A DNA stretch of 64,000 nucleotides, from positions 19,366 to 83,365 of the forward strand of contig MFNF01000017.1 in assembly GCA_001783715.1 (NCBI GenBank), written 5' to 3'. Origin of the DNA: Candidatus Lambdaproteobacteria bacterium RIFOXYD2_FULL_56_26. GTDB taxonomy: Bacteria > SAR324 > XYD2-FULL-50-16. The notes beneath the pieces are model-generated. The model worked only from the letters and a program-made list of their open reading frames with translations. It did no database searches and was not told where the DNA came from. The translations under genes were made by a program, and so were the position numbers. Positions 1 to 64,000 of the stretch are shown piece by piece (the first letter of the stretch is position 1; each line of letters opens with the position of its first letter).

Positions 1-451
1 GTTCCACACAAACGTAGGTCTCTTGGGCCAATTCGGCGAGCAGTGGGAAGAGGCTTTTGTTGAGGCAGTCGGGCCTAGTGCCGATGATCAGCCCCAAGAC
101 CTCGGAGTCTTCCAAGGCAGCCCGGAGTTGTCGCTCCAGGTCCTGGGTCCGGGTGAAACTGTTGGTGTAGGGCTGGAAGTAGGCCAGAAACCCTTGGGTC
201 CTAAACCGCTCCTTCATGCCCGCCTTGTAGGCGGCAATCTGGGCGGCCACCGAAAGCTCGGGCCGGACGTAGATGCCCGCACTGCCCCATTCGTCGCAAA
301 AAACACAGACACCGATCTCCGAACTGCGGTTGGGGCAGCTTTGGGAGACCGACAGAGCCAGCTTGTGAACCTTTTGCCCAAACCTCTGTTGGTAGGCCTG
401 GGAGATGGAATGGTACCTCCTGCCGCCCCAGGATTCAGGAAAAGGGGGCAT
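1..451 (-). CDS. TIGR01212-family radical SAM protein (YhcC-like), N-terminal part; gene runs off the window at position 1
   Basis: Manual translation of the minus strand from ATG (complement of 449-451): MPPFPESWGGRRYHSISQAYQQRFGQKVHKLALSVSQSCPNRSSEIGVCVFCDEWGSAGIY...LAYFQPYTNSFTRTQDLERQL...LGLIIGTRPDCL. This has the same order and spacing of motifs as E. coli YhcC (GEKVHKLTLDAGFTCPNRDG...CTFC...YLAYFQAYTSTF...GTRPDC). Not in the ORF track because there is no stop in the window. Overlaps the helicase 3' end by 17 nt. Confidence 0.75.
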   Translation of the reverse strand, partial: MPPFPESWGGRRYHSISQAYQQRFGQKVHKLALSVSQSCPNRSSEIGVCVFCDEWGSAGIYVRPELSVAAQIAAYKAGMKERFRTQGFLAYFQPYTNSFTRTQDLERQLRAALEDSEVLGLIIGTRPDCLNKSLFPLLAELAQETYVCVE

Positions 452-1835
452 AGGCTCGGTGGTCCCGGCGTTTTTTGCTGGCATAAACCTCGGTGGTGCC
501 AATGGTAATCAATTCGTAAAGCAGTGCTTCCTTGCCTTCTTGTTTGCGCAGGATCCGGCCCAGTCGTTGGACATGCTCCCTAACCGTAGCGGTGCCCGAA
601 AGGATGACCGCCACTTGGGCTTCGGGTACGTCCACCCCTTCGTTGAGGACCCGGGAGTTGACCAACACCGGCCAACGTCCGTCCCGAAACCGGGCCAGAA
701 TCTCTTTGCGTTCCTTGGCCTTGGTCTCGTGGGTGATCAACGGCAAAAGGAACAACCCCGAAACCAAGTAGGCGGTTTTGTTGTCGTTGGTGAAGATCAG
801 GATACGTGATCCCTGGTGCTTGATCAAGAGCTGGGCCAAGAGATCGAACTTTGCCTTGGCGCAGAGGCCCAAGTCCTTCTGGATGGCAAAGGCCTTGAGG
901 GCCTCCCTGCCCTCGGGGCTTTTGTAGGCGTGCATGACAAACCGGCTCCAGGAGGTGTTGCCCCGAAACAGTAGGTTGAATCCGTCCTTGAACTCCAGGT
1001 AGATGGACCGGTAATGTTCGTAGGCCTCCCGCTCCTCCTCGTCCAGCTCTACCGGTAGGGTGACCACCTTGTAGGGGCTCAGGTGGCTACCGCTGAGTTG
1101 GTCGATCTGTTGTTGGTACACCACCGGGCCGGTCAGTTCGGCGCTGAGGGCGATGCGCTCCGGCTCGGCCACCGGGGTGGCGGTCAGACCCAATCGGTAA
1201 GGGGCAATGTAAGACCGGGCCATTTCGGCCAAGCCGGGGCTGGGCAAGTGGTGGCACTCGTCAAAGACCAACAGGCAAAACCGATTGCCCAGGTTGGGGG
1301 CCAAGTTCCGGGCCGAGTCGTAGGTCGAAACGGTCAGGTCCTTGATCTCGTGACTGCCGCCGCCCAAAAGCCCCACCTCGACCCCAAAGGCCTGTTCCAG
1401 GTTCTTTTGCCATTGGAGGATCAAATCAATGGTCGGAGCCAGGACCAACGTACTTCTACCTAAGGATTGGATCACCATTTGGGCCAAAAAACTTTTGCCC
1501 GATCCGGTGGGCAAAACACAGACCCCTCTTTTGGAGCGCTCCCACCGGGCCAAGGCCTCGGTTTGGTAGTCGTGGGGCCGGTGGGGGCTTTGCATTTTCA
1601 GTTCGAGCTTGTTATACTGGGCCGCCAAGTCCTGGTAGGGCAATTGGGCCTTAAAAAACCAGCGGATCAGGTTCCGGTACTCCTGGGCCAAGGCCCGGTA
1701 GGCCCCGATCCGGTCATCCCAGACCAAAAAGGGCAGCTCCTTGGCCACCTTGTCGCTCTTGGGCAGGCCAAGGGTCAGGGTGCCACGTTCAAACCGAATC
1801 TGTGGGCCTTTGGGCGAACTTTCCAGGAATTCCAT
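435..1835 (-). CDS. XPB/Rad25-family SF2 DNA helicase (DEAH-type, DECH variant)
   Basis: 466 aa. Walker A VLPTGSGKS, LVLAPTIDLILQWQ, DExH box FDECHH, LGLTATPVAEPERI...GPVVYQ, helicase C-domain VLVNSRVLNEGVDVPEA...QRLGRILR. Collinear with ERCC3/XPB (LGLTATLVREDDKI...GPKLYE). Confidence 0.8.
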   Translation of the reverse strand: MEFLESSPKGPQIRFERGTLTLGLPKSDKVAKELPFLVWDDRIGAYRALAQEYRNLIRWFFKAQLPYQDLAAQYNKLELKMQSPHRPHDYQTEALARWERSKRGVCVLPTGSGKSFLAQMVIQSLGRSTLVLAPTIDLILQWQKNLEQAFGVEVGLLGGGSHEIKDLTVSTYDSARNLAPNLGNRFCLLVFDECHHLPSPGLAEMARSYIAPYRLGLTATPVAEPERIALSAELTGPVVYQQQIDQLSGSHLSPYKVVTLPVELDEEEREAYEHYRSIYLEFKDGFNLLFRGNTSWSRFVMHAYKSPEGREALKAFAIQKDLGLCAKAKFDLLAQLLIKHQGSRILIFTNDNKTAYLVSGLFLLPLITHETKAKERKEILARFRDGRWPVLVNSRVLNEGVDVPEAQVAVILSGTATVREHVQRLGRILRKQEGKEALLYELITIGTTEVYASKKRRDHRAYAPFS

Positions 1836-2049
1836 GAACAGACAAAAAGGGGAGGTGCCCCACGATCGGTTGCTTTTGAGTAAGGCGGTGGCCGAAAAAC
1901 TTTACCTGAAAATCTCCTTTCCCGACGGAGAATACTTGATCGATCAGCTCCGTTGGCATACGGTGGAGCATCTTGGGTTGCAAACCGGAAAAGTGGTGAA
2001 CCAACGGGCGATCAAGTACTGGGAAATCTTGCCGGAATACCGCCCTTAA
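1834..2049 (+). CDS. small hypothetical protein (72 aa), divergent from the helicase
   Basis: ORF starting MNRQKGEVPHDRLL...; part of ORF-track entry 1741..2049. No recognisable motif; coding status uncertain. Confidence 0.2.
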   Translation: MNRQKGEVPHDRLLLSKAVAEKLYLKISFPDGEYLIDQLRWHTVEHLGLQTGKVVNQRAIKYWEILPEYRP

Positions 2050-2337
2050 AAAGTCCGCTTTTCCAAGAAATTTTACCTGTCACCGGTCGGACCAAAGTTG
2101 AACTTTACTTGAACTTTAAAGTGCAACTTCCAGAGAATCCACGGGAGCGCACCGGCGGGTCCTAGTGGCAGTATGGGGAAAGACCAAGGGGCATTTGAGG
2201 GCAGTTTGCCAAGTTGGGGAACCCATTGGGCCCGTTTCCCCGTCTGAAAAAACTCCCGGCAGACCGCCCCAAAAATCGCCCCAAAGCTTTTCTCGTCTTG
2301 TCAGACTACCGCTAACCTTTGCTTTTTACAAGCCCGG

Positions 2338-4233
2338 ATGATCGAGCCAAACCGCAACCTAGCACCCGAACGGGTGGGCCACTTGCCCCCCGAAAGCCGC
2401 ATCGCCGTTCGCCCGACCAGGAGGCCTCTGGTCGTCCCCGAAACGACCCAAGAGAAGCTCAAGTTCTGGGTTTGGCCGATGGGGATCCTGATCTCGATCA
2501 CCACCTTTTTGTACCTGGGCTTCGGGCTGCTGAACTTCAACTTCCACGGGGAAGACTCTTTTTTGGTGCTGGCCTTTTCTTCCTCTGGAGAGGCGGTTGC
2601 CGATGCCCTGAACCCTTTTACCGGTTTCTTGTCGGCCATCTTGGGGATCATGATCACGGTCATTGCGATCGTACTCCAGTTGGCCGCCCAAAGGTACGGC
2701 ACCCGGCTGATCGATTTGTTCTTGGAAGACCAAGTCAACCGGGCCTACTTCGCCTTTATGGTCTGCACCCTGATCTACTCGGTTTACATCACCTATTCGA
2801 TCAAGGACACCTTCTTTGCCCAGTTGGCGATTTTCCTGCTGGTGGTGGCGACCCAGGTCGAGATTGCCCTGTTGGCCCCCTATTTTTTGTACCTGTTTAA
2901 ATTCTTGACCCCCACCAACTTACTGCACAGCATCCAGGTCTCTTCCAAGACAGCGGTGCTTTCGGTGATCAAAACCAAGCCCGGAGAATCCTTGGGCCCG
3001 GCCCAGGCCGAAGTGGCCGGGGCAATCGAACAGGTCACCGACTCGGCTCTTTCGGCGGTTAACCAGATGGACCGCAACCTGGGGCTGATGGCGCTCAACC
3101 AGATGCGGGAGATGGTGCTGGATTACCAGCAACTCAAACAGCAGTTGCCCCCTGAATGGTTCATCGTCCCCCAGGAATATTTCGTGGGGATTTCGCAGGT
3201 CTTTTACCAGGAAATCTGCGAAAAACGGCTGTGGGTCGAAACCAAAGCCTGCATGGACCTGGAGTTGATCTACAAAAACTCCATCCGGGTGATGCCCGAT
3301 GCAGTTTCTACCATTGCCAGGAACATCCGCCTGTTGGCCGAAGAAGCAATCCGGGACCGGGACGACGAGGTGCTGGACCTGATGGTCCAGTTTTTTAACA
3401 CCTACATCCGCATTGCCATCAACGACAAAAACGTGCGGGTGATCTTCAACCTCTTTTACCAATACCGCCTGCTGGCCGAAGCGGTGATGGACTACGACCC
3501 GGAAGTGGCCTCCAAAATCCTCTTTTATTTTAAGTACTACGGGGAAACCTGTCTGCAACAGGGGTTGTGGTTTGTGATGCTCACCGCCGCCTTTGACTTG
3601 GGTGGTATGGTGGCGGTGGCCTATGACAAAAAGGTCAAAAACTTTGAAAAGATGTTGCTGGTTTTTTTGAGCCTCGAAGACAACGTGGATCCCAAAAAGG
3701 ACTTTCTCGCCTTTGACGCAATCCGCAAAGCCCAGCTGATCCTTTCCACCTACATGTATTCCAAGGGTGAATCTGCCTTGATCGGGCTGGTGATCGAAGA
3801 CCTCAAAAGCGAAACCTTGGAAAAACTGCACCACTACCGCAACGCCTTGTTGGGGGTCAAATCCAAGAAGTTTTGGGAGGTGACCGACCGGGGTTATACC
3901 TTTGAATACATGGAGCCGGATCAAAAGGAATGGTTGGGCCGGTTTTTTGAGGAGTACATCCTGCCCCAGCAACACCTGTTCAAACAGGCCCCGGCGGAAG
4001 TTGCGCCGGTTTTGACCGAACGGCAGAGGTTGGAGCGGGAGGCACAAGAACAGTTGGCCAACGAATCCCTAAAGGAAGCGGCGGTCCAAAAGGCCCAGGC
4101 GGAGACGTTGGACCAAGAGGCGGCCAAGGCGGCCAAAAGGACGACCCGCAAAAAAGACGGTACCGAAAAACCCGCCAAAGCCCCGCGCAAGCCGAGGGTG
4201 CCAAAAACCCCTCCTTCCGATCAGGCGGTTTAA
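2338..4233 (+). CDS. DUF2254-like polytopic membrane protein with a Lys/Ala/Glu-rich C-terminal tail
   Basis: 4-5 N-terminal TM helices. LQLAAQRYGTRLIDLF resembles the DUF2254 signature (QL..Q.sPR..r.F). C-terminus is low complexity (KAAKRTTRKKDGTEKPAKAPRKPRVPK). Start codon uncertain. Confidence 0.55.
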   Translation: MIEPNRNLAPERVGHLPPESRIAVRPTRRPLVVPETTQEKLKFWVWPMGILISITTFLYLGFGLLNFNFHGEDSFLVLAFSSSGEAVADALNPFTGFLSAILGIMITVIAIVLQLAAQRYGTRLIDLFLEDQVNRAYFAFMVCTLIYSVYITYSIKDTFFAQLAIFLLVVATQVEIALLAPYFLYLFKFLTPTNLLHSIQVSSKTAVLSVIKTKPGESLGPAQAEVAGAIEQVTDSALSAVNQMDRNLGLMALNQMREMVLDYQQLKQQLPPEWFIVPQEYFVGISQVFYQEICEKRLWVETKACMDLELIYKNSIRVMPDAVSTIARNIRLLAEEAIRDRDDEVLDLMVQFFNTYIRIAINDKNVRVIFNLFYQYRLLAEAVMDYDPEVASKILFYFKYYGETCLQQGLWFVMLTAAFDLGGMVAVAYDKKVKNFEKMLLVFLSLEDNVDPKKDFLAFDAIRKAQLILSTYMYSKGESALIGLVIEDLKSETLEKLHHYRNALLGVKSKKFWEVTDRGYTFEYMEPDQKEWLGRFFEEYILPQQHLFKQAPAEVAPVLTERQRLEREAQEQLANESLKEAAVQKAQAETLDQEAAKAAKRTTRKKDGTEKPAKAPRKPRVPKTPPSDQAV

Positions 4234-5018
4234 TGAACAAGGTCCGGTTCTTAGGGGGGCTATTGTTGGTCCTGCTGCTTTGGGTGCCTTTGGCCCAGGC
4301 GGAGCCCAATCCCTATGAGACCAAGATCCTCAGAAAGCAGGTGATGACCCAGCTGATGTCGCTGATGGAAATGTGGAAGGAAGAACTCTATTTCGACATG
4401 TACGACCTGGGCCAACGGGCGGCAAAAAAACGGCTCTCCAAGGCGGAGTTTGCCCAGCGGATGGTGGACCTGTCCTGGAAACCGGCGTTGACCGAAAACG
4501 ATGTAAAATCGGTCCGCATCCTTTACCGCAACTATGTTCTGCTCGATGTGCGGGTCAACTTTGAATACAAACTCAACCCGACTCGGAAGCTGCTCAAGGA
4601 TATGACTTTGACCGCCATCCTGGAGGAAAAGGGCTGGAGGTTTGACCTGACCCAACTGATCCGGGTTCCCTTCGCCGGGAAGTTTGTGGACCTGGAAGCT
4701 GAGAAAAAGTACTCCGAGCTGGTCGCCAAGCAGCAGATGGAAGAGGCCTTGGCCAAGGAAGAGGCGGTGAAAGCCGCTTGGATCCAAAAGAAAAAGGACA
4801 TCGAAGACGGCAAGGTCCAGGCGACCCCGGAAGAAGAAAAACGAATCCAAGACGAAGAAGCCGCCAAAGAGGCAGGGCAAAATCCGCCCGACCAAACCAG
4901 CGATGCCGCAGCCCAGGGACAAGCTCCGGCCGGTGCCCCAGGCCAAGCTCCGGCTGCCCCCGCCAAAGAGGCGAAACCTGCGGCCAAAAAGCCGAACAAC
5001 CAACCAGAAAGCGAATGA
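4233..5018 (+). CDS. secreted hypothetical protein with signal peptide and Ala/Pro/Gln-rich C-terminus
   Basis: N-terminus MNKVRFLGGLLLVLLLWVPLAQA is a classic signal peptide. TAATG overlap with the upstream gene. C-terminal AAQGQAPAGAPGQAPAAPAKEAKPAAKKP low complexity. Confidence 0.55.
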   Translation: MNKVRFLGGLLLVLLLWVPLAQAEPNPYETKILRKQVMTQLMSLMEMWKEELYFDMYDLGQRAAKKRLSKAEFAQRMVDLSWKPALTENDVKSVRILYRNYVLLDVRVNFEYKLNPTRKLLKDMTLTAILEEKGWRFDLTQLIRVPFAGKFVDLEAEKKYSELVAKQQMEEALAKEEAVKAAWIQKKKDIEDGKVQATPEEEKRIQDEEAAKEAGQNPPDQTSDAAAQGQAPAGAPGQAPAAPAKEAKPAAKKPNNQPESE

Positions 5019-6685
5019 ACCAGCCGCTCCAAAAGCACCAGTTCCTCTTGGGGAGACTGCTCAATCTCCAGGTTTTGAGTCACTCCGAGGGTTTTAAGGG
5101 CTTTGACCTGCCCCAAGCCTTGCAGGCTTTACAACATTGGCGGGAAGAGGATTTGGCCGGTCTTTCCCAGATGCTCAAGGATCTGGAGGGAGAAGAGCGG
5201 TTCAACCGCTGGAAACTGATCTTCCAGGAAACCGCCGGGCCCTTGGCCTCTAGGACTCCTGCCCTACCCCTGACCTTGCAGCGGGTTTACCAACAAGAGC
5301 TGGCCGGTCTTGACCCTTGGCTGTACCTCGCTTGGATGCAAAGTCTGGTGGCCGCCAGGTTGTTGGAACAGAAATTTGGGGACCAAGACCCACAGGTGAA
5401 AGGCCTTTTGGACGGGACGATACTGGGGGCAGTGGATTGGTTTTTCCCCGCCCTGGGGGACCTGGAAGCAACCCTGCTCGCCCAAGGCCCAGGACCCTAC
5501 CGGTTGACCGGCCGGACTCCGGCGCTGGTGGGCCGGTACCTTGAGTTGAATCATCTAAAAACCCTGTTTTTGGTTTTAGCCAAGCTGGGCAGCCCGGAAG
5601 GGGAAAAACTGGGCCTCTTTTTGTCCGCCGTTGGAGCGAGCCCCTTGGTGCCTGTTCGGGGGCCGGTGGGGGTTGGAGCGGTGGACTTTGCCCAACCAAC
5701 GGAAGAAGCCCAGTTGTTGGAATTCATCGACCCAACCTGTTCCGTTTTGGCCCTGGCTGCGGACCAAGTCCTGCTGTTGCAATCCTCCCTCTGCACCCAG
5801 GCCTGCCAAGCGGCCCTGGAAGCGGGGCAGCAAAAAAGGGTCCAAGACCTAGAGGACCCCAAAAAAGACATGGCCTTGCTGTACCACCCCCTGGCGGCGG
5901 ACCAGCTGGTGGAGATCAAGGGGTTGGCCGAAGGGCTCAACGGGGCGGTGTTGCAGATCGCCTTTTACCAGGACTGTCTGAGCCAAGCCAAGCCGGGGCA
6001 GGAAGAGTACTTTTCGGATCTGCTGGAGCTTTACCGCACGGTCCTCAAGGTGTATGCAGGCAAACATGTGCCCCAGGCCCTGCTTTCTGCCGTAAAGTTG
6101 ACCGGAAACGACCGGTTGGAGCTGCTGGACGGACTGCAAATCTCCGGTCTGGTCGGTCTTTTGGGCGGTTCGGACCTGGACTGGTGCGCCAGATTCGTCA
6201 CCGAAGTGTTACCCCGCAATGAGGGCCGTGCCTTTGCGAGCCTGTTCAAGGAATTTGAGCAGGTCAGCCGGTTGGCGGCCAAAACCGGGGGACTCAAGGA
6301 AACCATCGGAATCTTCACCGACTTTGCCGGGGGGTTGTTCCTGCTGGTCAACGACCTATGGAACCCGGAGGCAGGCAAAAGCGCCGCCGCACTGGTCAAC
6401 GCCCGGACCCTGGTGGACCTGTTTGGAGACATGATTCTGGCTTATCTCTTGATCCGCCAAGCCTATGAATCCGAACTTTGGTTGGCCGAGCAGGGGGCCA
6501 ACTTCTTCCACTTGGGCCAAGATGCGGTCCAAAACCCGGACCTCCGGCCCTACCACAACCGGATCGTCCTGGCAGAGCGCTTTGCGATCCAACACCTGGC
6601 CCGGCAAGAGGGGCAGATCCGGGTGATGCAGCGCAATCTGGCTCCGGCGCTCAATGGGCTGCTGGAAAGCGAGGGGAAGGAGTAG
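5015..6685 (+). CDS. hypothetical protein (556 aa)
   Basis: In-frame ATG at 5015 (MNQPLQKHQ...) with ATGA overlap to the upstream stop. The ORF-track start at 4778 lies inside the previous gene and is rejected. No confident domain. Confidence 0.5.
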   Translation: MNQPLQKHQFLLGRLLNLQVLSHSEGFKGFDLPQALQALQHWREEDLAGLSQMLKDLEGEERFNRWKLIFQETAGPLASRTPALPLTLQRVYQQELAGLDPWLYLAWMQSLVAARLLEQKFGDQDPQVKGLLDGTILGAVDWFFPALGDLEATLLAQGPGPYRLTGRTPALVGRYLELNHLKTLFLVLAKLGSPEGEKLGLFLSAVGASPLVPVRGPVGVGAVDFAQPTEEAQLLEFIDPTCSVLALAADQVLLLQSSLCTQACQAALEAGQQKRVQDLEDPKKDMALLYHPLAADQLVEIKGLAEGLNGAVLQIAFYQDCLSQAKPGQEEYFSDLLELYRTVLKVYAGKHVPQALLSAVKLTGNDRLELLDGLQISGLVGLLGGSDLDWCARFVTEVLPRNEGRAFASLFKEFEQVSRLAAKTGGLKETIGIFTDFAGGLFLLVNDLWNPEAGKSAAALVNARTLVDLFGDMILAYLLIRQAYESELWLAEQGANFFHLGQDAVQNPDLRPYHNRIVLAERFAIQHLARQEGQIRVMQRNLAPALNGLLESEGKE

Positions 6686-6772
6686 GCCGGTCAAGCTGAA
6701 GGGGCTGACTGGGGGCCAAGAGCAGGACTCTTTGGCCGGTTCCTTTACCCCCGTCGCCAGTGACGTTTGGGG

Positions 6773-8608
6773 TCAGCTCAGGTTTGGGTTGGTCGCCCCT
6801 TTTTCCAACATCCACTTCCAGTTCAGCTGCAACCTTGTCAAGGCACGGGTCTGCTTGAGGGAGACGTAGATCTTGTACAGATACGCCACCGCTTGGGGCT
6901 CGGGCTTGATCAGGAGCAGGGCCTCAAAGGCGGAAATGGCTCTTTGGTAGTCCTTCTTGGCCAAGGCGGCCTTGCCTTGGGCCATCAGCTCGTCCGGGCG
7001 GCTTTGGTTTTGTAGTTCCTTGATGTCCCCCACCAGTGCGGCATGTTCCTTTTCCAGGGCCTGGACCTTTTCGGTATTGTTCAAGGCCCGGTGCAGCTTG
7101 ATGGCCTTTTGCAGCAATTCCGGCCGGTGGGCGAGCTTGGCACAGTATTCAAAGGCCTGGGCGGCTTCCTTGATCCGGTTGGACCGGTACATCAGGTCGG
7201 CAAACTGGTCGAACAACTCCACCCCCGCCGCAAGGATCTTTTTTTCAATCCCGTTCAGGCCCCGGCTCTGCTCGAAGGCCAGGGAAACCTTTTCAAAGGC
7301 CGGGGTGATTTGGCCGCAGGAAAGATGGGCCTTGGCCAGACTCAAGGCCAGCTCGGGGGTCGGGTAGTTTTCCAGGGCCACTTCCAGGTACTTGACCGCC
7401 TGTTCGGGCTTTTCTTGGGTGATTAACTTGGCGGCCTGCTCTTCCAGAGCACTAGGGCCAAAGACCCAGCCGGTTTCCTCCAGCAGGGCGGCGGTCTTGA
7501 GCAGGTACTTGGCCGCTTCGGTCCTCTGGCCGTGGGTTTTGTACAGCTGGCCCAGGTTGACGTTGACGTAACGGTTCCGAGGGTGGTTCTTGGCCAGCGA
7601 TTCTAAGAGCGAAAAGGCATGGGCTTGGTTGCCGAGTTGGAAAAAACAAAGGGCCCGCAGCAGGTCCAAGTACAAAAACCGGCTCTTTTTGGCCTTGAGT
7701 TGGTCCAGCTCGGTCAGAGCGGCTCCGGCTCGTTTGTGTTGGTACAAAAAGAGGCCCAGGTTAAAAAGGTGGGCTTCCAGCAGCCCAAAACCAGGTTGGC
7801 CCGCCTCTAGGTTCAAAAAAGGTGCCGCCTTTTGGCGCAAAGCCAGTTCCAGCAAATCTTCACTGATCTCGATTTCCTGTTGCTCCAACATCGTTACTTG
7901 GTCGCACAGGGCAATGGCCTCTTCGATCTCGACAATTGAAAAACTGGCGGCTTTTTTGCGGATCAATAACACCATTTCTTGGCATTGCTCTTCCTTTTGG
8001 CTGGCCGACATCTGTTGGCGCAGTTGGTTGAGCAGGTCGGGGCCACCCAAAAAGTCGGGAAGGTGGTGCTCGTCATTGCGGGCCAAACGGTCCAGGGCGG
8101 TTTTGGCCTCCTGGTCGAAGAGGTCCACCCCGGCTTCCAAGGCCGCCAGATTGTACTGGGGGTAAACATACTTGGGGTTTTTGGCCAACGCCAGCCGGTA
8201 AAACTCTTTGGCCAAGTCCAGTTGCCCGGCCCGGCGGTGGATGTGGCCGAGCTTGTTGGTCAGGTCAAAGTCCTCGGGGAAGACATCCAAAAGCGCCTTA
8301 CCCAGGGCCAGGGCCTCTTCGGTCCGTCCGGCGGAAAGGGAATGGGAGAGGTGGGTGCGCAGCCGTTCGGCGGTTTTTACCGGCGCAAGCTTGAGGGCGG
8401 TCACAAACAGCGCCTCGGCCACCGAGTAGGCCTGCCGCTCGAAGGCAATCAGACCTTCGGTGACCTGGGCTTCCGCTGACAGGTTGGGGCTGCCGTTTTG
8501 GGCAGTTTTGGGGGGAGTTGAACCTAAAAAACCTAGCTTTGCCACTGTGATACCCAAGACCTCAGGAACGAATGGTGTTGCCCCAGAGAAGTAGGGAGTT
8601 TTCCCCAT
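6773..8608 (-). CDS. tetratricopeptide (TPR) repeat protein
   Basis: 611 aa with many 34-residue TPR-like units (e.g. AEALFVTALKLAP, ALALGKALLDVFPED, EFYRLALAKNPKY). Confidence 0.75.
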   Translation of the reverse strand: MGKTPYFSGATPFVPEVLGITVAKLGFLGSTPPKTAQNGSPNLSAEAQVTEGLIAFERQAYSVAEALFVTALKLAPVKTAERLRTHLSHSLSAGRTEEALALGKALLDVFPEDFDLTNKLGHIHRRAGQLDLAKEFYRLALAKNPKYVYPQYNLAALEAGVDLFDQEAKTALDRLARNDEHHLPDFLGGPDLLNQLRQQMSASQKEEQCQEMVLLIRKKAASFSIVEIEEAIALCDQVTMLEQQEIEISEDLLELALRQKAAPFLNLEAGQPGFGLLEAHLFNLGLFLYQHKRAGAALTELDQLKAKKSRFLYLDLLRALCFFQLGNQAHAFSLLESLAKNHPRNRYVNVNLGQLYKTHGQRTEAAKYLLKTAALLEETGWVFGPSALEEQAAKLITQEKPEQAVKYLEVALENYPTPELALSLAKAHLSCGQITPAFEKVSLAFEQSRGLNGIEKKILAAGVELFDQFADLMYRSNRIKEAAQAFEYCAKLAHRPELLQKAIKLHRALNNTEKVQALEKEHAALVGDIKELQNQSRPDELMAQGKAALAKKDYQRAISAFEALLLIKPEPQAVAYLYKIYVSLKQTRALTRLQLNWKWMLEKGATNPNLS

Positions 8609-8687
8609 CTCTGGCGACAGACTACCAAAATTCCTTGAAATGCCTAGGGAAAAAATGGAAAAATCGATAGGTGCAAATACCTAGACC

Positions 8688-8706
8688 GAGCCCCAGCCGG
8701 GGCTCG
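8688..8706 (-). terminator. possible hairpin downstream of glyA (weak)
   Basis: cgagcccc-agcc-ggggctcg, an 8-bp stem about 25 nt past the glyA stop on the minus strand. The U-tract (complement of aaaaatggaaaaa) is displaced about 20 nt, so this is not a canonical intrinsic terminator. Confidence 0.25.
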
Positions 8707-8731
8707 ATCAGGTGATGTCCGATGGATAGGA

Positions 8732-10261
8732 CTAGCGCAGACCAAAGGGGCTGAGCAGAAACGCCAGGTCCAGCTCCGGGTACAGAGGGAATTGACCCAA
8801 AAGGGCCTGGACCCGAGCTTGGGCAGTTTGGGCCACTAGCGGATCGATTTGGTAGTTCGCCTTACTTTCCTGTCCGGCGTTGGCCCCCGATGCAACCTTG
8901 GCCGGCTTGGTGTTGGACAAAACCAGATGCAGGATCGAGGCGATTTCAACCATCTCCTTTTTTCCCATCCCCAAGGTGGAAATTGCGGCGGTACCCAGGC
9001 GCAGACCGCTGGTGTACCAGGGGCCGTTGCCGTCAAAGGGGAGACTGTTGCGGTTGAGGGTGACGTTGCACTCTCGCAGCACCGACTCTGCCTGCCTGCC
9101 GGTCAAGCCAAAGCCCTTTTGTACGTCCACCAAAAAGAGGTGGTTGTCCGTGCCCCCGGTTGCCACCGGCATCTTGAGGTCCACGCAGGCTTGGGCAAAG
9201 GTCTGGGAGTTTTCCACAATCTTTTGGGCATAGGTGGAAAATTCCGGTTTGAGCGCCTCGGTAAAGGCTACGGCTTTGGCGGCCATCATGTGCGGCAGGG
9301 GACCGCCTAAAATGGCCGGGCAACCCTTGTCCACCGACTCGGCGAATTCCTGGGTGCAAAGCACCATCCCGCCCCTGGGGCCGCGCAGGGTCTTGTGGGT
9401 GGTAGTGGTGACCACGTGGGCATGGGCAACCGGGTTGTAGTCCCCGGTGAAGACCTTGCCTGCCACCAGTCCGGCAAAGTGGGCCATGTCCACCATAAAG
9501 ACCGCACCCACTTCGTCGGCAATGGCCCGCATGGCCTTGAAGTTGATTCTCCGGGGGTAGGCGGAATAGCCGGTCAAGAGGATCAAAGGCTTGACCTCCA
9601 AGACCAGCTTGCGAATCGCCTCCAGGTCCAAAATCCCCGACTCCCGGTCCACCGAATAAGAATAAACGTCAAACATCTGGGCGGAGAAGTTGTGCCGGTA
9701 GCCGTGGGTCAAATGGCCGCCTGAGTAGTAGTCCAGGGCCACCAATTTTTGCTGGTGCATCAACGCCCTCACCCCTTCCCAAACCTCACGGCTCAAGGCG
9801 GAGGGATTTTTTTCCTTGAGCGCCTCCAGGGCCGGGGCCTGGACTCGGGTCAGCAAAATGGCGATAAAGGCCACCATGTTTGCGTCCGCACCGGAGTGGG
9901 GCTGGACGTAGGCATGTTCAGCCCCAAAAAGCTGCTTGGCCAGATTGACCGCTTCGGTCTCAATGGCATCCACATTGTCGCAACCGGCGTAAAACCGGTG
10001 TTGCGGGTAACCTTCGGCATATTTGTCGGTCAAAAGGTTGCCCATCGCCAATTGGGTCGCCAAGGAGGAGTAGTTTTCCGAAGCGATCAACTTGAGGTTC
10101 CTTCTTTGGTCCCGAAGCTCACCTACAATTCCCTGGACCACCGCCGGGTTGACCTTGGAGATCTGGTCCAGGGCCGCATAATAGGCGGCCACCGCCGGGT
10201 TGGCTTCGCTGCCGGAGGTGAGTTTTGCAAGGTAGGACTGGAGGTAGCTGGTTGGTTCCAT
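8732..10261 (-). CDS. glyA: serine hydroxymethyltransferase
   Basis: PLP-lysine motif VVTTTTHKTLRGPRGG, ELIASENY-like LKLIASENYSS, GGTDNHLFLVD, C-terminal FPLYPE. 509 aa: about 25-aa N-terminal extension (or a later start) and a ~30-aa insertion (RVQAPALEALKEKNPSALSREVWEGVRALMHQQK) relative to E. coli GlyA. Confidence 0.93.
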   Translation of the reverse strand: MEPTSYLQSYLAKLTSGSEANPAVAAYYAALDQISKVNPAVVQGIVGELRDQRRNLKLIASENYSSLATQLAMGNLLTDKYAEGYPQHRFYAGCDNVDAIETEAVNLAKQLFGAEHAYVQPHSGADANMVAFIAILLTRVQAPALEALKEKNPSALSREVWEGVRALMHQQKLVALDYYSGGHLTHGYRHNFSAQMFDVYSYSVDRESGILDLEAIRKLVLEVKPLILLTGYSAYPRRINFKAMRAIADEVGAVFMVDMAHFAGLVAGKVFTGDYNPVAHAHVVTTTTHKTLRGPRGGMVLCTQEFAESVDKGCPAILGGPLPHMMAAKAVAFTEALKPEFSTYAQKIVENSQTFAQACVDLKMPVATGGTDNHLFLVDVQKGFGLTGRQAESVLRECNVTLNRNSLPFDGNGPWYTSGLRLGTAAISTLGMGKKEMVEIASILHLVLSNTKPAKVASGANAGQESKANYQIDPLVAQTAQARVQALLGQFPLYPELDLAFLLSPFGLR

Positions 10262-10988
10262 GTGCTTTGGGCCAAAAAAGAAGTTTGCTTGAGAGGTGTC
10301 TCCCTTTTTAGCCGCTCAGGCACTCTTGGGCAACCCCCATTTGGGGGCCCTTGTAGGGGAGCAGAGGCGGCGGGCCAATCCCCAAGCAAAGGGGTGCTTT
10401 TGCACTCCCACTTCCAGGCAAGGTCCGGCTTATGCAACAAACACCATATGTCATAAAGTCTCCATCCACAAAGAGGGCGGCGGAACTTTCCCCCAACGGA
10501 ACGGTTCTCCCCCTGGCAACCTGGGGAGGGTTCATGTTCGCCATTTTGTTGACTTGTGTCGCTGTGGGCTCGGGGGTCGGGCTGGGGGCGGGGATCGGTT
10601 GGGAGTTGTTGCGCCGGATGGACCATAAACAGTGAGTGCTTCGGTCGGGTGGTTTTGCTTGTCAGGCCCGGTTTTACCTCCGTCGTTTTTTTGGGGCTGA
10701 GGACGCACAAGGTTGTGGACCTTGGAACCGGGGATGGTTGCCGCTCCGGTTTTTTTCAGGGGGGCCGCCACCCCTTAAAATAGCTCTGCTTTCAAAAGGA
10801 GAGTCTTTAGCCTTCGCCCTCGGTCCGGCCAATCCCTCCAGCCTCCAGGGTCGGTAGTCTTCTCTAAGGCCAAATCCCCAGTCAGTTTAGGTTGAAACAT
10901 GGGTTGCCCCATTAAAAAAAATTGCGTAGATTGAGGAGCCTTGTCCGCCCGCTTGGTGCAACGGAAAAAGGTTCATTCCAGGAGGAAA

Positions 10989-12773
10989 ATGGAAGAATTG
11001 ATGAAACTCTTGACCCCCGCACAGCAGTATTGGTTCGCCAATCTGCTGATCCACGCCATTTGGGCGGACGGGAAGATCGTCTTGAGCGAATTCGAGAGCT
11101 TCCAACGGCTGATAGGTTTGTTCAAATCTTTGGAAAACCGCACCCAACTGATGCGGCACCTGGAAAACAACCAAGGCGAACCGATCGTCCTCCCCCCCGA
11201 CCTGGACCGCAAACTGCTCCCCCAGGTTTACCTGGAGGTCCTCAACTTCTCCATCTCCGACTGGGACTTGGCCGAAGAGGAGCGTAACTTCCTGGAGACC
11301 TTATCCAACCAATTCGGTTTTGCCAAAAGCTTCCAATACACCTTGATGCAGTGGGCCGAAGAGGGGCTTCGGTGGCAAGAAGACCAACGGCTTTTGGTCC
11401 CCCGTGAGGTCACTCTAAAAAACCCCCGGGTGCCGCTCCACCAGATGACTGACCAGCAAAAGGTCTGGTACGCCGAGGTGCTGGTCAGCGTGGTGATGAT
11501 CGACGGCATTGTGGACCCGATGGAGATCAAGCTCCTGCGGACTGCCCTCAGTTTTGTGGCGGAAGAAAAGGAAAAAAAGCGGCTGCTCGCCTTCATCAAA
11601 AACCGTATGCGCCCTTCCCTGCTTTCCCCGCCTCCGGGCCTGGAAATGGAAGTGATCTACCTGATCTTTTTTGAGGTGCTCCGGGTCATGTCGCTCAACG
11701 ATGAGCTGGCCAACAAGGAGATGATTTTTATTGGGGACTACATCAAGGCCTGCAATCTCCCCGCCTCCCTGGAAGACCGCACCTTGGTCTGGTGTAAACG
11801 AGGTACCACTTGGCGGCAGAAACGAAAAAGTCTGGCCAAGCTGGGTGCCTTCGTGGACCTGGGCTCCGGCTCTTCGTTGGAAAAAAGTGAAGACCGCTGG
11901 TTGCCTCACGGCGAAAACAACAGCCTCCAGTATCGGGAACAGACCTGCTATCTTTGTGACAACAATCTGCCGATCAAGGTGTACCGGTTGCGGCCCAAAA
12001 GCCAAAAACCTGCGACCAACCTCTTTGGCCTGCCGGTTTATGTCGGAGCCATGACCGCCCAGGACCACCCCTTGGATTTCAACAAGGTGAAGATCAGCGT
12101 CTGCCCCAACTGCCTGTTTGCCTCTCCGGCCAAAGAAAGCTTCCGGGCCAAGGAGGTGGACAAGGTCCCGCCGGTTTTTGAGGACCGGGACTTTTTGGTC
12201 CAATGGATGGAAGGGACGGAAAAACGTAAAGCCAGCTACGGGATGTTGCTCCAAGAGCTGGAGAGCGTAAATCCTTCGGTGCCTCATGTAGAAAAGCTGT
12301 ACCGCCTAGCGATCCACTGCCTCAACCAGCTCCAAAAGGCAAGGCCCGACGACCGGCAGCGGTGGGGGATCATCTTTTTGGGCCTGGGGTTGGCAGAGAT
12401 TTTGGTGAATGCGGGCCATGTGGGGGAAGCGGAAAAGGAACTGCTGGAAGCCGAGCGGTTGTCCAAGGAATTGATGTTGTCCACCCGGGACAACGAACTT
12501 TCCCTTCGCTCGGCCAAACTGCTGTTCCAATTGGCTCTGTACCAGAACAACGCCAAATCTGCCAGCAACTACCTCAACTTCTTTGTCCGCCTCAAAGACG
12601 AAAAGATGGCCAGCATGAAACCGGCGGAAAAAAGCCAGTTTTTAGGTTACTTCAACGAGGTCAAACGGGACTTTGAAGACCGAGAGGAACTGCAAAAATC
12701 AAAACTCGACGGATTCAAACGTAAGGTTGAAGTTCCGACGGCAGCACAACCGGAAAAAGAAGAGGAAGCCTGA
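10989..12773 (+). CDS. multi-domain protein: three TerB-like domains fused to a DUF2225-like zinc-ribbon/TPR C-terminal domain
   Basis: Start reassigned to ATG 10989 (MEELMKLL) preceded by aggagg RBS. TerB-like helix pairs: ANLLIHAIWADGKIVLSEFESF, VWYAEVLVSVVMIDGIVDPMEIKLL, IYLIFFEVLRVMSLNDELANKEMIF. DUF2225-like CYLCDNNLPIKVYRLRP...KISVCPNCLFAS followed by TPR-like helices. Confidence 0.55.
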   Translation: MEELMKLLTPAQQYWFANLLIHAIWADGKIVLSEFESFQRLIGLFKSLENRTQLMRHLENNQGEPIVLPPDLDRKLLPQVYLEVLNFSISDWDLAEEERNFLETLSNQFGFAKSFQYTLMQWAEEGLRWQEDQRLLVPREVTLKNPRVPLHQMTDQQKVWYAEVLVSVVMIDGIVDPMEIKLLRTALSFVAEEKEKKRLLAFIKNRMRPSLLSPPPGLEMEVIYLIFFEVLRVMSLNDELANKEMIFIGDYIKACNLPASLEDRTLVWCKRGTTWRQKRKSLAKLGAFVDLGSGSSLEKSEDRWLPHGENNSLQYREQTCYLCDNNLPIKVYRLRPKSQKPATNLFGLPVYVGAMTAQDHPLDFNKVKISVCPNCLFASPAKESFRAKEVDKVPPVFEDRDFLVQWMEGTEKRKASYGMLLQELESVNPSVPHVEKLYRLAIHCLNQLQKARPDDRQRWGIIFLGLGLAEILVNAGHVGEAEKELLEAERLSKELMLSTRDNELSLRSAKLLFQLALYQNNAKSASNYLNFFVRLKDEKMASMKPAEKSQFLGYFNEVKRDFEDREELQKSKLDGFKRKVEVPTAAQPEKEEEA

Positions 12774-13183
12774 TGTCCACCGACCGACAGATCCACATCC
12801 TGATCGTTGACGACTCTGCCCCCATGCGGCATTTGGTGCGCCAGTCCCTGGAGGAACTGTACTTCCAAAATTTCCACGAAGCCGGGGATGGGGAAGAGGC
12901 CTTAAAGATCCTGCACAGTGAGCCGGTGGACTTGGTGCTGCTTGATTGGCAGATGCCCAAGATGACCGGTATTACTTTGCTCAGAGAGATCCGGGGAGAT
13001 GCAAAGTTACGGCAGATTCCAGTGGTGATGATTACCTCGGAAGCCCAAAAGCACAACATTTTGGAAGCAGCCAAGGAAGGGGTGACCGGTTTTGTGGTCA
13101 AGCCCTTTGACTCTTATGTTTTGGGAGAAAAGATCGAAAAGATCCTCTCCCAACCCCCCAGGTTGGCCCCCAAGCCCAATTAG
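12773..13183 (+). CDS. single-domain CheY-like response regulator receiver
   Basis: ILIVDDSAPMRHLV...LVLLDWQMPKMTGI...VVMITSE...GFVVKPF with conserved DD, D(phospho), T, K positions. TGATG overlap gives translational coupling to the upstream gene. Confidence 0.88.
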   Translation: MSTDRQIHILIVDDSAPMRHLVRQSLEELYFQNFHEAGDGEEALKILHSEPVDLVLLDWQMPKMTGITLLREIRGDAKLRQIPVVMITSEAQKHNILEAAKEGVTGFVVKPFDSYVLGEKIEKILSQPPRLAPKPN

Positions 13184-13246
13184 GCTGAAGGATACCGGTT
13201 TGGGCTCTCAACCGACAAACATCTTGTTGCGCCAAGGCTAGGGAAG

Positions 13247-13672
13247 ATGTCTATATTGGGACGGAAAAAAAAAGCCAAACAAAAGTCCCCCTCGGAGCTG
13301 ACTTCGCCCGACTGGGCACGGTGGCTGGAGGTGGCCCCCTTTCCGCAGGAAGACGAGCCTTGTTTGACCGGCAACTTTCTGATGGAAAATGGCCGACTGA
13401 TCTACGGCAACGTCCGTTTGGCCGAGCTTTTGGGCTACAGCGCCGGGGAGTTGATCGGCAAGAAATTGGAGGAACTGGTCCATCCCTTGGACCTGGAATT
13501 GGTTTCGGACCGCAACAATGCTCGGCTTCATGGCCTGCCGGTGCCCAGTTGTTACGAGATTCGGGTGCTTTGTGGGGGAGGGCAAACCAAAAGGGTCCTC
13601 ATCAACGTAACCCTCACCACCGGCCCCCAGGGGCAAACCCTGACGGTTGGCTCGGTTCTACCGGTGGACTAG
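13247..13672 (+). CDS. PAS domain protein
   Basis: 141 aa. NGRLIYGNVRLAELLGYSAGELIGKKLEELVHPLDLE is a PAS-fold sequence pattern. Confidence 0.6.
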   Translation: MSILGRKKKAKQKSPSELTSPDWARWLEVAPFPQEDEPCLTGNFLMENGRLIYGNVRLAELLGYSAGELIGKKLEELVHPLDLELVSDRNNARLHGLPVPSCYEIRVLCGGGQTKRVLINVTLTTGPQGQTLTVGSVLPVD

Positions 13673-14337
13673 GGGACCAGTCGGCGGATGATCCGTTCGG
13701 CTGCTTCTTCGTCGATCAGGGTAAACCGTTTCCACCCTTCGTCCAGGGCATAAACATCCGCCTTGGCGATGTCGAACCACCAGCCGTGAACCCCCAGGGT
13801 GCCTTCTTCCAGTCTTTTTTTGACCGCCGGGTAAGACTTAACGTGCTCCATTTGCAGCAGCACGTTGAGTTGGGAAAGCTGGTTGTGCTTGGCCAGGGTG
13901 GGGTCTAGGGCGATCCCTGCGGCCAATTGTTGCACCGCTTCATCCCCATGCCGGAGCCAGCTTTTGAGGTTCGGGTACTTCACCTTGTTCCGGTTGTCGA
14001 TCAAGGCCTTCATGGCGGCACATTCGGAATGGCCGCAAACCACAATGTTCTGGACCGACAGGCTTTCAACCGAATACTCGATGGCCGCCGCTTCGGACTC
14101 ATCGCTGCTCGAAACTCCGTCTTGACCGCAAGGGGGGACCAGATTGCCGACGTTGCGCAACACAAAGAGGTCTCCAGGGTCGGTGGACGCAAAGGTGTTG
14201 GGCACCACCCGGCTGTCCGAACAGGCGATAAAAAGTGTGTCCGGCGACTGGCCGGTGGCCAACCGGCCAAAAGCTTCCCGGTAGCCTTCTTGGACGTTGC
14301 GGCGAAACTCTACGATCCCTTGGATCAGCTTTTTCAC
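13669..14337 (-). CDS. beta-class carbonic anhydrase
   Basis: Zinc ligand motifs CSDSR and HSECAAM (HxxC); 222 aa, typical of beta-CA. Confidence 0.88.
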   Translation of the reverse strand: MKKLIQGIVEFRRNVQEGYREAFGRLATGQSPDTLFIACSDSRVVPNTFASTDPGDLFVLRNVGNLVPPCGQDGVSSSDESEAAAIEYSVESLSVQNIVVCGHSECAAMKALIDNRNKVKYPNLKSWLRHGDEAVQQLAAGIALDPTLAKHNQLSQLNVLLQMEHVKSYPAVKKRLEEGTLGVHGWWFDIAKADVYALDEGWKRFTLIDEEAAERIIRRLVP

Positions 14338-14895
14338 AAAACCAAACGGAACAGGATTGCGGTGGAATTACTGCCACCAGGGACTGGTGCCTTGGGTGTA
14401 GCCTCGTTTTGAAACCTGGGTAAGGCTATAGGTCCGGTGGATCGGTTGTCAAGGTGGGGTCCTGGTCGAGTCGGGCGGGCCTTTTGGGGGCTTTTGGGTT
14501 CACTTGGGGGGGAAATGCTCTTCTCCTAAAAAGTGAGGGTCAAAATCAAAGGACAGTCCAGCGGACAACAACCCACCGACCGAGGCCAGCTGGACACCGT
14601 CTTGCGGCTCTACCAAGAGGCCTTCTCTTACCTTTGATAGGAGCAGACAATACTTCTGTTCTGCAAATTACCAATACCAAGAATGGCAGCGGGCCGTTAA
14701 CGAACAGGCGATTTCCAAAGCGGAAATAATATCTGCTCTGATGAAAACATTGGTGGTGCAGAAGGGGGAATGCAGCCTCAAAAACCTGCGCCCAAGAGTG
14801 CGGAACTTTTTCCTGGGGCTTTCAGCAGTTGACAGGTTGAAACACATTGCCCAAAGTTCGGGACGGTTTTTGTTTTTCTTTGGAGAGGGGGGAGG

Positions 14896-15315
14896 ATGCA
14901 GCCTAGGATACTGTTGGTGGACGACGACAAAAACAATTTGTTTTTGCTGGCCAAGATGTTGGCCCCTTATGGCCGAGTGGAGCAGACCACCAACGGTTAT
15001 GTGGCGCTGGCGATGTACAAGGCCTCGCTGGAGTCGGACAACCGGTTTTACCTGCTCTTTTTGGACATTGAGATGCCCGAGATCAATGGCCGAGAGGTTT
15101 TGCGGCAACTGCGGGAATACGAAGAATTGTACCTGCGGATGGACGACTTCCAAGCCACGGTGGTGATGGCTACGGCCAACAGTAACAAGGACGTGATCGA
15201 GCAGAGCTTCAAGGAGGGCTGCGAATATTACATGCTCAAGCCCTACCGGGCCGAGCAGATCAAAAAGGTGATGGACAACCTGGGGGTCAAGGCCAGGGAG
15301 CCCATTTCCCGGTAG
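14896..15315 (+). CDS. orphan response regulator receiver domain protein
   Basis: ILLVDDDKNN...LLFLDIEMPEINGREVLRQLR...VVMATAN...YYMLKPY. Confidence 0.8.
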   Translation: MQPRILLVDDDKNNLFLLAKMLAPYGRVEQTTNGYVALAMYKASLESDNRFYLLFLDIEMPEINGREVLRQLREYEELYLRMDDFQATVVMATANSNKDVIEQSFKEGCEYYMLKPYRAEQIKKVMDNLGVKAREPISR

Positions 15316-15406
15316 CCGGTCCAGCCCTCGGGAGCGGAAGGATGGGGTTGTTTTAGAGGGCCGTTGGGCCTGTTACCTGGGCCGGTTTCGGGCTCCGTCT
15401 CCAGGG

Positions 15407-16483
15407 CTAGCCCAGGTCGGCTTTGAGCAGTTCGGCTTGTTGGTCGGCGGCCAGGGCGTTGACGATCTCTTGGATCGAGCCGGTGTTCATGACCTCTTCG
15501 AGACGGTAGAGGGTCAGGCCGATCCGGTGGTCGGTGATCCGGCCTTGGGGGTAGTTGTAGGTACGGATCCGCTCGGACCGATCACCGGAGCCTACCATGT
15601 TTTTGCGTAAAACCGCCAACTCGCTGGCCTGGGCCTGGGCTTGTTGGTCGTAAATCTTGGCTTGGAGGTACTTCATCGCCTTCGCCCGGTTCTTGATCTG
15701 GCTGCGCTCTTCCTGGCAGGCGACCACGATGCCGGTCGGGACGTGGGTGATCCGAATGGCGGACTCGGTTTTGTTGACATGCTGGCCCCCGGCCCCGGAG
15801 GAACGGTAGGTGTCGATCTTGAGGTCGGCGGGGTTGATGTTGACCTCAACCTCATCGGCTTCGGGCAGGATCGCCACGGTGCAGGCGCTGGTGTGGATCC
15901 GCCCTTGGGCTTCCGTGGCGGGTACCCGCTGGACCCGGTGGGTGCCCGCCTCAAACTTCATGTTGGCAAAAACGAAGGCCCCTTCGATCGAAGCGGTGAT
16001 CTCCTTGAACCCGCCGTGCACCGCCGGGCTGGATTCCAGGACCTCCAAGGTCCAGCGTTTTTGTTCGGCATACCGCTGGTACATCCGAAAGAGGTCGCCG
16101 GCAAAGATGCCCGCTTCGTCCCCGCCGGTTCCGGCCCGGATCTCCAGGATCACGTTTTTGCCATCATCCGGGTCTTTGGGCAGCAGGGCCAGTTGGCTTT
16201 CTTGCTCCAGTTGGGCCACCCGTTTTTTGAGTTCCCCCAATTCGGCCCTGGCCATTTCCTTCATCTGCGGGTCTTCGGCCGGGTCTTCAATGATCGCTTG
16301 GTTGCCTTCCAGCTCTTCGGTCGCCTTTTTCAGCTCCACAAAAAGATCATAGATCGGCTTGAGCTTGGCTTGTTCTTGGGAGACTTCCCGGAGGCGCTTG
16401 GAATTGGAGAGGGTATCTGGATGCCCGAGCAAGGCCGTCACTTCTTCAAAGCGGTCGGCAATACGGGCGAGCTTGTCAAACAT
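15407..16483 (-). CDS. prfA: peptide chain release factor 1
   Basis: GGQ motif (SGAGGQHVNKTESAIRITH) and RF1-type PAT tripeptide (RVQRVPATEAQGRIHTS); 358 aa. Confidence 0.93.
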   Translation of the reverse strand: MFDKLARIADRFEEVTALLGHPDTLSNSKRLREVSQEQAKLKPIYDLFVELKKATEELEGNQAIIEDPAEDPQMKEMARAELGELKKRVAQLEQESQLALLPKDPDDGKNVILEIRAGTGGDEAGIFAGDLFRMYQRYAEQKRWTLEVLESSPAVHGGFKEITASIEGAFVFANMKFEAGTHRVQRVPATEAQGRIHTSACTVAILPEADEVEVNINPADLKIDTYRSSGAGGQHVNKTESAIRITHVPTGIVVACQEERSQIKNRAKAMKYLQAKIYDQQAQAQASELAVLRKNMVGSGDRSERIRTYNYPQGRITDHRIGLTLYRLEEVMNTGSIQEIVNALAADQQAELLKADLG

Positions 16484-16534
16484 GGATTTGGGGGGAGGAA
16501 AAAGACCGGGGCTCCTTGCAGAGCCCCGAGTGGA

Positions 16535-16756
16535 TTACTTCTTTTTCCCAACCGAGATATTCTCGTATTTCTTCTTGAACCGGTCAATCCGCCCTTCGGT
16601 GTCAACCAGCTTTTCTTTGCCGGTATAAAGGGGGTGACAGTTGGAGCAAATGTCCACCTTGTGAACCCCACCGAGGGTGGAGCGGATGGTGGACTCAAAG
16701 CCGCAGGCGCAAGAGAATTTGGTGTCGGTGTACTTGGGATGAATGTCGGCTTTCAT
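16535..16756 (-). CDS. rpmE: 50S ribosomal protein L31
   Basis: MKADIHPKY...CACG...CSNCHPLYTG is the zinc-binding L31 signature; 73 aa. Confidence 0.93.
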   Translation of the reverse strand: MKADIHPKYTDTKFSCACGFESTIRSTLGGVHKVDICSNCHPLYTGKEKLVDTEGRIDRFKKKYENISVGKKK

Positions 16757-16847
16757 TGGGCTCCTTGGGGTTTCGATTTCACCTAGGGACAGCCTAGGAG
16801 GTTGACGAAACGTTCGTTTAAGTCGGGTCCGAAGAGGGTACGGTCGG

Positions 16848-18215
16848 TCAACCGTTGACCATCTTCAAAAGTTCTTCATTAGAGGGATACTTTTCCATCT
16901 TGTCAAGCAAATATTCCAGGCTTTCCTGGGCCTTGGTCGCCGCCAAAAGCCTGCGGAGCTTCCAAACATCGGCAAGGTTGGTGATGAGCAGTTCCTCTTT
17001 CCTGGTGGCGGACTTGTCGATCTCGATGGCCGGGAAAACCCGTTTTTCCACCAACTTGCGGTCCAGCACCAATTCCATGTTGCCGGTGCCTTTAAATTCT
17101 TCAAAGATCACCTCGTCCATCCGGCTACCGGTGTCCACCAAGGCGGTGGCCAAGATGGTCAAGGACCCGCCGCCTTCGATGTTCCGGGCGGCCCCAAAAA
17201 ACCGTTTGGGTTTGTGCAGGGCGTTGGCATCCACCCCACCGGACAAAATCTTGCCCGAAGGAGGGATGACGGTATTGTAGGCCCTGGCGAGCCGAGTGAT
17301 CGAGTCGAGCAGGATCACCACGTCGTGTTTGTGCTCGACCAAGCGTTTGGCCTTTTGGATCACCATTTCGGCTACCTGGACGTGCCGGGTTGCCGGTTCA
17401 TCGAAGGTGGAGCTGATCACCTCGCCGTTGACCGACCGGCGCATGTCGGTCACTTCTTCGGGCCGCTCGTCGATCAACAGGACGATCAAAAAGATGTCCG
17501 GGTAGTTGGTGGTAATGGCGTTGGCTACGTTTTGCAAGACCATGGTTTTGCCCGCCTTGGGCGGAGCGACGATCAAGCCCCGCTGGCCTTTGCCAATCGG
17601 GCAGAACATGTCAATGACCCGGCTGGTTTTGTCCTTGCCGCCATGTTCAAGCCGGATGATTTCGTCGGGGTACAGGGGGGTGAGGTTGTCAAAAAGGGTT
17701 TTGTCCTTGGAATGCTCGGGTTCTTCAAAGTTCAACTTCTCGACTTTGAGCAGCGCATAATACCGCTCGTTGTCCTTGGGCGGCCGCACTTGGCCCTCAA
17801 TCGTGTCGCCGGTACGGAGGTTAAAACGGCGGATCTGGCTGGGGCTGACGTAGATGTCGTCGGGGCCGGGGATGTAGTTGAAGTCGGGACTGCGCAGGAA
17901 CCCAAAGCCGTCGGGCAAGGTTTCCAAAACCCCTTGGGAGTAGATGGCCCCGCCTTTGGCGGTTTGTGCATTGAGCAGAGCGAAGATCAGGTCTTGGCGC
18001 AACATGGAGGTTGCGTTTTCGATGTCGTACTCTTTGGCGATCTTTTCCAGGGCCTTGATGTCCATCCGTTTGAGTTCGGAGAGAATCAAGGGCTCAATCC
18101 CGTTGACGGTCAGTTTGGCCTTGGTGTCCGGGGAAATGGTTTTGGCTTCCGCCATGATCGACCGGACCGACTTGTTGGGGAGAGCTTTGGATACGGGGGT
18201 TTTTGCAACTGACAC
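16848..18215 (-). CDS. rho: transcription termination factor Rho
   Basis: [28 protein letters not shown], Walker A PPKAGKT, Q-loop and R-loop regions. About 38-aa N-terminal extension versus E. coli Rho, or a start at the internal MAEAKT. Confidence 0.95.
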
Positions 18216-18382
18216 AGGGAGCTATCGGCTAGGGGTTTGGAATCAAGATTCCGCAAAAGGATTGGGGGAGGGAGCAAAAAAGCAAGGGATCAAAAACCGG
18301 GTAGTTAAAAGAAGCGTATGAATGAACAGGGAAGGTACTCTCGACTGAATGTAATTAGGCTATCGAAAAGAAAAACCACAAG

Positions 18383-19192
18383 TCAAGACGAATTTTTCGG
18401 GTTCTTTTCTTCTGCTCCAAAATCGCCCAAGGGATTTTTCTCCAACGCCTCCAAAGCCGCACGCATCAAAGCATCATCGGGAGCATAGGGGGCGGCGACT
18501 TTTTCATATTGCCCCGGCTCGGGGGTGGTGTCCTCATCGTTTTGCCCAAAGCCCGAGGCAGGTTCGGCCATCAAACTCTGCTTGAGCTGGCTGGGGCTTA
18601 GTGCCTTGAGGCCCATAAAGGTTTCCTTGAACATCTCGGCCATGGCCAAAACCCCCAAGACCCCTTGGAACAAAAAAACCAAAAAATGGTTTTTAAGCCG
18701 GTAGTTCATTGAGGCCTTGATCAAAAAGGCGGTCAAAACCAAAACGCCCAAGAACCGCACCCCGATCCACCCCAGCGCTTGGTTGCCCATCAGCCCATAA
18801 AGGCCCGAAGCCTGTTCGAGCCTCGGGTGCCCGGTGGGGAAGAGCAAGCCGACCAGCAAGGCAAAACCCAAAAAGTGAATCACCGCTGCCACAAAGGCCA
18901 AAGCAAAACGCCGTTGGGTGCTTTGGGAAAACAACAAAAACACTACCAACATCAAGGAAGACCAACCAAAAAACCGCAGCCAAAATCCGGCAAACATCGC
19001 TCCGGGTAGGCCAAACCAGTTTTCGATCCCCTGGGCGGGCCAGACCAGATTCATCGGGTCCGGGTCGAAGGGACCTTGGGAAACCAAGGTGAAGAGAATC
19101 AACAGCCCCAGGACGATCTTGACCAACTCGGGCCGGAACCGTTCGGGCCGTTCTTCGGAGAAAATCGGTTCTAAGGAGGGCCAATTAAGCAT
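18383..19192 (-). CDS. polytopic membrane protein (FtsK N-terminal 4TM-like)
   Basis: 4 predicted TM helices. DPDPMNLVWPAQGIENWFGLPGAMFAGFWLRFFGW resembles the FtsK_4TM N-terminal region, but there is no ATPase domain. Confidence 0.4.
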   Translation of the reverse strand: MLNWPSLEPIFSEERPERFRPELVKIVLGLLILFTLVSQGPFDPDPMNLVWPAQGIENWFGLPGAMFAGFWLRFFGWSSLMLVVFLLFSQSTQRRFALAFVAAVIHFLGFALLVGLLFPTGHPRLEQASGLYGLMGNQALGWIGVRFLGVLVLTAFLIKASMNYRLKNHFLVFLFQGVLGVLAMAEMFKETFMGLKALSPSQLKQSLMAEPASGFGQNDEDTTPEPGQYEKVAAPYAPDDALMRAALEALEKNPLGDFGAEEKNPKNSS

Positions 19193-20000
19193 TCAAGTCC
19201 TTGAGATAATGGTCGTAAAACTGACCTACCGCTTGGATTCCATGGGCATCAGAACCATAAACCAAGGGGATGGACAATTCCTGGGCCAAAGCCAAAAAAG
19301 CACCGGGCAGGTAGGCTTGGCCACAGGTTTTGCGGCCATAGCCCGAACAATTGTAATCCAACTGGTAGCCCGACCGGGCGATTTCCTGGGCCAAGGGGCG
19401 GTAAAAGTCCCGCTCCAAACGGCAAGGTTCAAACACCTGGGCAAACTTGTTGACCAGCCCCAGGTGTCCCAACCTTGTGGGGCGGTACTTGCGGAAAGGC
19501 AACTGGACCGATTCCTGCACCCAATGCCAATAGGCCAAGGTCACTGCTTCCAATCCACCATAATGGGGCAGCAGCCTTGCCGCCACGTCTTCGGGGGAAA
19601 AGTCCACCATCAAAGGCTCATCGGGGCCGGGCAAAAAGTGCAACGAAAGCAGGCTGTCCTCCAGTTGGTCCCCCCAGCGGTCATAGAAGTCAAGCACAAC
19701 CTCTTCAAAACCTGGAATGTAGTCCACCTCCAAGCCGACCAGGAGCTCGATCTGTCCCTGGTATTTTTGTTTGAGCCCCCGGACATGGTCGAAGTAGGGC
19801 TCCAGCTCCTGGGGCTTGAGGGCCAGTTCGTCAAAAAGTTTTTGGTCCGCCAATAGCCCCGGCGGCAAGGGGGCATGTTCGGTCAGGCTCAACCGCTCAA
19901 AGCCCAAGGCTACCGCTTGGCGGACCATCGCTTCGGTTGCCTCGCCTCTGCCATGTGGGCAAAACTGGCTGTGACAATGTCCGTCCCATTTTTTTCGCAT
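19185..20000 (-). CDS. PHP-family histidinol-phosphatase-like hydrolase (HisJ/HisK type)
   Basis: N-terminal DGHCHSQFCPHG metal-binding motif; LTEHAP; C-terminal SDAHG. Confidence 0.75.
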   Translation of the reverse strand: MRKKWDGHCHSQFCPHGRGEATEAMVRQAVALGFERLSLTEHAPLPPGLLADQKLFDELALKPQELEPYFDHVRGLKQKYQGQIELLVGLEVDYIPGFEEVVLDFYDRWGDQLEDSLLSLHFLPGPDEPLMVDFSPEDVAARLLPHYGGLEAVTLAYWHWVQESVQLPFRKYRPTRLGHLGLVNKFAQVFEPCRLERDFYRPLAQEIARSGYQLDYNCSGYGRKTCGQAYLPGAFLALAQELSIPLVYGSDAHGIQAVGQFYDHYLKDLNA

Positions 20001-20007
20001 CTTGGCT

Positions 20008-21192
20008 CTAGTCCAATTGTTTCTTTAAAAAGGGAGCGGTCAGGTCGGTGGTCACCAAGGCAAGTTTGCCCCCCAGGGCTTCCACCAGCCCCTGGTACTT
20101 GACCCTTTGGCCCTTGAGGACAAAAAGGTAGCCCAGAGGCAGTTGGTCTTTGACCGCAAGCAACCAAGCCTGCTTTTGGGGGCTCAAATACCGGAGCCAT
20201 TGGACCCGAACCTTGGTCTTGCCGTCACTGACCTCCAGGTCGGGCAGGAGATAACGGTTGCCGGGGAGCCGAATCACTTCGGTCAAAGACTTGGCGGTGC
20301 AGTGGGGATTGTATTGCTGATTGAACCGTTTTTCAACTGCCAGTATTTTCTCTTGTCCCCAATCCTGCCGCAAGTGGGTTTGGCTTCGGTATCCCGAGTC
20401 GGGGGTTACCTCAAACCCAAAGACCCCGGTTTTGCCTTGGGGCCGAATCCAGGCCTCCATCGACCATTGCCCCTTGAGGCCCAAGAGGCTGGGGAACAGG
20501 TTGGCCAGCTCCAAACCGTAGCTCCTGGGGTTTTCGAGCACCGATCCGGGGCCAGAGATGACCAGCCGGTTTCCCTTGGACCCCAGCGGTTCGACCTCAA
20601 AGAGCAGCCCAAAAAAACGGATCCGCTGCAACAATCCGGCAAAACAATCGGGGTCCAAAACCTCCAGGGTCAAGGAATCGGCCTTGAGCAGCAGCCCCTG
20701 GGCCTGGGCCAGATTGTACCGGTCCAAGAGTTCGCCGGCACTTTGGGGGGGCAGAGACAACAGAACTTGGTGGGAAGGGAGGTCGGCAAAAAGGATGGGC
20801 AAAGGGTCCGCTCCGGGGGGGATGGCGGGATGCCCCTTGAGGATCTGCTCCCGGTGCCCGGTCACCTCGGGCAAGGCGGTCGCCTGACCGTTCCAGTACC
20901 GGGCGGAAAGATCAAACACCTGTTCCCGCAAACTGGCCGGTTCTTCCACTTCCTTCTGCCGGAAGGTCCCCTGCTCCAGCAGCACCTTGACCAGCCCCAG
21001 GGTCACTTTGGGGTTGCCCGAAGAAACCTCCGAAAGGGCCGCCTCAAGGGTCTCCAAGCTTTCGCCGATCATTACCTGGGCCAATTCCAACAATGTTTGG
21101 GCCAGCTCCAGTGGGGCAGGTTCGGGCTTTAAAAACTTGGGGTAGGCCTTGGATTTGCGGAAGGTGGTGATTTGCAGCGGGCCGCTAAGCAT
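20008..21192 (-). CDS. hypothetical protein, possible DUF790 (Bax1-like nuclease partner of XPB)
   Basis: N-terminal pattern ...LQITTFRKSKAYPKFLKPEPAPLELAQTLLELAQVMIGESLETLEAALSE resembles the start of DUF790/Bax1 proteins. About 394 aa, the right size. Assignment from memory only. Confidence 0.4.
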   Translation of the reverse strand: MLSGPLQITTFRKSKAYPKFLKPEPAPLELAQTLLELAQVMIGESLETLEAALSEVSSGNPKVTLGLVKVLLEQGTFRQKEVEEPASLREQVFDLSARYWNGQATALPEVTGHREQILKGHPAIPPGADPLPILFADLPSHQVLLSLPPQSAGELLDRYNLAQAQGLLLKADSLTLEVLDPDCFAGLLQRIRFFGLLFEVEPLGSKGNRLVISGPGSVLENPRSYGLELANLFPSLLGLKGQWSMEAWIRPQGKTGVFGFEVTPDSGYRSQTHLRQDWGQEKILAVEKRFNQQYNPHCTAKSLTEVIRLPGNRYLLPDLEVSDGKTKVRVQWLRYLSPQKQAWLLAVKDQLPLGYLFVLKGQRVKYQGLVEALGGKLALVTTDLTAPFLKKQLD

Positions 21193-21285
21193 GGAGCCTC
21201 GCCGTTAAACGAAGGCCAGAGCGGCAAAGGCGCAAGGAAGGTAAGATGCCTGGAAGGGCAAGTCCGGCCATGGGGAGCCCAAGGC

Positions 21286-21486
21286 TCAAGGTTCCAAAGA
21301 CTTTTTGGCCTTTTTTTCCGCCCGCTGTTGGGAATAACCTACCACCACCAAAAAAACGAAGGCAGCCATCAACCCAAAGGCAACAAAAAAAACGGTCAGG
21401 TAAAAGGTACCAAACAACAAAAACTGGATGACTTCCATGGGGGCCAGGGAGAAACGCCCACAAGAGGGCATTAAAAAAGGGTCCAA
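21286..21486 (-). CDS. small 2-TM membrane protein with charged C-terminus (holin-like topology)
   Basis: 66 aa; hydrophobic segments FLLFGTFYLTVFFVAFGLMAAFVFLVVVGY; C-terminal RAEKKAKKSLEP. The start codon lies inside the fibre-2 terminator stem, so coding status is uncertain. Confidence 0.3.
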   Translation of the reverse strand: MDPFLMPSCGRFSLAPMEVIQFLLFGTFYLTVFFVAFGLMAAFVFLVVVGYSQQRAEKKAKKSLEP

Positions 21487-21514
21487 GGTAGAGTCTGAAC
21501 CCTACCTTGGACCC
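21473..21514 (-). terminator. rho-independent terminator after tail-fibre gene 2
   Basis: 13-bp perfect stem gggtccaaggtag / ctaccttggaccc with a 10-nt loop. On the minus strand it is followed by a U6 tract (complement of aaaaaa 21473-21478). Confidence 0.7.
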
Positions 21515-21600
21515 TCGCTTTCTGCCAAGAGGAATGTCTTTGTAAGGGACGGACGGTTTGGGTTACAAAGCCTACCGCCCAACCTCGGTTTTACCTAACT

Positions 21601-23031
21601 TTAAAACTCGGCATCCAAAGCAATCCAGGCGTAGTTACTGCCGGATTTCAGGAAACAAGGTTCGTTGATGTTGTAATCGTTGCCGGCACTGAATTCCATT
21701 ACTACTGAAACCAAATTTCCAACATTTGCATAGGCTGAAAGCAAGGACACGTTGTAGGAAACATAGTTGTTGTCCGAAGGCCTCCGAGAGTATCCCTGCC
21801 AAGTACCGCCATATGTCAAGTGGGGTAAGAAGAGTCTCATCGGCACCGGGGTAGAGAAGACCCCTTGGAAGGATAACCCGGAAGCAGACATGGCCCTGCA
21901 CAAAGCGACCTTGGTTTCTGGAAAGGTGGAGAAGCGGAAGTAAAAGGCTTGGGCCAATCGTAACTCCTCTTTGGCACACCGGAGATCAATCAAGGTTGCT
22001 ACCGGTCCTTCTTCAAGCTGCATCTGGCCCAGTTTGACCAGACCCCCGGCACCCAAGGAGCCGTCCGGCAAGACCAAAGCGAATTCCAATCCGTTCTCTA
22101 GGCCCGTGAAGGCAGAAAGATCAATCGTGGCCTTGACTTTGGTCCAAGTTGCAGGGGGGCAAGGTTGCAGAGCCTTGGTGGTATTGGCATTAAAGGCAAC
22201 AAAGGTGTCTTCCACGGTCGGGGTACAGTAGCGGATCGAAGGGGTGAAACTGCTGGCTCCGCCGTTGTAAATCCAGGCGGAATAGGTGGCCAACCCGCGG
22301 ATCATCGGGGTCATGGAGGCCTCGATTCGTTGCAGTACCTCAACCGTAGTCAGCCCGGTGGCACCGGTGAGCTGCATCAGGTACCGGCTTTTGCCGTTGG
22401 GCGGGTAGCCTGCCACCCGGTCAACCGTGACCGATGCCCCAAATGCAGTAATCATAAACCGGTCAGCCGCATATGCAGTAGTTGCGGTAAAAGTGGTCCC
22501 CCGTTGCCAAATGTCCAGGTTACCGTTGATCAGGACGTTTTTGAACCCCTGGGTCCGCTCCAACCTGGGGTTGCTCCGAGGGGCCAGGAAGTGGGCAAAG
22601 GGAGTGGTTCCGGGGGCGAGGATAGGGTCGTTGCCGGGGAGAGTAGCTTGGTAGTAGCCGGTGTAAAGTACCGGAAAAAGGTTGGAAGCATGGGCCAAGG
22701 CATTGTAGCCTTGGAGGGTGATTTTTTCGATCAGCCCGGTGTTGAGGTTGGCAAACCAAAGTTCGTGGGTGCTGCTGATGGTGACGGCCGTGTCGGCAAA
22801 GCTTTGGGTGGTCAAGGCTCCGGTGACAGGTTCATAAAACTCGACCACTAGATTTTTGAGCTGTCCTGAAATCGAATCATACTCACCTTCCAAGAGCCTA
22901 GTCTGGCTGTTGAGGCTGCTCAGGACCTGGGAAAGGATGTGGTAGCTGCGATAAAAGGGGCCGTCCCAGGTTTCGCTCCCTGGCTCGCTGTAACAAAGAC
23001 CTAAAGAGTCCATTTTTTCGGTAAACGCCAT
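21601..23031 (-). CDS. phage tail fibre-like protein, paralog 2
   Basis: 476 aa. The N-terminus (SEPGSETWDGPFYRSYHILSQVLSSLN) is near-identical to the next gene. A conserved mid-block (APRSNPRLERTQGFKNVLINGNLDIWQRG) is followed by a diverged C-terminal part. Position immediately after gpJ/gpI-like genes. Confidence 0.55.
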   Translation of the reverse strand: MAFTEKMDSLGLCYSEPGSETWDGPFYRSYHILSQVLSSLNSQTRLLEGEYDSISGQLKNLVVEFYEPVTGALTTQSFADTAVTISSTHELWFANLNTGLIEKITLQGYNALAHASNLFPVLYTGYYQATLPGNDPILAPGTTPFAHFLAPRSNPRLERTQGFKNVLINGNLDIWQRGTTFTATTAYAADRFMITAFGASVTVDRVAGYPPNGKSRYLMQLTGATGLTTVEVLQRIEASMTPMIRGLATYSAWIYNGGASSFTPSIRYCTPTVEDTFVAFNANTTKALQPCPPATWTKVKATIDLSAFTGLENGLEFALVLPDGSLGAGGLVKLGQMQLEEGPVATLIDLRCAKEELRLAQAFYFRFSTFPETKVALCRAMSASGLSFQGVFSTPVPMRLFLPHLTYGGTWQGYSRRPSDNNYVSYNVSLLSAYANVGNLVSVVMEFSAGNDYNINEPCFLKSGSNYAWIALDAEF

Positions 23032-23152
23032 CTGTGCCTCGTGGGGAATAAAGGAAAGGGAAAAGGAGTCATGGATCGGTTATTCCCCTTTTGATTCAAA
23101 AACGGCAGAGGGAAGGGATTCCGATCCCAGAGAAGGGGCAGACAACCGGGAG

Positions 23153-23182
23153 GAGAAAACAGGGCCTTTGGCAAAGGCCCTG
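23153..23182 (-). terminator. rho-independent terminator after tail-fibre gene 1
   Basis: Palindrome cagggcctttg-g-caaaggccctg just past the stop codon, followed on the minus strand by UUUUCUC. Confidence 0.55.
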
Positions 23183-23190
23183 GAGAGAGG

Positions 23191-24645
23191 TTAAAAGTCG
23201 CCTAAGATCCAAATATTCTCTTCAATCATGTAATAATAAGAAGCAGAGGGGACAGCACTAGTGGCATCGAAAAAGAGCATGGCACTGTAAAGCGTAATAT
23301 GTGACAAACTGGGATTGCTGAGTTGTATTGAACCGACAGAAAACCAAGTGATGGTTTCAGTTCCCGACTGCATTACGCTGAGAGCCGTGTTCGCCTTGGG
23401 CACTTGAAATCTTACATCTGCATAACAGACAGTGCCATCGAAGCCGTTAATGTGAGTCATGGCTGCGACTTTTTCCATGTACCGCTGGCAGAGCACCAGT
23501 TCTTCCTGCTCATTGCGAAATTCAAAGCCGGTGGGGATGGAGCCGACCTCCAGCTGCACCTGAGAAAGGGCAAAGTTGTTTAAGGTCCCCGCTTGGTTGA
23601 CTTGGTTTGCCGTACCGTACACCTGAGCGCCCGACCAACTGTCTTTGGCCCCCTGCCAATTGGAGCCGATCACCAAGGCCCAGTTGACTCGCAACCCAAC
23701 CACGCCGGGGCTGGTCAACCAGGAGGAAACTTGGTCGTCAAAGCGCAAGGTGATGGATTTTTTCTCCCAGCTGTTGGCGGCTTGGATGCTGTATTCGGCC
23801 AAGTAACTTCGGGTGCCGTCATGGTTGAGGAAAGAAACGCTGTAAGTCCCAGGGACTCCTGACCGGACCCAAAAGCTTAAGGTCAGTTCCTGGCCCAACA
23901 AAACCCTGGACAAGTGTCCTTCGATCCGTTGGCTGATAAAACAAAGAGAGTCCGGGGTGGAAGCCAGGGACGCATTGTTTTGGACGGTGGCCACATCGGT
24001 TTGAAAGCAATTTTTGGAATGGACCCCACTTTGGGAAGGCGTAGGAGGATTGTTTTCTAGGGCCACATTATAGACCGCCGTGCAAGTGGGATTGTTGTAA
24101 AAATACCAACGGTCCGCAGTGTACTGTGCCCCGCCGACCCCAAGAAAACTGGACCCTCGCTGCCAAATGTCAAAGTTTCCGTTCATAATCAGGTTCTTAA
24201 AATGCCGCTGTTTTTCCATCCTGGGGTTGGTCCTGGGGGCCAGGAGCTCGGCGAAGGGGGTCCGGGTTGCACCGGCGGATTGGTAAAAACCTGTGTAAAG
24301 TAAGGGAAATTTGTTGAGCTGATGGGAAACCGATTGGTAGTTGTCCAAGGTCTGTTTGGCGATTTGCCCGGTCAGGCTGTCGGCGTACCAAAGTTCCGGC
24401 AGGTCGGAGATGGTGACCCCCAGGTCCGGGAAAGCCATGCGGGTGAGGCTGTTGGCGGTAGGATTAAAAAACTCCACTTCGATGCCTTTGAGCAAACCAG
24501 TGGTGTCCGTAAGGGATTGATACTCCCCTTTGGTCAACCTAGATTGACCGTTGAGGTTGCTCAAAACGTGAGAAAGAATGTGATAAGACCGGTAAAAAGG
24601 TCCGTCCCAGGTCTCGCTGCCCGGTTCGCCAAACTGCAGTCCCAA
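23191..24645 (-). CDS. phage tail fibre-like protein, paralog 1
   Basis: 484 aa. Shares the N-terminal anchor block (EPGSETWDGPFYRSYHILSHVLSNLN) and the mid-block (APRTNPRMEKQRHFKNLIMNGNFDIWQRG) with 21601..23031. The distal part is diverged. Confidence 0.55.
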   Translation of the reverse strand: MGLQFGEPGSETWDGPFYRSYHILSHVLSNLNGQSRLTKGEYQSLTDTTGLLKGIEVEFFNPTANSLTRMAFPDLGVTISDLPELWYADSLTGQIAKQTLDNYQSVSHQLNKFPLLYTGFYQSAGATRTPFAELLAPRTNPRMEKQRHFKNLIMNGNFDIWQRGSSFLGVGGAQYTADRWYFYNNPTCTAVYNVALENNPPTPSQSGVHSKNCFQTDVATVQNNASLASTPDSLCFISQRIEGHLSRVLLGQELTLSFWVRSGVPGTYSVSFLNHDGTRSYLAEYSIQAANSWEKKSITLRFDDQVSSWLTSPGVVGLRVNWALVIGSNWQGAKDSWSGAQVYGTANQVNQAGTLNNFALSQVQLEVGSIPTGFEFRNEQEELVLCQRYMEKVAAMTHINGFDGTVCYADVRFQVPKANTALSVMQSGTETITWFSVGSIQLSNPSLSHITLYSAMLFFDATSAVPSASYYYMIEENIWILGDF

Positions 24646-24791
24646 AGGGTTGTTTTTTCGGTAAAGGCCATTTTGTTTCTCCTAGAGAGGGGTGATTTAA
24701 CTTCACCGATCTCACCGCACTTTTTGGTGTTTCATTAGCCGGAAAGCATTCCAAAATCACCAATTCAACCACTTTTTTAGCCCCGCTAGGC

Positions 24792-24830
24792 AAAAAAAAG
24801 CCCCGTCTCCTGGCCGTAAGGAGACGGGGC
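24792..24830 (-). terminator. strong rho-independent terminator between the gpI-like gene and the tail-fibre genes
   Basis: Perfect 11-bp GC-rich stem gccccgtctcc / ggagacggggc with a 9-nt loop, followed on the minus strand by U8 (complement of aaaaaaaa 24792-24799). Confidence 0.8.
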
Positions 24831-24849
24831 CGATTTAAAAAAAGGACTT

Positions 24850-25446
24850 TTAATGTCCCAAAAAAAACCAGCCTAGAGGCGAGACCCCCAACCCAACGGT
24901 TTTGGGTTCAGGTGGGTGGGCCAAGGCGTAGGCGGTTTCGGCCAGGGTTCGGCCCAGCTTTACCCGGCCCAGGCCGCCGGGCAGCCTGGGGTAAAGGATG
25001 TCGCTGCTGAATTTGCACCTCGCCGGGGAGATGTGCAGGATGTACTGGGTGATCAGGTTCATGTCGTTGGCCCCTGGGTCCAGACGGATCCGCAAACATT
25101 GGGGACCATAGAGTTCCCGGTACGGAAAGGTCGGGGACCTCAGGTCGATCCACTCGAAGTAGGAAAGCCCAAACAGGGTCTGGACCGCTTGCAGGGACCG
25201 GAGGGTCCCAAAATCTTGGGCTAAAATCTCATACCCTTGGATGTATTCCCGCTTGGACTGGTTCAATTCGGCGGGCCGGTTGGGCAGTTCCTCCCACCAC
25301 TGGTCAACCGCCGTGCCGGGCATGCTGTTGAAGTGAACCCAATCGGCAATTTGGTTCACCTTTTCCGTCATCAGCCCCCAACAAACTTCTTTGAGTTTGT
25401 ACAAGTGCAAAACCGGGGGGCTTTGCAACCACCATTTTGTAATCAT
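24850..25446 (-). CDS. phage tail protein I-like (P2 gpI / Mu gp48 family) baseplate protein
   Basis: 198 aa. WWEELPNRPAELNQSKREYIQGYEILAQDFGTLRSLQAV resembles the conserved W..W..kR..I...h..kGT core of Tail_P2_I. Located directly after baseplate J as in P2/Mu. Confidence 0.4.
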   Translation of the reverse strand: MITKWWLQSPPVLHLYKLKEVCWGLMTEKVNQIADWVHFNSMPGTAVDQWWEELPNRPAELNQSKREYIQGYEILAQDFGTLRSLQAVQTLFGLSYFEWIDLRSPTFPYRELYGPQCLRIRLDPGANDMNLITQYILHISPARCKFSSDILYPRLPGGLGRVKLGRTLAETAYALAHPPEPKTVGLGVSPLGWFFLGH

Positions 25447-25458
25447 CTCTGGCTCTTG

Positions 25459-26544
25459 TTAAGGAAGGATTGTAACCGTAGGGGAAAAATACTTGCCGAG
25501 CGGCAAAACGGCCGTTTCCGGGGTCAGGTGAATCGGGCTGCCCACCAATTCGGGCACATTGCGGTAAAGGTGATAGACCAACAGGGATTCATCGAAGTTT
25601 TGCCCTCTGGGCATACCGGCGAAATAAGTGTTCACTTGGTCCAATACTTTGGTTTCCAGGGCCAGGGGATGGGGGACAAAAAGTTGGATCGTCAAATTGA
25701 GGGTCTCGGAGCTGGCCAATTCCACTACCGCCAAGTCGGTGGCCATCAAAACCGATTCCAAGGCCACCAATGCATCGGCAGCGAGGTTAGAGTTGAGTCC
25801 GGCACCATAAAGGGTAAAATGGAGGGTAGCGGTAACCGGGTCCACCGAATCCAAAAGGGCAAATTCCACCTCCGGCACCGACAAAAGGGCCGCTTGGTAC
25901 TTGGCTTCAATCCCATAATCCAGGCTTTGGCTCCATTTTTTGTTTAAGATTCGGGTTCGTAGCTCCAGGTCGGTTTCCACGTCCGTTCCGGCGATTGCAG
26001 CAGCGAAGTTGGTAACGGTCAAAACGTTCAGGCCACCACTCACTTGGGTGATCTGGTTGTTGAGCAGGTTGTACTTTTGCCCGATTTCCAGCGCCTCTAC
26101 TAGGATGTCGCAGTTGGTGGTCGGAGCATCAAAACTGTAATTTTGTACAGGGACATAGGTCCGAGGGTTGGCCTCAAACACCGAAAAAAGAAGGTCGGTG
26201 GTGATCTCCAAAGGACTGGCGTTGGTCTTGGTGACCCGGACCCAAAGGCGGGCCTTGGCCCCCAGGCTACGGGTCAGGTCATAATCGGTGGCAAACCGCT
26301 CCAACCAAGTCCCGGTAGCGGAGCTGACGAACAGTTGGGGCAATAGGGCCTCTACGGCCTGCAAAAAAAGCCGGTAAGGTTCCTTAAAAAGAATCATCAA
26401 CAGGTTAAAAAAAACCGAGTTTTTGGTTATGGCGGCGTTCTCAAAGAGCGTCCCCACCGAGGCCTCCTTGATTTTGGTCTCCATGGCCGTGTCGTCGGCT
26501 AGGTTGATCTCTGCCATCATCTTTGAAAGCGTAGCTGCATCCAT
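25459..26544 (-). CDS. baseplate J-like protein (gpJ / gp47 / gp6 family)
   Basis: 361 aa. Size, position (after gp25/spike, before gpI and fibres) and overall pattern are consistent with Baseplate_J. Family membership not verified by search. Confidence 0.5.
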   Translation of the reverse strand: MDAATLSKMMAEINLADDTAMETKIKEASVGTLFENAAITKNSVFFNLLMILFKEPYRLFLQAVEALLPQLFVSSATGTWLERFATDYDLTRSLGAKARLWVRVTKTNASPLEITTDLLFSVFEANPRTYVPVQNYSFDAPTTNCDILVEALEIGQKYNLLNNQITQVSGGLNVLTVTNFAAAIAGTDVETDLELRTRILNKKWSQSLDYGIEAKYQAALLSVPEVEFALLDSVDPVTATLHFTLYGAGLNSNLAADALVALESVLMATDLAVVELASSETLNLTIQLFVPHPLALETKVLDQVNTYFAGMPRGQNFDESLLVYHLYRNVPELVGSPIHLTPETAVLPLGKYFSPTVTILP

Positions 26545-26634
26545 CTGGGTCCGTTAAAGGAAAGTTCCAAGTTTTATCTACCCTTTGTGGCCAAGGGCGG
26601 ACGGGGGAGAGGATAGGTCGGTCGGAAGTAAAAG

Positions 26635-26874
26635 TCAGCTGACCAGGGTAGAAGTGAAGGTCCCGGTGACCGGCCCCGAAGGACTGGTTCCGGTGATGGT
26701 CCCTGTGACCACTGCCTTTTTGACCTCCAGAACGATCAGGTTGATCAAGTCCTTGAGGTCCTGAGGGGCCACCGCCTGCTCGCCGTAGCGGCTTTGCAGC
26801 AGACTTTGGAATTGGGTGGCAATGCCGTTTGAATCCATGGCCATGGCGGTCCTATTTTTGGGTGGTTTTGCCAA
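26635..26874 (-). CDS. small hypothetical protein in the baseplate module (79 aa)
   Basis: Gly/Thr-rich C-terminus VVTGTITGTSPSGPVTGTFTSTLVS. Overlaps the spike gene 3' end; the true start may be an internal Met at about 26844. Could be a PAAR-like tip or plug, but no PAAR motif was recognised. Confidence 0.3.
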   Translation of the reverse strand: MAKPPKNRTAMAMDSNGIATQFQSLLQSRYGEQAVAPQDLKDLINLIVLEVKKAVVTGTITGTSPSGPVTGTFTSTLVS

Positions 26875-27445
26875 GTTTAACGTTAGATTTGATCAAGTCG
26901 TAGTTGTTTTTCAGGTTGGCTAGGTTTTGTTGCACCGTGGCAAGATTGGCCAGGGGGCTGCCCAGGTTCCCGGCTTGGCCCAACAGTTCAATGGCATCCA
27001 TAATCCCGGTCAAGAGATCACAAAGCTTGTTGGCCAAGACGGCAAAATCCTCTCCCGAACCGATTTCAATTTGGTCGGCTCCCTCTAAACGCAGAACCCC
27101 GGATTTTTGCTGCACCTCTTGCCCTTCGGGCATCAAGGCCAACAGCACCGCCTGGTTCATTCGCCAGTAGGGAAAAGCCAAAAGGCAAAGGTCGCCGGGC
27201 CTTGGGGGGTCAAAAATATGCCGGGAGACCCGATGCAGCGGAATCTGGGTCAAAGTGTTCAGGCCGGGCAAAGCCGTAAAGTCCCCGGCCAAAAGCTGAA
27301 CGTCGCAGCAGGCGTAAGGGGTCGCCTTGGAATGTTTCCCGGCGGCTTCATAGACCTTTTGCACTTTGGCGTAATACAGGTGCTGGTAGCCCCCCAAGCC
27401 CGGAAAGGCACGGAGTACCAGCTTTTTAAGATCCTTGAGCAGCAT
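26852..27445 (-). CDS. baseplate spike protein, gpV / Mu gp45-like (Phage_base_V OB-fold)
   Basis: YAKVQKVYEAAGK...VQLL...FDPPRPGDLCLLAFPYWRMNQAVLLALMP matches the gpV pattern (W.PP.vGeqVlvlf.gGd...gvvlg..y). C-terminal coiled-coil-like segment. Confidence 0.45.
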   Translation of the reverse strand: MLLKDLKKLVLRAFPGLGGYQHLYYAKVQKVYEAAGKHSKATPYACCDVQLLAGDFTALPGLNTLTQIPLHRVSRHIFDPPRPGDLCLLAFPYWRMNQAVLLALMPEGQEVQQKSGVLRLEGADQIEIGSGEDFAVLANKLCDLLTGIMDAIELLGQAGNLGSPLANLATVQQNLANLKNNYDLIKSNVKLGKTTQK

Positions 27446-27779
27446 ACAGCAGGTCCTCGAAGTACAGGGTCAAACTCTTGCCGGAGTCGTAGGAAAGCTC
27501 CAGCCGGAGATCCAATTTGGAGCCTTGGAGTTGGTGCTTGATGCTGCCGACCCGAATCTCCGGGTGAGACATTTCCAAACTGAACATCAGCTGGGTGGCG
27601 ATCAACTCGGCCTCTTCCGGTTCGGCACCAAAAAAAAGTCGGGCCAAGGGACTGTCCATCAAGGCAAGCTGGATCGATTGGGTCAAAGCGCCTTCTCCAG
27701 TCACCAGCAAAGGTTCGGCAAATTCATCGAGTTGAAAACCCAGAGAGACCGGGTCCCATTTAAGGTCGAGCAGGGTCAT
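27426..27779 (-). CDS. gp25 / gpW-like baseplate wedge protein (GPW_gp25 family)
   Basis: 117 aa. ALTQSIQLALMDSPLARLFFGAEP ... ELIATQLMFSLEMSHPEIRV parallels P2 gpW ISQSIGDILRTPVGSRVMRRDYG ... ELQIKVACYMAVLKWEPRV. Confidence 0.55.
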   Translation of the reverse strand: MTLLDLKWDPVSLGFQLDEFAEPLLVTGEGALTQSIQLALMDSPLARLFFGAEPEEAELIATQLMFSLEMSHPEIRVGSIKHQLQGSKLDLRLELSYDSGKSLTLYFEDLLYAAQGS

Positions 27780-27809
27780 GTCGTTGTTTGGTGTGAGGTT
27801 GGGGGGAAT

Positions 27810-28508
27810 CTACAAACCGGAGTAGCTGGCAAAGCGTAGGCACATGGTGCCGGTCGAGGACCGGTAGCTAACCTTGTCGAGTACCTCGGTCTTTCCTGCC
27901 CAAACAACGGGGAGGTAAGGGATCAGCCCACACAAGGGGGCCAACTCCGGTCCTTCCTCCAAGTTTGCCACTAGGTCCGAGACCGGCAAGGGGACCGGCT
28001 CAACCGGGAAATGCCCTTGTTCGAGCAGAACCAACCTTTTGGCAGCCGGGTCGAGGTACCAACGGCTGGCACCCAAAGAGTAGATCTCTTGGAGTTGGTC
28101 CAGGCCGTTGCGCAGGCTCCCCAAGACTACTAGGCTTTCCACTTGGGAGGAGGGCACGGAGAGTTGGGAGGTAAAGCCAAGCCTTGCTTCGGCGGCAAGC
28201 GTCTTGAAGGCCTGGAGGTAGTTTTTTTGACTGATCTGCCGCCGGACCTGGGTCTCCAAAAGGCCGTGCAAGAGGCCGACCGCAAAACATTCAAAATGAA
28301 GCCCATCGGGCGATTTGACGGCAGTAACCTGTACCTCGCCGCAGGAAAAAACCTGGGTTCCCTCACCGAGGGCCAGTAAAAAGGGCTTGGAAGGATCGAT
28401 CGGTTCTTCCACCGCAAAATTCACCACACAGGGCCGCTGCCGCTCCAGGACAAGTTCAAACTCAACGGTTTGGAACGCCTGGGTTTGGTTGGAGAGCGTG
28501 ATCAACAT
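27810..28508 (-). CDS. hypothetical tail/baseplate protein (232 aa), possibly hub (gpD/gp44-like) component
   Basis: Position between the tape-measure-position gene and gp25. No motif recognised. Confidence 0.35.
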   Translation of the reverse strand: MLITLSNQTQAFQTVEFELVLERQRPCVVNFAVEEPIDPSKPFLLALGEGTQVFSCGEVQVTAVKSPDGLHFECFAVGLLHGLLETQVRRQISQKNYLQAFKTLAAEARLGFTSQLSVPSSQVESLVVLGSLRNGLDQLQEIYSLGASRWYLDPAAKRLVLLEQGHFPVEPVPLPVSDLVANLEEGPELAPLCGLIPYLPVVWAGKTEVLDKVSYRSSTGTMCLRFASYSGL

Positions 28509-28537
28509 AACAGGAACCTTTGGGGCTAAATAACGGT

Positions 28538-29245
28538 TTAGGCCTGATTTCTGGCGGCCACAAGGGAAAGGGCGGCGTTTTCGGGATTTACCTCGACCAC
28601 CCTAGGCATTCCGCTTTTGATCAACTTCTTTTGGGTTTCGTTCAGGTAAGGGACCATTTCCAAGGTCACGGTGGCCCGGTCTGCGCCAAGCTCCAGCCGC
28701 CGGTTTTTTAAGGTCACATACTGGACCCCCAATGCCCTGGTGTAGGGGTGGAGAATCTCGTAGTAATGGCCATCAAAAAAGAACCGATGGAAACTGGCCA
28801 ACCGGCTTTCCAAGGAAAAAATCTCCCCTTCGTTTGATTCGGATTCCCCCAGGGAGCCATAAAGCCAAGCCTCGACCTGAAGCAGGGTATGGCTCAGGTG
28901 TTGCGGACCGGTCTTTTGGCTGCTTTCTAGGATCGAAAGAATCCGGCCAAAAACAAAACTTTCCAGTTCGATCGCCAAACGACTGCTGGCGGAAACGGTG
29001 GCACCGATTCTTTCGGTGGCCTTTTGGCCAAAGGCGGCGATGCTGGCGAGCAGGTCTGCCTTTGGGTCCCGGGCGGCTTTGGGCTGGCTTGGAGCAAGGG
29101 TTTGGGTCAAACCTTGGGTGACCAAGGGATTCTCCACCAGCTTGCGAAGCACCAGGGGACTCTCGGAGGTGCGGTTGGTGTTTTGTTTCATGTGGTTCCT
29201 AAAAAGTTTGGTGGCTTCGACCTGATGATCGAGGCTGGGTCCCAC
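28538..29245 (-). CDS. hypothetical tail/baseplate protein (235 aa)
   Basis: Co-oriented and tightly spaced within the tail module. No motif recognised. Confidence 0.35.
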   Translation of the reverse strand: MGPSLDHQVEATKLFRNHMKQNTNRTSESPLVLRKLVENPLVTQGLTQTLAPSQPKAARDPKADLLASIAAFGQKATERIGATVSASSRLAIELESFVFGRILSILESSQKTGPQHLSHTLLQVEAWLYGSLGESESNEGEIFSLESRLASFHRFFFDGHYYEILHPYTRALGVQYVTLKNRRLELGADRATVTLEMVPYLNETQKKLIKSGMPRVVEVNPENAALSLVAARNQA

Positions 29246-29259
29246 CCAAAGTGGTGGGG

Positions 29260-30282
29260 CTAACCGGCCTGGGCTGCGGTTTGGGGCGTAATGCCCCCTT
29301 CCAATTTATAGTTGAAGGTTTGTTGGTTATAAACCTTGTGCTGGTGCTGGTGAATCTCTTGGACCAACTTGGGTTCCTGGGTCCTTCGTAGGTGCCCCGC
29401 CGTAGGTTTTCCCGGAACAAAGGTCCAGGGTTTTTGGCCTGCTGCGGTTCCCGTTCTTTGGGAGCTTTGGCCGGGTCTTACATTCCCGGTTTGGTTTGCT
29501 CCCTTGGCCGGGGAATAAATCTGCGAAAACTCCGGCGAGCCGGTCAGAGTAAACACCCCAAAGCCTGGGGGGAAAACAGACAACCCAACCGTGGCGGGTT
29601 GGCCATTCATGGGCAAAAAACTCTTGGCGAGCGAAGGACCGGGTGGCAGGTTCAACGGGAAAAGTCCCCCAATCCTTGGGCACCGGTCTGCTTGCATTGG
29701 CAGCTCTCTCGGGGCCGGGGTTGCCAAAGGGGCGAATGTTTCTTGCGGCCAAGGCTCCACCAAGCGGGGGTGAACTGGGTCCGGTACCGGAGACAGGGCC
29801 TCCGGTCGGGCCGAGAGCAGCTCCGGTTTTGGGAACCCCAATGGCAGATGCTTGGAGCAATCCAAGACCGGTTTTTTCCCAGGAAGGGCCTGGTCCCCTA
29901 CCCCCAAAACCTGCTCTTGGGGCATTGCCTTTTGGGGCTCTCTTTGGGGGACCGAAGCGGGGCTCGCCCAGGGGGTCTGGATTGAGGCCTTGGGGGTGTG
30001 GTTAAAAATCCTGGGGAGCAACACCGCCGCTTGTGGCTGGGATACAAGTTTTGGGGCGGCAGGAAACCCCTTTTGTCCTTTGGGGGCCACAAACAGTGGG
30101 GGTTCCCACAACTCGACCCAGGGGCTTTCTCCGAGCCTCCCAACCTCCGGCAAAGGCCAAACCTCCGACCAAACCGGGTCCGGAAAAATCGGCAACCACA
30201 AAGCCATTTGGGCCATAAAAGCTTCCATCACCTGGGCCAAGGTGGACTCTAAAATCGGGCCAGAATCAAGCGTTCCTTCCAT
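29260..30282 (-). CDS. Pro-rich low-complexity protein (340 aa) in the tape-measure position
   Basis: Longest frame in a region where both strands carry overlapping ORFs, which is typical of low-complexity high-GC DNA. About 20% Pro, predicted disordered. Located where Mu/P2-type clusters encode the tape measure. Confidence 0.35.
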   Translation of the reverse strand: MEGTLDSGPILESTLAQVMEAFMAQMALWLPIFPDPVWSEVWPLPEVGRLGESPWVELWEPPLFVAPKGQKGFPAAPKLVSQPQAAVLLPRIFNHTPKASIQTPWASPASVPQREPQKAMPQEQVLGVGDQALPGKKPVLDCSKHLPLGFPKPELLSARPEALSPVPDPVHPRLVEPWPQETFAPLATPAPRELPMQADRCPRIGGLFPLNLPPGPSLAKSFLPMNGQPATVGLSVFPPGFGVFTLTGSPEFSQIYSPAKGANQTGNVRPGQSSQRTGTAAGQKPWTFVPGKPTAGHLRRTQEPKLVQEIHQHQHKVYNQQTFNYKLEGGITPQTAAQAG

Positions 30283-30445
30283 AGGGCCTAGAGGTTAAAG
30301 AGGAGTTCACGAAGTGCGGATTTGTCCCTTTCTTCAAAGTGTAAGGCCAATGCGGCGGCCAGAAGAAAGGCTTCCTCGTCCAGTTGATTGGGATCGGCGG
30401 CAAGCCGGTGACGTAAAATCAGACCATTCAAGACCTCGACTTCAT

Positions 30446-30778
30446 TCAAACGCCGGTCTTGAGCTCGCCGATAATAGCCTGATTCCCCGCTAAAAAAGGA
30501 GCGAGCCGCAAAATGAGGTTGAGTTCCAAGGTGAAGTTCGTCGGGTCGTTTAAAAGTCGGACCAAGTCATTTTTCTGTTCCGGAACAACACAAAGCAAAA
30601 GCCATTTGCGGGCGGTTTCGATCCGTTTGAGTTCTCCGGCATAATAATCGGCGGCAAACTCAGCCACTTGAAGCCGGGTGAAGCCAAAGCGGAACTCAAA
30701 GTTTTCTTCCAAAAAGCGCACCGGAAGAACGGCGTTTCGGCAATGCATCATCACATTGCTTTCGGAAGTTGGGTTCAT
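30446..30778 (-). CDS. small protein (110 aa), possible tail assembly chaperone (gpE / gp41-like position)
   Basis: Between the tube gene and the tape-measure-position gene. No motif recognised. Confidence 0.3.
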   Translation of the reverse strand: MNPTSESNVMMHCRNAVLPVRFLEENFEFRFGFTRLQVAEFAADYYAGELKRIETARKWLLLCVVPEQKNDLVRLLNDPTNFTLELNLILRLAPFLAGNQAIIGELKTGV

Positions 30779-30936
30779 GGTGTCTCAAGTTGCAGCTGTA
30801 AAAAAGGGTTTGCCCAAGGGGAGGCAGGCCCTCCCCCAGGGGGCCGAGGGGAAGTCCCTCGGCCAGGGCCCGGACCAAGGTACCTTGGTCCGGGTAGGAA
30901 CCGAAGCCCATTGAGGGGACGTTCGGCCCAAAAGCC

Positions 30937-31374
30937 CTAGATGCCGCCTTTGATGGGCGGGCGTACCACCGAAACCCCGTTGACCAAAACATCGCCAGGC
31001 AAGATGGGCAATTCAAACTCAACGGCACCGCCGTTGAGTTTGTTGAGGTCGGGCAACTTGAACATCACCCGAACATTTTTCAAGGTGACCACAAAAGGCT
31101 CTTCGCCTGCGGGGCTGATGTCGAAGTTGATGAACGGAATCGGGGCGATGTCCTGCCAAGAACCGGCGGTTTTTGCCATGTTGGCGAAATGTTTCACCGT
31201 TTCTGCTTTGAGCAGGATGCTTCCCTTGGGGTCCACCCAACTTTTGGAGACCACCCCTTTTTCGATTTTGATGTAATCGGGGATCTCCAGTTTGATGGCG
31301 GTTGCGGTAATCATCTCGCCGTCGGAACTGATGATCCTCAAATCATAAGCGTCATATGCCGTTGCTCCAGCCAT
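30937..31374 (-). CDS. phage tail tube protein-like
   Basis: 145 aa, immediately downstream of the sheath gene with a 15-nt gap. Size and position typical of contractile-tail tube proteins. Confidence 0.45.
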   Translation of the reverse strand: MAGATAYDAYDLRIISSDGEMITATAIKLEIPDYIKIEKGVVSKSWVDPKGSILLKAETVKHFANMAKTAGSWQDIAPIPFINFDISPAGEEPFVVTLKNVRVMFKLPDLNKLNGGAVEFELPILPGDVLVNGVSVVRPPIKGGI

Positions 31375-31389
31375 TCTTGTCTCCTAAGG

Positions 31390-32685
31390 TTAGATTTGGT
31401 TGATCAGTTCGATCGTCGAGTCCACCACCTTGATGCGGTTGACATCGGTAAGGGTGAAGAGGATGGAAATTCCCCCGGTGATCCAAGCGGTCGAAAGACT
31501 GTAGTCAAACAGCTCGCGGCTTTTGCCCGGAACCGGCTTTTTCATTTCTTCCAAACCCCGAGCGGCGATCTGAGCGGCCGCCATGGCCCCGCTGGCATCT
31601 TTGTTGAACTGGTTGGAGTTGATCAGGGGGAAGGCATAAAACAAGATGCCCCGCTTGGCCTTGTTGACCACCCGCCGTTGGGCCAAGGTAGTGACGGTAT
31701 CGGTGACCGAGTGCATGACCAAGTCGTCGTTGACGTAAACCGCCGAGGGATCTTCCACAAACCGTTTGAGGAACAGGCCCCGCCCTTCGTCTAGAACCAC
31801 GTATTGGGAATGGCCATAGCGGCTGTCGGTGGAAACCCCGACCATTGAACCATCGAGCACCTTGCCCAAAGAGGATTGGACTGGAATCCGAGCCAACCGA
31901 CCTCCAATGGCACCCATCCACTTGTCTTGGGTGGTCGGAGCCAAAATAGCCACCGAGCTGGAAGCAAAGGTCAAAAACTCGGCCTTAAAATTGGCGGCAT
32001 AAGAAGTGGGGGTTTCCTCCACTTTGTCACCGGCACCCCAAGTGTGGGCCACAGAGGACAAAGTGATGCCGATGGTCCCGGCGTTGGCATCCACCGAAGC
32101 GATGGGGTGCAGCCCAGCGAAGGGATTGGAACCTTGGATTTCAACGGTTTGTCCGACTTTGAGGTCGTGGCCCACACCGATGGTTAAGGTCAACTCGGTC
32201 GGAACGGTGGTAAAGTCGGCCGTCCCGGTTTGAGCCACATGGTAGGCTTTGCGGTACTGGATCACTGCCTCGAAGTACTGCTTTTGCGCTTCTTGGGCAG
32301 CGATGGCGCTACCCAGAGCATCGGCAAAAGCCAGATCCGCTGGGGACAGGAAGAACAGGGTGGAAACCTGATGGTTGGCTGCCAAATCGGCGATTTGGGC
32401 GGCCAAATTTGCGGCAATCAACTGGCCGGGAGCAACCAAGTAAACAACAGCCCAAAAGTTGGAGTTGCCGTTTGCCTGGGCGGTTTGAAGCTCAGAGATC
32501 AATGAGGCGCTACCGGCGAAGGTAGCCGAAAGGTCGGAGGTAAGGTCGATCACATACATTCCGGTCATGCTGGGGTGCTCGGCAAAATAGGCCTGTTTGA
32601 ACTCTTGGCCTTGGGGTGCCGATGCTCCGCCGGAGGTGATCTCTTGCAGGGTGATTCCGGTAACGGTCATTGGGTTTTTCTCCAA
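31390..32685 (-). CDS. phage tail sheath protein-like
   Basis: 431 aa; largest structural protein at the head of the module, followed by the tube gene. C-terminal ...ILFTLTDVNRIKVVDSTIELINQI. Assignment by context and size. Confidence 0.5.
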   Translation of the reverse strand: MEKNPMTVTGITLQEITSGGASAPQGQEFKQAYFAEHPSMTGMYVIDLTSDLSATFAGSASLISELQTAQANGNSNFWAVVYLVAPGQLIAANLAAQIADLAANHQVSTLFFLSPADLAFADALGSAIAAQEAQKQYFEAVIQYRKAYHVAQTGTADFTTVPTELTLTIGVGHDLKVGQTVEIQGSNPFAGLHPIASVDANAGTIGITLSSVAHTWGAGDKVEETPTSYAANFKAEFLTFASSSVAILAPTTQDKWMGAIGGRLARIPVQSSLGKVLDGSMVGVSTDSRYGHSQYVVLDEGRGLFLKRFVEDPSAVYVNDDLVMHSVTDTVTTLAQRRVVNKAKRGILFYAFPLINSNQFNKDASGAMAAAQIAARGLEEMKKPVPGKSRELFDYSLSTAWITGGISILFTLTDVNRIKVVDSTIELINQI

Positions 32686-32784
32686 TTGAGGGTTGTTGTT
32701 GGTTCACAAAGTGGAACCGGACGAAAGGGGGAAGAGAGGCCCCCCGGCCTATCAAAGCTTCCTTTTTAACCGGAAAAGGAGCGC

Positions 32785-33219
32785 TTAAATTCCAATCAGA
32801 TCCTCCCGCTCCAAAGCTTTGTATTCGACTCCCTTGTAGAAAATTCGGCTGTCTGCAGGGATCGAAGCCAGTTCTTCGGGAAGAATCAAACTCCAGCTCA
32901 GCCGCTCGACCAGCCGGAGCAAAAAGACGACCTTCAGGTGCAGCGAATCGACCTCGGTGGCGCTTTGGGAAAAACTTTCTCCAAGATGCCCATAAAGGGC
33001 GAACCATTCCTTGACCAACAAACTTAGGCTCAAGTGGTCTCGGGTTTTGTGGACCGGGTTGATTTCCAACTTGACCTGGTAAAGTTGGTCGATTTGTTTG
33101 GGGGTGGCACCGACCTCATAACCTTGGGTCTCTACGGACAAAATTAAAGGGACAAAGCTGGGGGCGGTGACCCCCGAATTGGCCACCAAGAAGTCAATCA
33201 AACTTTGGGCACGTTGCAT
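32785..33219 (-). CDS. hypothetical protein, first gene of the tail-like module (possibly DUF4255-like or tail completion)
   Basis: 144 aa. IDQLYQVKLEINPVHKTRDH loosely resembles the DUF4255 LfLYdirEN..lR block. Weak. Confidence 0.3.
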   Translation of the reverse strand: MQRAQSLIDFLVANSGVTAPSFVPLILSVETQGYEVGATPKQIDQLYQVKLEINPVHKTRDHLSLSLLVKEWFALYGHLGESFSQSATEVDSLHLKVVFLLRLVERLSWSLILPEELASIPADSRIFYKGVEYKALEREDLIGI

Positions 33220-33499
33220 CTTCGCCTCAACGGGAAGTTGTTTTTTTGAACTGGTGAGGTAGGTTTATCCCGGCTGTTTTGGATTTCTAAGGTGGAACGC
33301 CTTCCGTATTTTTTATTGTGCCCTTTGTTTTTTGGCCCAAAACCGTTAAAATCACCGGAGGTACCGGCTTGGCACCCAGGTGCGGCACCGGGGAAAAAAA
33401 CAAAAAAAGTTCCTGTTGGAGTCAAAGGACCGGTGGTCGCACCGGCAAGAGGGAGGTGTGGAAGAGAAGCAGGAGGCTTGGGCGACTCAAAGGGAGGAG

Positions 33500-34102
33500 A
33501 TGGTAAGGCTCCAGCTCCAACGCAGGGGGATTGTGGACCTGGAGGTGTTGAGGGCCATGGCCAAGGTCCCCCGGCATTTGTTTGTTCCCAAAGAGGAACG
33601 GGCGTTGGCCTACCAAGACCAGCCGCTGGAGATAGGCTGGGGGCAGACGATCAGCCAGCCGTACATGGTGGCCTTGATGAGCGAGAGTTTACAGGTGGAG
33701 ACAGGGGCAAAGGTGCTGGAGATTGGAGCCGGGTCGGGCTACCAAAGTGCGGTTCTGCTGGAGCTGGGTTGTCGGCTTTATACGGTTGAGCGGATTGCCG
33801 CCCTGGTGGAACTGGCCCGTTCCAACCTTAAAGCGGCAGGGTACAACGACTTCGGATTGTTCCACCAAGACGGCTACGAGGGCTACCTGAGGGCAGCGCC
33901 CTTCGGGGGAATCCTGGTCGCAGCTGCTGCCCCGGCCCTACCGGTCGAGCTGGTAATGCTCCTCAAGCCAGGGGCCAGAATGGTGATTCCGGTCGGGGTT
34001 TGGGACCAGGAATTGCTGGAGATCAGGCGGACCGAGCAGGGCTACCGGATCAAACGGCTTGGTGCCGTTCGGTTTGTACCCCTGCTTCACGGCCTAGCCT
34101 AA
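33500..34102 (+). CDS. pcm: protein-L-isoaspartate O-methyltransferase
   Basis: Start reassigned to ATG 33500 (MVRLQLQRRGIVD...) behind an agggagga RBS; 200 aa. AdoMet motif VLEIGAGSGYQSAVL; ...RAMAKVPRHLFVP; isoAsp-binding region. Confidence 0.88.
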   Translation: MVRLQLQRRGIVDLEVLRAMAKVPRHLFVPKEERALAYQDQPLEIGWGQTISQPYMVALMSESLQVETGAKVLEIGAGSGYQSAVLLELGCRLYTVERIAALVELARSNLKAAGYNDFGLFHQDGYEGYLRAAPFGGILVAAAAPALPVELVMLLKPGARMVIPVGVWDQELLEIRRTEQGYRIKRLGAVRFVPLLHGLA

Positions 34103-34926
34103 TCTTCCAAGTTCTTGATGACCAATACCGAACAGTTGGCGTGGTGCATCACATATTTGGTGTTGCTGCCCACCAAAAGTTGCTCGACCAACCCGTGTTT
34201 GTTGGGAGCCAGGGCGATCAACCGGGCGTTGAGTTTTTCCTGCCGGTAAAGGATCTGCTCGTAAGGCTTACCCATCAACACTTCCTGCTTGTAGGCGCTG
34301 GTCAGCCCAAAGGCGGCAAGGAAGCTTTCAAGCTTCTTGGCTTCAGCCTCTTTTTGCCGTTCCGACTCCAAAGCGTCCCACTCCCAACCGGTTTCCATGT
34401 TGTAGTGGGCAAACTCGGGGAAGCTGAACACATGCAAAAAATGCAGGGTCAAACCCATTTTTTGGGCCAAGTCGTCACAAAACCGGATCACCTTCTGGTT
34501 GACCTTGGAATAGTCCACCGGGACCAGGATCAGGTCCTTCAGGTCTTGGGCAGACCGTTTGTAGACAAACAGGTTGGATTTGCAGAGGTTAACCACATAA
34601 TCGGTGTTGCTGCCCAACAGAATGCGGGACATCATCGAGTGGGAGTGGGCCGCCATCATGATCAGCCAAGGCTTGAGCACCTTTTCCTGTTCCACGATCT
34701 CTTGGGCCGGGTTGCCGAAAGAGGCAACGGCCCGGTATTCGGCGGTAATCTTTTCGGCCGCCAGGACCGATTCCAAGAGCGACTGGTCTTCGTGGTTGCG
34801 CTGGACGGGGTTGACCTGTAGGAAATTGAGCTGTGCTTCAAACATTTTTCCCCAGTGCTCCGCTAAATGGATCACCTCGCGACCGACCGGGCTAGAATCG
34901 AGAGGGATCAAGATCTGCCGTTTCAT
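34099..34926 (-). CDS. universal stress protein, tandem UspA domains
   Basis: Two Usp-like halves (ILIPLDSSPVGREV... and LILVPVDYS...), each ending in a G-rich ATP-binding-like segment (VLLGSNTDYV / LLVGSNTKYV). Confidence 0.8.
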   Translation of the reverse strand: MKRQILIPLDSSPVGREVIHLAEHWGKMFEAQLNFLQVNPVQRNHEDQSLLESVLAAEKITAEYRAVASFGNPAQEIVEQEKVLKPWLIMMAAHSHSMMSRILLGSNTDYVVNLCKSNLFVYKRSAQDLKDLILVPVDYSKVNQKVIRFCDDLAQKMGLTLHFLHVFSFPEFAHYNMETGWEWDALESERQKEAEAKKLESFLAAFGLTSAYKQEVLMGKPYEQILYRQEKLNARLIALAPNKHGLVEQLLVGSNTKYVMHHANCSVLVIKNLED

Positions 34927-35084
34927 GGTGCCTCCATGGACCTTTGGGATAAGAAGCCAAGTGGCAAAGGCCTCCTTTTAGGTAAAGGGTATCACAAAGG
35001 GTAGCAAAATCAAGAAATCTTGCAGCAATAATGGGGGTATCGCCGTGGAGGGGCGGTGGACAGAGGGCGGAGGGGATGCAGGGG

Positions 35085-35480
35085 CTAGAAGTAGGAAATG
35101 TCGTGGTCTTTGTGAATCTCGTCAAACATCAGGGCCAACCAGGTTTCCTCCAGTTTGCTCAAACCATTGTCTCCCGGCAGGGCCTGCACACCCAGGTGGG
35201 TGATGCCGTCTTCCCCTTTCCATTTGCCCCGGACGATCACCTGCAAAACAACGTTGTCGTCAAACTGCAATTCTTCACATTCAAAGATCACGGACAACTG
35301 CTGTTCTTTTTCGACGAAGTCTCCCTCGCCCATGCTGATTTTCAGGCCATTGGCGGAGATGTCTTCGATGGTGGCGGTGGTGGACGCACCGGTATCCGGC
35401 CGTTTGAGCAAAGCTGCAAACTGTCTTTGGATGCGGGAATTCCTCCGCTGCTCCATCATTCCGCCGGATTTCTTGTTCAA
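35085..35480 (-). CDS. PilZ domain c-di-GMP-binding protein
   Basis: RRNSRIQRQ (RxxxR) followed by DISANGLKI (DxSxxG), which are the PilZ signature motifs. Confidence 0.75.
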   Translation of the reverse strand: MNKKSGGMMEQRRNSRIQRQFAALLKRPDTGASTTATIEDISANGLKISMGEGDFVEKEQQLSVIFECEELQFDDNVVLQVIVRGKWKGEDGITHLGVQALPGDNGLSKLEETWLALMFDEIHKDHDISYF

Positions 35481-35642
35481 GGCTCCCCCACCTTGTTTTG
35501 GTACATTTTTTTACGGACTGGTCCGCCTGAAAAGCATACCTGAACCGCATCTAAAAGCAATTGGTGTTAGCCCGTAGGGAAAAGACCTAGGGCCAGCAAG
35601 GCTTGGCTTCAGTTAAACTTGCAAACACCGGACCAGCTTGGC

Positions 35643-37022
35643 CTATCCCACCGAGGCGTTGGTGGAGATGAAGGTGTGAAAGGGCAACCGCTTGATGTAG
35701 TGAAACATGTAAAGGGAGGAAACCACAAAGGTCAAAACACAGGCGAGGTAATAACCCACCCCATAATACTTGAAACCGTAGCTGAAGGAAATGAAGGTAA
35801 AGGCGGCGTTGGACAGTAAAAACAACCCCTGCAAGCCCATGTAAGCCCGCCTACAGTCAAAGTAAGAAAGAATAATGTTGATAAACAAGGTCATCACCTG
35901 GAAAAAACTACCCAAAACCCCAAACCGGTAGATGCTGATCTGCATATAGTTGACCCCGAAAGCGGTAAAGAACTTGGAGGCCATCAGGATAAAGATCAGG
36001 CTGATCGCCCCTTGGACCACCAAAAAGTTCCTTGAACTCCTCAAAATGGAAAGCAGAATGTTCTCGTGGTTTTCCTTGATCTCGCTCAGCGAGGCCTTGT
36101 GCTGAATGTCCCGGTAAAACTTAAGGTAAGCTTCAAAAAAATTGGTTTCCACCGACATGATAAACATCGCCATGGAGGGAACAATGCTCAGGTAAGCCAG
36201 GAACATGGCGCTGTCGTAGTTGGGGTACAAAAAGAGGTGGGTCGGGCTGTGGTCGCTTTCGGGGGCCTGCCACATGATCCACTTGTCCACCCAGGAAGCG
36301 CTGTTGTAGGTCACCCCCGAAAGGGCCACCTCCCAATACTTTTTGAAATACCCCATAAAGGCAAAAGGCTCCTTGAACCGGTAGGGGTATTCCGCCAAGA
36401 CCCGGGCCACCAAAAGGGCCACGGTCAAACAAAGCCCCAGACTGAAGGCGGACAAAATCCCGATCAGGTCAAAGAGGTCCACCAAAAACGCCGAAGTCAG
36501 CGCCGAAAAGCCCATCCCGGTCCCAAAGGCCAGCAGTACACTTTTGTAATCCTTGATGGCGGTCACAAACACCGACAAAAGCCAGATCTCCGAAATTAGG
36601 ATGAAATTGACGATCGCCGCCAAGGCTAGGCCAGTGCTGATTTGGGCATAAAAGAAGTAAAAGGCCGAGGCCAGCGGCAGTTGGGTGCCGATGATCAGGG
36701 CCGTTCCGCCGATCAGAAGCCCCGGAGTACCTTCCACATCCTTGCGGTAAATGGCATCGGCCAGATAACGGGTGACCACCATAAACACCGGAGCCGAGAA
36801 AACCAGGGAGAAGGAAAAGTTGTAGATGATCACCCGCCGAAATTCCGAGAGGGTCTCGACGGTGGTGAATTTCCCGGCTAGGTAGCTGATGCTGCCCAAG
36901 GAGATGATGGTGAACATCCAAGGGCCGGTGGAGATCAGGGCCGAATAGGCGTAGGCCTGGAACAGCCCCGAAAGGTCGTCTCGCTTGGAAAGTTTGCGTA
37001 GCACAAAGCCAATTCCGGCCAT
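35643..37022 (-). CDS. pelG: Pel polysaccharide biosynthesis membrane protein PelG
   Basis: N-terminus MAGIGFVLRKL...GLFQAYAYSALISTGPW matches the PelG start as recalled. 459 aa, about 12 TM helices. Confidence 0.7.
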   Translation of the reverse strand: MAGIGFVLRKLSKRDDLSGLFQAYAYSALISTGPWMFTIISLGSISYLAGKFTTVETLSEFRRVIIYNFSFSLVFSAPVFMVVTRYLADAIYRKDVEGTPGLLIGGTALIIGTQLPLASAFYFFYAQISTGLALAAIVNFILISEIWLLSVFVTAIKDYKSVLLAFGTGMGFSALTSAFLVDLFDLIGILSAFSLGLCLTVALLVARVLAEYPYRFKEPFAFMGYFKKYWEVALSGVTYNSASWVDKWIMWQAPESDHSPTHLFLYPNYDSAMFLAYLSIVPSMAMFIMSVETNFFEAYLKFYRDIQHKASLSEIKENHENILLSILRSSRNFLVVQGAISLIFILMASKFFTAFGVNYMQISIYRFGVLGSFFQVMTLFINIILSYFDCRRAYMGLQGLFLLSNAAFTFISFSYGFKYYGVGYYLACVLTFVVSSLYMFHYIKRLPFHTFISTNASVG

Positions 37023-38549
37023 TTAGATCTCGCTGGGAAGTCTGGCCCCCACTCGGGCCAAGGTGTCCACGTCCGGCATGGCCAACAGTTCATCGTACAT
37101 CTGCCGGTAGGCTTGGTTTTGCAACTCTTTGCGGTAGTACCGGTCCACCCTGGCCTTGATCGCCCTGCTGCACTGTTCGTACAGCTCTTTTTCCCCCAAG
37201 AGCTTGATCATCGCTTCTCCGATGGCCGAGGGCGAGGCGAGGGGGCAAACGATCCCGCCGGGACCCAACTGTGGGTCTTCGTCGGGCCTGCCGTAAAGCA
37301 GTTCGCTGCAAGAGCCCACATCGGTGGCGATGCTGGGCACCCCAACGGCTCCAGCTTCCAGGATCACCAAGGGCTGGGCTTCCGAAAGGCTGGTGAGGAC
37401 CAAAAGGTCAAATTTGCCCAAGTATTCCTTGATGTTCACCTTGCCCAAAAACAGCACTGTTTCCTCCAGCCCCCCATGGGCCACCAACTCCTTGCATTCC
37501 TCAAAGTACGCCTCGTCCTCTTCGGTCGGCCCCATGATCCAAACCAGTGCTTCGGGAACGGCGGCCTTGAGGAAGGAGCAGGCCCGGATCAGGGTCTTGA
37601 GGTCCTTGATCGGTACCACTCGGCCCAAAAAGCCGACTGTTGGCCTTCCGCCTTGTTTGCGGGGAATCCGGGAATAGGCCTCGTAGTCGATCCCGTTGGG
37701 GATGACCTTGAGCCTCTGGGGGTCAGCCCCATCCTCGATTTGTAGCTCTTTGTTGCCTTCGTAAAGGGTGATGCTGGACTCGGCGACTTGGTAGGCCAGT
37801 TTGGAATAACCGATGAAGCTTTCGATCCAAAAGTCCCGCAGGCTTTTTCGCACCGCCCGTTGGTCCACGTTGAGGTTCAGGGACTGGCGGTCGTCCAGCC
37901 ATTCGGCGGTGCCGATCTCGATCCGCCGTTCGTTGGTGTAGATCCCATGTTCGGTCAACAAACAAGGGCGGCCGCTTTCCAAGGAAGCTCGGGCCAAAAA
38001 GAGCCCGGCGTAGCCGGTACAAAGGGCATGATAACACCGGGACCGGGGCAGCGGGCAGACCAAGACGGAAAAAAGTCCGCCCAACAAGGACCGCCAGGAC
38101 CAAAAGTAGTCCAAAAAGCTGCTGGTGTTTAAGGTTTTTTCGTACATCTGGCACAGCAGGTCAAAGGCCTCGGGGGAGTCGGTCAAGACCTCTCTGCCGA
38201 TTTCCCCTACCTCTTTGAGCAAGGTAACCAGATATTCCAAGTCCTCCAGGCTGGGGTCGGTTTGCAGCTTCAACAGCGGCCCTATTAGGTCCTGCATCAG
38301 CTTCTGCTTGCGTTTTTCGCCCACCTTGGAAAGCCGTTTGGGCAGCTTTTGCAGCTCCACCCGGACGATTTCCTTGACGTTACCGGGGACTTCATAGGCC
38401 ATTTTGGTCTTGAAGCCCGGCGGAACCAGACAAAACAAGGTAAAGGTCAGGTGGGGCTGTTCCTTGATCAAGTCATGGGTCCAACTGGACACGCCGCCCG
38501 AAACGTAAGGGTAGGTCCCTTCCAGCACCAAACAAACATCGGTGGTCAT
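37023..38549 (-). CDS. pelF: Pel polysaccharide GT4 glycosyltransferase PelF
   Basis: DVCLVLEGTYPYVSGGVSSWTHDLI N-terminal block. GT4 C-terminal E..E region LTSLSEAQPLVILEAGAVGVP. Start set at the internal Met (MTTDV) with ATGA overlap to pelE. Confidence 0.7.
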   Translation of the reverse strand: MTTDVCLVLEGTYPYVSGGVSSWTHDLIKEQPHLTFTLFCLVPPGFKTKMAYEVPGNVKEIVRVELQKLPKRLSKVGEKRKQKLMQDLIGPLLKLQTDPSLEDLEYLVTLLKEVGEIGREVLTDSPEAFDLLCQMYEKTLNTSSFLDYFWSWRSLLGGLFSVLVCPLPRSRCYHALCTGYAGLFLARASLESGRPCLLTEHGIYTNERRIEIGTAEWLDDRQSLNLNVDQRAVRKSLRDFWIESFIGYSKLAYQVAESSITLYEGNKELQIEDGADPQRLKVIPNGIDYEAYSRIPRKQGGRPTVGFLGRVVPIKDLKTLIRACSFLKAAVPEALVWIMGPTEEDEAYFEECKELVAHGGLEETVLFLGKVNIKEYLGKFDLLVLTSLSEAQPLVILEAGAVGVPSIATDVGSCSELLYGRPDEDPQLGPGGIVCPLASPSAIGEAMIKLLGEKELYEQCSRAIKARVDRYYRKELQNQAYRQMYDELLAMPDVDTLARVGARLPSEI

Positions 38550-39958
38550 GTCTGCCTCAAGCTTAAAAGGGAAGGTTCGATCCCCGTCCGCCAAAGCTCC
38601 AGGATCTGGGAAATCGCCTCGGTATCCCTAGTGTCGGATGCAGCGGTTTTGGAAAGTTGGCCCAGGTAGTCGTGGACCTCCTGGTAGGCACCCAGTTGAA
38701 AGAGCGCCTGGACGTACCAGAGCCGGATGTTTTGCCAGTCCATCGAACCCTCGGTCAAGCAGCGGTAGATCAAATCTCGGGCCAAGGCGGGTTGGTCGGC
38801 TTGCAGGCACATCCGGCCCAAGGTGAACTGCACCTTGTAGTCTTGAGGGCGGAGTTCCACGTATTTTTTGTAGTAGTCCACCGCCAGTAAAAGCATGTCG
38901 TCATACCGGCTTTCCACCAGGATCCCCGAATAGGCGTAGTTGTCCGCCTGCCGGGCCAGTTCCAGGAGCAAGGGGGCATTTTGCGGGTCTTCCTTGTGGG
39001 CCTTGGTCAGTTCCACCAGTCGGGCCACAAAACCCTGTTCGATCCGGGCCGCTACCGTGGCCGCCTGGACCCGAATGGCGTTACTTTCGTCGGTCAAGGC
39101 CAGTTTGAGGGCTGGGGCAAATTCCTTGCGGAAATGTTTGGCGATTTTGGTCAAGGCCAGACGTTTTTGGGGCATGGTGCCGACCACAAAAACGTCCTGG
39201 AAGCTCATCATGCTTTGTTTTTGGGAAAAATCGTCTTGGCCGCTCAGGATCCGGTGGAACAGGTCTTGGACATCGTCGTCCTCCGGTTCGGGAAACAGGC
39301 TGCCAAACCATTCGGCAAAGCTGTGTTTGACCAGGATCAACCGAGAAAAACTCAAGAAAGCCACCAGATTGCAAAAAGCCCCAAAGGGACCCAGCCCAAT
39401 GACCATCAAGGTCAGGAACATCAAAAATTTAACATCGTACTGCACCTTGTGGAGCCACCAGACGATCAGGCACAGCAGGCTGATGACCAACCCGTGGATC
39501 CCCGCCAATCCGGCAAAGGGAATCGTTTGGTCCTCGAACCAGACCACCCCCAAGGTTTCCAGGCCCAAGGCAAACAAGATCAGCCCCAGGTGCCAAAGCC
39601 AGTCCTGGAGGTCCAAGGATTCGCTGATGTTCTTGGGCCTTGGGTCTTCTTCCTCTTTCCCTTTACGGTTGGAAGTCTGTGCCTTGGGGCTTGGGGCCGG
39701 TAGCGGGCCGGGCTTTTTCCCCTCCGCCGGGGGCAAGGTTTCCGGGCTGGGGACGGGAACCGGCTCGGTCAGGGGGGCAACCGGGGCCAAGGCCTCCACC
39801 GGCTTTACCGGCAAAGCAGGCAAACTTTTTTCGGCAACCGGTTCTTCCATCGGCTTTAAAGGTTCCACCTCAAGGGGAGGTACCGGTTTGGCCCCCTTGC
39901 CGGGCGGGCGAAAGTTGTGGGGTCCGGTCCGCACCGGGGCTTTGGTTTTTTTGGCCAC
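38546..39958 (-). CDS. pelE: PelE-like inner-membrane TPR protein with Pro-rich N-terminal extension
   Basis: TM helices (LILFALGLETLGVVWF..., GLVISLLCLIVWWL, FLMFLTLMVIGLGPFGAFCNLVAFL) followed by TPR-like helices. About 110-aa Pro/Lys-rich N-terminus not present in the PelE architecture as recalled. Confidence 0.5.
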   Translation of the reverse strand: MAKKTKAPVRTGPHNFRPPGKGAKPVPPLEVEPLKPMEEPVAEKSLPALPVKPVEALAPVAPLTEPVPVPSPETLPPAEGKKPGPLPAPSPKAQTSNRKGKEEEDPRPKNISESLDLQDWLWHLGLILFALGLETLGVVWFEDQTIPFAGLAGIHGLVISLLCLIVWWLHKVQYDVKFLMFLTLMVIGLGPFGAFCNLVAFLSFSRLILVKHSFAEWFGSLFPEPEDDDVQDLFHRILSGQDDFSQKQSMMSFQDVFVVGTMPQKRLALTKIAKHFRKEFAPALKLALTDESNAIRVQAATVAARIEQGFVARLVELTKAHKEDPQNAPLLLELARQADNYAYSGILVESRYDDMLLLAVDYYKKYVELRPQDYKVQFTLGRMCLQADQPALARDLIYRCLTEGSMDWQNIRLWYVQALFQLGAYQEVHDYLGQLSKTAASDTRDTEAISQILELWRTGIEPSLLSLRQT

Positions 39959-41323
39959 CTACAACCTCTCCAAGGAGAGTGGCAAAGAAAGGGAGGGATG
40001 CTCCTCCTCCTTGTCCCGGCAAAACTCCTTCAACCGGGCTTCCAGCTCCGCCAACTCCGTTTTGTCCGCCCCCAGGGGGATCAGGGCAAAGGCGCTGTGG
40101 TTGGCCTTGGCGGTAAAAAGCAGCAGGTCCTTGGGGAGGTGGTCTTTGGCAAACTGGACCAGATTTTTGGCCAATCTGATCCGCAAGGTCGGGGCCGACG
40201 GGCCGGATTCGACCAGCAGGATCGAGAAATGATAAACCTCGATCTGGTGTGCTTCAATCACCCGCTCTAGGTAGGACCGGTAGTATTTGTAAAAGTTGTG
40301 GGACAACATCCCCGACTTGGGGTTGTGCATCAGGTTGGTGTAGGCCTTTTGGTACTGCCTGGCTTGGGCGAAGGTGGCCCCGGCCCATTCGAGCATCATC
40401 CTAAAGGTCTCGACGTTGGTCTGGGTGAGCTGCATAAAATCCAGCCGCTCAATCTTGATCATCCCAAAGATACTGTTGTGGATGGGGTCGATCAAGGGAC
40501 CGGCCATGACCCCTTCCTGCTCCAAAATGGCGGCATCCTGGGAGTTGATCACACAGACCACCCGCTGCTGACTGGTCAGTGTCGTGAATAGGGGGGAGTT
40601 GGTGTCAAAGTGGGAGCTGTATTCGTCCTTGTTGAGCCAACCGCTTTGGCTGATCAGCTCGAAGCCGTTGGGGCTGAATAAATAGACCGAAAACTGTTCC
40701 GGTCCGGTGATGGTGCGGACCACTTCGCCGATCCCCCGGAGCAGGAGGACCGGGTTGAGGTTGTCCACCGAACGGACGGCATTGAAGGAGTCGATGGAAC
40801 TACGCAGTTGGCCGACCAACTTGGTTTCCATCGTCTCCTTGATTTCCTTGAGGTGCTTGTAGGCTTTGGCGATTGCCTGCTCCCTGTGGTGGGTCTGGGT
40901 CACTTCTACGAGCAACGTCCGGTTGGACTCCTTGAGCCTCGCCGTCATCTCCCCCACCACCACGGTCGCCACGGTCCACATCATTGGGTTGCCGATCACC
41001 CGCAAGAGGTATTCATACTGGTTTTCGTTGATCGATGGGTTTGGCAGGTTCCAGCCAAGCAGGGCGGCGCTGCAAAACAACATGGCCAAAAGCCCGTCGT
41101 TGGTATTGTACTGGATCGAGACCAAAAGGATGATGATCCAAAAGGGATGGGGTTCCACCTCCCGAAAGCGGTTCCCTGGACCGACCCAATAGTCGATCAC
41201 CCAACAAACTGCCAAAAAGGCCAACACTTCGACCACAGAGGAAATCCGTGGACGGGACTTCATCCGTTGCAAGAAGCGTAAAATCGGGTTTGCGGGCAGG
41301 TCTGCCATCCTTGCGGTCTCCAT
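39959..41323 (-). CDS. pelD: PelD-like c-di-GMP receptor (4TM-GAF-degenerate GGDEF architecture)
   Basis: 454 aa, same size as PelD. 4 N-terminal TM helices and a soluble C-terminal region. Position between pelB and pelE as in pel operons. Confidence 0.5.
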   Translation of the reverse strand: METARMADLPANPILRFLQRMKSRPRISSVVEVLAFLAVCWVIDYWVGPGNRFREVEPHPFWIIILLVSIQYNTNDGLLAMLFCSAALLGWNLPNPSINENQYEYLLRVIGNPMMWTVATVVVGEMTARLKESNRTLLVEVTQTHHREQAIAKAYKHLKEIKETMETKLVGQLRSSIDSFNAVRSVDNLNPVLLLRGIGEVVRTITGPEQFSVYLFSPNGFELISQSGWLNKDEYSSHFDTNSPLFTTLTSQQRVVCVINSQDAAILEQEGVMAGPLIDPIHNSIFGMIKIERLDFMQLTQTNVETFRMMLEWAGATFAQARQYQKAYTNLMHNPKSGMLSHNFYKYYRSYLERVIEAHQIEVYHFSILLVESGPSAPTLRIRLAKNLVQFAKDHLPKDLLLFTAKANHSAFALIPLGADKTELAELEARLKEFCRDKEEEHPSLSLPLSLERL

Positions 41324-41335
41324 AGGGCCAAAGGC

Positions 41336-42862
41336 CTAAAATTTCCAGCGGGCTTCAAGGCCCACTTCGTTGGTGGTACGCCGGTCGATGAACCGAGAGG
41401 CGAAAAAATGAATCTCCAACGCCTTGAGGGAACGGTGGAATAGGTCGATCCCCACCAAGGGGGAGTTTTGACCCAGCCGATTGATCCCATAGCCCAGGTA
41501 TCCTTGGGAGGTGAAGTGCTCGTCCCAATTGATGCTGGCCAGCCCTCGGATCATGTAGGAGTCCTGGTCAAAGCCGGTGGCCAAGCTGTCCAGCCTCACC
41601 TGGGTGGTGTCGGCCTTTTCCTTGGCAAAGTCCAGCTCCAGTTGGGTCAAACAGGCTTTTCCGGTTTTTTCCACCAACCACTTGGGGTTGCGCCAATTGT
41701 ACTGGAGGTAGCCGTCCAGGGCCTGGGTGTGGGCCTTGTTTTCGCCAATCAAAAGATAATCTCGGCTGGAGAGGGCCAGTTTTGCCTCCAGCTTGGGGCC
41801 TACCCGGAGGACCCGTTCCAGCCGGGTTTGGCTCAAGGTGGATGCTCCCAAAAGTCCTTCGGTGATCCCCCAATAAGGGCGGTCCTGGTCCCGGAGGATC
41901 CGGGTTTCCCCCCAAATGTCAAAAGCGGCAGCCTCTAGGGACCGGCCTTTGATTTTTTCTTGGGCCAAGCTTTTGGCCTTGAGGCTGACGTTAAAGGGCA
42001 GGTCAAGGCTGAAGGAAACTTCGGTCCGTTTGATCTGACCTTTTGCTTGGGCCGGGACTTGCGGGGCAATGGGCCGCAGCTCCCGCAAGTCGTATTGGTC
42101 CTGTTCGGCCAAGACTCCGAGCGAGAGATATTGGAAAAACCGCAAGTTGGCTCCCTGGTGGCTGATCCATTCGTAGGAAACCGGGTCGGTCCAGCGGCGC
42201 TTTTTCCCGGCCCAGACCTCGGTGCCCTTTTCCCGCAGGATTTGCCGCCGCAGGTCTTGCAGCCCTTCGTTTTCCGGGGACAAAACCAGGGCTTGGTTGG
42301 CCAGATCAAGCGCCTTGGCCCAGTTGCCCAAGGAAAGCTCCGCTTCGGCCATGGAAGTCAAAACCGAAGTGTTGCCCCGGTTGCTGAGCGCCAGCCCGTT
42401 GAGCGTGTCCATCGCTTGGTCGGCCTTGCCTTGGCGGATCCAAAGCCTCGATTGGACCAGTTTAAAAAGCAGGGTGTTTTCATCAACCGGAACCCTCTTG
42501 GCGTAGGGGTTGACCAACCGCAACCTCAGGGACCGGTCCTCCGAGTGGGTCTCGATCTTCATTTCGGTGGAGAGCTCAAAAAACAAGGAGTCGTAAGACA
42601 GGTTTACGCCCTTGATCCACCCGGCCATGACCGGCTCCGCCGCTTCCAATCCGGGCATCTCCACCTTCTGGTCAAAGGTCACCAACAGTTCCCCCAAATC
42701 CGGGTTGTAGGCGACCTTGGCCTGGGCCGGCTCGGTCCACTTTAGGGTGATCTCAAACACCTCCGGGGATTGGTGCCACAAAAACTCCACCTCCAGGGCC
42801 TTCAAGGGCAAGGGGAGGCAGACCAAAAACCAGACCAAAAGCGCCAAAGGTTTAGTGCGCAC
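41336..42862 (-). CDS. outer-membrane beta-barrel protein with its own signal peptide (PelB C-terminal porin-like, encoded separately)
   Basis: Signal peptide MRTKPLALLVWFLVCLPLPLKALE. C-terminal ...GLEARWKF has the terminal aromatic residue typical of OMP barrels. Start overlaps the stop of the TPR gene by 11 nt. Confidence 0.45.
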   Translation of the reverse strand: MRTKPLALLVWFLVCLPLPLKALEVEFLWHQSPEVFEITLKWTEPAQAKVAYNPDLGELLVTFDQKVEMPGLEAAEPVMAGWIKGVNLSYDSLFFELSTEMKIETHSEDRSLRLRLVNPYAKRVPVDENTLLFKLVQSRLWIRQGKADQAMDTLNGLALSNRGNTSVLTSMAEAELSLGNWAKALDLANQALVLSPENEGLQDLRRQILREKGTEVWAGKKRRWTDPVSYEWISHQGANLRFFQYLSLGVLAEQDQYDLRELRPIAPQVPAQAKGQIKRTEVSFSLDLPFNVSLKAKSLAQEKIKGRSLEAAAFDIWGETRILRDQDRPYWGITEGLLGASTLSQTRLERVLRVGPKLEAKLALSSRDYLLIGENKAHTQALDGYLQYNWRNPKWLVEKTGKACLTQLELDFAKEKADTTQVRLDSLATGFDQDSYMIRGLASINWDEHFTSQGYLGYGINRLGQNSPLVGIDLFHRSLKALEIHFFASRFIDRRTTNEVGLEARWKF

Positions 42863-45530
42863 CGATCAACTCCTCTGCTTCATCGATCTTTCCCACTTCC
42901 AAAAGCAGGTTGGCCAAGTTGGCCTTGAGCGAAATTTCCAAGGGATGGGAAGCGATCAGCTCCTTGTAAATGCCGATGGTTTTTTCCCGTTGTTTTTGGT
43001 CCCAGTAGATTTGGGCCATGATCAATTTGGATTCCATGTCGTTTTTGGCCGAAACCTTCAGGATAGCCAAGGCTTCCAGGGACAATTCCTTGCCCCTGGG
43101 GTCTTCCTTGCGGTTGAGCAGTTGGCCCAAGTAAAAATAGACCTTTGCGTCCACCAACCCCTGGGCGATCGCCTCGTTGAAGTATCCTTCCGCATCGGTA
43201 AACCGGCCTTGGTTGTAAGCGGTGATCCCCAGTTGGGCGATCGATTCCTTGTCGGTGGGCATCAAGACCAGCAGTTTCTTGAAGGCTTTTTCTGCCAGCG
43301 GTTGATTCCCGGCCATGTTGGCCAGCTTTTTGAGCCGTTCCAGGTCCGTTTCTTCGGCCACCGCCAACGACAGTTTCTCAAAGAACTTGGCCCGGTTGGG
43401 CTGGCCTTGCAGATATTCCAGGTAAAGGTCCATCAGCGGTTTGTTGTCCTGGTGTTGGCCTTTCTCCACCGCTTCGACCAACCGCTCCCCTTGGCCAACC
43501 TGGATCAACCGCCGGTACCAGCCCACCTGATCCTTGGGCTCCGCCTTGTTCAACCGGGCCACCAGCCAGTCGATCTTTTCGGGTGCCGGTCGAAGCCCCC
43601 AGAGAAACAACAGTTGTTCCACCGCACTGCTTTGGGGGCCTTCGTTCTGGGCTTGGGACAAAAAGATCTCTTCCGCTTCGGTTTTATAGCTTTTGTCCAA
43701 GAAAATGAAGGCAATCTCCTGGCGGCGTTGTTGGGTCACCCCAGGGTGCTTGGCTTCGTTGAGCCAGATTTGTCGCCATTCTTCCTTCCTGCCCAGAGCA
43801 TAAAGGGTTTCGGCATAAGGCTCAAGCCATTCGGCTTTGTTTTTGCCGTAGAGCCGCTGCAAAAGGACCAGAGCCGCTGGGTAGTCCTGGTTGAGCAAAA
43901 GACCGTTGGCCAAGTACCCGTTCGCTTCCTCGGAGGGTTGGGCCTTGGCAAACCACTGGGCCGCTTCCAGGGCCAAGGGGCGGCGGGAAAAACGAACCCC
44001 GGCAAAGTAGAGCTGCCGGTAAAGGTCCAGCGGCGGATTTTCCAGGCCTTTGACCGTGGCCCGGATGGAGTCGGTTTGGCCAAGGGCGGCTTGGTTGAGC
44101 ATCCAAGCATAGAGGATCGGGAGCTGGAAAACCAACTCCTTGCCCGCCACCCGGTGTTTTTCCTGGTCGATCAAGCGGCTGGCTTGTGCGGAGAGGCCAT
44201 AGGTGATGTACATTTCGATGACCTCGACCATGTCCAAGAACCTTACATCCGCCAGACTGGTCACCCGCTCCAATTGCCCCTTCGCTTGGGGGCCAAAGGC
44301 CAGCTCGTGGTAAACTCGGGCCAAGAAGATCTTGCGCCAGTCTTCCAAATTGCCGTTGCGGTCCACCGCTAGGCTTGCCGCTGCCGCATTGGGTCCTTGG
44401 CCGACCACCTCCAAAACTGCGCCTACCAGCCACTGCTCGGCCAAGTAGGTTTTGGACAATCTGGCCTTGAGGGCCAGGGCTTCGGGGTAGAGCCGGAGCT
44501 GCATCATTCGCTTGGCCAGCCGCAACAGGTGCCCTTCGGTCAAGACCGAAAGGTTCCCGTATTGGACGAATTCCTTGACCCTCGGCCCATCGTCCCGGTC
44601 GAGCAGAAGTTCCAGGTAGGTTTGGGTCAAACCGGCGGGCAGGGTCCCGGCCTTGAAGTTGCGGGACATCCGTTCATAGGCCTTGTCCTGCATCCCTTGG
44701 GCGATTTGGATGCTCACCAAGGCCAAGAGAATCCCTTCGGGCAGTTTTTCTTGGGTTTCATAGGGCTGCAACAGCCGGTAGGCCAAGGGCAAAGCCCCCC
44801 GGTTGCGAAACAACAGGCTGATCCGCTCCAGGTAATGGCCTTTTTTTCCCTGGATCACCTGGAGCGCAAAGTCCAGCGCTTGGTCGGCCCGGCCCAGGTC
44901 CAACATGATGCTCAAGGCGAATTCCACCTCCCCGGACTCCATCTCTTGGAACCGGTTGTCGATCAATTGCTCCACCACCTGGTAAACCTCGTCAAACCGC
45001 TTTTGGGAGGCAAAAAGGTAGGCCAGGTTGATGTAGTCTTCATGGTCCGGGTGGAATTCCGCAATGATCCTTTGCAGCGCCAACACCTGTAGGTCGTATT
45101 CTTCGTTGTAGTTGTAGATCTGCGCCAGCTCCCGCAACAGCTCCTTGCTGGGGACCAGCCTGCTGATCGCCTCCAGGTTTCTTTGGTAGTCCGCCGGTCG
45201 CTGGGCGTAACGGTAGTAGGTGCTCAGCCGGTAGCGGACCTCCAATTCGTTGGGCAGCTGGTAGAGGTTCTCTTCCAAAACCTTGATTGCCTTGTCCACC
45301 ATGCCGTACTGGAGGTAAAGGTCGCAAAGCGGGCCGATCATCGAGGGAGAGCGGCTGCCCGCCTCATACTGCGCCTCGTACCGGGCCAGGGCGTTTTTAA
45401 AGTTTTTGTCCTTGAAGTTGAGGAAGGCCACTTCATCGTCCGAAGGGACCATCAGGTATCCCCCGGCCAGCCCCAGGAAAGCCAGGGAAAAAACTGCATA
45501 ACGAATGTACAGGGTCCGCTGTAGGATCAT
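42852..45530 (-). CDS. large TPR-repeat protein with N-terminal membrane anchor (PelB N-terminal TPR scaffold-like)
   Basis: 892 aa, about 20 TPR-like units; N-terminal hydrophobic anchor YAVFSLAFLGLAGGYLMV. Immediately upstream of the beta-barrel gene. Confidence 0.5.
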   Translation of the reverse strand: MILQRTLYIRYAVFSLAFLGLAGGYLMVPSDDEVAFLNFKDKNFKNALARYEAQYEAGSRSPSMIGPLCDLYLQYGMVDKAIKVLEENLYQLPNELEVRYRLSTYYRYAQRPADYQRNLEAISRLVPSKELLRELAQIYNYNEEYDLQVLALQRIIAEFHPDHEDYINLAYLFASQKRFDEVYQVVEQLIDNRFQEMESGEVEFALSIMLDLGRADQALDFALQVIQGKKGHYLERISLLFRNRGALPLAYRLLQPYETQEKLPEGILLALVSIQIAQGMQDKAYERMSRNFKAGTLPAGLTQTYLELLLDRDDGPRVKEFVQYGNLSVLTEGHLLRLAKRMMQLRLYPEALALKARLSKTYLAEQWLVGAVLEVVGQGPNAAAASLAVDRNGNLEDWRKIFLARVYHELAFGPQAKGQLERVTSLADVRFLDMVEVIEMYITYGLSAQASRLIDQEKHRVAGKELVFQLPILYAWMLNQAALGQTDSIRATVKGLENPPLDLYRQLYFAGVRFSRRPLALEAAQWFAKAQPSEEANGYLANGLLLNQDYPAALVLLQRLYGKNKAEWLEPYAETLYALGRKEEWRQIWLNEAKHPGVTQQRRQEIAFIFLDKSYKTEAEEIFLSQAQNEGPQSSAVEQLLFLWGLRPAPEKIDWLVARLNKAEPKDQVGWYRRLIQVGQGERLVEAVEKGQHQDNKPLMDLYLEYLQGQPNRAKFFEKLSLAVAEETDLERLKKLANMAGNQPLAEKAFKKLLVLMPTDKESIAQLGITAYNQGRFTDAEGYFNEAIAQGLVDAKVYFYLGQLLNRKEDPRGKELSLEALAILKVSAKNDMESKLIMAQIYWDQKQREKTIGIYKELIASHPLEISLKANLANLLLEVGKIDEAEELIGAH

Positions 45531-47764
45531 AAGGTCGCTCGGAACCCGATTTCGATGGGCTCCAGGCTTTGGGGGATCTGAAGGGTCATCCAGCCGTCTT
45601 GGTATTGGAACTCCAAACTTTTTTTGTCTTTACGTTCGGCCACCCAGTTCCGGCGGGGGTCCAGCCGCCACCTTTGTTTCCCTGGGCCAAAGCCGCGGGT
45701 GAAAAATCGTTGGGTTAGGCTGCCCCGTTCCAGGCCCGAAACCTCCCAGGTACTCCAGTCCAAGGAGGCCTCTTCTCCGGTTTGGGGGGCAAACCGGTAG
45801 CGGAAGTTCCCCAACCCGACCACCGGTTCCGGCTCGGTTTGGTCGAGGTAAACATACAGGCAACCTTGGAAGTAGTTGTGACCGATCACCCCTTTGGAAC
45901 GGCGGTAGTCCACCGTTTTGCCTGAACCTTGGTCAAACCGAAGGGTTTGTAGTGCCCCACGGTGCAAAACTTTCCACTGCTCCTTTTGCATCGGTTCCAG
46001 CTCTACCGAGTAAAAACCCTGGGCGATTTGGGCGAACTGGGAAGCCCAGATCCGGGTCAACCGTTCTTTGCGGGCGAGCTCTATGTTCTCCATCAAGGCG
46101 AGGTAGCTGGCCTGCCGCTCCCCGGAATACATGTGGTAGTAGATGTTAAAGGGCTTGACCCGGATCGGCTGTTCGGTGTTAAAAACCGTGTTGGCCAAAA
46201 ACCGGAAGCCGTGGAACCCTCCGGTCCAAAGGTCGGTGTAGGTGTTTTCGTTGCTGTTGGAAGAATAGATCTGCCGCTCCTTACCGACAATCCGGCCCAC
46301 CGGGGCCACCCAGGCATAGGAGGGGTATTTGGAGTCCATCCTGGAGTCGCCGCCGTTGATGTTTTCGAGCCCGGCGGTCCGGGTTTTGACCAGCGCCGCC
46401 TCAAAGGGGCTGGTGTTGCCCGACCACATCAGGATCTTGGCCTTTTTGCCTGGTGGAGCCAACCCTTCCAAAAAGGCGACCGAACCGCCGATCTCCAGGT
46501 CGAGGTCAAAAGGCTGGTTTGCATAGGCACGGGGGACATCATAGTCATCAATGAGTCCACTGCCTTCCTTGTAGATGTTTTTTTCATCGCCCTTGTAAAA
46601 AAAGGCCAACATCCGGTTGACCACCTTACCCTTGCCCCAGCCGCCCCCTTTGTACCGAGAGAGATAGGGCCGCTCCTTTTCCGGGTCCCCGGACTCAAAA
46701 AAACTCCACTGGAAGGGGTGGGAATAGGTGTGGGAGCCGATTTCCACGTTGGGCAGGGCAAAGATTTCCTTGGCAACCTTAACCGACTGCGGCTTGCCCG
46801 CCCATTTGGGGTCCAGCTCGGCGGCAATGGCCGAGACGCTGACCGGCATGTCTTGGAACCGCTTGAGGACCCGCTCATAGATCACCTGAGAGGAAAAAAC
46901 CTGCTGGTCCTTGTAGTCCTCCAGGTACGTGACGTTGTTCCAGCCATCCCCATCGATGTGGCTGTAGAAAATCCGGCTTCCAGCCAGGGTGTTGGAGTCC
47001 GGTTTGGGTAGGTCGTCGGTGCCCAGGGCGAGGCGGAAGAATTCAAAGGGGTTGATGTACCACTGCCGGACCGCTTGGTCCAACTCCAGGTTGTAGAACA
47101 TCGCATAACCCTCGGCGATGTAGCCCCCTTTGGGACCGGTCATGATCAGGTGGGACCGGGAGTTGAGGTCCTCCCCCCTTTGGATGATCAGGTGGCTGGT
47201 GACCAAGGGGCTCAAGGGGGCAATCCGGTCAAAGGGGGGCTTGACCCGAAACTCCTTGCGTTCGTACTTGGTCAGGCTGGGGTCTTCATAAACAAACCGG
47301 TGGTTGTAGGTCAGCTCCACCCATTCGTCCAGTTCCTGGATCCCCATTTCCTCGAAAAAACGGGTGATAGCCATGGTTCGTTTGACCTCCGAACTGTTTT
47401 CGGAGCGAAACCCCGACTCGCCGATGATCACAAACCGTTTGCCTTGGCGCAGGAGCTTGCGCCCCCATTCCAGGTACTCCAAAGGGCGGTCCATCTTGTA
47501 ACCGGGCCCAAACCAAGTGAGCACCCCCCGGACCTCCGGCTGGTTGGACAGGTCGGGCAGTCCTTGTTTGAGGTCATGGGGCCGGATGATCAGCCCCAGG
47601 TGGTTGAGCGGCATTTCCACAAACTGGTGGACCCGGCTGAACCGAAAGTTTGATTTGGAACTGTCGTACAGCGCCACCACCACCCTGGGGACAGGAGCAG
47701 CGTAGACCCACTGTGCCCCCAACGTCAGCAGCAGCAACAACAAAAAAGCCCAGGTTTTTTGCAT
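45527..47764 (-). CDS. secreted CE4-type polysaccharide deacetylase (PelA deacetylase-domain-like)
   Basis: Signal peptide MQKTWAFLLLLLLTLGAQWVYA. CE4-like motifs YSHIDGDGW (D-D-like) and EIGSHTYSHP (HS/TxxH). 745 aa. Confidence 0.5.
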   Translation of the reverse strand: MQKTWAFLLLLLLTLGAQWVYAAPVPRVVVALYDSSKSNFRFSRVHQFVEMPLNHLGLIIRPHDLKQGLPDLSNQPEVRGVLTWFGPGYKMDRPLEYLEWGRKLLRQGKRFVIIGESGFRSENSSEVKRTMAITRFFEEMGIQELDEWVELTYNHRFVYEDPSLTKYERKEFRVKPPFDRIAPLSPLVTSHLIIQRGEDLNSRSHLIMTGPKGGYIAEGYAMFYNLELDQAVRQWYINPFEFFRLALGTDDLPKPDSNTLAGSRIFYSHIDGDGWNNVTYLEDYKDQQVFSSQVIYERVLKRFQDMPVSVSAIAAELDPKWAGKPQSVKVAKEIFALPNVEIGSHTYSHPFQWSFFESGDPEKERPYLSRYKGGGWGKGKVVNRMLAFFYKGDEKNIYKEGSGLIDDYDVPRAYANQPFDLDLEIGGSVAFLEGLAPPGKKAKILMWSGNTSPFEAALVKTRTAGLENINGGDSRMDSKYPSYAWVAPVGRIVGKERQIYSSNSNENTYTDLWTGGFHGFRFLANTVFNTEQPIRVKPFNIYYHMYSGERQASYLALMENIELARKERLTRIWASQFAQIAQGFYSVELEPMQKEQWKVLHRGALQTLRFDQGSGKTVDYRRSKGVIGHNYFQGCLYVYLDQTEPEPVVGLGNFRYRFAPQTGEEASLDWSTWEVSGLERGSLTQRFFTRGFGPGKQRWRLDPRRNWVAERKDKKSLEFQYQDGWMTLQIPQSLEPIEIGFRATL

Positions 47765-47768
47765 TTCC

Positions 47769-48629
47769 TCAACGAGGTTCAGGGATGACTTTGTCTAGGG
47801 CGATGGTTGAGACGTAAGGGTTAAAGCCGTTGTTGCGCTGTTCCTGGTAGATCCGTTTGATTCCTTCCCGGTCTTTGGGGTCCCAGTAGTCCAAGGTATA
47901 GACCTGGAGTTTAGGGTACCGTTTTTGTGCATCCTTGAGAATCCGTAGTTGTTCTTGGTAAAGGGCCTTAGGGACCAGCCGGTAGGTTTGGGTCGAAAAA
48001 TCGTAGTCCCCAAAGACGGATTCCCCCAAGACCATGTCCACATATCCTCCCCCTTGCTCATAAAGGTCGTAGCCTCGGTTGAGCATCACCGGCAGGTTGG
48101 GGTAGTGGGTGCGAATGGCCAAAAGCAGGTTGACCGCCGCTTGGGTCATGCCTTTGTAGGCAGCCGGATCGGTCCTCTCCAGGTGCCCCGGATTGTCCAT
48201 GGTGTCCAAAAACAGCCCGTCAAAGCCCTGGTGCAGAATCGCCGGGATCAGGTCTTCAATCACCCGACGGACCCACCGGGGGGCCCTGACATCCACAAAA
48301 TAGCTGCCTTTCCAGTTCCGGTTTTCCATCAACAAAATCCCCTCCGCCCGGACTTCATTGTAGTAGGGCCGGTCCTTCTCCACTTCCCCCAGGCTCAGGT
48401 AACCCAAAAGCAGCTTTTTTTGCGTTTTTAAGGTTTCCAAAGAGGGGTGGTAGTGGCTGTCGAGGACCAGCAGGGAATAGGGGGCCAGTTCCTCCAAGGT
48501 AGGTTGGTCCGAATAGGTGACCGCCCACTTGGGAGAAGCTCCATACCCTAGCCTCAGAAACCCGACCAATAGCAGGAAGAAAAGCGAAACCGGCCGCAAC
48601 AGGTTCATTTGCCTCCTAGAGGGGACCAT
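47769..48629 (-). CDS. secreted glycoside hydrolase family 114-like protein (PelA hydrolase-domain-like)
   Basis: Signal peptide. YSLLVLDSHYHPS...LLLGYLSLGEVEKDRPYY...SYFVDVRAPRWVRRVIEDLIPAILHQGFDGLFLDTMD matches the GH114/TM1410 pattern. 4-nt gap to the deacetylase gene. Confidence 0.55.
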   Translation of the reverse strand: MVPSRRQMNLLRPVSLFFLLLVGFLRLGYGASPKWAVTYSDQPTLEELAPYSLLVLDSHYHPSLETLKTQKKLLLGYLSLGEVEKDRPYYNEVRAEGILLMENRNWKGSYFVDVRAPRWVRRVIEDLIPAILHQGFDGLFLDTMDNPGHLERTDPAAYKGMTQAAVNLLLAIRTHYPNLPVMLNRGYDLYEQGGGYVDMVLGESVFGDYDFSTQTYRLVPKALYQEQLRILKDAQKRYPKLQVYTLDYWDPKDREGIKRIYQEQRNNGFNPYVSTIALDKVIPEPR

Positions 48630-49949
48630 TTATTTTGGGTCTTCATGGACCGTTTTGAGCCGGGACATGTCATAAACCAAAGCCGAGGCCACCTGATGGG
48701 AGCCTTGGACCTGACAACGTTCCCCTTGGATGACCCGCAGGTAGGACAAGGCCTTGTCGGCACGGGACATCACTTGGCCGGGGCGGAATAAGCTCTGGGA
48801 ATCCTTGACCAACCAAGCGTATTTGATGAACGGGTCCACCATAAAGGGGCGGTCCAAGAGGGATTCGCCCAAATATTCGGCAATGGTTTCCGTGTGGAAG
48901 GCAAACAGCTTTTCCGCCAAGTCACGGGTCCCCGGAGTGTCCCCTTGGGCCAAGGCAAGATAAAAGTCCATGCTCCCTTGGTTGGACATGACCAAGCGTT
49001 TTTGCAGCACAAAGTCCCGGTGGTCTTCGGGAACCATGTCCAGCATCTGTTTAACCAGATGGGCCAGGATCGGGATATTGGAAAAGAGCTGGGCCAGGGT
49101 AAAGTGCAGTTGCAACACCAGCCCGCACTTGATCGGCTCATCTCCGACCTGTTTGTCCTTTCCTCCCTGGAGGTAGGTGTGGGCAGCTTTGGCGATCAGG
49201 GGTTTGGCCAGGGGACTGACAAAGTAACCGGTCTTTTGGAAGATATTGTTCATCCGCTTGAGCCCCTTTTGCAGGTCTTTGATTCGGCCCAAGTGGCGGA
49301 TCATCAGGAGCTGTTTGGACAAGTCCTTGCGCAGTTTGAGCACCTCTTCGTCCCGGATGTTCTCGGTGGCGGCGTTGACCCGTACCAAACGGTCATTGAG
49401 GAACCCCAGGTAAGAGCTGTACATGGCGATCAGCCAGTTGGCCGAAAACAGGCTCAAGGCCCCGTTGTGCAAGGCCTTGCCCATTTCGGTCAGTGCGTCT
49501 CGAATCACCTGGACCTTGTTGAGGTCGGCCGCACCGGCCTGCATGGCATCGTTAAAAACCAGAATTGCGTTGAGGCTGTGGGCCTCGGCATAGAAGGGGT
49601 GGCTTTTGAGCAGGTCCTTGATCTCGGTACGGCACTTGGAGACCCCTTGCTTACTGGTGAAGTTGTTGACTTCCTTGCGCAAGGTCGAAAGGTCGGCGTT
49701 GGGCTTGCGGCGGAACAGTCCTTCCTTCTGTTTGGGGTAAAAGAGGTCGTTGCCAAAAAAGGCGGGGCCGTAGGGGAAGTAGGTCAGCAGGTCCGAGAGT
49801 TCCCGGGCGTTTTCTCTGGCTTCGATGCTGGATTTGGTGGCAACCCTCTGGGTCGCACGGGATTCGTTGCTCCCTCCAGGGCCGGGAATAGGAATCAGGA
49901 CCTTGGGTTCCCCGGTCTGATTCAAGCGGGAGTCCTTGGTTTGCGCCAT
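48630..49949 (-). CDS. hypothetical protein (439 aa) at the head of the pel gene string
   Basis: Abuts the GH114 gene (start codon adjacent). No motif recognised. Confidence 0.45.
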   Translation of the reverse strand: MAQTKDSRLNQTGEPKVLIPIPGPGGSNESRATQRVATKSSIEARENARELSDLLTYFPYGPAFFGNDLFYPKQKEGLFRRKPNADLSTLRKEVNNFTSKQGVSKCRTEIKDLLKSHPFYAEAHSLNAILVFNDAMQAGAADLNKVQVIRDALTEMGKALHNGALSLFSANWLIAMYSSYLGFLNDRLVRVNAATENIRDEEVLKLRKDLSKQLLMIRHLGRIKDLQKGLKRMNNIFQKTGYFVSPLAKPLIAKAAHTYLQGGKDKQVGDEPIKCGLVLQLHFTLAQLFSNIPILAHLVKQMLDMVPEDHRDFVLQKRLVMSNQGSMDFYLALAQGDTPGTRDLAEKLFAFHTETIAEYLGESLLDRPFMVDPFIKYAWLVKDSQSLFRPGQVMSRADKALSYLRVIQGERCQVQGSHQVASALVYDMSRLKTVHEDPK

Positions 49950-49989
49950 GCCTCAGAACTCTGAAAAGTGGGGGGAATGTACCCCTAGT

Positions 49990-51825
49990 TTAAAAATCCA
50001 GGTCCAGTTGAGGTCGGCTCTCGATCTCCCCCATCATGGCCAGTTGTTGTTCCTCTTCCTTTTCTTGCTTGTCCTCTTCTTCCTCGACCTCCAAGGCCGG
50101 TTCGGGCATGGACTTCCACTTGAACAGCAAGGCGTTGAGCGCCCGAGTGTGTTTGAGACCCTTGTAGATTCCTGCCAGCAGCATAAAGACATCCTTGTCT
50201 TTTTTCATGGACAAGGCATCTTCCAGCGCCTTGGCGGCTTTCAGGTAATCCTTGGCCCGATAAAACTGCTTTCCTTGTAAAATTAGGGCCTGTCTGCGGG
50301 CTTCAATCTCTGCCAGCTCCTTTTGGATCCGCATTTTGTTGATTTCATCTTGCAGCAGATCCACCTCACTGTTGCGGTTGAGCACCCCTAAGATGCGGAC
50401 CCGTTGCTTGAGGGTTTCCATTTGCCGCAAAATCTTTTCCGCCCTGAAGTTGTCGGCCAGAGCGTTTTGGAACTTTTTTTCCTCCATGGCGGTTTCCGCC
50501 AGTTTGAGGTACCCGTCGTGTACTTCCTGCAACAAGGTTCGGGTCAGTTCGCCGTTCGGGTCCAACTCCCGCATTTTTTGGTAACAAACCAGGGCTTGGT
50601 CGTGGTCGTCGAGGCTCCGGTAAACGTCGCCCATCTTGGCCCGAATCTCGGGACGCTCTTGGATCAGGCAGGCCTCTTCGTATAGCCCCAGGGCATCTTG
50701 TTTGCGGTCTTCCAAAAAGAGATCGTCCCCGTGGGCCAAAATTTCTTCGACCCGATAGAGCCCCTGTGAACGGGAAAGGAGCCGAGCGGCATTGCATAAA
50801 AAGAGGTGCCCTTCCAATGGTTTCCCAGCTTTGAGGAAGGTAATGCCCAGATTCTGGTTTAGCGCTCGGTTGTAAGGTTGGCTAGTCCTAAGTTGCTCTA
50901 AGGCCAAGAAATTTTCGTCGCTTGGGTCCAAATTAAACTTGGAAAGGGCGCAAAGGGTTGCAACTTCAGGCATGACGGATTTTTGGTTGGACAGGCGGCA
51001 AAAAATTTCGGAGGCCTTGGCAAAATCCCCGTTTTCAAAGGCAAAAAGGGCAAAATTGAAGTTGTCCGACTGAATTACGTTTTGGACCAAGTCGGGCGGA
51101 CTGTTGCGCCAGTTGGTTTTAACCCGTTCCGCCAGTGTCTCTTGGATGGTGGCTGGGTCCTGGGGCTTGCCGGCGGCGGCTAGGTTGCGTTTGACCGTTT
51201 CGATCAGGTCCGGGTCCCCTTGGTAGGTCGGGAGCCGTAGTTTGCGCACCGGGATCCACCGGGCCAGGAATTCCTCGACCTCTTGGTCGTAGGCCTCCAG
51301 TTTGGCTCCATTGGCTCCAAAATTCAGGTGGGCTTTGGTGTAATCCGGTTTGATTTGGTAACAAAGCCGGTAAAAGCGGTCAGCCTGCTCCCTCAACTTC
51401 AAATGTCTGGCACAATTGCCCAGGTGGTTGAGGATCACATAGTTTTTGGGCTCCAACTCCAACAAAATCCGGCCCAGGTTGAGCGCTTCTTCAAAGCTGT
51501 CCGCTTTGATCAACCGGGCAAACTGCTGGCCCAGCCCCGTTTTTGCCCCTTGAGGGTCCAGTCCCAACGCCTTTTGGAACTCAACGGAAGCGGACTTCAT
51601 CAACTTGCCTCGGAGCAGCAAAAAACCTTTTTGCAGCACCTCTTGGACTTGGGCGCTGGGGGCTTGGGGACCGGAGCTTTCACTCATGGAAAAAACCTGT
51701 TTGGAGGCGATCGGCAAAGGAGCCGCCCTTTTTATACCTGGGTTAAAAAGTAAAACTGGGTTAAAAGTAAAAAATCCTTGTGCAGTAAGCTCCTTCCGGT
51801 ATGCAGAGGGTAGGCCAGAGCCCAA
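49990..51825 (-). CDS. TPR repeat protein with acidic C-terminal tail
   Basis: 611 aa; TPR-like units; C-terminal EVEEEEDKQEKEEEQQ. Confidence 0.7.
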   Translation of the reverse strand: MGSGLPSAYRKELTAQGFFTFNPVLLFNPGIKRAAPLPIASKQVFSMSESSGPQAPSAQVQEVLQKGFLLLRGKLMKSASVEFQKALGLDPQGAKTGLGQQFARLIKADSFEEALNLGRILLELEPKNYVILNHLGNCARHLKLREQADRFYRLCYQIKPDYTKAHLNFGANGAKLEAYDQEVEEFLARWIPVRKLRLPTYQGDPDLIETVKRNLAAAGKPQDPATIQETLAERVKTNWRNSPPDLVQNVIQSDNFNFALFAFENGDFAKASEIFCRLSNQKSVMPEVATLCALSKFNLDPSDENFLALEQLRTSQPYNRALNQNLGITFLKAGKPLEGHLFLCNAARLLSRSQGLYRVEEILAHGDDLFLEDRKQDALGLYEEACLIQERPEIRAKMGDVYRSLDDHDQALVCYQKMRELDPNGELTRTLLQEVHDGYLKLAETAMEEKKFQNALADNFRAEKILRQMETLKQRVRILGVLNRNSEVDLLQDEINKMRIQKELAEIEARRQALILQGKQFYRAKDYLKAAKALEDALSMKKDKDVFMLLAGIYKGLKHTRALNALLFKWKSMPEPALEVEEEEDKQEKEEEQQLAMMGEIESRPQLDLDF

Positions 51826-51989
51826 AAAGCCAGAAAAATCTTCTAAAATTGTCTGAACCTTGATCCAGACTTGCGGCGCTGCCGATAAGATAAACAGAAA
51901 TTCCCCTTTTGGGCAATCCTTTGTTCACCCTAGAAAAAGCCTATTTTGACCCGAATTAGCCAGGGTGAATTCCTGAGTAAGAACAAGAA

Positions 51990-52018
51990 CCAAGGCAGTT
52001 AATCCTTACCTGCCTTGG
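51990..52018 (-). terminator. possible hairpin terminator downstream of the ogr-like gene
   Basis: ccaaggcag-(11 nt)-ctgccttgg, a 9-bp stem; U-rich on the minus strand after the stem (ttcttggttcttgttctt). Confidence 0.3.
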
Positions 52019-52031
52019 TTTGGGGGGAGGG

Positions 52032-52244
52032 TCAGTCGATCAGCCAGTCGGTGGCTTCACTGGGACTGTTGGTTTGAGGGGGTTTGAGTTCTCTCTGGTA
52101 GGAAAGAGCGGTTTGGAATTCCGCCCGGCACTTGGGGTTGTCGCACCGGTGGGTCAAAAGGGTGCAGTCATCGCCCGGATCGGTCCGAATGACTGTAGCA
52201 CGGCTGTGACAGTGTCGGCATCTTCCTTTGATAACGTTGGCCAT
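52032..52244 (-). CDS. Ogr/Delta-like zinc-finger protein (phage P2 late-gene activator family)
   Basis: CRHC-(19)-C-DNPK-C-RAEFQT parallels P2 Ogr CPLC-(22)-C-QNVN-C-SATFIT, including the F.T after the last Cys; 70 aa. Confidence 0.6.
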   Translation of the reverse strand: MANVIKGRCRHCHSRATVIRTDPGDDCTLLTHRCDNPKCRAEFQTALSYQRELKPPQTNSPSEATDWLID

Positions 52245-52268
52245 AGGGTTCCTTGGGGTTAAGGTTCA

Positions 52269-52435
52269 CAAAGATGAAGTTCGGCGCACAGGTGGCAAAA
52301 GGTTTGGCCGCACAAGGCACAAAACGGGCTGGGGTCGACTTCGATCGGACTGCCGCACTGGGCGCACAAGCCTAGGGTGGAGTCCGGTTGGCCTTCAAAG
52401 GGGGCCAGATCTTCCAAATCAAGCGAAGGGTCCAT
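52269..52435 (-). CDS. Cys-rich mini-protein (55 aa), putative zinc ribbon
   Basis: Manual translation MDPSLDLEDLAPFEGQPDSTLGLCAQCGSPIEVDPSPFCALCGQTFCHLCAELHLCEP. Below the ORF-track size cutoff. Cys pairs CxxC...CxxC...CxxC. Confidence 0.35.
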
Positions 52436-52679
52436 GCAGTTTGTTGTTGGTGTTGGTAAAACCCCCTAGGGGGAAGTGAATTCCTGCTCAGCTTGCCCAG
52501 GGTTGGTGGCCCGTTCCCAGAAGGAAAGTCTTCCAATCCGAAGGATTTGGGTGACCCAAAAGAACAGGATAAAGAGGGGAGAACCTTGACGAGACTGGGG
52601 GTTTGGGCTACCTTCTAGGCTGAAGGAGAGAGCCGCAAAAGGGCATCTTTCCCATTAAACCCAATGCTCGGAGAATGGG

Positions 52680-52991
52680 ATGAAAAGGTTTGTGATCGCT
52701 TTGGCTTTGGTGGCCTTCAGTACCGGTTCGGCACTGGCCTTGGATGGCAAGGCATTGTATGGGGAGAAAAAATGTGCTATGTGCCACGGGCCTGAAGGCA
52801 AGTCTGCGGCCAAAACTTTTCCGAGCCTAGCCGGAAAAGACGCTGCCTTTTTGGCCGCTGAAACCAAAAAGATCAAGTCCGGAGAACGTGCCGGAGCCAT
52901 GACCGGGGCCATGAAGATCAACCCTGGGGTTAAAAACTCAACCGATGAAGAGATTACCGCCATTGCCGAATACTTGGCGGCGGTAAAATAA
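52680..52991 (+). CDS. monohaem class I c-type cytochrome with signal peptide
   Basis: Signal peptide MKRFVIALALVAFSTGSALA; haem-binding CAMCHG (CxxCH); 103 aa; distal Met candidates. Confidence 0.85.
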   Translation: MKRFVIALALVAFSTGSALALDGKALYGEKKCAMCHGPEGKSAAKTFPSLAGKDAAFLAAETKKIKSGERAGAMTGAMKINPGVKNSTDEEITAIAEYLAAVK

Positions 52992-53111
52992 ACCGCCTGC
53001 AGGCTTGGTCTTTCTTGAGGACCCGTTTTTGGCAACCGCCGGCAACAGGTCCTTTCCTCTCTACTGTGCATTGTTGGGTTTGCTGTTCCTCCAGCCTCTT
53101 TTGAACGGACC

Positions 53112-55370
53112 TTGAGTTCTTCCTTGGACGACAAAAAACAAACTCTCAATCCAAATTCTTTGGGCCACCGGTTGGACCTTTGGCGCGGGGCGGCTTTACC
53201 CTTGCTGCTGACGCTGACCAAGCGGGTGACCAAGCTTTCCGTAGCCAGCCTGGGGCCGGTTTTAGACCCCGAGCCGACCCCGCTGGTGGTTTGGACCCAA
53301 AACCGAACCCCCTGGTTCAACCAAAGGGCGCAGATGGACCTTGGCCAGTCGGCGGTTGAGTTGCCCTCGGACTTTTGGAGCCGGTTGGAGGAACTGGGTT
53401 ATTGGGAAGGTGCCCTCCGGCTGGGCGACCAAACCGAACAGGCCATTGCCTTGCCCATTGACGGACAAAAGGCCTTGATGGCTCTGGGCTCCGGTCGGCC
53501 AGGGCTGAAGGTACTCAGTGAAGCACAAATCGCCTTGGACCCGGCCTTGGAAGGGATCTTTTTTAAGGCGATCTTGGAAACCGACCCCAACCTCATCTCC
53601 GTCAAAGACAAGGAAGGCCGGTTTCTCTTGGCCAACCGCTCCATGGCTCGGCTTTATGGGGTCCAGCGGGAACAGCTTTTGGGCCGTACCGATGGGGACT
53701 TCAACCCGGTGGCCGAGGACGTGGCCCGGATCAAAGAGGCCGACCAAAGGGTGATCGCCCTCAAGGAACCCTTGTTCATCCATGAAGAACACATCCAAAA
53801 TTGTTACGGCGAAGACCTGACCCTTCAGTCCATCAAGGTCCCGCTGTTTGATGGGGCAGGGGACTGTCACTCGGTCCTGGGGATCAGTGTGGACTTGACC
53901 AGCCAAAAGCGGTTTGAACAGGCCTTGGTTGAATCCAAAGAGACCGCCGAAAGGGCCAACCGGGCCAAGTCGGAGTTTTTGGCCAACATGAGCCACGAGA
54001 TTCGCACCCCGATGAATTCAATCTTGGGCTTTTCCGAGATTTTGACCTCTCTGGTCACCAACTCCAAACAAAAAGAATATTTAAGCGCCATTTTGTCCAG
54101 TGGCCGCACCTTGATGGCGTTGATCAACGACATCCTGGACCTCTCCAAGGTGGAGGCCGGAAAGCTCCGGTTGGAATACGTTCCGGTGGAGCTTTTCACC
54201 TTGTGCCAGGAACTGGGGCAGGTGTTTTCCCAGGTGATGCGGGAAAAGGGGCTGGCCTTCGAGCTGAAGCTGGGGCCTACCTTGCCCGCCAGGGTTTTCT
54301 TGGACGAGGTGCGGATGCGCCAGATGTTGCTCAACCTGATCGGCAATGCCGTAAAATTTACGGAGCAAGGGCGGATCACCTTGGCCCTGAATGCGGTTGG
54401 GAACGATCCAACGGTTCAACTGACCGTCAGCGTGGAGGACACGGGGATCGGTATCCCCGAAGACCAATTGGACAGCATCTTTGGAGCTTTCGATCAGCTT
54501 CGGGGGCAAAGCGCGGCCAAGTATGGCGGAACCGGGTTGGGGCTGGCAATCACCAAAAAATTGGTGGAAATGATGGGCGGGGAAATCCAGGTCCAAAGCT
54601 CCCTGGGAAAGGGCAGCAGATTTGACCTGATCCTTCCGGCGGTAGAGGTGCTGCAACCGGCTGATGAACAGGGCAAACCGGGAAAAATCGATTTTGAGGG
54701 GCTGGTCTTTGGGGCCGCCAAACTTTTGGTGGTGGACGACTTGACCGAAAACCGGCAGTTGATCTGCGGATTTTTGCCCTACCCCAAGCTCTCCTTGGCG
54801 GAAGCCAAAGACGGCTGGGAGGCTTTGGAACTCGCCGCTTCTTGGCAACCGGACCTGATCCTGCTGGACTACAAGATGCCCGGGCTGGGGGGGAAAGAAG
54901 TCCTAGAAAAGCTTCGTGCCCGGCCCGAAACCGCCGGTATTCCGGTGGTGGTGGTGACGGCGGCGGTGATGAAAGACCAGGAATTGGACCTGAAAAACGA
55001 ATTTTCCGGTTATCTCTCCAAACCCATTCGGCGGGAAGATTTATTGACCTGCCTGTGCCGCTTTTTGGCTCACGACTTCCAACGGGTGAACGCTCCGGCC
55101 TGTCGCCTGCCCTTGAGCCGACAAGCACTGGCGGCCCTGGAGGGCTTTGGCCCCTACCAGGAGAAGTACTCGGTGGCGGTGGAAGAGCTGGTTTTGAACC
55201 AGACCATCAACGACATGGAGGACTTCGGGCAAAAGGTCCTCACCGAAGCCAAGGAGATGGGGTTTTGTGCCCTGGAGAATTGGGCGGAAGAACTGGTGGA
55301 GATGTGCATGGTCTTTGACATGGCCGGGGTCAGCAAACTGTTCAAGGAACTGCAAAAGGCAATGGAGTGA
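53112..55370 (+). CDS. hybrid sensor histidine kinase (PAS-HisKA-HATPase-REC, C-terminal Hpt-like region)
   Basis: H-box ANMSHEIRTPMNSILGFSEIL; N/G boxes LIGNAVKFT, DTGIGI, GGTGLGLAITKKLVEMMGGEI; receiver LLVVDDLTENRQ...LLDYKMPGLGG. Start uncertain. Confidence 0.85.
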   Translation: MSSSLDDKKQTLNPNSLGHRLDLWRGAALPLLLTLTKRVTKLSVASLGPVLDPEPTPLVVWTQNRTPWFNQRAQMDLGQSAVELPSDFWSRLEELGYWEGALRLGDQTEQAIALPIDGQKALMALGSGRPGLKVLSEAQIALDPALEGIFFKAILETDPNLISVKDKEGRFLLANRSMARLYGVQREQLLGRTDGDFNPVAEDVARIKEADQRVIALKEPLFIHEEHIQNCYGEDLTLQSIKVPLFDGAGDCHSVLGISVDLTSQKRFEQALVESKETAERANRAKSEFLANMSHEIRTPMNSILGFSEILTSLVTNSKQKEYLSAILSSGRTLMALINDILDLSKVEAGKLRLEYVPVELFTLCQELGQVFSQVMREKGLAFELKLGPTLPARVFLDEVRMRQMLLNLIGNAVKFTEQGRITLALNAVGNDPTVQLTVSVEDTGIGIPEDQLDSIFGAFDQLRGQSAAKYGGTGLGLAITKKLVEMMGGEIQVQSSLGKGSRFDLILPAVEVLQPADEQGKPGKIDFEGLVFGAAKLLVVDDLTENRQLICGFLPYPKLSLAEAKDGWEALELAASWQPDLILLDYKMPGLGGKEVLEKLRARPETAGIPVVVVTAAVMKDQELDLKNEFSGYLSKPIRREDLLTCLCRFLAHDFQRVNAPACRLPLSRQALAALEGFGPYQEKYSVAVEELVLNQTINDMEDFGQKVLTEAKEMGFCALENWAEELVEMCMVFDMAGVSKLFKELQKAME

Positions 55371-55430
55371 CTTTTTTTCAAGCGTTCGAGTTTTTGGGGC
55401 TTTTTGGGTGTACTTAGGGGGACTTTCAGC

Positions 55431-56744
55431 ATGAACAATCCACATACCAATTACCTGAAAAACACGGCTCCCCAAAGCCGTGAGGACTTTATCAATCTTC
55501 TGGGCCAGACCTCCTTGTTTGCCGGGTTGCCCAAGGAATTGCGCAGTCGGATCTTCGATTATGCCAAATTCATGGACTTGGGCAACGGTGAACGCCCGGT
55601 GGTGGAAGGCATGTTTGACCAAGAGATTTATCTTTTGATCAAAGGGCGGCTGGATGTTTTCATCAAGCTGGAAAACAAAAAGGAAAAGCAGATCGACAGC
55701 CTGGGCGAGTCGTTCACCCTGTTCGGGGAGCGGTGCCTGTTGGGACAGCCTCGGGGGGCTTCCATCCAGTCCAACGGCGAGTCGCTGCTCTTGGGGCTCG
55801 ACCTCTCCTCCCTGCCCGACTTGAACGAACACTTGGAAGACCCTTCGGTCCGCCTGGAGGACTCGGCCTACCAAGACAACCTGGACATGTATCTGGTGGT
55901 GGCCTCGGTTCTGTACGGACGGCTGGAGCGGTTGGTGCACGACCAATACAAGTTGGCCAACCGGATCCGGGGCATGAAAAAAGGCATCCGGGTCAAAAAG
56001 CACAATGTGTTGATGACCCAGTTGTACAATGAATTGGTGGAAAACCGGTTGGCTGTGGAGTTGCGTTCCCCGGAAATTTGGCGGAGGTTGTTGCGAAACC
56101 TGAAAAGCGAGGTGTTAGACCGGCTTTTGGAAGAAGAGGTTTTGAACACCGCCCGGATTTATGAAGAGCTGGTTCGGCTCCAAGCGTTGGGGTTGTTGCA
56201 ACAAAGGGACTGGGTCTATGACCTGCTCAAACGCCTGACCGAGCAGGCCAAGTTCCTGAAGCGGTACTATGAGCCTTTGCAGGTGGATTCCAATGGGCTG
56301 CCCGAAGTGATGGAGTTGGCCCAATGTCTGGAGGATTTGCACCTGAACGTCGAAAAAGCCGGAATCTTGACCCGGTCCATCCATTTCTCCGAGTTCTTGG
56401 AAGCCCTGGACGACCAGGGGCGCTGGAATCCCTCGGGATTGGTGAAGCACTTGGGCGAGGTGGGGCTGCTCACCAGTTGGTTTGGCCGGGCCCATTTGGC
56501 GCTGGTCTTGTGCAGCGCCTTGATCTCTTTGATGGGCAAGGCCAATCAGGTGATCGCCAGCTACGTCAGCTTCCTGGGCAACCTGCACACCCAGCCCCGG
56601 CAGTTCCCCAAACAAACCGGGGAGGATCTGGCCTCCTTGTTCGAGACCTTTTACCAATCCCTGCAAAAGTCCCCCGGACCGGAGGCCGCTCTGGAGGCGG
56701 TCGAACCTTCGGTGGACAGTTTGTTGGCCCAGTTTGGGATGTAA
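55431..56744 (+). CDS. cyclic-nucleotide-binding (cNMP/Crp-like) domain protein with unknown C-terminal domain
   Basis: LFAGLPKELRSRIFDYAKFMDLGNGERPVVEGMFDQEIYLLIKGRLDVF...FGERCLL is the cNMP-binding beta-roll pattern. Start set at MNNPH (55431). Confidence 0.65.
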   Translation: MNNPHTNYLKNTAPQSREDFINLLGQTSLFAGLPKELRSRIFDYAKFMDLGNGERPVVEGMFDQEIYLLIKGRLDVFIKLENKKEKQIDSLGESFTLFGERCLLGQPRGASIQSNGESLLLGLDLSSLPDLNEHLEDPSVRLEDSAYQDNLDMYLVVASVLYGRLERLVHDQYKLANRIRGMKKGIRVKKHNVLMTQLYNELVENRLAVELRSPEIWRRLLRNLKSEVLDRLLEEEVLNTARIYEELVRLQALGLLQQRDWVYDLLKRLTEQAKFLKRYYEPLQVDSNGLPEVMELAQCLEDLHLNVEKAGILTRSIHFSEFLEALDDQGRWNPSGLVKHLGEVGLLTSWFGRAHLALVLCSALISLMGKANQVIASYVSFLGNLHTQPRQFPKQTGEDLASLFETFYQSLQKSPGPEAALEAVEPSVDSLLAQFGM

Positions 56745-56771
56745 GGTTTCCTCTGGGAAACCGACCGGGAC

Positions 56772-57116
56772 CTAAAAGTGGTTCAGCTCCAGCCGCAACC
56801 CTTTGATGGAAGCTTCGGCGATGGGCCGGACCAAGTCGAGCAGGACCGGGATCATCTCCGGTTTCCCCTTGGAGCGTTGGAGCTGCATCGCCTTGCACAG
56901 GTCCCCCAAGGCTTGAGCCCCCAGGTTCAGGGCAATCCCTTTGAGCTTGTGGGCCTCATCCTCAAAGGCCTCAAAGGATTCGGACCGGTATAGGTCTTCC
57001 AGGTTTGCCAACAGATTGGGGTAATCCGCTTCAAACTTGTTGATCAGTCCGGCGAAAAAGTCCTTGCCCAAGACCCGCCGGGTTTCAAGCAAAGGGGAAT
57101 CGATCAATTCAATCAT
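56772..57116 (-). CDS. Hpt (histidine phosphotransfer) domain protein
   Basis: AHKLKGIALNLGAQALGDLC is the Hpt HxxKG motif; 114 aa. Confidence 0.8.
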   Translation of the reverse strand: MIELIDSPLLETRRVLGKDFFAGLINKFEADYPNLLANLEDLYRSESFEAFEDEAHKLKGIALNLGAQALGDLCKAMQLQRSKGKPEMIPVLLDLVRPIAEASIKGLRLELNHF

Positions 57117-57195
57117 GGTTTATAGGCTAGGTTGTGCCTGCACCTAGTCTCCAAAGGCGACCGCCCTTGGGTTTGAGGTGAGGTGGGTTGTGGGG

Positions 57196-58638
57196 TTAGG
57201 CCAGCTGGATGGAAGAAAAAACCTCTAGGGTCCGGTCGCCAAAAACCTCGGTTGCCTGCATGTCCCCGACAATTTCAACGTACAATTCTGTTTCCAGTAA
57301 GATCAGTTGGTTGTGGGTTAACTCCTCCCCCGCTTTGTTGACCACCGGGACCACCATGGGGCGGCTGGCATCGTTGGGGGACTGGGAGACCACAAAGGCC
57401 AGTTCCCCGCTGCTCAACCGCACCAAAGAGCCGACCGGGTACTTGCCCATCAGGCCCAAAAAGACCGACCAGCTTTTTTCCTCAAACTCGCTGCCGACCA
57501 AGGCTTCCATGAACCGCATCGCCGCCGGGGGGGACCAAGTCTTGGCGTAGTTGCGCCGACCGGTGAGCCCTTGGAAAACATCCAGCAGGGAAAGCAATCT
57601 GGACTCGGTGGAGGCGTTTTTAAAAAGCAGTTTTTCCGGGTAGCTGCTGGCCAAGGAGGAGTCGAATTTTACATGGTGGTACAAGGCCATGTTGACGATG
57701 ACCGGCGGCATGCCGATCTTTTCGAGCATTTTTGCCCCCTCTTGGGGATGCTGACGGATCAGGTTCCACTCGGGGCTGCCCTTGTCGAATTTGTCTTTGC
57801 TCTCGTAGATATCCTTGGGCACCTTGGCCATACCAAAGTCGTGCACAAAGGCCCCCAAAAAGACCTCCCTCCGGGTGCTCAGGCCGCTGGGGTGGACCCC
57901 GATCCGGGCGATGTAGTCGAAGTACATGGAATGGAACATCGCCCCCAGCTCAATGCTGTGTTGGTAGGCGTTGTCGTTTTGCTCCAACAGGGAAATCAGC
58001 TTCAAGACCTCCAGGCCATGGTCGGCCAGGATAACATCTACCTGCCGGTTGACCGTATCCAGGTTGACCTTTTCGTTGCGGATCGCCTCGAAGGTATGTT
58101 CCAACTCTTGGGTCGCCTGGTGGTTTAGGGTTCGTCCCAGGTCGATTTTTTCTAGGATCCGGTTGATGGTCTTGACCTTTTCCCTGTAAACCATCTCCTT
58201 GGCGGAATCGCTTTTGGCTTCGGTCTCGGCGATAACCAAGGTCAGGCCGTTGGATTCCAGTTCTTCGCCGAAGTTGCCGGAATGGACCACAAAGTCCTTG
58301 CCGGTCAGTTCCAAGTGCTCAAGCCGAAGCAGGTGGTCCGATACCTTGACTTGGTTGACCGGCAAGCTGACCTCTTCCCCGGTTCTTCTGACCTTGGCCA
58401 CAGCCTTGTCGAAGTTGAGCTTGATCCAATCGGCCTGTTGCGGCCCCATGGGGGTGTAGCTGTCGGTAAAACCGACGATTGCAATCACCTTCATGCCGGA
58501 GGCAAGATTTTGGGAAGCCAGAAGTTTTTGGATCTGTTTGGACATCTTAAGTGGTTGGCCAAGAGTGTTGCCCCACTCTACCAACTTTGTGCAAAAAACC
58601 CTAGTGGGAAAACCCGTACCCCGGACTTGGCGCGACAA
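57196..58638 (-). CDS. HD-GYP-type phosphohydrolase with degenerate GYP motif (SYP)
   Basis: HD pair in FVHDFGMAKVP; IRQHPQEGAKML; YHHVKFDSSLASSYPEKL where canonical proteins have HHE.xDGxGYP; LLSLLDVFQGLTGRRNY. Start may be the internal Met at 58545 (MSKQIQ). Confidence 0.65.
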   Translation of the reverse strand: MSRQVRGTGFPTRVFCTKLVEWGNTLGQPLKMSKQIQKLLASQNLASGMKVIAIVGFTDSYTPMGPQQADWIKLNFDKAVAKVRRTGEEVSLPVNQVKVSDHLLRLEHLELTGKDFVVHSGNFGEELESNGLTLVIAETEAKSDSAKEMVYREKVKTINRILEKIDLGRTLNHQATQELEHTFEAIRNEKVNLDTVNRQVDVILADHGLEVLKLISLLEQNDNAYQHSIELGAMFHSMYFDYIARIGVHPSGLSTRREVFLGAFVHDFGMAKVPKDIYESKDKFDKGSPEWNLIRQHPQEGAKMLEKIGMPPVIVNMALYHHVKFDSSLASSYPEKLLFKNASTESRLLSLLDVFQGLTGRRNYAKTWSPPAAMRFMEALVGSEFEEKSWSVFLGLMGKYPVGSLVRLSSGELAFVVSQSPNDASRPMVVPVVNKAGEELTHNQLILLETELYVEIVGDMQATEVFGDRTLEVFSSIQLA

Positions 58639-58670
58639 AAAGATGCGGTCTTGGGAGCCTTAGTACCAGC

Positions 58671-59788
<1,118 letters not shown>

Positions 59789-59792
<4 letters not shown>

Positions 59793-60715
59793 CCGTCGAT
59801 CTCCTTTTGGGGGGCAAATGCGATGCGGTTTCGACCGTTGTTTTTGGCTTCATAGAGCAATTTGTCGGCGGTGTCGATCAACTCCAGTTCGTTGCCGCCG
59901 TTAAACTCGGTCGCCCCGCCGCTGATGGTGATGGCAAGGCCGGGCTGGGTCCAGGTGAGGGCCGCGATGTTTTTGCGGATCTTTTCGGCCACCACTTTGG
60001 TGTCGGCCAAGGTGGCTTTGGGCAGCACCACCAGAAATTCTTCCCCGCCGTACCGTCCGGCCAGGTCCGATTCCCGGATCGAGTCCTTGATGGTTCGGGC
60101 CACTTTGACCAAAACTTCATCCCCCACCGGGTGGCCATAAACGTCGTTGACCTTTTTGAAGTGGTCCAGGTCAAACATGATCACCGAAACCGGGTCCCCG
60201 TAACGCCGGGCATCGGCCAACTCTTTGGAGAGGATCTCAAAGATGAATTTGTGGTTGTACAGCTGGGTCAGGCCATCGGAAATCACCATTTGCTCCAGGA
60301 CCTGATTTTTTTCCTCCAACTCCACCAAGGCCCGGCGCAGCTTGAGGTGGGTCCGCACTCGGGCGAGCAGCACTACCGCACTGAAGGGTTTGGAGACAAA
60401 GTCCACCGCCCCCGACTCGAACCCCAAAACCACGTCTTTGGTTTCGGTTTTGGCGGTCAAAAAGATCACCGGGATTGGTTCGGTCCGAACATTGGCCTTG
60501 AGCCTTTTGCAGGTTTCGTAGCCGTCGATCCCTGGCATCATTACGTCCAGCAGAATCAAATCGGGCAAAACCTTGTTGGCCAACTCCAGGGCCGATTCTC
60601 CGTCGTAGGCAACGTTGATCAGGTAGTTTTCCTTGCGCAGCAGAGTCCCCAGCAGGTGGATGTTTTTTTGGGTGTCATCCACGATCAAAATGCGAAAGGC
60701 CTTGTTTTCGTTCAT
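59789..60715 (-). CDS. response regulator with GGDEF diguanylate cyclase output (PleD/WspR-like)
   Basis: Receiver ILIVDDTQKNIHLL...LILLDVMMPGIDGYE; GGDEF domain DGLTQLYNHKF...FDLDHFKKVNDVYGHPVGDEVL...RYGGEEFLVVLP (active-site GGEEF) with an RxxD-like I-site context. Confidence 0.9.
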
Positions 60716-63420
60716 GGTGCCAGGGAGCGAAGGGCTTGTTGAAACTCTTGGGTCAATCTTTCGTAATCCTGCAGGCTTTCCTTGAGTCGTTCGGCCTCAA
60801 ATCCCAGGGCCAGCTGGTAGAGTAGTGTACCCCATTGCTCCAAGGGCGGGTACCCCTCTTTTTTAGCCGCTTGGGAAAGTTCAAGCCCCAGCGCTTCGGC
60901 ATCGTTGAGGGTGAGGGTTTCCCGAACCGCCTTGACTTGAGGGCCAAACTCCCGTTTGAGCAACGTCAAGAGCCTATTCCACTTGACCGGGTCCCCCTTG
61001 AGCGGGCCTGTGACCTCCGGCTGGGGAGCGGGCTCATTGTTTGGGATATCGTGTTTTAAGTAAAGGGCCAATTTTGAAAGTAAACTGATTTTAGACAGTG
61101 GCTTGGAGAGTATATTGTCGCACAGCCCCAGGATTCTCTCCTCCTCGTTTTTCATCACCGCAGCGGTGACGGCGATCACCGGGATCTTTTGCAGGAACGG
61201 GTTTCCCTTGAGTTTGGCGGTCGCTTGGTAGCCGTCTAGGACCGGCATCTTCATGTCCATCAGGATCAACGCCGGTTGGTAGGTGGTCGCCAGGTCCAGG
61301 GCTTCTTCGCCATTGGAGCCTTCCAAGATTTCAAAAGGGTACTTGGAAAGGTATTGTTTGATCAAAGTGCGGTTGACCGCCAAGTCGTCAACTACCAACA
61401 AGGTGGCGGGGGCAAAGCTCAGGTGGCCTAGGTCTCCGGGCTGTTCTTCGACAGGTTTTTGGCTGACTCGGCTGAAGCCGACTCCCGTCAGCTTGACCAC
61501 AAAGGTGGTTCCCTGGCCCAGACGGCTTTTGACCAAAATTTGCCCGCCCATCATCTCCACCAAACGTTTGGTAATGGCCAGCCCCAGCCCGGTACCACCG
61601 TACTTGGAACTTTGCCCTTCCACCTGTTCAAAGGCTCCGAAGATACGCTCCAGGTTCTCCTGGGCAATCCCGATCCCGGTGTCTTCGACCATCAGCACCA
61701 AGTCCAAGGTGGATTCACCTTGGTGCAGGGCTTTGACGGCCAGACGGACATGACCTTGTTGGGTGAATTTGACCGCATTGCCCACCAGATTCAACAAAAT
61801 CTGCCGCAACCGGACCTCATCGGCCAAGATGGCCGGGGGCAACTGGGGGTCCAATTTGACCCAAAAGGCCAGCCCCCGTTCCTCCGCCTTTTGGGAAAAG
61901 AGCTCCCGCATTTCGTAGATCAAAGGCCTTGGGTCAAAGTGGGTCAGCTCCAGGCGGATCTTGCCCGCCTCGACCTTGGAGAGGTCCAGGATGTCGTTGA
62001 TCAAGGTCAACAAGGCATGGCCGCTGGTTTGGATGTGCCGGACAAATTGGGCCTGTTGGGGGTCTTCCACCAAGTCGGCGAGGATCTCGGAAAAACCCAA
62101 AATGGCATTCATCGGGGTACGGATTTCGTGGCTCATGTTGGCCAGAAACTCGGACTTTGCCTGATTGGCCCGGCTGGCCTCCTTGGTGGCGTTGATCAAG
62201 GCTTCTTCCGCCTGCTTTCGTTGGGTGATGTCCTCTTTGATGCCCAGGTAGTGGGTGATCTGGTGGTGTTGGTCAAAGACGGGGGTGATGTGGGTCAACT
62301 CATGGTAGAGCGTGCCGTCCTTCCTGCGGTTGATCAATTCGCCCGACCAGGGGTGGCCGGATTTGATGCTGGTCCAGAGTTCCTTGTAGGTGTTTTTGGA
62401 GGTCTGGCCACTTTTGAGGATTTTGGGATTCTTCCCTTCCAATTCGTCGGGACGGTACCCGGTCAGGGAACAAAACTTCCGGTTTACGTACTCGATCCGC
62501 CCCTTGGTGTCGGTGATCAGGATGCTGGTCGGGCTTTGTTCTACCGCCTGGGAGAGTTTTCGCAGCTTTTCTTCAGCCAGCTTGCGGCTGGAGATATCCC
62601 GGATCGACAGCAGCCGGGCGGCCTTGCCTTCAACCAGGATGCGCTCAGAGCCGATCTCCACCAGAATCGGGTCGCCTTCTTGCGGTTGTGCCTGCCATTC
62701 CAAAAGCGCTCCGCGGCTTTGGGACTCCAGTTTTTGGGCCAGTTCTTTTTTGGGCCACTTGGGGCCATACAGCAGGTCAGAAGCCAAAAGGCCCCCCATT
62801 TGGTCCTGGCTGAGCCCAAACATCTTGACCGCCCCTAGGTTGCATTCGGTGATCCGAAAGTTGGAGTCCAAGATCAAAATGGCATCGCTGATCCCGTCAA
62901 ACAGGGCCTGCAAGGTCCTTCTGGAGCTGAGCAGGTTCTCTTGCGCCTTCTTGCGTTCTTCGATCTCTTGGGTCAGGTGCCGGTTCAGCTGGTGGAGTTC
63001 CAACAGGCTTTGGGTCAGGGCCAATTCTTGGCGGTTGAGCTCCAAAAACACCTTTACCTTGCCCAGCAGAACCGTGGGTTCGTAGGGTTTGGTCAAAAAA
63101 TCCACCGCACCTAAGCTGTAGGCCTCCGCCATTTTGGGGGCTACATCCAAAACGCCGGACAAAAAGAGCAGGGGCAAGGGGTGGTTGAGTTTAAGTCCCT
63201 TGATTTGGGCCGCCAACTGCAGCCCGTCCACATCGGGCATCATGATGTCCAGTATGCCCAAGGCAAAGTCGTGCTCTTGGGCCAATTGCAGCGCTTCCCC
63301 GGCGGTGCCGACCGCAAGGATCTCCACGCTGAGGCGGTGCAAAAGCCGGGTCAAGGCCGCCCGATTCTCCGGTTGGTCGTCAACCACCAGGATCTTGGGC
63401 AATTGGGGTGCAGTGTCCAT
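60712..63420 (-). CDS. multi-sensor hybrid histidine kinase (REC-PAS-PAS-HisKA-HATPase-REC, C-terminal Hpt-like)
   Basis: N-terminal receiver ILVVDDQPENRA...ILDIMMPDVDG; two PAS segments; H-box ANMSHEIRTPMNAILGFSEIL; G-box GGTGLGLAITKRLVEMMGGQI; second receiver LLVVDDLAVNRT...ILMDMKMPVLDG. Boxes near-identical to the kinase at 53112..55370. Confidence 0.88.
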   Translation of the reverse strand: MDTAPQLPKILVVDDQPENRAALTRLLHRLSVEILAVGTAGEALQLAQEHDFALGILDIMMPDVDGLQLAAQIKGLKLNHPLPLLFLSGVLDVAPKMAEAYSLGAVDFLTKPYEPTVLLGKVKVFLELNRQELALTQSLLELHQLNRHLTQEIEERKKAQENLLSSRRTLQALFDGISDAILILDSNFRITECNLGAVKMFGLSQDQMGGLLASDLLYGPKWPKKELAQKLESQSRGALLEWQAQPQEGDPILVEIGSERILVEGKAARLLSIRDISSRKLAEEKLRKLSQAVEQSPTSILITDTKGRIEYVNRKFCSLTGYRPDELEGKNPKILKSGQTSKNTYKELWTSIKSGHPWSGELINRRKDGTLYHELTHITPVFDQHHQITHYLGIKEDITQRKQAEEALINATKEASRANQAKSEFLANMSHEIRTPMNAILGFSEILADLVEDPQQAQFVRHIQTSGHALLTLINDILDLSKVEAGKIRLELTHFDPRPLIYEMRELFSQKAEERGLAFWVKLDPQLPPAILADEVRLRQILLNLVGNAVKFTQQGHVRLAVKALHQGESTLDLVLMVEDTGIGIAQENLERIFGAFEQVEGQSSKYGGTGLGLAITKRLVEMMGGQILVKSRLGQGTTFVVKLTGVGFSRVSQKPVEEQPGDLGHLSFAPATLLVVDDLAVNRTLIKQYLSKYPFEILEGSNGEEALDLATTYQPALILMDMKMPVLDGYQATAKLKGNPFLQKIPVIAVTAAVMKNEEERILGLCDNILSKPLSKISLLSKLALYLKHDIPNNEPAPQPEVTGPLKGDPVKWNRLLTLLKREFGPQVKAVRETLTLNDAEALGLELSQAAKKEGYPPLEQWGTLLYQLALGFEAERLKESLQDYERLTQEFQQALRSLAP

Positions 63421-63564
63421 AGGTTTGGAATCAAAGTGCTGATCCCATTCTGCCCTGAAAGAGCGGGAGATACAAGTTCAACTGAAGTTAAGAGAAAAGA
63501 TAGGTGACAATTTTCGTTCTTTCGCTATAATCCAAGCTAGACTTGCAATGACCTTTGGAGAAAC

Positions 63565-63987
63565 ATGGCGTTTATCGAGTGGAATGATCGTTTGGCGACC
63601 CACATCAAGGTGGTGGATGAAGAGCACAAGTTTTTGATCGAAAACCTGAATGTTCTCTACGAGGTTTCCACCGACCGCACCAGCGCCACGGAAGAGCGGG
63701 ACAAATTGGCCCGAGCGGTGTTGGAAAACCTGGGTTATTACATCCACACCCATTTTGTGGTGGAAGAAGAGCTGATGCGGGTCTTCCAGTATCCGGGGAC
63801 GGATGCCCACAAAGCGGAACACAAAGGTTTCACCGACAAGATCACCTACCTTGCGGGAGTGATTTCCGAAGGGGGCATGGACATCTCCATCGCCCTGTTG
63901 ACCTTTCTAAAGGACTGGCTTTCCACCCATATTATGGAAACCGATGCCAGGATGGGAAAGTTTTTGACCGAACGGGGACAAAATTGA
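63565..63987 (+). CDS. bacteriohemerythrin (hemerythrin-like metal-binding protein)
   Basis: IEWNDRLATHIKVVDEEHKFLIE...HFVVEEELM...HKAEHKGF...DWLSTHIMETD has the H/E/D ligand spacing of hemerythrin HHE domains; 140 aa. Confidence 0.85.
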   Translation: MAFIEWNDRLATHIKVVDEEHKFLIENLNVLYEVSTDRTSATEERDKLARAVLENLGYYIHTHFVVEEELMRVFQYPGTDAHKAEHKGFTDKITYLAGVISEGGMDISIALLTFLKDWLSTHIMETDARMGKFLTERGQN

Positions 63988-64000
63988 ATTCTTTTGCTTT

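Follow-up and report, generated by a model that had tools for sequence, protein, structure and literature searches.

Analysis of the 64-kb window (the whole stretch of DNA under study) revealed a gene pair, here called X and REC, in which a protein of 594 amino acids with two TerB-like domains and a DUF2225-type C-terminal half is coupled to a CheY-like single-domain receiver. X-REC is a real, conserved and uncharacterised two-gene signalling unit. Our results are best read as showing X to be the receiver's partner or effector once the receiver is phosphorylated, with motility as a possible target. The proposal that X and REC work together as a single unit within a two-component pathway, with X as the effector of phosphorylated REC, is given a probability of about 0.45. 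The novelty claimed in the preliminary description holds for the arrangement, of which no description was found in the searchable literature, and not for the TerB-DUF2225 fusion itself, which is already present in NCBI records under the names "TerB family tellurite resistance protein" and "DUF2225 domain-containing protein". Names such as "tellurite resistance protein" are probably misleading for the X family. The features of the locus are as follows.

10262..10988, no strand: spacer of 727 bp from glyA to X, the position of a kinase gene in relatives
10989..12773, + strand: gene X, 594 aa (open reading frame with Shine-Dalgarno sequence; family alignments A1 and A3)
10989..11408, + strand: TerB-like domain 1 of X, residues 1-140, with D27, E34, D91 and E98 invariant or nearly so family-wide
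11424..11858, + strand: TerB-like domain 2 of X, residues 146-290, tandem duplicate of domain 1
11904..12173, + strand: putative zinc-ribbon region of X, residues ~306-395 (invariant columns in 29 sequences)
11946-11948, 11955-11957, 12102-12104 and 12111-12113, + strand: codons of the zinc-ribbon cysteines C320, C323, C372 and C375, respectively
12186..12692, + strand: TPR-like helical repeat of X, residues 400-568, C-terminal part of the DUF2225-type domain
12773..13183, + strand: REC, CheY-like single-domain receiver, 136 aa (Response_reg E 3e-29)
13247..13672, + strand: PAS-only protein, 141 aa (PAS_3/PAS above Pfam cut-offs)
14896..15315, + strand: REC2, second single-domain receiver (Response_reg E 2e-16)

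The ATG of gene X has AGGAGG just 5' of it and its position is common to the orthologues, in agreement with the 594-aa protein described earlier. The domain order of X is TerB-like, TerB-like, four-cysteine zinc ribbon and TPR-like helical repeat (DUF2225-type), and the AF2 model of the protein has a pLDDT of 89. No transmembrane segment was found in X; it is a soluble protein without a recognisable catalytic domain and a proposed adaptor. A Pfam scan of X gave a single, sub-threshold TerB match and an NCBIfam scan gave none. A profile search of the PDB with the full-length X family found no match, nor did Foldseek comparison of X with the PDB at E < 0.001. Six close homologues of X were identified by word-indexed search, the same six being obtained with the 29-sequence alignment as query, and a genome scan with alignment A1 recovered three loci.

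On sequence comparison the N-terminal half of X is a tandem duplication of a TerB-like domain of ~140 amino acids, with two half-units in each copy and four helical hairpins overall. Two TerB-like domains (residues 1-140 and 146-290) thus take the place of the three TerB modules proposed earlier; hhalign aligned them with a probability of 100% (E 2e-39), and they cross-matched in tblastn. X scored 19.4 bits on Pfam TerB (PF05099), under the cut-off of 24.4, and the TerB stretch lies at residues 164-191. Among the close homologues, sub-threshold matches were found to TerB in three of six and to DUF533 in four of six; the best homologue (P0004) reached 29.5 bits on DUF533 (PF04391) against a cut-off of 29.6. 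The TerB helical-bundle fold was found in X. Across the family, D27, E34, D91 and E98 show strict invariance or a conservation of at least 90%, and D27, E34 and E98 are conserved in both TerB-like modules too; judged from this pattern, the paired acidic residues possibly form a metal site. Compared with TerB and TerB-like proteins (PF05099, DUF533; PDB 2ou3, 2h5n), X lies outside any ter operon, has its domain duplicated and fused to DUF2225, and ends each copy in a family-specific W-x3-G-x2-W helix. The motif LxxEQKxWYA that opens each TerB module was considered as a FliM-like CheY-binding peptide and dropped as too tenuous.

Analysis of the zinc-ribbon region in 29 sequences revealed C320, C323, C372, C375, N344, F346, G347, D363 and P373 as invariant residues. 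The AF2 model places beta hairpins at residues 313-354 and helices at 400-568, in keeping with a C-terminal half in which TPR-like helices come after a putative CxxC...CPxC zinc ribbon. X itself gave no match to Pfam DUF2225 (PF09986; gathering score 21 bits) up to E 10, while orthologue P0002 scored 19.6 bits (E 8e-4) and P0006 scored 11.8 bits. The X-family profile over positions ~305-577 retrieved proteins at E 1e-44 to 1e-10, and PF09986 was matched by 25 of 30 sampled from these (best E 7.9e-20), several of them above its cut-off, e.g. P0085 (31.6 bits) and P0082 (31.0 bits). Pfam-positive DUF2225 proteins were found by this profile over the whole C-terminal half, with E down to 1e-25, and in the relatives the counterpart of the zinc-ribbon region of X is the N-terminal stretch of Pfam DUF2225. 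By these profile comparisons the C-terminal half of X is assigned, transitively, as a DUF2225 homologue over the whole domain. The domain assignments of the preliminary description were therefore upheld in part: X itself falls below the TerB cut-off and has no Pfam match to DUF2225, and the TerB fold and the transitive DUF2225 homology stand. A four-cysteine zinc ribbon followed by TPR-like helices is shared by X and DUF2225 proteins (PF09986) such as LEPBIa0550 of Leptospira biflexa, to which any homology of X would be remote. X differs from DUF2225 proteins in scoring below the Pfam threshold, in the addition of two N-terminal TerB-like domains and in its coupling to a receiver. A 288-aa protein with only the two TerB-like domains runs up to the end of its contig and is probably incomplete.

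The stop codon of X and the start codon of REC overlap by one base (TGATG), as previously noted, and the same overlap is found in the related genomes L001, L002 and L003. REC is 45% identical to E. coli CheY; the alignment showed D13, D14, D58, T88 and the lysine in VVKPF, with phenylalanine at the position of Tyr106. REC keeps all residues of the phospho-chemistry and has the features of a CheY single receiver, and its best NCBIfam match is CheY (NF007901), at 127.9 bits and below the cut-off of 189. No che-operon context (CheA/CheW/MCP) was found for REC. Like the CheY-type single-domain regulators (CheY-FliM), REC is stand-alone, CheY-like and predicted to be phospho-competent; as a stand-alone receiver it must act by binding a partner. 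Unlike CheY-FliM, it has no che operon, FliM or MotA in the window, and what is presumed to be its partner is a dedicated adaptor, translated together with it, and not the switch complex. Comparators for single-domain receivers with protein targets are the Caulobacter Cle proteins, and the PilZ brakes YcgR and MotI are the c-di-GMP analogue of such receivers. The REC of the paralogous pair in L002 has glutamic acid at the phospho-site, and phosphorylation is hence not universally required.

The preliminary description had made its proposal depend on conservation in related genomes, and X-REC is kept in L001, L002 and L003. The orthologues of X are 60% (L001) and 50% (L003) identical, with 77% and 64% for their REC; the corresponding values for the paralogue in L002 are 40% and 41%. 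The MAGs with these orthologues and the paralogue of the pair are a syntenic one and one of Candidatus Lambdaproteobacteria. A divergent sensor-Hpt-HATPase kinase gene (590-924 aa) adjoins X in all three, with the architecture 7TMR-DISMED2-7TM-Hpt-HATPase_c in L001 and L003 and cNMP-Hpt-HATPase_c in L002. These results support the earlier suggestion that a fusion of TerB with a DUF2225-type zinc ribbon and TPR region is functionally tied to a CheY-like receiver. Signalling genes also flank other X-family genes: in L021 a REC lies downstream and a HATPase kinase upstream, in L020 a REC abuts the gene and an MCP is divergent, in L008 a 7TMR-DISM hybrid kinase with its own REC is divergent, and in L031 the neighbours are PAS-GGDEF-EAL, REC-GGDEF and Hpt. 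No signalling neighbours were found at the SAR324 TerB-DUF2225 loci. Since these genomes are rich in receivers, the adjacency of any REC is weak evidence, and among adjacent RECs only the orthologous overlapping REC counts. REC2, which shares 55.6% identity (E 3e-52) with the receiver directly abutting the distant X-family gene in L020, is tentatively regarded as an associate of the X-REC unit.

Comparative analysis of 166 relatives revealed fusions of the DUF2225-type C-terminal domain to a receiver in six proteins and to a receiver followed by TerB in one. Fusions of PilZ, CheX, cNMP and hemerythrin domains to the same domain were also found, and in the fusions it is always C-terminal to the input-type module. 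The representatives of REC-DUF2225, TerB-DUF2225, REC-TerB-DUF2225 and the form with two TerB domains alone that were looked up for gene context lie on contigs too short to show it. The fused receivers are 23-29% identical to REC of the window and show no specific kinship with it, and thus give no evidence for recent gene fission or fusion. By analogy, the PilZ fusions suggest that c-di-GMP could drive the same output.

The fusions also bear on a somewhat unlikely alternative, by which X, placed upstream of REC or beside it, is an accessory protein that regulates receiver phosphorylation (phosphatase-like, anti-kinase or scaffold) and, instead of being the output, couples TerB sensing to the level of phosphorylated REC. 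The CheX fusion and the location of X between kinase and receiver genes in relatives agree with such a role, whereas the REC, PilZ and cNMP fusions put the C-terminal domain in the output position. Analogues of an accessory regulator of this kind are the TPR-type Rap phosphatases, CheZ/CheX and CheW. X resembles the Rap/RRNPP TPR proteins in a TPR-like repeat that possibly binds a receiver, and its structure weakly matches those of RapI, RapF and NprR; however, the Rap/NprR matches span only ~76 residues, many generic TPR matches are as good, all Foldseek E values were above 0.001, and no Rap-like catalytic motif was seen. X also differs from these proteins in having neither the N-terminal three-helix bundle nor a peptide-pheromone system, and in its added zinc ribbon. 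Membership of X in Rap/RRNPP was rejected, the similarity being that of generic TPR repeats with no specific match.

The reported 727-bp spacer between glyA and X is present, and its match to the kinase position of the relatives was absent from the preliminary description. Neither tblastn nor blastn found a kinase remnant in the spacer, which is also free of repeats, of Rfam matches and of traces of any gene. The divergent promoters placed there earlier were not borne out: one sigma-70-like site was found in 3.6 kb against 1.0 in shuffles, which is the chance level. No Hpt-HATPase kinase is encoded within the window, beside X or elsewhere, and the signalling island at 53-63 kb has no Hpt-type kinase; the window's own kinases are hybrids of the HisKA type. 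Downstream of REC, the small PAS protein was found as described, and it is 42% identical to residues 3-118, the first PAS only, of a 422-aa PAS-PAS-GGDEF protein encoded at this position in L001. No PAS gene was found at this place in L003 and L002, and the PAS protein is consequently not a conserved member of the arrangement. From this alignment it probably arose by truncation of a PAS-PAS-GGDEF gene like that seen in the syntenic relative L001.

The lack of any trace of the kinase beside X, its absence from the rest of the window and the match of the PAS gene to the first PAS only are what would be expected if the locus were a decaying remnant, with X and its receiver left as orphans that do little or nothing in this organism after loss of the cognate kinase and truncation of the PAS-GGDEF gene. 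This reading is considered decidedly unlikely. The reading frames of X and REC are intact with their Shine-Dalgarno sequence and overlap kept, X retains 15 of 15 family-invariant residues in the 29-sequence alignment, the receiver lacks none of its catalytic residues, and a second, independent assembly (L027) has the same open reading frames at 99.9% identity. The view is furthermore one of 64 kb of the genome, and distal kinases commonly serve orphan receivers.

The neighbours of X are genes for a TPR protein, glyA, REC, PAS, a beta-carbonic anhydrase, a second REC and prfA, in an order also syntenic in L001, and the wider context is one of housekeeping and syntenic genes (TPR, glyA ... prfA, rpmE, rho). 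None of terA, terC, terD, terE and terZ lies beside X. The very improbable view that X is a TerB-type protein of stress, metal or tellurite resistance or of phage defence, with receiver adjacency reflecting transcriptional control only, can draw on the duplicated TerB fold with its conserved acidic pairs, on the NCBI name of the relatives and on the TerB domains known in some defence systems, but it is opposed by this context, by the lack of a PADLOC match for X, by the fusions and the overlap, which argue for a protein complex, and by REC itself, which as a single-domain receiver without DNA-binding output is unable to control the transcription of X. Phage defence was rejected as a candidate because neither X nor the PAS protein has a PADLOC match, REC gave weak generic receiver matches and the neighbourhood is housekeeping. 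Nothing in the analysis speaks for a role in phage defence or in resistance to tellurite or metals. The "signalling or stress module" of the preliminary description accordingly retains its signalling part, with X-REC conserved and a kinase in relatives, and loses the link to metal or membrane stress.

The relatives hint at a link of X-REC to motility. Six loci of another full-length X clade, whose proteins are only about 31-33% identical to X, contain the operon motA-motB(plug+OmpA)-O-methyltransferase-X. The MotA and MotB of these operons score highest against the flagellar stators PomA/MotP and MotD/MotS, though under the NCBIfam equivalog cut-offs. No homologue of the MotA, MotB, methyltransferase or MCP of the relatives' loci was found in the window. 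Knockout of a DUF2225 gene in Leptospira biflexa gave a motility-defective phenotype (PMC12236494), in line with the motAB operons in one clade of the X family; the Leptospira protein is far more distant from X than that clade. No other functional report on DUF2225 was found in the searchable literature.

Under the preferred reading, in which X is the effector of phosphorylated REC, a dedicated CheA-style kinase (phospho-His on Hpt with HATPase_c), fused to a 7TMR-DISM or cNMP-binding sensor, would phosphorylate the receiver in relatives; in the window genome the kinase is not adjacent and would be encoded elsewhere or replaced. We infer that REC, once phosphorylated, docks on the DUF2225-type half of X with its zinc ribbon and TPR repeat, and that the signal flows from REC to X, and co-translation through the one-base overlap would favour a 1:1 complex. 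The DUF2225 half would be the output, acting as a protein-protein interaction module of the adaptor, and the two TerB-like domains would provide a second input in cis, possibly a metal ion bound by the Asp/Glu pairs. The target would most likely belong to the motility apparatus, either a stator of the MotAB type or the motor; the alternative would be the c-di-GMP network.

Single-domain response regulators are abundant, and to our knowledge few protein targets beyond FliM are known for them. DUF2225 is likewise a widespread domain on which we know of almost no literature. A rather doubtful extension of our reading is that the DUF2225-type domain is a widespread unrecognised output module through which REC (in cis or in trans), PilZ/c-di-GMP, cNMP and CheX inputs would reach flagellar stator or motor control, with the duplicated TerB adding metal (e.g. 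Ca2+). If true, this would define a new class of motor regulators across Lambdaproteobacteria/SAR324-like lineages, deltaproteobacterial groups and spirochaetes. The co-translated pair and the matching cis fusions provide a testable hypothesis, that DUF2225 is a signal-output module and X the target of the receiver. If the motAB and Leptospira leads hold, X would represent a new kind of cytoplasmic motility regulator.

Analysis of the window revealed that the gene of a 594-aa protein (hereafter X) is followed directly by that of a CheY-like single-domain receiver, the stop TGA and the start ATG having one base in common (ctgATG). The genes at this locus are arranged as follows.

8732..10261, minus strand: glyA, 509 aa, upstream of X and divergent
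10262..10988: spacer of 727 bp between X and glyA
10989..12773, plus strand: X, 594 aa, with AGGAGG 5' of the ATG
12773..13183, plus strand: receiver, 136 aa
13247..13672, plus strand: PAS ORF, 141 aa, 63 nt after the receiver
13669..14337, minus strand: beta-carbonic anhydrase gene, convergent with the PAS ORF (4-nt overlap)

The 594-aa ORF, the TGATG overlap at 12773 and the 727-bp spacer were all borne out as preliminarily described. The ATG at 10989 is favoured over an upstream TTG at 10941 because AGGAGG precedes it and orthologues start at the same residue. An independent Rifle-aquifer scaffold (ANAN16-1, L027) carries the same ORFs at 99.9% identity across 10794..14290. The glyA product is ~90 aa above what we take to be the usual SHMT length; its Pfam match falls in two stretches, and the syntenic relative also has a long form (508 aa). 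A 67-aa ORF in the spacer (10432..10635, plus strand; one strongly hydrophobic segment, KD19 2.05; pI 9.6) matches no family, lacks an obvious Shine-Dalgarno sequence and may be spurious in GC-rich DNA.

Comparison with near relatives revealed collinearity of ~17 kb with contig 1 of MAG GCA_032250835.1, the common order being DUF2254 ... TPR - glyA - [ ] - X - receiver ... prfA - rpmE - rho. The one-base overlap is kept at three related loci, each with a divergent kinase upstream of X that contains Hpt and HATPase_c, without HisKA.

L001, syntenic locus of MAG GCA_032250835.1: kinase sensor 7TMR-DISMED2/7TMR-DISM_7TM
L002, paralogous locus of the same MAG: kinase sensor a cNMP-binding domain
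L003 (= L005), Candidatus Lambdaproteobacteria RIFOXYD2_FULL_50_16: kinase sensor 7TMR-DISMED2/7TMR-DISM_7TM

These loci show that X and the receiver are a conserved, translationally coupled pair, and that in the relatives the pair is part of a dedicated Hpt-type two-component system. The kinase, overlooked in the preliminary description, is missing in the window: neither tblastn nor blastn found a trace of it in the spacer, and no Hpt-type kinase occurs elsewhere in the 64 kb. The spacer contains no Rfam family and no repeats, and the divergent promoters proposed for it gained no support, the scan giving a single sigma-70-like site, the number expected by chance. The window has a signalling island at 53-63 kb with HisKA-type hybrid kinases, REC-GGDEF, an HD-GYP-like protein and a cNMP-binding protein (53112..63420: PAS-HisKA-HATPase-REC, cNMP-binding, HD-GYP-like HD_5, REC-HisKA-HATPase, REC-GGDEF, REC-PAS-HisKA-HATPase-REC). 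It also encodes two paralogous 611-aa TPR proteins (6773..8608 and 49990..51825, both minus strand), the first syntenic with a 582-aa TPR protein beside glyA in L001 (38% identity).

In the receiver of L002 (7571..7978), whose gene is coupled to that of the X paralogue, the phospho-acceptor Asp is replaced by Glu and 'DD' by 'DE'; it is possibly a phosphomimic pseudo-receiver. The cNMP-Hpt-HATPase kinase has a canonical receiver (3282..3656) on its far side. A third X-family paralogue (7991..10753, minus strand; 561 aa, 28% identity to X over its full length) is convergent on receiver 7571..7978; its operon apparently includes a ParA/MinD-like ATPase gene and a 101-aa ORF.

Profile comparisons show X to comprise two TerB-like domains followed by a DUF2225-type zinc-ribbon/TPR domain. 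Residues 1-140 align with 146-290 (hhalign probability 100%, E 2e-39), indicating a tandem duplication of a ~140-aa module, and each module consists of two weakly related half-units (h1 versus h2, E 1.4e-5); the N-half is thus read as two domains with four helical hairpins, and not as the three TerB-like modules first proposed. X itself matched TerB alone in Pfam (residues 164-191; 19.4 bits, below the 24.4 cut-off) and nothing in NCBIfam. The TerB assignment stands through close homologues, which match DUF533 or TerB over the entire first module (best 29.5 bits, cut-off 29.6), and through the module profile, which matched the TerB-like PDB entries 2h5n (E 0.003) and 2ou3. Across the family, residues D27, E34, D91 and E98 vary hardly or not at all.

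An exhaustive profile search with the X family returned 370 relatives. Pfam DUF2225 was matched by 25 of 30 sampled relatives aligning only at positions ~305-577 (best E 7.9e-20), and by this transitive homology the C-half is a divergent DUF2225-type domain. The DUF2225 claim is thus upheld through relatives; the 60%-identical orthologue scores 19.6 bits (cut-off 21). The C-half has beta hairpins at 313-354 and helices at 400-568; C320, C323, C372, P373 and C375, invariant across the family, are placed in the hairpins. No solved structure resembled the C-half beyond generic TPR matches, and no transmembrane segment was found in X. NCBI names the relatives 'TerB family tellurite resistance protein' or 'DUF2225 domain-containing protein'.

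The receiver has 45% identity to what we take to be the E. coli CheY sequence; its best NCBIfam match is CheY (127.9 bits, cut-off 189). It possesses the complete phospho-chemistry residue set, with Phe where CheY has Tyr106. The PAS ORF is present as described and passes the Pfam PAS cut-offs; it is not a member of the conserved unit, since it matches (42% identity) only residues 3-118 of a 422-aa PAS-PAS-GGDEF protein at the same place in the syntenic relative, and the remaining related loci lack the gene. The PAS ORF seems to be a shortened form of the PAS-PAS-GGDEF gene. A second stand-alone receiver (14896..15315, plus strand), 2.1 kb downstream of X, has 55.6% identity (E 3e-52) to the receiver of L020, an unrelated metagenome contig, where the receiver (6755..7228, minus strand) and a distant X-family gene overlap convergently by 4 nt. 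Unrelated receivers here share ~30% identity, and the match suggests that a second receiver subfamily accompanies X-family genes.

Distant full-length X-family genes have the following neighbours.

L008: divergent 7TMR-DISM-HATPase-REC hybrid kinase
L021: upstream HATPase kinase, downstream REC
L020: divergent MCP, abutting REC
L031: PAS-GGDEF-EAL, REC-GGDEF and Hpt
L017, L018: cNMP-binding protein or kinase nearby
L010, L012-L015, L017: operon motA - motB (plug + OmpA) - O-methyltransferase - X

No signalling neighbours were seen at the SAR324 TerB-DUF2225 (~510 aa) loci. In the motAB operons, MotA and MotB have PomA/MotP/MotA and MotD/MotB/MotS as best families, under equivalog cut-offs. On all six metagenome contigs motA-motB stands alone outside any flagellar cluster, with mnmE upstream on the other strand, and the four-gene order is conserved, the X-family gene following the family-3 O-methyltransferase by 5-11 nt. 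Downstream of X in L017 and L018 are a DUF1015 protein and then a cNMP-binding protein or cNMP-PAS-HATPase kinase.

Local HMMs applied to 166 retrieved proteins identified TerB-C (48 proteins), TerB-TerB-C (32), REC-C (6), REC-TerB-C (1) and the C-domain with other N-termini (33); by Pfam, N-termini in C-domain proteins include PilZ, REC, CheX, cNMP and hemerythrin/FleQ-like domains. These assignments show the C-domain repeatedly fused behind signalling input modules; as it is always C-terminal to an input-type module, it is placed as an output domain usually is. The cis REC-C fusions argue that the co-translated receiver acts in trans on the same C-domain; the fused receivers have no specific kinship with that of the window.

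We consider X and the receiver to be a functional pair within a two-component pathway (probability roughly 0.8). That X is the downstream partner of the receiver is a tentative reading, at slightly less than even odds: the phosphorylated receiver would bind the C-half, X would serve the pathway as effector or adaptor, and its TerB domains may add a metal-type input. Alternatively, X could be a Rap/CheZ-like modulator of receiver phosphorylation, although the C-terminal placement of the C-domain is that of an output domain. A second rival holds that the locus in this genome is an orphaned, decaying remnant; the kinase is missing, but the overlap and the receiver's residue set are retained. A TerB-type stress or defence protein is unlikely, given the lack of ter genes, of a PADLOC match and of a DNA-binding output in the receiver.

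For the effector reading, the motility apparatus may be the target of X, although we regard this as rather improbable. In Leptospira biflexa, loss of LEPBIa0550, a DUF2225-family gene picked for inactivation as its family occurs in spiral and not in non-spiral spirochaetes, caused a motility defect with growth and shape unaffected (PMC12236494). This was the sole functional statement on DUF2225, a name found in three papers of the literature searched, where PF09986 was not mentioned.

Overall, the preliminary description is real and was mostly read correctly, with corrections to the TerB module count, the PAS status and the missing kinase. The pair follows the known logic by which single-domain response regulators act with partner proteins; within it, the pair is a variant that is still uncharacterised, and does not make a new category of system. 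Were the reading of DUF2225 as an output domain and of motility as its target to prove true, the finding would gain in interest.

What the first reader, a model, noticed from the sequence alone, without database searches (positions are those of the whole stretch)
21601..33219. Head-less contractile phage-tail-like module: candidate tailocin or eCIS-like particle
Fourteen tightly packed minus-strand genes encode, in order: an unknown 144-aa protein, a sheath-like protein, a tube-like protein, a small protein, a Pro-rich protein, two ~230-aa proteins, a gp25/W-like protein, a gpV-like spike, a 79-aa protein, a baseplate J-like protein, a gpI-like protein and two tail fibres. This matches the order of Mu/P2 myovirus tail-plus-baseplate modules. 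Within the 64 kb there is no capsid, portal, protease, terminase, integrase, repressor or replication gene. The module is bracketed by pcm/usp on one side and a PHP hydrolase/DUF790-like gene on the other, so it looks like a domesticated tail-only particle locus (R-type-pyocin-like tailocin or eCIS-like) rather than a prophage. I found no AAA+ ATPase, which is the eCIS hallmark. The only lysis candidate is a 66-aa two-TM ORF. If the family calls hold, this would be an uncharacterised tailocin/eCIS lineage with atypical components (items below).
Basis: partly seen in the sequence, partly recalled or inferred. Interest (0 to 1): 0.82.

Follow-up and report, generated by a model that had tools for sequence, protein, structure and literature searches.

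The report
Head-less contractile phage tail, domesticated
An uncultured groundwater bacterium (Candidatus Lambdaproteobacteria) has kept only the contractile tail half of an unstudied phage lineage, intact and under selection, so it is probably a tailocin-like puncturing particle, though it has an odd proline-rich length ruler and no lysis genes.

Summary
Window 21601-33219 (minus strand) carries 14 intact, tightly packed tail genes, plus a 15th product made by a -1 frameshift. The rest of the 64 kb is chromosomal: Rho, SHMT, pcm, usp, the pel operon and sensor kinases.

The sheath call is solid: DUF2586, phrog_907, and an AlphaFold model (pLDDT 86.7) that matches pyocin, diffocin, AFP and PVC sheaths. 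Baseplate J and both fibres are also confirmed. The other gene calls rest on position and indirect homology.

The sheath family is tiny, about 21 close representatives among 1.84 billion proteins. All six more distant relatives whose context I examined sit in phage structural clusters; five contigs show P2-type head genes. The window's sheath falls in one clade with at least three further lineages (locus context read in four lineages in all). All four have the same tail-only layout in unrelated chromosomal sites.

Against its syntenic orthologue, dN/dS is 0.03-0.35 and dS equals that of the flanking housekeeping genes. This is a long-retained domesticated element, not a decaying prophage and not an eCIS (no AAA+ ATPase).

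Two features are atypical. The tape-measure-position protein is short, 15.6% proline and free-drifting in its centre. The lysis segment present in one phage relative is absent. Bactericidal function is inferred, not shown.

The parts
33220..33379 (-). Upstream intergenic region between divergent pcm and g1; candidate promoter or operator
   Evidence: It contains blocks conserved with the syntenic locus L006 (73% identity overall). The 10-mer TTCCACCTTA lies at 33288-33297 and is its only occurrence in the window. The same degenerate motif lies upstream of g1 in L006, L001 and L002, but not in L015. The motif was found post hoc, and its function is inferred.
32785..33219 (-). g1, 144 aa: gpR-like tail terminator (cap)
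   Evidence: phmmer matches L010 3097-3525 at 6.6e-12, and weaker matches hit the equivalent genes of L007, L009 and L011. The L010 protein hits Pfam P2_Phage_GpR at 1.6e-5, 25.5 bits against a cut-off of 25. The gene at the equivalent position in L017 (just upstream of gpS) also carries P2_Phage_GpR. gpR is the tail terminator in P2 (10.64898/2026.09.14.750843). dN/dS 0.076.
31390..32685 (-). g2, sheath. The likely true start is M6 at 32670, giving 426 aa.
   Evidence: DUF2586 4.6e-21 and phrog_907 1.2e-20. AF2 pLDDT 86.7, with Foldseek hits to contractile sheaths. The ~70-aa beta-rich insertion at residues ~147-225 is ancestral in the family. dN/dS 0.068.
30937..31374 (-). g3, 145 aa: tube protein (inferred)
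   Evidence: phrog_1182 'tail protein' 6e-4. Homologous to the gene directly after the sheath in the phage relatives L007, L009, L010 and L011 (1e-25 to 1e-43); in L017 and L018 a gene in that position was seen but not compared. 99% identical to L006, with dN/dS 0.028. No PDB sequence hit.
30446..30778 (-). g4, 110 aa: tail assembly chaperone (P2 gpE / lambda gpG type)
   Evidence: Homologous to the gene upstream of the tape-measure gene in the phage relatives. It carries the frameshift site described in the next part.
30288..30778 (-). g4-g4' fusion, ~163 aa, made by a programmed -1 ribosomal frameshift at the slippery heptamer T_TTT_TTA (30497-30491). Its stop codon TAG is at 30290-30288, 5 nt before the g5 ATG.
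   Evidence: The -1 frame is open for 69 codons. An in-register slippery heptamer and a homologous 65-72 aa extension peptide are present in L006, L002, L001, L015 and in the phages L007, L009, L010 and L011. The 'intergenic' g4-g5 DNA is 93% identical to L006. This corresponds to the conserved G/GT (P2 E/E') chaperone frameshift; that comparison rests on established knowledge.
29260..30282 (-). g5, 340 aa: atypical protein in the tape-measure position, 15.6% Pro
   Evidence: No Pfam or PHROG hit. The N-terminal 62 aa and C-terminal 55 aa are conserved with L006. The central ~220 codons are 48% identical at DNA level, about the same as shuffled sequence (41-47%), yet the ORF stays open in both. 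A C-terminal motif, VYNQQ..Y....GGIT, is shared with the equivalent proteins of L001 and L002. Phage relatives have 557-838 aa proteins here with a PhageMin_Tail domain; the three whose composition was checked (650-838 aa) have 1-2% Pro.
28538..29245 (-). g6, 235 aa (L006 was called from a later start, 217 aa): first gene after the ruler; candidate tube initiator (gpU-like), by position only
   Evidence: Conserved in L006, L001 and L002 (two copies in L002), with a weak match to L007 14423-14971. dN/dS 0.27. No family or PDB hit.
27810..28508 (-). g7, 232 aa: candidate baseplate hub, by position only
   Evidence: Homologous to the 236-237 aa proteins at the same position in phages L007, L009 and L011 (1e-12 to 1e-25). 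No family or PDB hit.
27426..27779 (-). g8, 117 aa: candidate sheath initiator (gp25/gpW-like)
   Evidence: Homologous to the L009 113-aa protein (3.8e-17), which hits Pfam DUF2590 at 1.4e-6. It lies next to J in L007 and L011. The gp25 fold was not verified. dN/dS 0.069.
26852..27445 (-). g9, 197 aa: candidate central spike (Mu gp45 / P2 gpV type)
   Evidence: phrog_4011 'baseplate protein' 1.5e-9. The AF2 model is low-confidence (pLDDT 58): an N-terminal beta-barrel plus a C-terminal helical hairpin. The top Foldseek hit is Mu baseplate chain 9ki1_V (194 aa) at E 2.9e-3, followed by generic OB folds and PVC spike chains. dN/dS 0.076.
26635..26874 (-). g10, 79 aa: small lineage-specific protein, role unknown. 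It occupies about the size and place of a 'glue' or spike-tip protein.
   Evidence: Conserved in L006 (80% identity, dN/dS 0.18). There is a weak 71-aa counterpart in L002 and none in L001. No family hit.
25459..26544 (-). g11, 361 aa: baseplate wedge J
   Evidence: PF04865 1.4e-14 and phrog_6 4.5e-30. Only remote hits (<30% identity) in cultured phages.
24850..25446 (-). g12, 198 aa: candidate wedge partner and fibre socket (gpI-like), by position
   Evidence: Homologous to the gene after J in all related loci. No family hit.
24799..24831 (-). Terminator-like hairpin (13-bp stem, T7) just after g12
23191..24645 (-). g13, 484 aa: tail fibre 1
   Evidence: phrog_4492 8.8e-47. The N-terminal ~150 aa are shared with g14 and with the fibres of related loci. 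The C-terminal part resembles annotated fibre or carbohydrate-binding proteins of cyanophages, HMO-2011 and Pseudomonas phages.
23160..23182 (-). Terminator-like hairpin (10-bp stem) after g13
21601..23031 (-). g14, 476 aa: tail fibre 2 (paralogue with a different C-terminal domain)
   Evidence: phrog_4492 7.7e-30. 39% identical to the L006 g13 orthologue, against 89% for g13 itself.
21477..21516 (-). Strong terminator-like hairpin (18-bp stem plus T-run) that ends the module

Best explanation
The locus is a domesticated, head-less contractile tail particle: an R-type tailocin-like element. It descends from an uncultured myophage lineage that pairs a P2-type head module with a DUF2586-type sheath.

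**Proposed assembly (parts shown or inferred as marked elsewhere).**
- Hub (g6, g7), spike (g9), sheath initiator (g8) and wedges (g11 J, g12) would form the baseplate.
- The g4 and g4-g4' chaperones, the second made by a -1 frameshift, would load the ruler protein g5.
- The tube (g3) and sheath (g2) would polymerise on the baseplate.
- The gpR-like terminator (g1) would cap the particle.
- Two alternative fibres (g13, g14) would bind surface carbohydrate on a target cell.

**Proposed action.** Fibre binding triggers the baseplate, the sheath contracts, and the tube and spike are driven through the target envelope.

**Shown:** the parts list, the absence of head genes, the phage ancestry, long vertical retention and purifying selection.

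**Inferred:** that particles are actually made, that they act outside the cell, and that they kill. The release route is unknown because no lysis cassette is present.
For: **1. Parts.** Sheath, J and fibres are confirmed. Terminator, tube, chaperone, spike and gp25-like protein are supported indirectly. The gene count matches the minimal P2 tail set R, FI, FII, E/E', T, U, D, W, V, X, J, I, H as listed in 10.64898/2026.09.14.750843.

**2. No head genes.** None occur in the 64 kb. In L001 the module is bounded on both sides by chromosomal sensor genes.

**3. Ancestry.** All six more distant sheath relatives examined (P0006-P0010 and P0018) sit in phage structural clusters. Five contigs carry P2-type head genes (Phage_cap_P2, GPO scaffold and/or gpM). 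Portal and terminase are visible on two. The 8.7-kb P0010 contig shows only the tail-proximal part: gpR, gpS, lysozyme and a PhageMin_Tail tape measure.

**4. Single origin of the head-less form.**
- The head-less sheaths form one clade at 57-92% identity, against 47% or less to phage-borne sheaths.
- They share one derived layout: gpR is fused directly upstream of the sheath; gpS and the genes between are deleted; and the tape measure is short, proline-rich and lacks PhageMin_Tail.
- This layout occurs in four lineages at unrelated chromosomal sites.

**5. Selection.** Window against syntenic L006 gives dN/dS 0.03-0.27 for 12 genes and 0.35 for g5. Module dS is 0.57-0.74 for 11 of the 13 genes (tube 0.27, g5 1.28) and flank dS is 0.61-0.90. 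There is no GC anomaly.

**6. Frameshift retained.** The chaperone -1 frameshift is conserved in all head-less and phage loci. This argues that the assembly pathway is still in use.

**7. Class.** The absence of an AAA+ ATPase together with the presence of fibres is the phage/R-type-bacteriocin pattern, not the eCIS pattern (criteria in PMC12210884).
Against: - No holin, endolysin or spanin gene, and no regulator, was found in or beside any head-less locus. Characterised R-type tailocin loci carry these (my own knowledge).
- In the phage relative L017 a lysozyme sits in exactly the segment that the head-less loci have lost.
- The ruler protein is not a canonical helical tape measure (15.6% Pro), so normal tube assembly is not guaranteed.
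- In the TamC13-09 MAG the gene caller found only a 91-aa C-terminal ORF at the tape-measure position.
- In the RIFOXYD12-type locus the fibre is reduced to its N-terminal 152 aa, so at least one lineage may be losing function.
- Several baseplate assignments (g6, g7, g10, g12) rest on position alone.
- There are no expression, particle or killing data.
Confidence: 0.6

Rival explanations
1. It is a cryptic prophage remnant: an inert leftover of a deleted prophage with no present function.
For: - There are no lysis or regulatory genes.
- The tape-measure region is degenerate-looking.
- The fibre is truncated and an integrase lies ~7 kb downstream in the RIFOXYD12-type locus.
Against: - All 14 ORFs are intact in both the window and L006, despite dS of about 0.65.
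- dN/dS is 0.03-0.27, as low as in the flanking housekeeping genes.
- The frameshift signal and the -1 extension peptide are conserved.
- The same reduced architecture persists in four divergent lineages (sheath 57-74% identity), which implies retention over a long period.
Confidence: 0.1
2. It is an effector-delivering contractile injection system rather than a pore-forming bacteriocin. The payload would be the variable ruler protein itself, or something bound to it. In some lineages the producer would be protected by the adjacent secreted protein, as in toxin-immunity pairs.
For: - The centre of g5 has diverged to the level of random sequence while its termini and neighbours are conserved.
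- In the RIFOXYD12-type locus the cassette [TMP-like gene, opposite-strand signal-peptide protein, g6-like gene] is anciently duplicated.
- In two strains that are 99.8% identical, identity collapses inside the 3' third of the TMP-like gene and through the secreted-protein gene. This is a polymorphic-cassette pattern.
- Tape measures are ejected first into the target; this point rests on established knowledge.
Against: - No toxin domain was detected in any TMP-position protein.
- The window and L006 have no secreted partner gene.
- The neutral-rate drift of the g5 centre is equally explained by a disordered spacer with no sequence constraint.
- There is no AAA+ ATPase or other eCIS loading machinery.
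Confidence: 0.15
3. It is the tail half of a split or cooperative system. Heads would be encoded elsewhere in the genome, or by another element such as a capsid-forming satellite or a GTA-like head locus, and would join these tails to make DNA-carrying particles.
For: - The gpR-like terminator is retained. In P2 this is the protein that contacts the head-to-tail adaptor (10.64898/2026.09.14.750843).
- There is no lysis cassette of its own, which would fit dependence on another element.
Against: - The gpS-like tail-completion gene and the gene in the gpL (head-to-tail adaptor) position, which flank gpR in the phage relatives, are absent from all head-less loci.
- The same preprint says the terminator is also the cap protein of tailocins.
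- No head gene occurs within 21 kb on one side or 31 kb on the other.
Confidence: 0.1
4. It is an intracellular or envelope-anchored contractile system. It would fire inside or from the producer, for example in stress-induced cell death or contact-dependent firing, so no lysis genes would be needed.
For: No lysis genes were found. The locus sits beside stress (usp, pcm) and biofilm (pel) genes in the window and L006.
Against: - No membrane anchor was found; no module protein has a clear TM segment.
- Two receptor-binding fibres with carbohydrate-binding-type domains argue for an external target.
- The neighbourhood differs in the other lineages.
Confidence: 0.05

Closest known systems
Uncultured myophages with a P2-type head and a DUF2586 sheath (metagenomic contigs L007/L008, L009, L010, L011, L017, L018)
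   Same: They share homologous tail genes in the same co-linear order: gpR, sheath, tube, frameshifting chaperone, the two post-ruler proteins, the DUF2590-like protein, spike-like protein, J, the I-like protein and the fibre N-terminus. phmmer values range from 1e-5 to 1e-103.
   Different: - Together, the phage contigs carry portal, Terminase_6N, GPO scaffold, Phage_cap_P2, gpM and gpS, and one (L017) carries a lysozyme.
- They have a 557-838 aa PhageMin_Tail tape measure, with 1-2% Pro in the three checked.
- All of these are missing or replaced in the window.
R-type pyocin R2 of Pseudomonas aeruginosa and other P2-derived tailocins
   Same: - Both are head-less contractile particles encoded in the chromosome, with terminator/cap, sheath, tube, chaperone, ruler, hub, spike, gp25-like protein, J/I wedge and fibres, and no AAA+ ATPase.
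- The sheath fold matches 3j9q.
- The terminator is homologous to the tailocin cap, according to 10.64898/2026.09.14.750843.
   Different: - Similarity is at fold level only; there is no sequence hit.
- From my own knowledge, pyocin loci carry holin, lysin and the PrtN/PrtR regulators, and use a canonical helical tape measure. None of these is found here.
- The gene order here is co-linear, not P2-split.
- The domestication event and the host phylum are independent.
Bacteriophage P2 tail (Peduovirus)
   Same: It has the same minimal parts count. The phage relatives of this module use P2-type head, gpR and gpS families.
   Different: - The sheath family is DUF2586, not detectably similar in sequence to cultured-phage sheaths (no tblastn match among 50,697 phage records).
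- No LysM gpX was detected.
- The gene order differs.
Extracellular contractile injection systems (Afp, PVC, AlgoCIS, tCIS)
   Same: The sheath fold is similar; the best Foldseek hits include PVC and AFP sheaths at 1.8e-8 to 1e-7. Both are head-less particles.
   Different: - There is no AAA+ ATPase (Cis15/Afp15), no duplicated sheath or tube paralogues, and no PAAR, cargo or toxin genes.
- Ancestry is from a tailed phage with a P2-type head (criteria from PMC12210884).
Diffocin, PBSX and Mu-type co-linear tail modules
   Same: They share the co-linear order sheath, tube, chaperone (frameshift), ruler, hub, spike/gp25, J, I, fibre. The diffocin sheath CD1363 is the best TM-score match (0.56/0.67). 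The best hit for g9 is a Mu baseplate chain.
   Different: There is no sequence-level relationship. Those elements have canonical tape measures, and PBSX and diffocin have lysis genes (my own knowledge).

Membership tests
R-type tailocin (contractile phage-tail-like bacteriocin) | Encodes a complete contractile tail: sheath, tube, baseplate with spike, fibres, ruler plus chaperone, and terminator | tested here: met
   Sheath, J and fibres are confirmed directly. Terminator, tube, chaperone with frameshift, spike and the gp25-like protein are supported indirectly. Hub, initiator and the I-like protein rest on position only. The ruler is atypical.
R-type tailocin (contractile phage-tail-like bacteriocin) | Lacks capsid, packaging, replication and integration genes | tested here: met
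   No such family occurs in the 64-kb window. L001 is bounded on both sides by chromosomal genes. Four head-less lineages are known.
R-type tailocin (contractile phage-tail-like bacteriocin) | Stably inherited chromosomal locus under purifying selection | tested here: met
   The locus is syntenic in L006, with dN/dS 0.03-0.35 and dS equal to that of the flanking genes.
R-type tailocin (contractile phage-tail-like bacteriocin) | Dedicated lysis cassette (holin/endolysin) and stress-responsive regulator in the locus | tested here: not met
   No lysis or regulator family and no TM protein occurs in the module. The 66-aa ORF lies behind a terminator and has no counterpart in other loci. The lysozyme-bearing segment of phage L017 is deleted here.
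R-type tailocin (contractile phage-tail-like bacteriocin) | Particles are produced and kill related bacteria | not testable with these tools
   This needs induction, EM and killing assays. The host is uncultured.
Extracellular contractile injection system (Afp/PVC-type eCIS) | AAA+ ATPase (Cis15/Afp15) in the locus | tested here: not met
   No ATPase domain occurs in any module ORF or immediate neighbour. The criterion is from PMC12210884.
Extracellular contractile injection system (Afp/PVC-type eCIS) | Cargo, toxin or PAAR-type spike-tip genes | tested here: not met
   No Pfam toxin or PAAR hit was found. The downstream neighbours are DUF790 and a PHP hydrolase.
Functional or recently inactivated prophage | Head, packaging, integrase and att/tRNA features contiguous with the tail genes | tested here: not met
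   None is present. There are 21 kb and 31 kb of chromosomal genes on the two sides, no tRNA, and no GC anomaly.
Canonical tape measure protein (PhageMin_Tail / helical TMP) | PhageMin_Tail domain or a long helical, proline-poor sequence | tested here: not met
   g5 and its counterparts in L006, L001 and L002 have no Pfam hit even at E<=1; the L015 counterpart was not scanned. Pro content is 6-16%, against 1-2% in phage TMPs.
Canonical tape measure protein (PhageMin_Tail / helical TMP) | Encoded directly after a chaperone gene with a -1 frameshift; conserved C-terminal end | tested here: met
   The frameshift product ends 5 nt before the g5 ATG. The C-terminal motif is shared among the head-less loci.
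Contractile sheath superfamily | Sheath fold | tested here: met
   The AF2 model has pLDDT 86.7 and pTM 0.85. There are 53 PDB matches at E<=1e-3; the listed ones are all sheath chains or tail assemblies of phages, pyocin, diffocin and eCIS.

The most novel reading that the evidence does not exclude
The head-less clade may be a distinct kind of domesticated contractile particle that has given up both the phage lysis cassette and the helical tape measure.

- Its ruler would be an intrinsically disordered, proline-rich protein held only by conserved N- and C-terminal anchors.
- The free-evolving, strain-polymorphic middle of that protein would be the delivered payload or specificity determinant.
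- In some lineages it would be paired with a co-varying secreted protein acting as immunity.
- Release would occur by a non-canonical route.
Probability: 0.15. Interest if true: 0.8.

Novelty: new variant of a known kind. Interest (0 to 1): 0.55.

Why it matters
**An independent domestication.** Characterised tailocins come almost entirely from cultured Proteobacteria and Firmicutes. This would be a separate, old domestication in an uncultured groundwater lineage, Candidatus Lambdaproteobacteria. In NCBI, the module genes whose names were returned (tube, spike-like and J) are all 'hypothetical protein'.

**Rare ancestry.** The parent phage lineage has no cultured member. Its sheath family has only about 21 close representatives among 1.84 billion proteins.

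**Traceable steps.** Both the phage-borne and the head-less forms are available. The steps of domestication can therefore be read directly:
- loss of the head block
- loss of the gpS-to-lysis segment
- replacement of the tape measure

**Two testable questions.**
- Can a contractile tail be measured or assembled on a non-helical, proline-rich ruler?
- How is a tailocin released without its own lysis genes?

If the ruler cassette proves to be a polymorphic payload, that would be a new way of arming a phage-tail particle.

Tried and rejected
**Searches that found nothing**
- tblastn of the sheath and of g9 against 50,697 phage records gave no match. J gave only hits below 30% identity.
- An IMG/VR scan with the sheath alignment found nothing.
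- The word-indexed protein search found only 5 sheath relatives and 4 g9 relatives.
- Profile searches of the PDB by sequence found nothing meaningful for the sheath, g1, g3, g7, g8 and g9, using alignments of 4-8 sequences.
- NCBIfam gave no hit for ten of the module proteins (g5, J and the fibres were not scanned). The literature holds no paper containing 'DUF2586'.
- hhalign between the module's own families, testing for example whether g6 or g7 resemble the tube, gave nothing.

The folds of g7 and g8 therefore remain untested.
- The g9 model from 5 sequences was poor (pLDDT 58).

**Ideas considered and rejected**
- The sheath 'insertion' is not a novelty; it is ancestral in the family.
- g5 is not driven by tandem-repeat slippage; TRF finds nothing.
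- The 66-aa ORF is a poor holin candidate: it lies behind a terminator and has no counterpart in any fetched locus (its region is not covered by L006).
- The upstream motif TTCCRCCTKA is not a firm regulatory element. It was found post hoc and is absent from L015.

Full report
**1. Observation**

The 14 minus-strand ORFs are present as described. In window coordinates:

| Gene | Coordinates | Length (aa) |
|---|---|---|
| g1 | 32785-33219 | 144 |
| g2 | 31390-32685 | 431 (probable true start M6, 426) |
| g3 | 30937-31374 | 145 |
| g4 | 30446-30778 | 110 |
| g5 | 29260-30282 | 340 |
| g6 | 28538-29245 | 235 |
| g7 | 27810-28508 | 232 |
| g8 | 27426-27779 | 117 |
| g9 | 26852-27445 | 197 |
| g10 | 26635-26874 | 79 |
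| g11 | 25459-26544 | 361 |
| g12 | 24850-25446 | 198 |
| g13 | 23191-24645 | 484 |
| g14 | 21601-23031 | 476 |

Direct family hits:
- g2 matches DUF2586 (4.6e-21) and phrog_907 'tail sheath'.
- g11 matches Baseplate_J and phrog_6.
- g13 and g14 match phrog_4492 'tail fiber'.
- g9 matches phrog_4011 'baseplate protein' (1.5e-9).
- g3 matches phrog_1182 'tail protein' only weakly (6e-4).
- Nothing else hits Pfam, PHROGs or NCBIfam.

An AlphaFold2 model of g2, built on a 23-sequence alignment, reached pLDDT 86.7 and pTM 0.85. Its Foldseek matches in the PDB are contractile sheaths throughout: PVC, AFP, diffocin CD1363 (TM 0.56/0.67), R2 pyocin 3j9q and many phages. The 'contractile' part of the claim is therefore sound.

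**2. Surroundings**

Exact-sequence look-ups show that the window comes from a Candidatus Lambdaproteobacteria MAG (Rifle-type; for example OGG99600 and OGH03333), on contigs of up to 180 kb. The module genes whose NCBI names were returned (tube, g9, J) are called 'hypothetical protein'.

The rest of the window is ordinary chromosome:
- XPB-like helicase, SHMT, CheY, carbonic anhydrase and Rho
- an FtsK_4TM protein, a PHP hydrolase and DUF790
- pcm, usp, and a pel operon running from PelG to a GH114 gene
- cytochrome c and several sensor kinases

ORFs with no Pfam hit also gave no PHROG hit. There is no tRNA and no GC anomaly. There are 21 kb of host genes on one side and 31 kb on the other.

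**3. Relatives and ancestry**

The sheath family is very rare.
- The word-indexed search of 5.8 billion proteins returned five relatives.
- An exhaustive HMMER scan of 1.84 billion cluster representatives returned 57 hits. About 21 of these are full-length family members. All ten that I looked up are metagenomic singleton clusters.

I looked up the genomic context of six of the more distant members, which are 28-43% identical to the window's sheath.
- All six lie in phage structural gene clusters.
- Five contigs (P0006-P0009, P0018) carry P2-type head genes: Phage_cap_P2 with the GPO scaffold and/or the gpM small terminase.
- Portal and Terminase_6N are visible on two contigs (P0009, P0018).
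- The 8.7-kb P0010 contig covers only the tail-proximal part.
- Downstream of the head genes, where covered, come head completion genes, a gpR-like gene, gpS and a few further genes. These include a lysozyme in L017.
- Then follow sheath, tube, chaperone, a 557-838 aa PhageMin_Tail tape measure and the baseplate genes.

The close members behave differently. In a neighbour-joining tree the window's sheath groups with P0001-P0005 as one clade. Identity within the clade is 57-92%. Identity to any phage-borne sheath is 47% or less. Every member of this clade with enough sequence is head-less:

| Locus | Source | Context |
|---|---|---|
| Window and syntenic L006 | Candidatus Lambdaproteobacteria | between pcm/usp/pel and PHP/DUF790 |
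| L002-L005, L012, L013 | another Lambdaproteobacteria MAG, RIFOXYD12-type | upstream flank: EF-G, TrkH, HIT, hemerythrin, FliG |
| L001 / L014 | MAG TamC13-09 | bounded on both sides by 7TMR-DISM sensor genes |
| L015 | metagenome contig | |

All four share the same derived layout:
- The gpR-like gene lies immediately upstream of the sheath.
- gpS and the genes between it and the sheath are gone.
- The protein in the tape-measure position is short and proline-rich.

The simplest reading is a single reduction event, followed by long diversification and relocation.

**4. Is it maintained?**

I compared the window with L006 by Nei-Gojobori.
- dN/dS is 0.03 (tube) to 0.27 for twelve genes and 0.35 for g5. 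There are no stop codons in either copy.
- dS of the module is 0.57-0.74 for eleven of the thirteen genes compared. The tube (0.27) and g5 (1.28) are the exceptions.
- dS of the flanking usp, pcm, pelG and pelF genes is 0.61-0.90.

The element was therefore already in place when these two lineages split. It has since been held under constraint as strong as that on housekeeping genes. That is hard to reconcile with an inert remnant.

**5. Gene-by-gene mapping onto the phage relatives**

- **g1** matches the gene just upstream of gpS in the phages. The L010 copy passes the curated cut-off of Pfam P2_Phage_GpR, and the gene at that position in L017 carries the same family in its precomputed Pfam list. 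In P2, gpR is the six-fold tail terminator. It anchors the top sheath ring and is homologous to the tailocin cap (10.64898/2026.09.14.750843).
- **g4** matches the chaperone gene upstream of the tape measure.
- **g7, g8, g9 and g12** each match genes at the equivalent positions. The g8 homologue in L009 hits DUF2590. The g8/g9 order varies between phages.
- **g6** has only a weak phage match.
- **g10** is confined to the head-less clade.
- **g9**: a five-sequence AF2 model was poor (pLDDT 58). It showed an N-terminal beta-barrel plus a helical hairpin. Its best PDB match was a 194-residue chain of the Mu baseplate (9ki1_V, E 2.9e-3), among generic OB folds. This gives weak support for a spike.

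The roles of tube initiator, hub, glue and gpI-like protein are assigned by position and size only. They rest on analogy to the P2 minimal set in the same preprint.

**6.

The 163-nt 'gap' between g4 and g5 is 93% identical to L006. That is more conserved than synonymous sites in the coding genes.
- It is coding in the -1 frame. A slippery heptamer T_TTT_TTA lies at 30497-30491, in register with g4 codons 95-96.
- The heptamer leads into a 69-codon open frame that stops at 30290-30288, 5 nt before the g5 ATG.
- An in-register heptamer and a homologous 65-72 aa extension peptide are present in all head-less loci and in the phages L007, L009, L010 and L011.

This is the conserved chaperone frameshift of long-tailed phages (lambda G/GT, P2 E/E'; established knowledge). 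Its retention implies that the ruler-dependent assembly pathway is still selected.

**7. The atypical ruler**

g5 has no family hit even at E<=1 and is 15.6% proline. The three phage tape measures whose composition I checked are 1-2% proline.

Compared with its syntenic orthologue:
- The N-terminal 62 residues are conserved (85% DNA identity).
- The C-terminal 55 residues are conserved (80% DNA identity).
- The central ~660 nt are 48% identical. That is essentially the level obtained with shuffled sequence (41-47%).
- The reading frame nevertheless stays open in both, at similar length (223 and 217 codons) and similar composition.

With neighbouring dS of about 0.65, this is roughly neutral-rate drift under constraint on openness, length and composition only. 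It fits a disordered spacer between two anchors. No tandem repeats explain it.

The C-terminal motif (V/I)Y(N/H)QQ..Y....GG(I/L)(T/S) is shared with the equivalents in L001 and L002. The L015 equivalent is 349 aa with 12.9% proline. A short, proline-rich, PhageMin_Tail-less ruler is thus a shared derived trait of the head-less clade. How such a protein would set tail length is unexplained. In TamC13-09 the gene caller recognised only the last 91 codons at this position.

**8. Release and regulation**

- No holin, endolysin, spanin, repressor or activator was found in or next to any head-less locus, and no module protein has a clear TM segment.
It begins with TTG inside an 18-bp-stem terminator that follows g14, and it has no counterpart in any fetched locus. 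Its region is not covered by L006.
- Terminator-like hairpins also follow g12 and g13. The two fibre genes may therefore be separate transcription units.
- A 10-mer, TTCCRCCTKA, occurs once per locus, upstream of g1, in three of the four lineages. It was found post hoc.

**9. Classification**

The criteria summarised in PMC12210884 are as follows. Phages and R-type bacteriocins have fibres and a tape measure but lack the AAA+ ATPase. eCIS have the ATPase. By these criteria the locus is of the phage/R-type-bacteriocin class, not an eCIS.

It meets the structural and evolutionary criteria of an R-type tailocin. It fails the 'own lysis cassette and regulator' criterion, and its activity cannot be tested here. 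I therefore describe it as tailocin-like: a new variant of a known kind, from an independent domestication in an uncultured lineage.

**10. Verdict**

| Claim | Confidence |
|---|---|
| It is a long-maintained, head-less contractile tail element | ~0.8 |
| It acts as an extracellular, fibre-targeted puncturing particle | ~0.6 |
| It specifically kills competitors | lower, and untested |

The main open points are the ruler and the release route. A third is the polymorphic [ruler, secreted protein] cassette in the sister lineage, which keeps a more novel, effector-type reading alive at about 0.15.

Noticed in passing
L002 12278-17824 (also L012, L013); L004 13380-14001: In the RIFOXYD12-type head-less locus the cassette [TMP-like 460 aa, opposite-strand ~200-aa signal-peptide protein with 4 Cys, g6-like gene] is duplicated. 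The two copies are only 33-40% identical at protein level. Two assemblies that are 99.8% identical over 13.4 kb diverge abruptly to 65-74% from the 3' third of the TMP-like gene through the secreted-protein gene. This looks like a recombination breakpoint in a polymorphic cassette.
   Followed up: partly
L012 8327-8785 and 9589-17287: In the same sister locus the fibre gene is reduced to the N-terminal 152 aa. It is followed by TPR, PEGA and two Lcl_C (DUF1566) proteins, and by a tyrosine integrase on the opposite strand about 7 kb downstream.
   Followed up: partly
L017 1663-2556: In a phage relative, a Phage_lysozyme gene and two small ORFs (79 and 76 aa) lie between gpS and the sheath. This is exactly the segment missing from all head-less loci.
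   Followed up: no
L014 11965-13211 (same DNA as L001 12129-13223): The source's gene caller did not call the 364-aa ORF at the tape-measure position in MAG TamC13-09. It called only 47-aa and 91-aa pieces; the 91-aa piece carries the conserved C-terminal motif.
   Followed up: no
window 30779-30936: The 158-nt gap between the tube gene and the chaperone gene is 87% identical to L006, more conserved than synonymous sites. Phage L007 has a 63-aa ORF at this position. I found no convincing ORF here.
   Followed up: partly
window 33288-33297; L001 9401-9410; L002 9310-9319; L006 9376-9385: The motif TTCCRCCTKA occurs once in the 64-kb window (0.7 expected). It occurs once in each of these loci, always 70-160 nt upstream of g1 on the coding strand. 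It is absent upstream of g1 in L015. The motif was derived post hoc.
   Followed up: partly
window 435-1835 and 19185-21192: An XPB-like helicase (NF045503, 3e-47) and a DUF790 protein lie 18 kb apart rather than adjacent. DUF790 is, to my knowledge, the Bax1 nuclease family that usually partners XPB. A PHP hydrolase sits next to DUF790, and an FtsK_4TM-only protein lies at 18383-19192.
   Followed up: no
window 35643-51825: A long pel-type exopolysaccharide operon (PelG, a glycosyltransferase, TPR proteins, GH114) runs on the minus strand. It is syntenic in L006, where a small PilZ protein lies between PelG and usp.
   Followed up: no
window 21601-24849: The two fibre paralogues share an N-terminal ~150-aa attachment domain but differ in their C-terminal domains. 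Each is followed by its own terminator-like hairpin, and a third hairpin precedes them after g12. Unlike L001, which has a Phage_tail_APC chaperone after its single fibre, no fibre chaperone was detected here.
   Followed up: partly
window 10941-12773, 15641-16786, 45527-47764, 48630-49949, 59807-60742: These large flanking ORFs gave no match in the libraries they were scanned against. 10941-12773 and 15641-16786 were scanned with Pfam, PHROGs and NCBIfam. 59807-60742 was scanned with Pfam and PHROGs. The two ORFs inside the pel region (45527-47764, 48630-49949) were scanned with Pfam only.
   Followed up: no

Follow-up and report, generated by a model that had tools for sequence, protein, structure and literature searches.

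In phage Mu, one constant 5' gene segment is combined with alternative C-termini that are swapped by Gin-mediated inversion, and each particle carries one fibre type. Alternative fibres are encoded by the S/S' G-segment of Mu and by the C-segment of P1. In both phages, a constant N-terminal attachment part is joined to alternative receptor-binding C-termini, giving two host ranges. The R-type tailocins (R-pyocins, carotovoricin Er and Pseudomonas Rp) are chromosomal, headless contractile clusters placed between housekeeping genes, in which the fibre genes are distal and the fibre C-terminus sets the target. Two independent RBPs are 'not uncommon' in phages (PMC11990801). In K1-5/SP6, KP32, G7C and CBA120, the RBP genes lie side by side and the host range is wider or alternative; the second RBP usually has a different N-terminus and sits on an adaptor or on the first RBP in a branched arrangement. 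Tail fibres of the phrog_4492 family, which include those of cyanophage, pelagiphage and Pseudomonas podophage, carry N-termini that are T7-type (PF03906), tail-collar (PF12571) or other adapters.

We analysed a 64,000-nt stretch of a Candidatus Lambdaproteobacteria chromosome (the window), in which an 11.7-kb island (21.5–33.2 kb) encoding a Mu-type contractile tail is flanked by host or housekeeping genes and ends in two fibre genes, A and B (Table 1). Judging from the sequence, we consider it fairly probable that A and B are alternative receptor-binding fibres of one headless Mu-type contractile particle encoded by this tailocin-like island. The locus resembles that of Mu in the DUF2586 sheath and in the gpJ- and gpI-like wedge genes located directly before the fibre gene, as before S/S', and it resembles Mu and P1 in the constant N-terminal part followed by different C-termini. 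In contrast to Mu and P1, it contains two complete co-oriented genes with no invertase, no flanking inverted repeats and no U/U' chaperone genes. We therefore rejected an invertible fibre segment: besides the terminator hairpins, only short chance inverted repeats were found at the locus, and the ORFs scanned near it include no resolvase or invertase. A resolvase does adjoin the fibre genes of one relative, L007.

The island shares with the R-type tailocins the chromosomal headless layout and the distal position of the fibre genes. It differs from them in the type of tail, which is Mu-like and not P2-like, in the atypical tape-measure slot and in the two full-length fibre paralogs with terminators between them; in addition, neither a lysis cassette nor a regulator nor a fibre chaperone was detected. 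With the fibres of Synechococcus phage S-B28 and Puniceispirillum phage HMO-2011, A and B share a homologous ~340-aa C-terminal module with the signature N.IINGxFxIWQRG...LCQRYY...AEL. The locus leaves the current understanding unchanged: fibres built of modules, RBP duplications and tailocin-like islands are familiar, and a fibre pair of this kind is a common means by which phage-like particles reach more targets, here with some unusual local details. If both fibres are made, a ~12-kb island in an uncultured groundwater lineage would place two target specificities on one chassis.

A headless Mu-type tail island

The ~13 tail ORFs are all full length, and they follow the same order as in relatives. 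Pfam and PHROG searches revealed no head, terminase, integrase, lysis or regulator genes within the 64 kb and no match to a lysis cassette or regulator in or beside the island; the sole lysis candidate is an unassigned 66-aa membrane ORF (21286..21486). The gene set, a chromosomal contractile tail without head, packaging, replication or integration genes, is that of an R-type tailocin with an atypical tape-measure-slot protein, but none of the lysis and regulator genes of such a tailocin was found in or beside the island. It is not the gene set of an Afp/PVC eCIS, as the sheath is Mu-like (DUF2586/phrog_907) and no ATPase or cargo genes were found in the island.

Table 1 Features of the tail island and of the fibre locus, in window coordinates
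Feature	Coordinates	Strand	Description
Rest of tail island	26635..33219	(-)	144-aa protein; sheath (DUF2586, phrog_907); tube; 110-aa chaperone-like protein; 340-aa Pro-rich protein (tape-measure position); 235-, 232- and 117-aa proteins; 197-aa protein (phrog_4011 baseplate); 79-aa protein
gpJ-like baseplate wedge gene	25459..26544	(-)	Pfam Baseplate_J
gpI-like baseplate wedge gene	24850..25446	(-)	presumed docking partner together with gpJ-like
Terminator T1	24831..24799	(-)	19 nt after gpI-like stop; 13-bp perfect stem, T8
Spacer and fibre A 5' leader	24646..24798	(-)	between T1 and fibre A ORF
Fibre A ORF	23191..24645	(-)	484 aa, called from TTG
Fibre A adapter	24226..24645	(-)	aa 1-~140
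Fibre A CBM4-like jelly roll and helix	23476..24204	(-)	aa ~148-390
Fibre A variable C-terminal beta domain	23194..23475	(-)	aa 391-484
Terminator T2	23182..23160	(-)	9 nt after fibre A stop; 10-bp stem, 3-nt loop, TTTT
Spacer upstream of fibre B	23032..23159	(-)	candidate promoter or leader
Fibre B ORF	21601..23031	(-)	476 aa, ATG start
Fibre B adapter	22582..23031	(-)	aa 1-~150
Fibre B jelly roll and helix	21946..22548	(-)	aa ~162-362
Fibre B variable C-terminal beta domain	21604..21945	(-)	aa 363-476
Terminator T3	21516..21477	(-)	85 nt after fibre B stop; 18-bp stem, T6; island end

The tape-measure slot is occupied by a 340-aa Pro-rich protein without a family match, where phage-like relatives have 610–680-aa PhageMin_Tail proteins, and the assembly competence of the tail is therefore uncertain. 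Since no lysis genes, regulator or promoter were found in the island or next to it, it could be what is left of the tail module of a Mu-like prophage, inert and no longer forming particles, with fibres and terminators left as functionless residue. The missing head, terminase and integrase genes, the tape-measure slot and the frameshift in fibre A (see below) fit this explanation, but the tail ORFs are intact in length and order, purifying selection acts on fibre B and the terminator hairpins were kept while the flanking non-coding sequence was not, so that we regard it as improbable. In addition, the same arrangement recurs in a second MAG (L009), compact, headless and likewise with a short protein in the tape-measure slot, which suggests a maintained design and not random decay.

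Fibre paralogs with a common adapter

Fibres A and B align by BLASTP with 36% identity and 51% positives over 397 aa (E 2e-64), and the similarity therefore far exceeds a short low-complexity stretch. The initial annotation described them as adjacent paralogs with two common motifs, and the coordinates, the alignment and the motifs themselves all agree with this: the N-terminal block EPGSETWDGPFYRSYHILS[HQ]VLS[NS]LN and the mid block APR[TS]NPR[ML]E....FKN....NGN[FL]DIWQRG are present verbatim in both. In 40-column bins, the identity drops along the protein from 0.80 through ~0.45 to 0.10–0.30. By residue, it is ~80% in residues 1–40, ~45% up to residue 200 and 15–25% beyond. The distal C-terminal halves, which had been described as strongly diverged, are indeed so in identity, but it is only the last fifth that cannot be aligned and not the whole half. 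The homology continues far past the mid block to a QLE.G....EEL.L.Q motif near residue 390, up to which the models predict a common fold, and the last ~90–110 aa are without detectable sequence similarity.

Over their first 19 nt, the genes of A and B are 95% identical. The synonymous sites of the conserved N-terminal block are saturated, indicating that the block is kept by protein-level selection and ruling out recent gene conversion as its source. Since A and B have an N-terminal adapter in common and are built alike overall, serial half-fibres in the style of T4 gp34-37 were ruled out as well. The pair would have arisen from an old tandem duplication with later divergence of the distal parts.

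While Pfam returned no families for either fibre and the PDB sequence search gave chance matches only (E >= 0.29), the PHROG tail-fibre HMM phrog_4492 matched both fibre A (E 8.8e-47, aa 133–400) and fibre B (E 7.7e-30, aa 152–475), with A closer to the family consensus than B. The signature NGxFxIWQRG...LCQRYY was found in 451 database homologs. The tblastn search matched 87 phage records, mostly annotated as tail fibre, and structural matches in BFVD were also to phage tail fibres (E 1e-26 to 1e-35, TMq ~0.6). These three lines agree with the earlier assignment of both genes as tail fibres, and the profile match, the jelly-roll fold and the gene position at the distal end of the tail cluster are those of a phrog_4492-like fibre.

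The AF2 models of the two fibres have pLDDT values of 79.9 and 77.0. In these monomer models, the jelly-roll domain is predicted with pLDDT >90, while the adapter portion of both is of low to moderate confidence (pLDDT 33–86). Foldseek places the jelly roll close to CBM4-2 and CBM16 (TMt 0.68–0.74), and this domain would bind a surface glycan. Variation is greatest in the C-terminal tip, not only between A and B but also between fibre B and its ortholog (P0003/L005). In the latter comparison, dN/dS is 0.16 overall and 0.13 for the adapter and jelly roll, whereas the tips are 55% identical with a dN of 0.41. This fast-evolving beta domain of ~100 aa would be the distal specificity tip.

The ~150-aa adapter is rare, with 13 representatives among 1.84 billion proteins in an exhaustive representative search, and their C-termini are unrelated (tail-collar-like, CBM-like and others). 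It is a family separate from the N-termini of the other phrog_4492 phages. Searches with the adapter profile found no loci in genome contigs or viral contigs and only an already known 2.5-kb contig in metagenome contigs; a gpJ alignment search recovered three genome loci. In relatives, the adapter gene always comes directly after the gpI-like wedge gene, either 0–30 nt past it or overlapping with it (L006-L010, L013, L014 and L016), and in the window as well as at nine related loci a fibre gene immediately follows the gpJ/gpI-like genes. One of these relatives, L006, has an independent tandem fibre pair (59% identical) in which the divergence is mostly past the C.RY motif.

The shared N-terminal module, which appears to be kept by purifying selection, looks as a baseplate-attachment adapter should, and the synteny as well as the known baseplates of P2, Mu and R-pyocins suggest that it would dock on the gpJ/gpI-like wedge. 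The earlier proposal of a conserved baseplate-attachment N-terminus with alternative tips is supported by the shared module, the C-terminal swaps, the gpI synteny and the tip variability; the two target specificities on one particle type that it also named are putative. Unlike the usual second RBP of these dual-RBP phages, both fibres carry the same adapter, implying that A and B would be rivals for one set of baseplate sites. The outcome would be either mixed particles or particles of two kinds, each recognising different cell surfaces. The adapter could also offer a defined place at which receptor-binding modules are exchanged on tails of the Mu type.

Terminators and spacers around the fibre genes

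A terminator after each fibre gene and a strong one past the baseplate operon had been noted in the initial annotation, and T1, T2 and T3 were confirmed. T1 (dG -26.5 kcal/mol, z -5.2; none of 200 shuffles equally stable) and T3 (dG -35.9 kcal/mol, z -7.6) are the two most stable hairpin-plus-T-run sites in a scan of both strands of the 64 kb. T2 is less stable (dG -16.5 kcal/mol, z -4.1) and is probably leaky; its tail has only four T, which makes read-through from A into B plausible. Both T2 and T3 are kept in the 80%-identical relative L005, the latter with G-U-compatible changes, while the flanking non-coding sequence is not. No Rfam family matched above threshold in the 21–34 kb region, and a sub-threshold tfoR 'match' is the T3 hairpin itself.

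The fibre B leader (23032..~23100, ~70 nt, with GAGG 5 nt before the ATG) is ~92% conserved in L005, whereas the distal part of the spacer is poorly conserved. Neither fibre spacer contains a sigma-70-like promoter, the two have no motif in common, and the block upstream of fibre B has no second copy before A or anywhere else in the window. The initial view that each fibre gene is its own transcription unit finds support in the terminators, but none in the promoter and motif searches or in the four-T tail of T2. The terminator-containing spacers separate the fibre genes from the baseplate operon, so that the fibre dosage is probably set apart from that of the rest of the tail, either by terminator read-through or by own promoters. 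Because nine related loci couple the fibre gene tightly to gpI, this uncoupling is derived.

A frameshift at the 5' end of fibre A

In the leader of fibre A, GGAGA is followed after 6 nt by an ATG (24671..24669) that begins the conserved MAFTEK, one base off the frame of the ORF. A run of six A (24658..24653) comes directly after this MAFTEK start, and translation from the ATG without a shift stops after 36 codons at a TGA (24563..24561). This short ORF also contains the TTG at 24645, which no Shine-Dalgarno sequence precedes; the original start of the gene was probably not this codon. If the frame moves by -1 or one A is added, the product begins with MAFTEK-NNP-LGLQFGEPGSETW, which is exactly collinear with MAFTEK-MDS-LGLCYSEPGSETW of fibre B and resembles MPFTNRINPLGLAFGEPGSENW of P0121. 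The frameshift was overlooked in the initial annotation.

Four assemblies show the A6 state, with a strain of 99.5% identity among them, and it is fixed in two strains; none of the four has an A7 variant. A scan of metagenome contigs for exact A5-A8 variants of the leader gave 0 matches, in a collection from which even the known contigs are absent. Fibre A has lost one A of an A7 run just past its start codon, and with the loss seen in four assemblies it may be poorly expressed or truncated, which bears on the claim of two specificities. One possible, though doubtful, reading is that B is the only working fibre, with a single specificity, and that A, frameshifted and with a strong terminator in front of it, is decaying to a pseudogene. 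The out-of-frame MAFTEK start, the TTG without Shine-Dalgarno, the A6 state in all four assemblies and the intact ATG, GAGG, conserved leader and low dN/dS of fibre B are consistent with this reading, as is the lack of a stimulatory RNA structure after the run, where 93 nt fold no better than shuffles (z -0.04). On the other hand, the rest of the 484-codon frame is intact with one amino-acid difference between two strains, the protein is nearer to the family consensus than B, gene callers in all sources annotate it as a gene, and assembly could still be possible for a protein that starts at the TTG and is nine residues shorter. If A and B are alternative fibres, as we favour, fibre A would likely be made at a low level, from the TTG without the first nine residues or after rare slippage, and B would probably be the main fibre.

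It is very unlikely that the A run acts as a switch, whether through slippage of replication that converts A6 to A7 and back or through -1 slippage of transcription or of the ribosome, so that a minority of cells or transcripts makes full-length fibre A and, together with the terminators, a bet-hedging mix of targets results. A single-base shift does restore an N-terminus collinear with fibre B, the Shine-Dalgarno and ATG are preserved and the first 19 nt of both genes are nearly the same, but efficient slippage would call for a longer run than six A, A7 is missing among the assemblies, the run is not phased as an X XXY YYZ heptamer in the ATG frame and no structure follows it. The last two points also rule against a programmed -1 frameshift. 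We give equally little credence to a broader idea, in which a domesticated headless Mu-type particle with uncoupled, terminator-bracketed fibre genes, one of them gated by a reversible homopolymer frameshift, would show tailocin phase variation without an invertase, the particles from one clonal population having stochastic target spectra. How fibre dosage or choice is controlled may be hinted at, in a small way, by the derived layout with its bracketing terminators and by the homopolymer lesion at the 5' end. The TTG-start product of fibre A would have the N-terminus GLQFGEPGSETWDGPFYR, at GLQFGEPG, and the shifted product would contain the peptide MAFTEKNNPLGLQFGEPGSETWDGPFYR; another fibre A peptide is MAFTEKNNPLGL.

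Shared adapter and diverged C-terminal tips of the two tail fibres

The adjacent genes for fibre A and fibre B are paralogs, as the initial annotation proposed: the proteins align with 36% identity over 397 residues (E 2e-64), and the N-terminal and mid-block motif strings quoted there are found in both. In the global alignment, identity is 80% in columns 1-40, 43-48% up to column 200 and 10-30% beyond, with a small distal peak at the QLE.G....EEL.L.Q motif, and the last ~100 residues are unalignable. The synonymous sites of the conserved N-terminal block are saturated between the two genes, which rules out a recent gene-conversion patch as its origin; the block has therefore been held by protein-level selection since an old duplication.

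Pfam contains no model for either fibre, and no sequence related to either was found in the PDB. In PHROGs, phrog_4492 'tail fiber protein' covers residues ~135/150 to the end of both (E 8.8e-47 and 7.7e-30). Modules of this type have 451 homologs in a large protein database, which share the signature N.IINGxFxIWQRG ... TLSFWVK ... VQLE.GS.AT.FE.R....EL.LCQRYY ... A.AEL behind varied N-termini (T7 tail-fibre N-domain PF03906, tail-collar PF12571, PF18338 and others). By tblastn, 87 phage genomes have the module, and the matches are mostly annotated as tail fibre; cyanophages, HMO-2011, Methylophilales phages and Pseudomonas putida podophages are among these phages. The AlphaFold2 models (pLDDT 79.9 and 77.0) have a common layout: a linker joins a beta-rich N-terminal part of poor to moderate confidence to a jelly roll of very high confidence, which is followed by a short helix at LCQRY and a C-terminal beta domain. 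In Foldseek, the jelly roll resembles the carbohydrate-binding modules CBM4-2, CBM16, CBM11 and CBM22 (TMt about 0.7), and the whole ~350-residue module matches many predicted phage tail fibres (E to 3e-35, TMq about 0.6). The assignment of both proteins as tail fibres is solid, and the predicted fold suggests that the jelly roll binds glycans; the fibre receptors are probably surface glycans.

The adapter, the shared ~150-aa N-terminal module, was found in only 13 proteins when fibre B residues 1-163 were searched exhaustively with HMMER against 1.84 billion representative proteins, and is internal in one of the 13. The C-terminal parts of these proteins are mutually unrelated (tail-collar-like Gly/His-rich ends, the CBM type and others). 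Wherever context exists, in DUF2586-sheath tail clusters (loci L006, L007, L008, L009, L010, L013, L014/15 and L016), the adapter gene starts 0-30 nt past the gpI-like gene or overlaps it. This position and the interchangeable C-termini support the earlier proposal of a conserved baseplate-attachment domain with alternative receptor-binding domains. From gene order and by analogy with the known baseplates of P2, Mu and R-pyocin, we infer that the gpJ/gpI-like wedge would be the docking partner of the adapter.

The ortholog of fibre B on the related locus L005, P0003, is 75% identical, with a dN/dS of 0.13 in the adapter and jelly roll and only 55% identity over the last 106 residues (dN 0.41, dS saturated). 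Specificity is probably located in this fast-diverging C-terminal tip. The MAG TamC13-09 has its own tandem adapter fibres on L006 (461 and 473 aa, 59% identical), in which nearly all divergence lies C-terminal to the C.RY motif. Since these two are nearer each other than to the window fibres, tandem duplication and tip divergence occurred on two or more occasions in this small lineage. L006 also contains duplicated gpJ/gpI genes, a third adapter fibre (483 aa) and a Phage_tail_APC chaperone, and another island of TamC13-09, compact and head-less, lies elsewhere (L009, contig 9).

The fibres of Mu and P1 combine a constant N-terminal part with alternative C-terminal parts and are the nearest functional analogy to fibres A and B. 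The window pair does not belong to their invertible switches: both genes are complete and co-oriented, and neither flanking inverted repeats nor an invertase was found at the fibre locus. The structural interpretation, an adapter with alternative tips, is supported. In L007, a phage-like relative, a resolvase/invertase gene lies just downstream of the fibre region, which encodes an adapter fibre of 586 aa and also has ORFs of 146 and 474 aa; inversion may thus serve for fibre switching in part of the lineage.

Features of the fibre locus, the tail cluster and related loci
Feature	Position	Strand	Description
Tail gene cluster	21.5-33.2 kb	-	genes in order below
1, 144-aa protein		-	
2, tail sheath		-	DUF2586 / phrog_907
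3, tube protein		-	
4, chaperone-like protein		-	110 aa
5, tape-measure position	29260..30282	-	340 aa
Next, five proteins		-	235, 232, 117, 197 (phrog_4011 baseplate) and 79 aa
Next, Baseplate_J protein		-	361 aa
Next, gpI-like protein		-	198 aa
Last but one, fibre A	23191..24645	-	484 aa
Last, fibre B	21601..23031	-	476 aa
T1	24831..24799	-	19 nt past gpI stop; stem 13 bp; T8; dG -26.5 kcal/mol; z -5.2
T2	23182..23160	-	9 nt past fibre A stop; stem 10 bp; T4 only; dG -16.5 kcal/mol; z -4.1
T3	21516..21477	-	85 nt past fibre B stop; stem 18 bp; T6; dG -35.9 kcal/mol; z -7.6
Conserved block	23032..23100		directly upstream of fibre B ATG
Fibre A upstream start	24671	-	GGAGA-N6-ATG
Fibre A called start	24645	-	TTG
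A6 run	24658..24653	-	
Stop of unshifted frame	24563..24561	-	TGA
Small ORF	21286..21486	-	61-66 aa
Pel operon	35643..51825		
SNP cluster, fibre B	22297..22358		codons 225-245
SNP cluster, gpI-like gene	24850..25032		last 60 codons
L006 fibre region	4760..13546		JAVVEA010000011.1
L007 resolvase/invertase	14167..14781		
L009 tape-measure slot	6451..7545		364-aa ORF

Terminators and the 5' end of fibre A

The terminators described in the initial annotation, one after each fibre gene and a strong one before them, are real (z -4.1 to -7.6). All three are canonical hairpin-plus-T-run terminators on the coding strand, T3 and T1 being the two most stable such sites found when the whole window was scanned, and similar signals occur elsewhere in the genome, e.g. 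after rpmE. T2 and T3 are kept in the 80%-identical relative L005, with stem changes that are loop-proximal or G-U compatible, while the neighbouring non-coding DNA is not conserved. The ~70 nt directly upstream of the fibre B ATG are about 92% conserved in L005, unlike the remaining spacer, which hints at a candidate leader or non-sigma-70 promoter. Neither the spacer upstream of fibre A nor that upstream of fibre B contained a sigma-70-like promoter, no motif common to both was found, and the weak T-tail of T2 counts against separate fibre transcription units. The independent or differential expression proposed earlier, against which these spacer and T-tail features speak, is no more than plausible and is complicated by a lesion in fibre A.

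In nine relatives the fibre gene is tightly coupled to gpI. In the window, by contrast, 178 nt that include a strong terminator separate the two, and uncoupling is therefore the derived state of the window locus. This comparison is a new point. Uncoupling could reflect fibre promoters of their own, silencing, or a read-through that is attenuated to control dosage, and the sequence does not choose among the three.

The ATG upstream of the called TTG start of fibre A, conserved together with its Shine-Dalgarno sequence, encodes MAFTEK, the same start as in fibre B and the homolog P0122, and distant family members keep related starts (e.g. P0121, MPFTNRINPLGL). This ATG and the fibre A ORF differ in register by one base, and the frame of the ATG ends after 36 codons unless shifted. 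Either one added A or a -1 shift within the A6 run yields MAFTEK-NNP-LGLQFGEPGSETW, which is exactly collinear with MAFTEK-MDS-LGLCYSEPGSETW of fibre B. The A6 state is present in 4/4 assemblies, the 99.5% strain included, so an isolated error of assembly does not explain it; most simply, an A7 run lost one A by slippage and the mutation became fixed. Translation of fibre A would in that case begin at a TTG that has no SD and lies within a translated short ORF, with nine conserved residues missing, or the protein would come only from rare slippage events. There is no support for programmed frameshifting, because the A6 run has neither a phased slippery heptamer nor a stimulatory structure downstream (z -0.04).

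The lesion weakens the case for two specificities on one particle and gives real weight to the alternative that the locus holds one working fibre and a decaying copy. Phages with two RBPs usually attach the second via a different N-terminus, whereas fibres A and B have the same adapter, which implies competition for one site. Two-RBP phages are common (PMC11990801).

The tail island and its chromosomal setting

The rest of the 64-kb window is ordinary chromosome. The island is flanked on one side by genes for a DUF790 protein, PHP phosphatase, FtsK-4TM protein, Rho, ribosomal protein L31, RF1, carbonic anhydrase and SHMT, and on the other by Pcm, universal stress protein, the Pel polysaccharide operon and two-component / c-di-GMP signalling genes. 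Genes for capsid, terminase, portal, integrase, lysis or a regulator were not found within the window, which makes the cluster a Mu-type contractile-tail island without a head.

Judged by its gene content, the island is tailocin-like. In what it encodes and in its place in the chromosome it is similar to R-type tailocins, but it has no detectable fibre chaperone and no detectable lysis and regulation cassette, a defining tailocin feature that was sought in the island. It is not an Afp/PVC-type eCIS. Overall, duplicated modular tail fibres in a tailocin-like island are of a kind already known; here they come from a little-known lineage and have an adapter of a rare family.

The protein in the tape-measure slot is Pro/Gln-rich, has no Pfam or PHROG match and shares only a C-terminal motif, ..Y.QQ....(L/V).GG, with its counterpart in L009, the closest compact island. 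Phage-like relatives have PhageMin_Tail proteins of 610-680 aa at this position. The tail may be short or atypical. The small ORF between fibre B and the DUF790 gene, publicly annotated as a gene, has hydrophobic stretches and starts within or just past T3; a holin-like role for it is pure speculation. The Pel exopolysaccharide operon, 2.4 kb away from the island and unrelated to the fibre finding, encodes PelG, a PelF-like glycosyltransferase, TPR proteins and a PelA-like protein of family GH114.

A 21.4-kb part of the window is identical to contig MFNC01000066.1 of the MAG Candidatus Lambdaproteobacteria bacterium RIFOXYD1_FULL (GCA_001781945.1). The window is also identical to contigs of two further assemblies, and a fourth assembly, L001, is 99.5% identical. 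SNPs between the window and L001 are clustered, with 10 in fibre B (8/10 synonymous), 7 in the gpI-like gene (6/7 non-synonymous) and 1 only in fibre A, and the clusters look like short recombination tracts.
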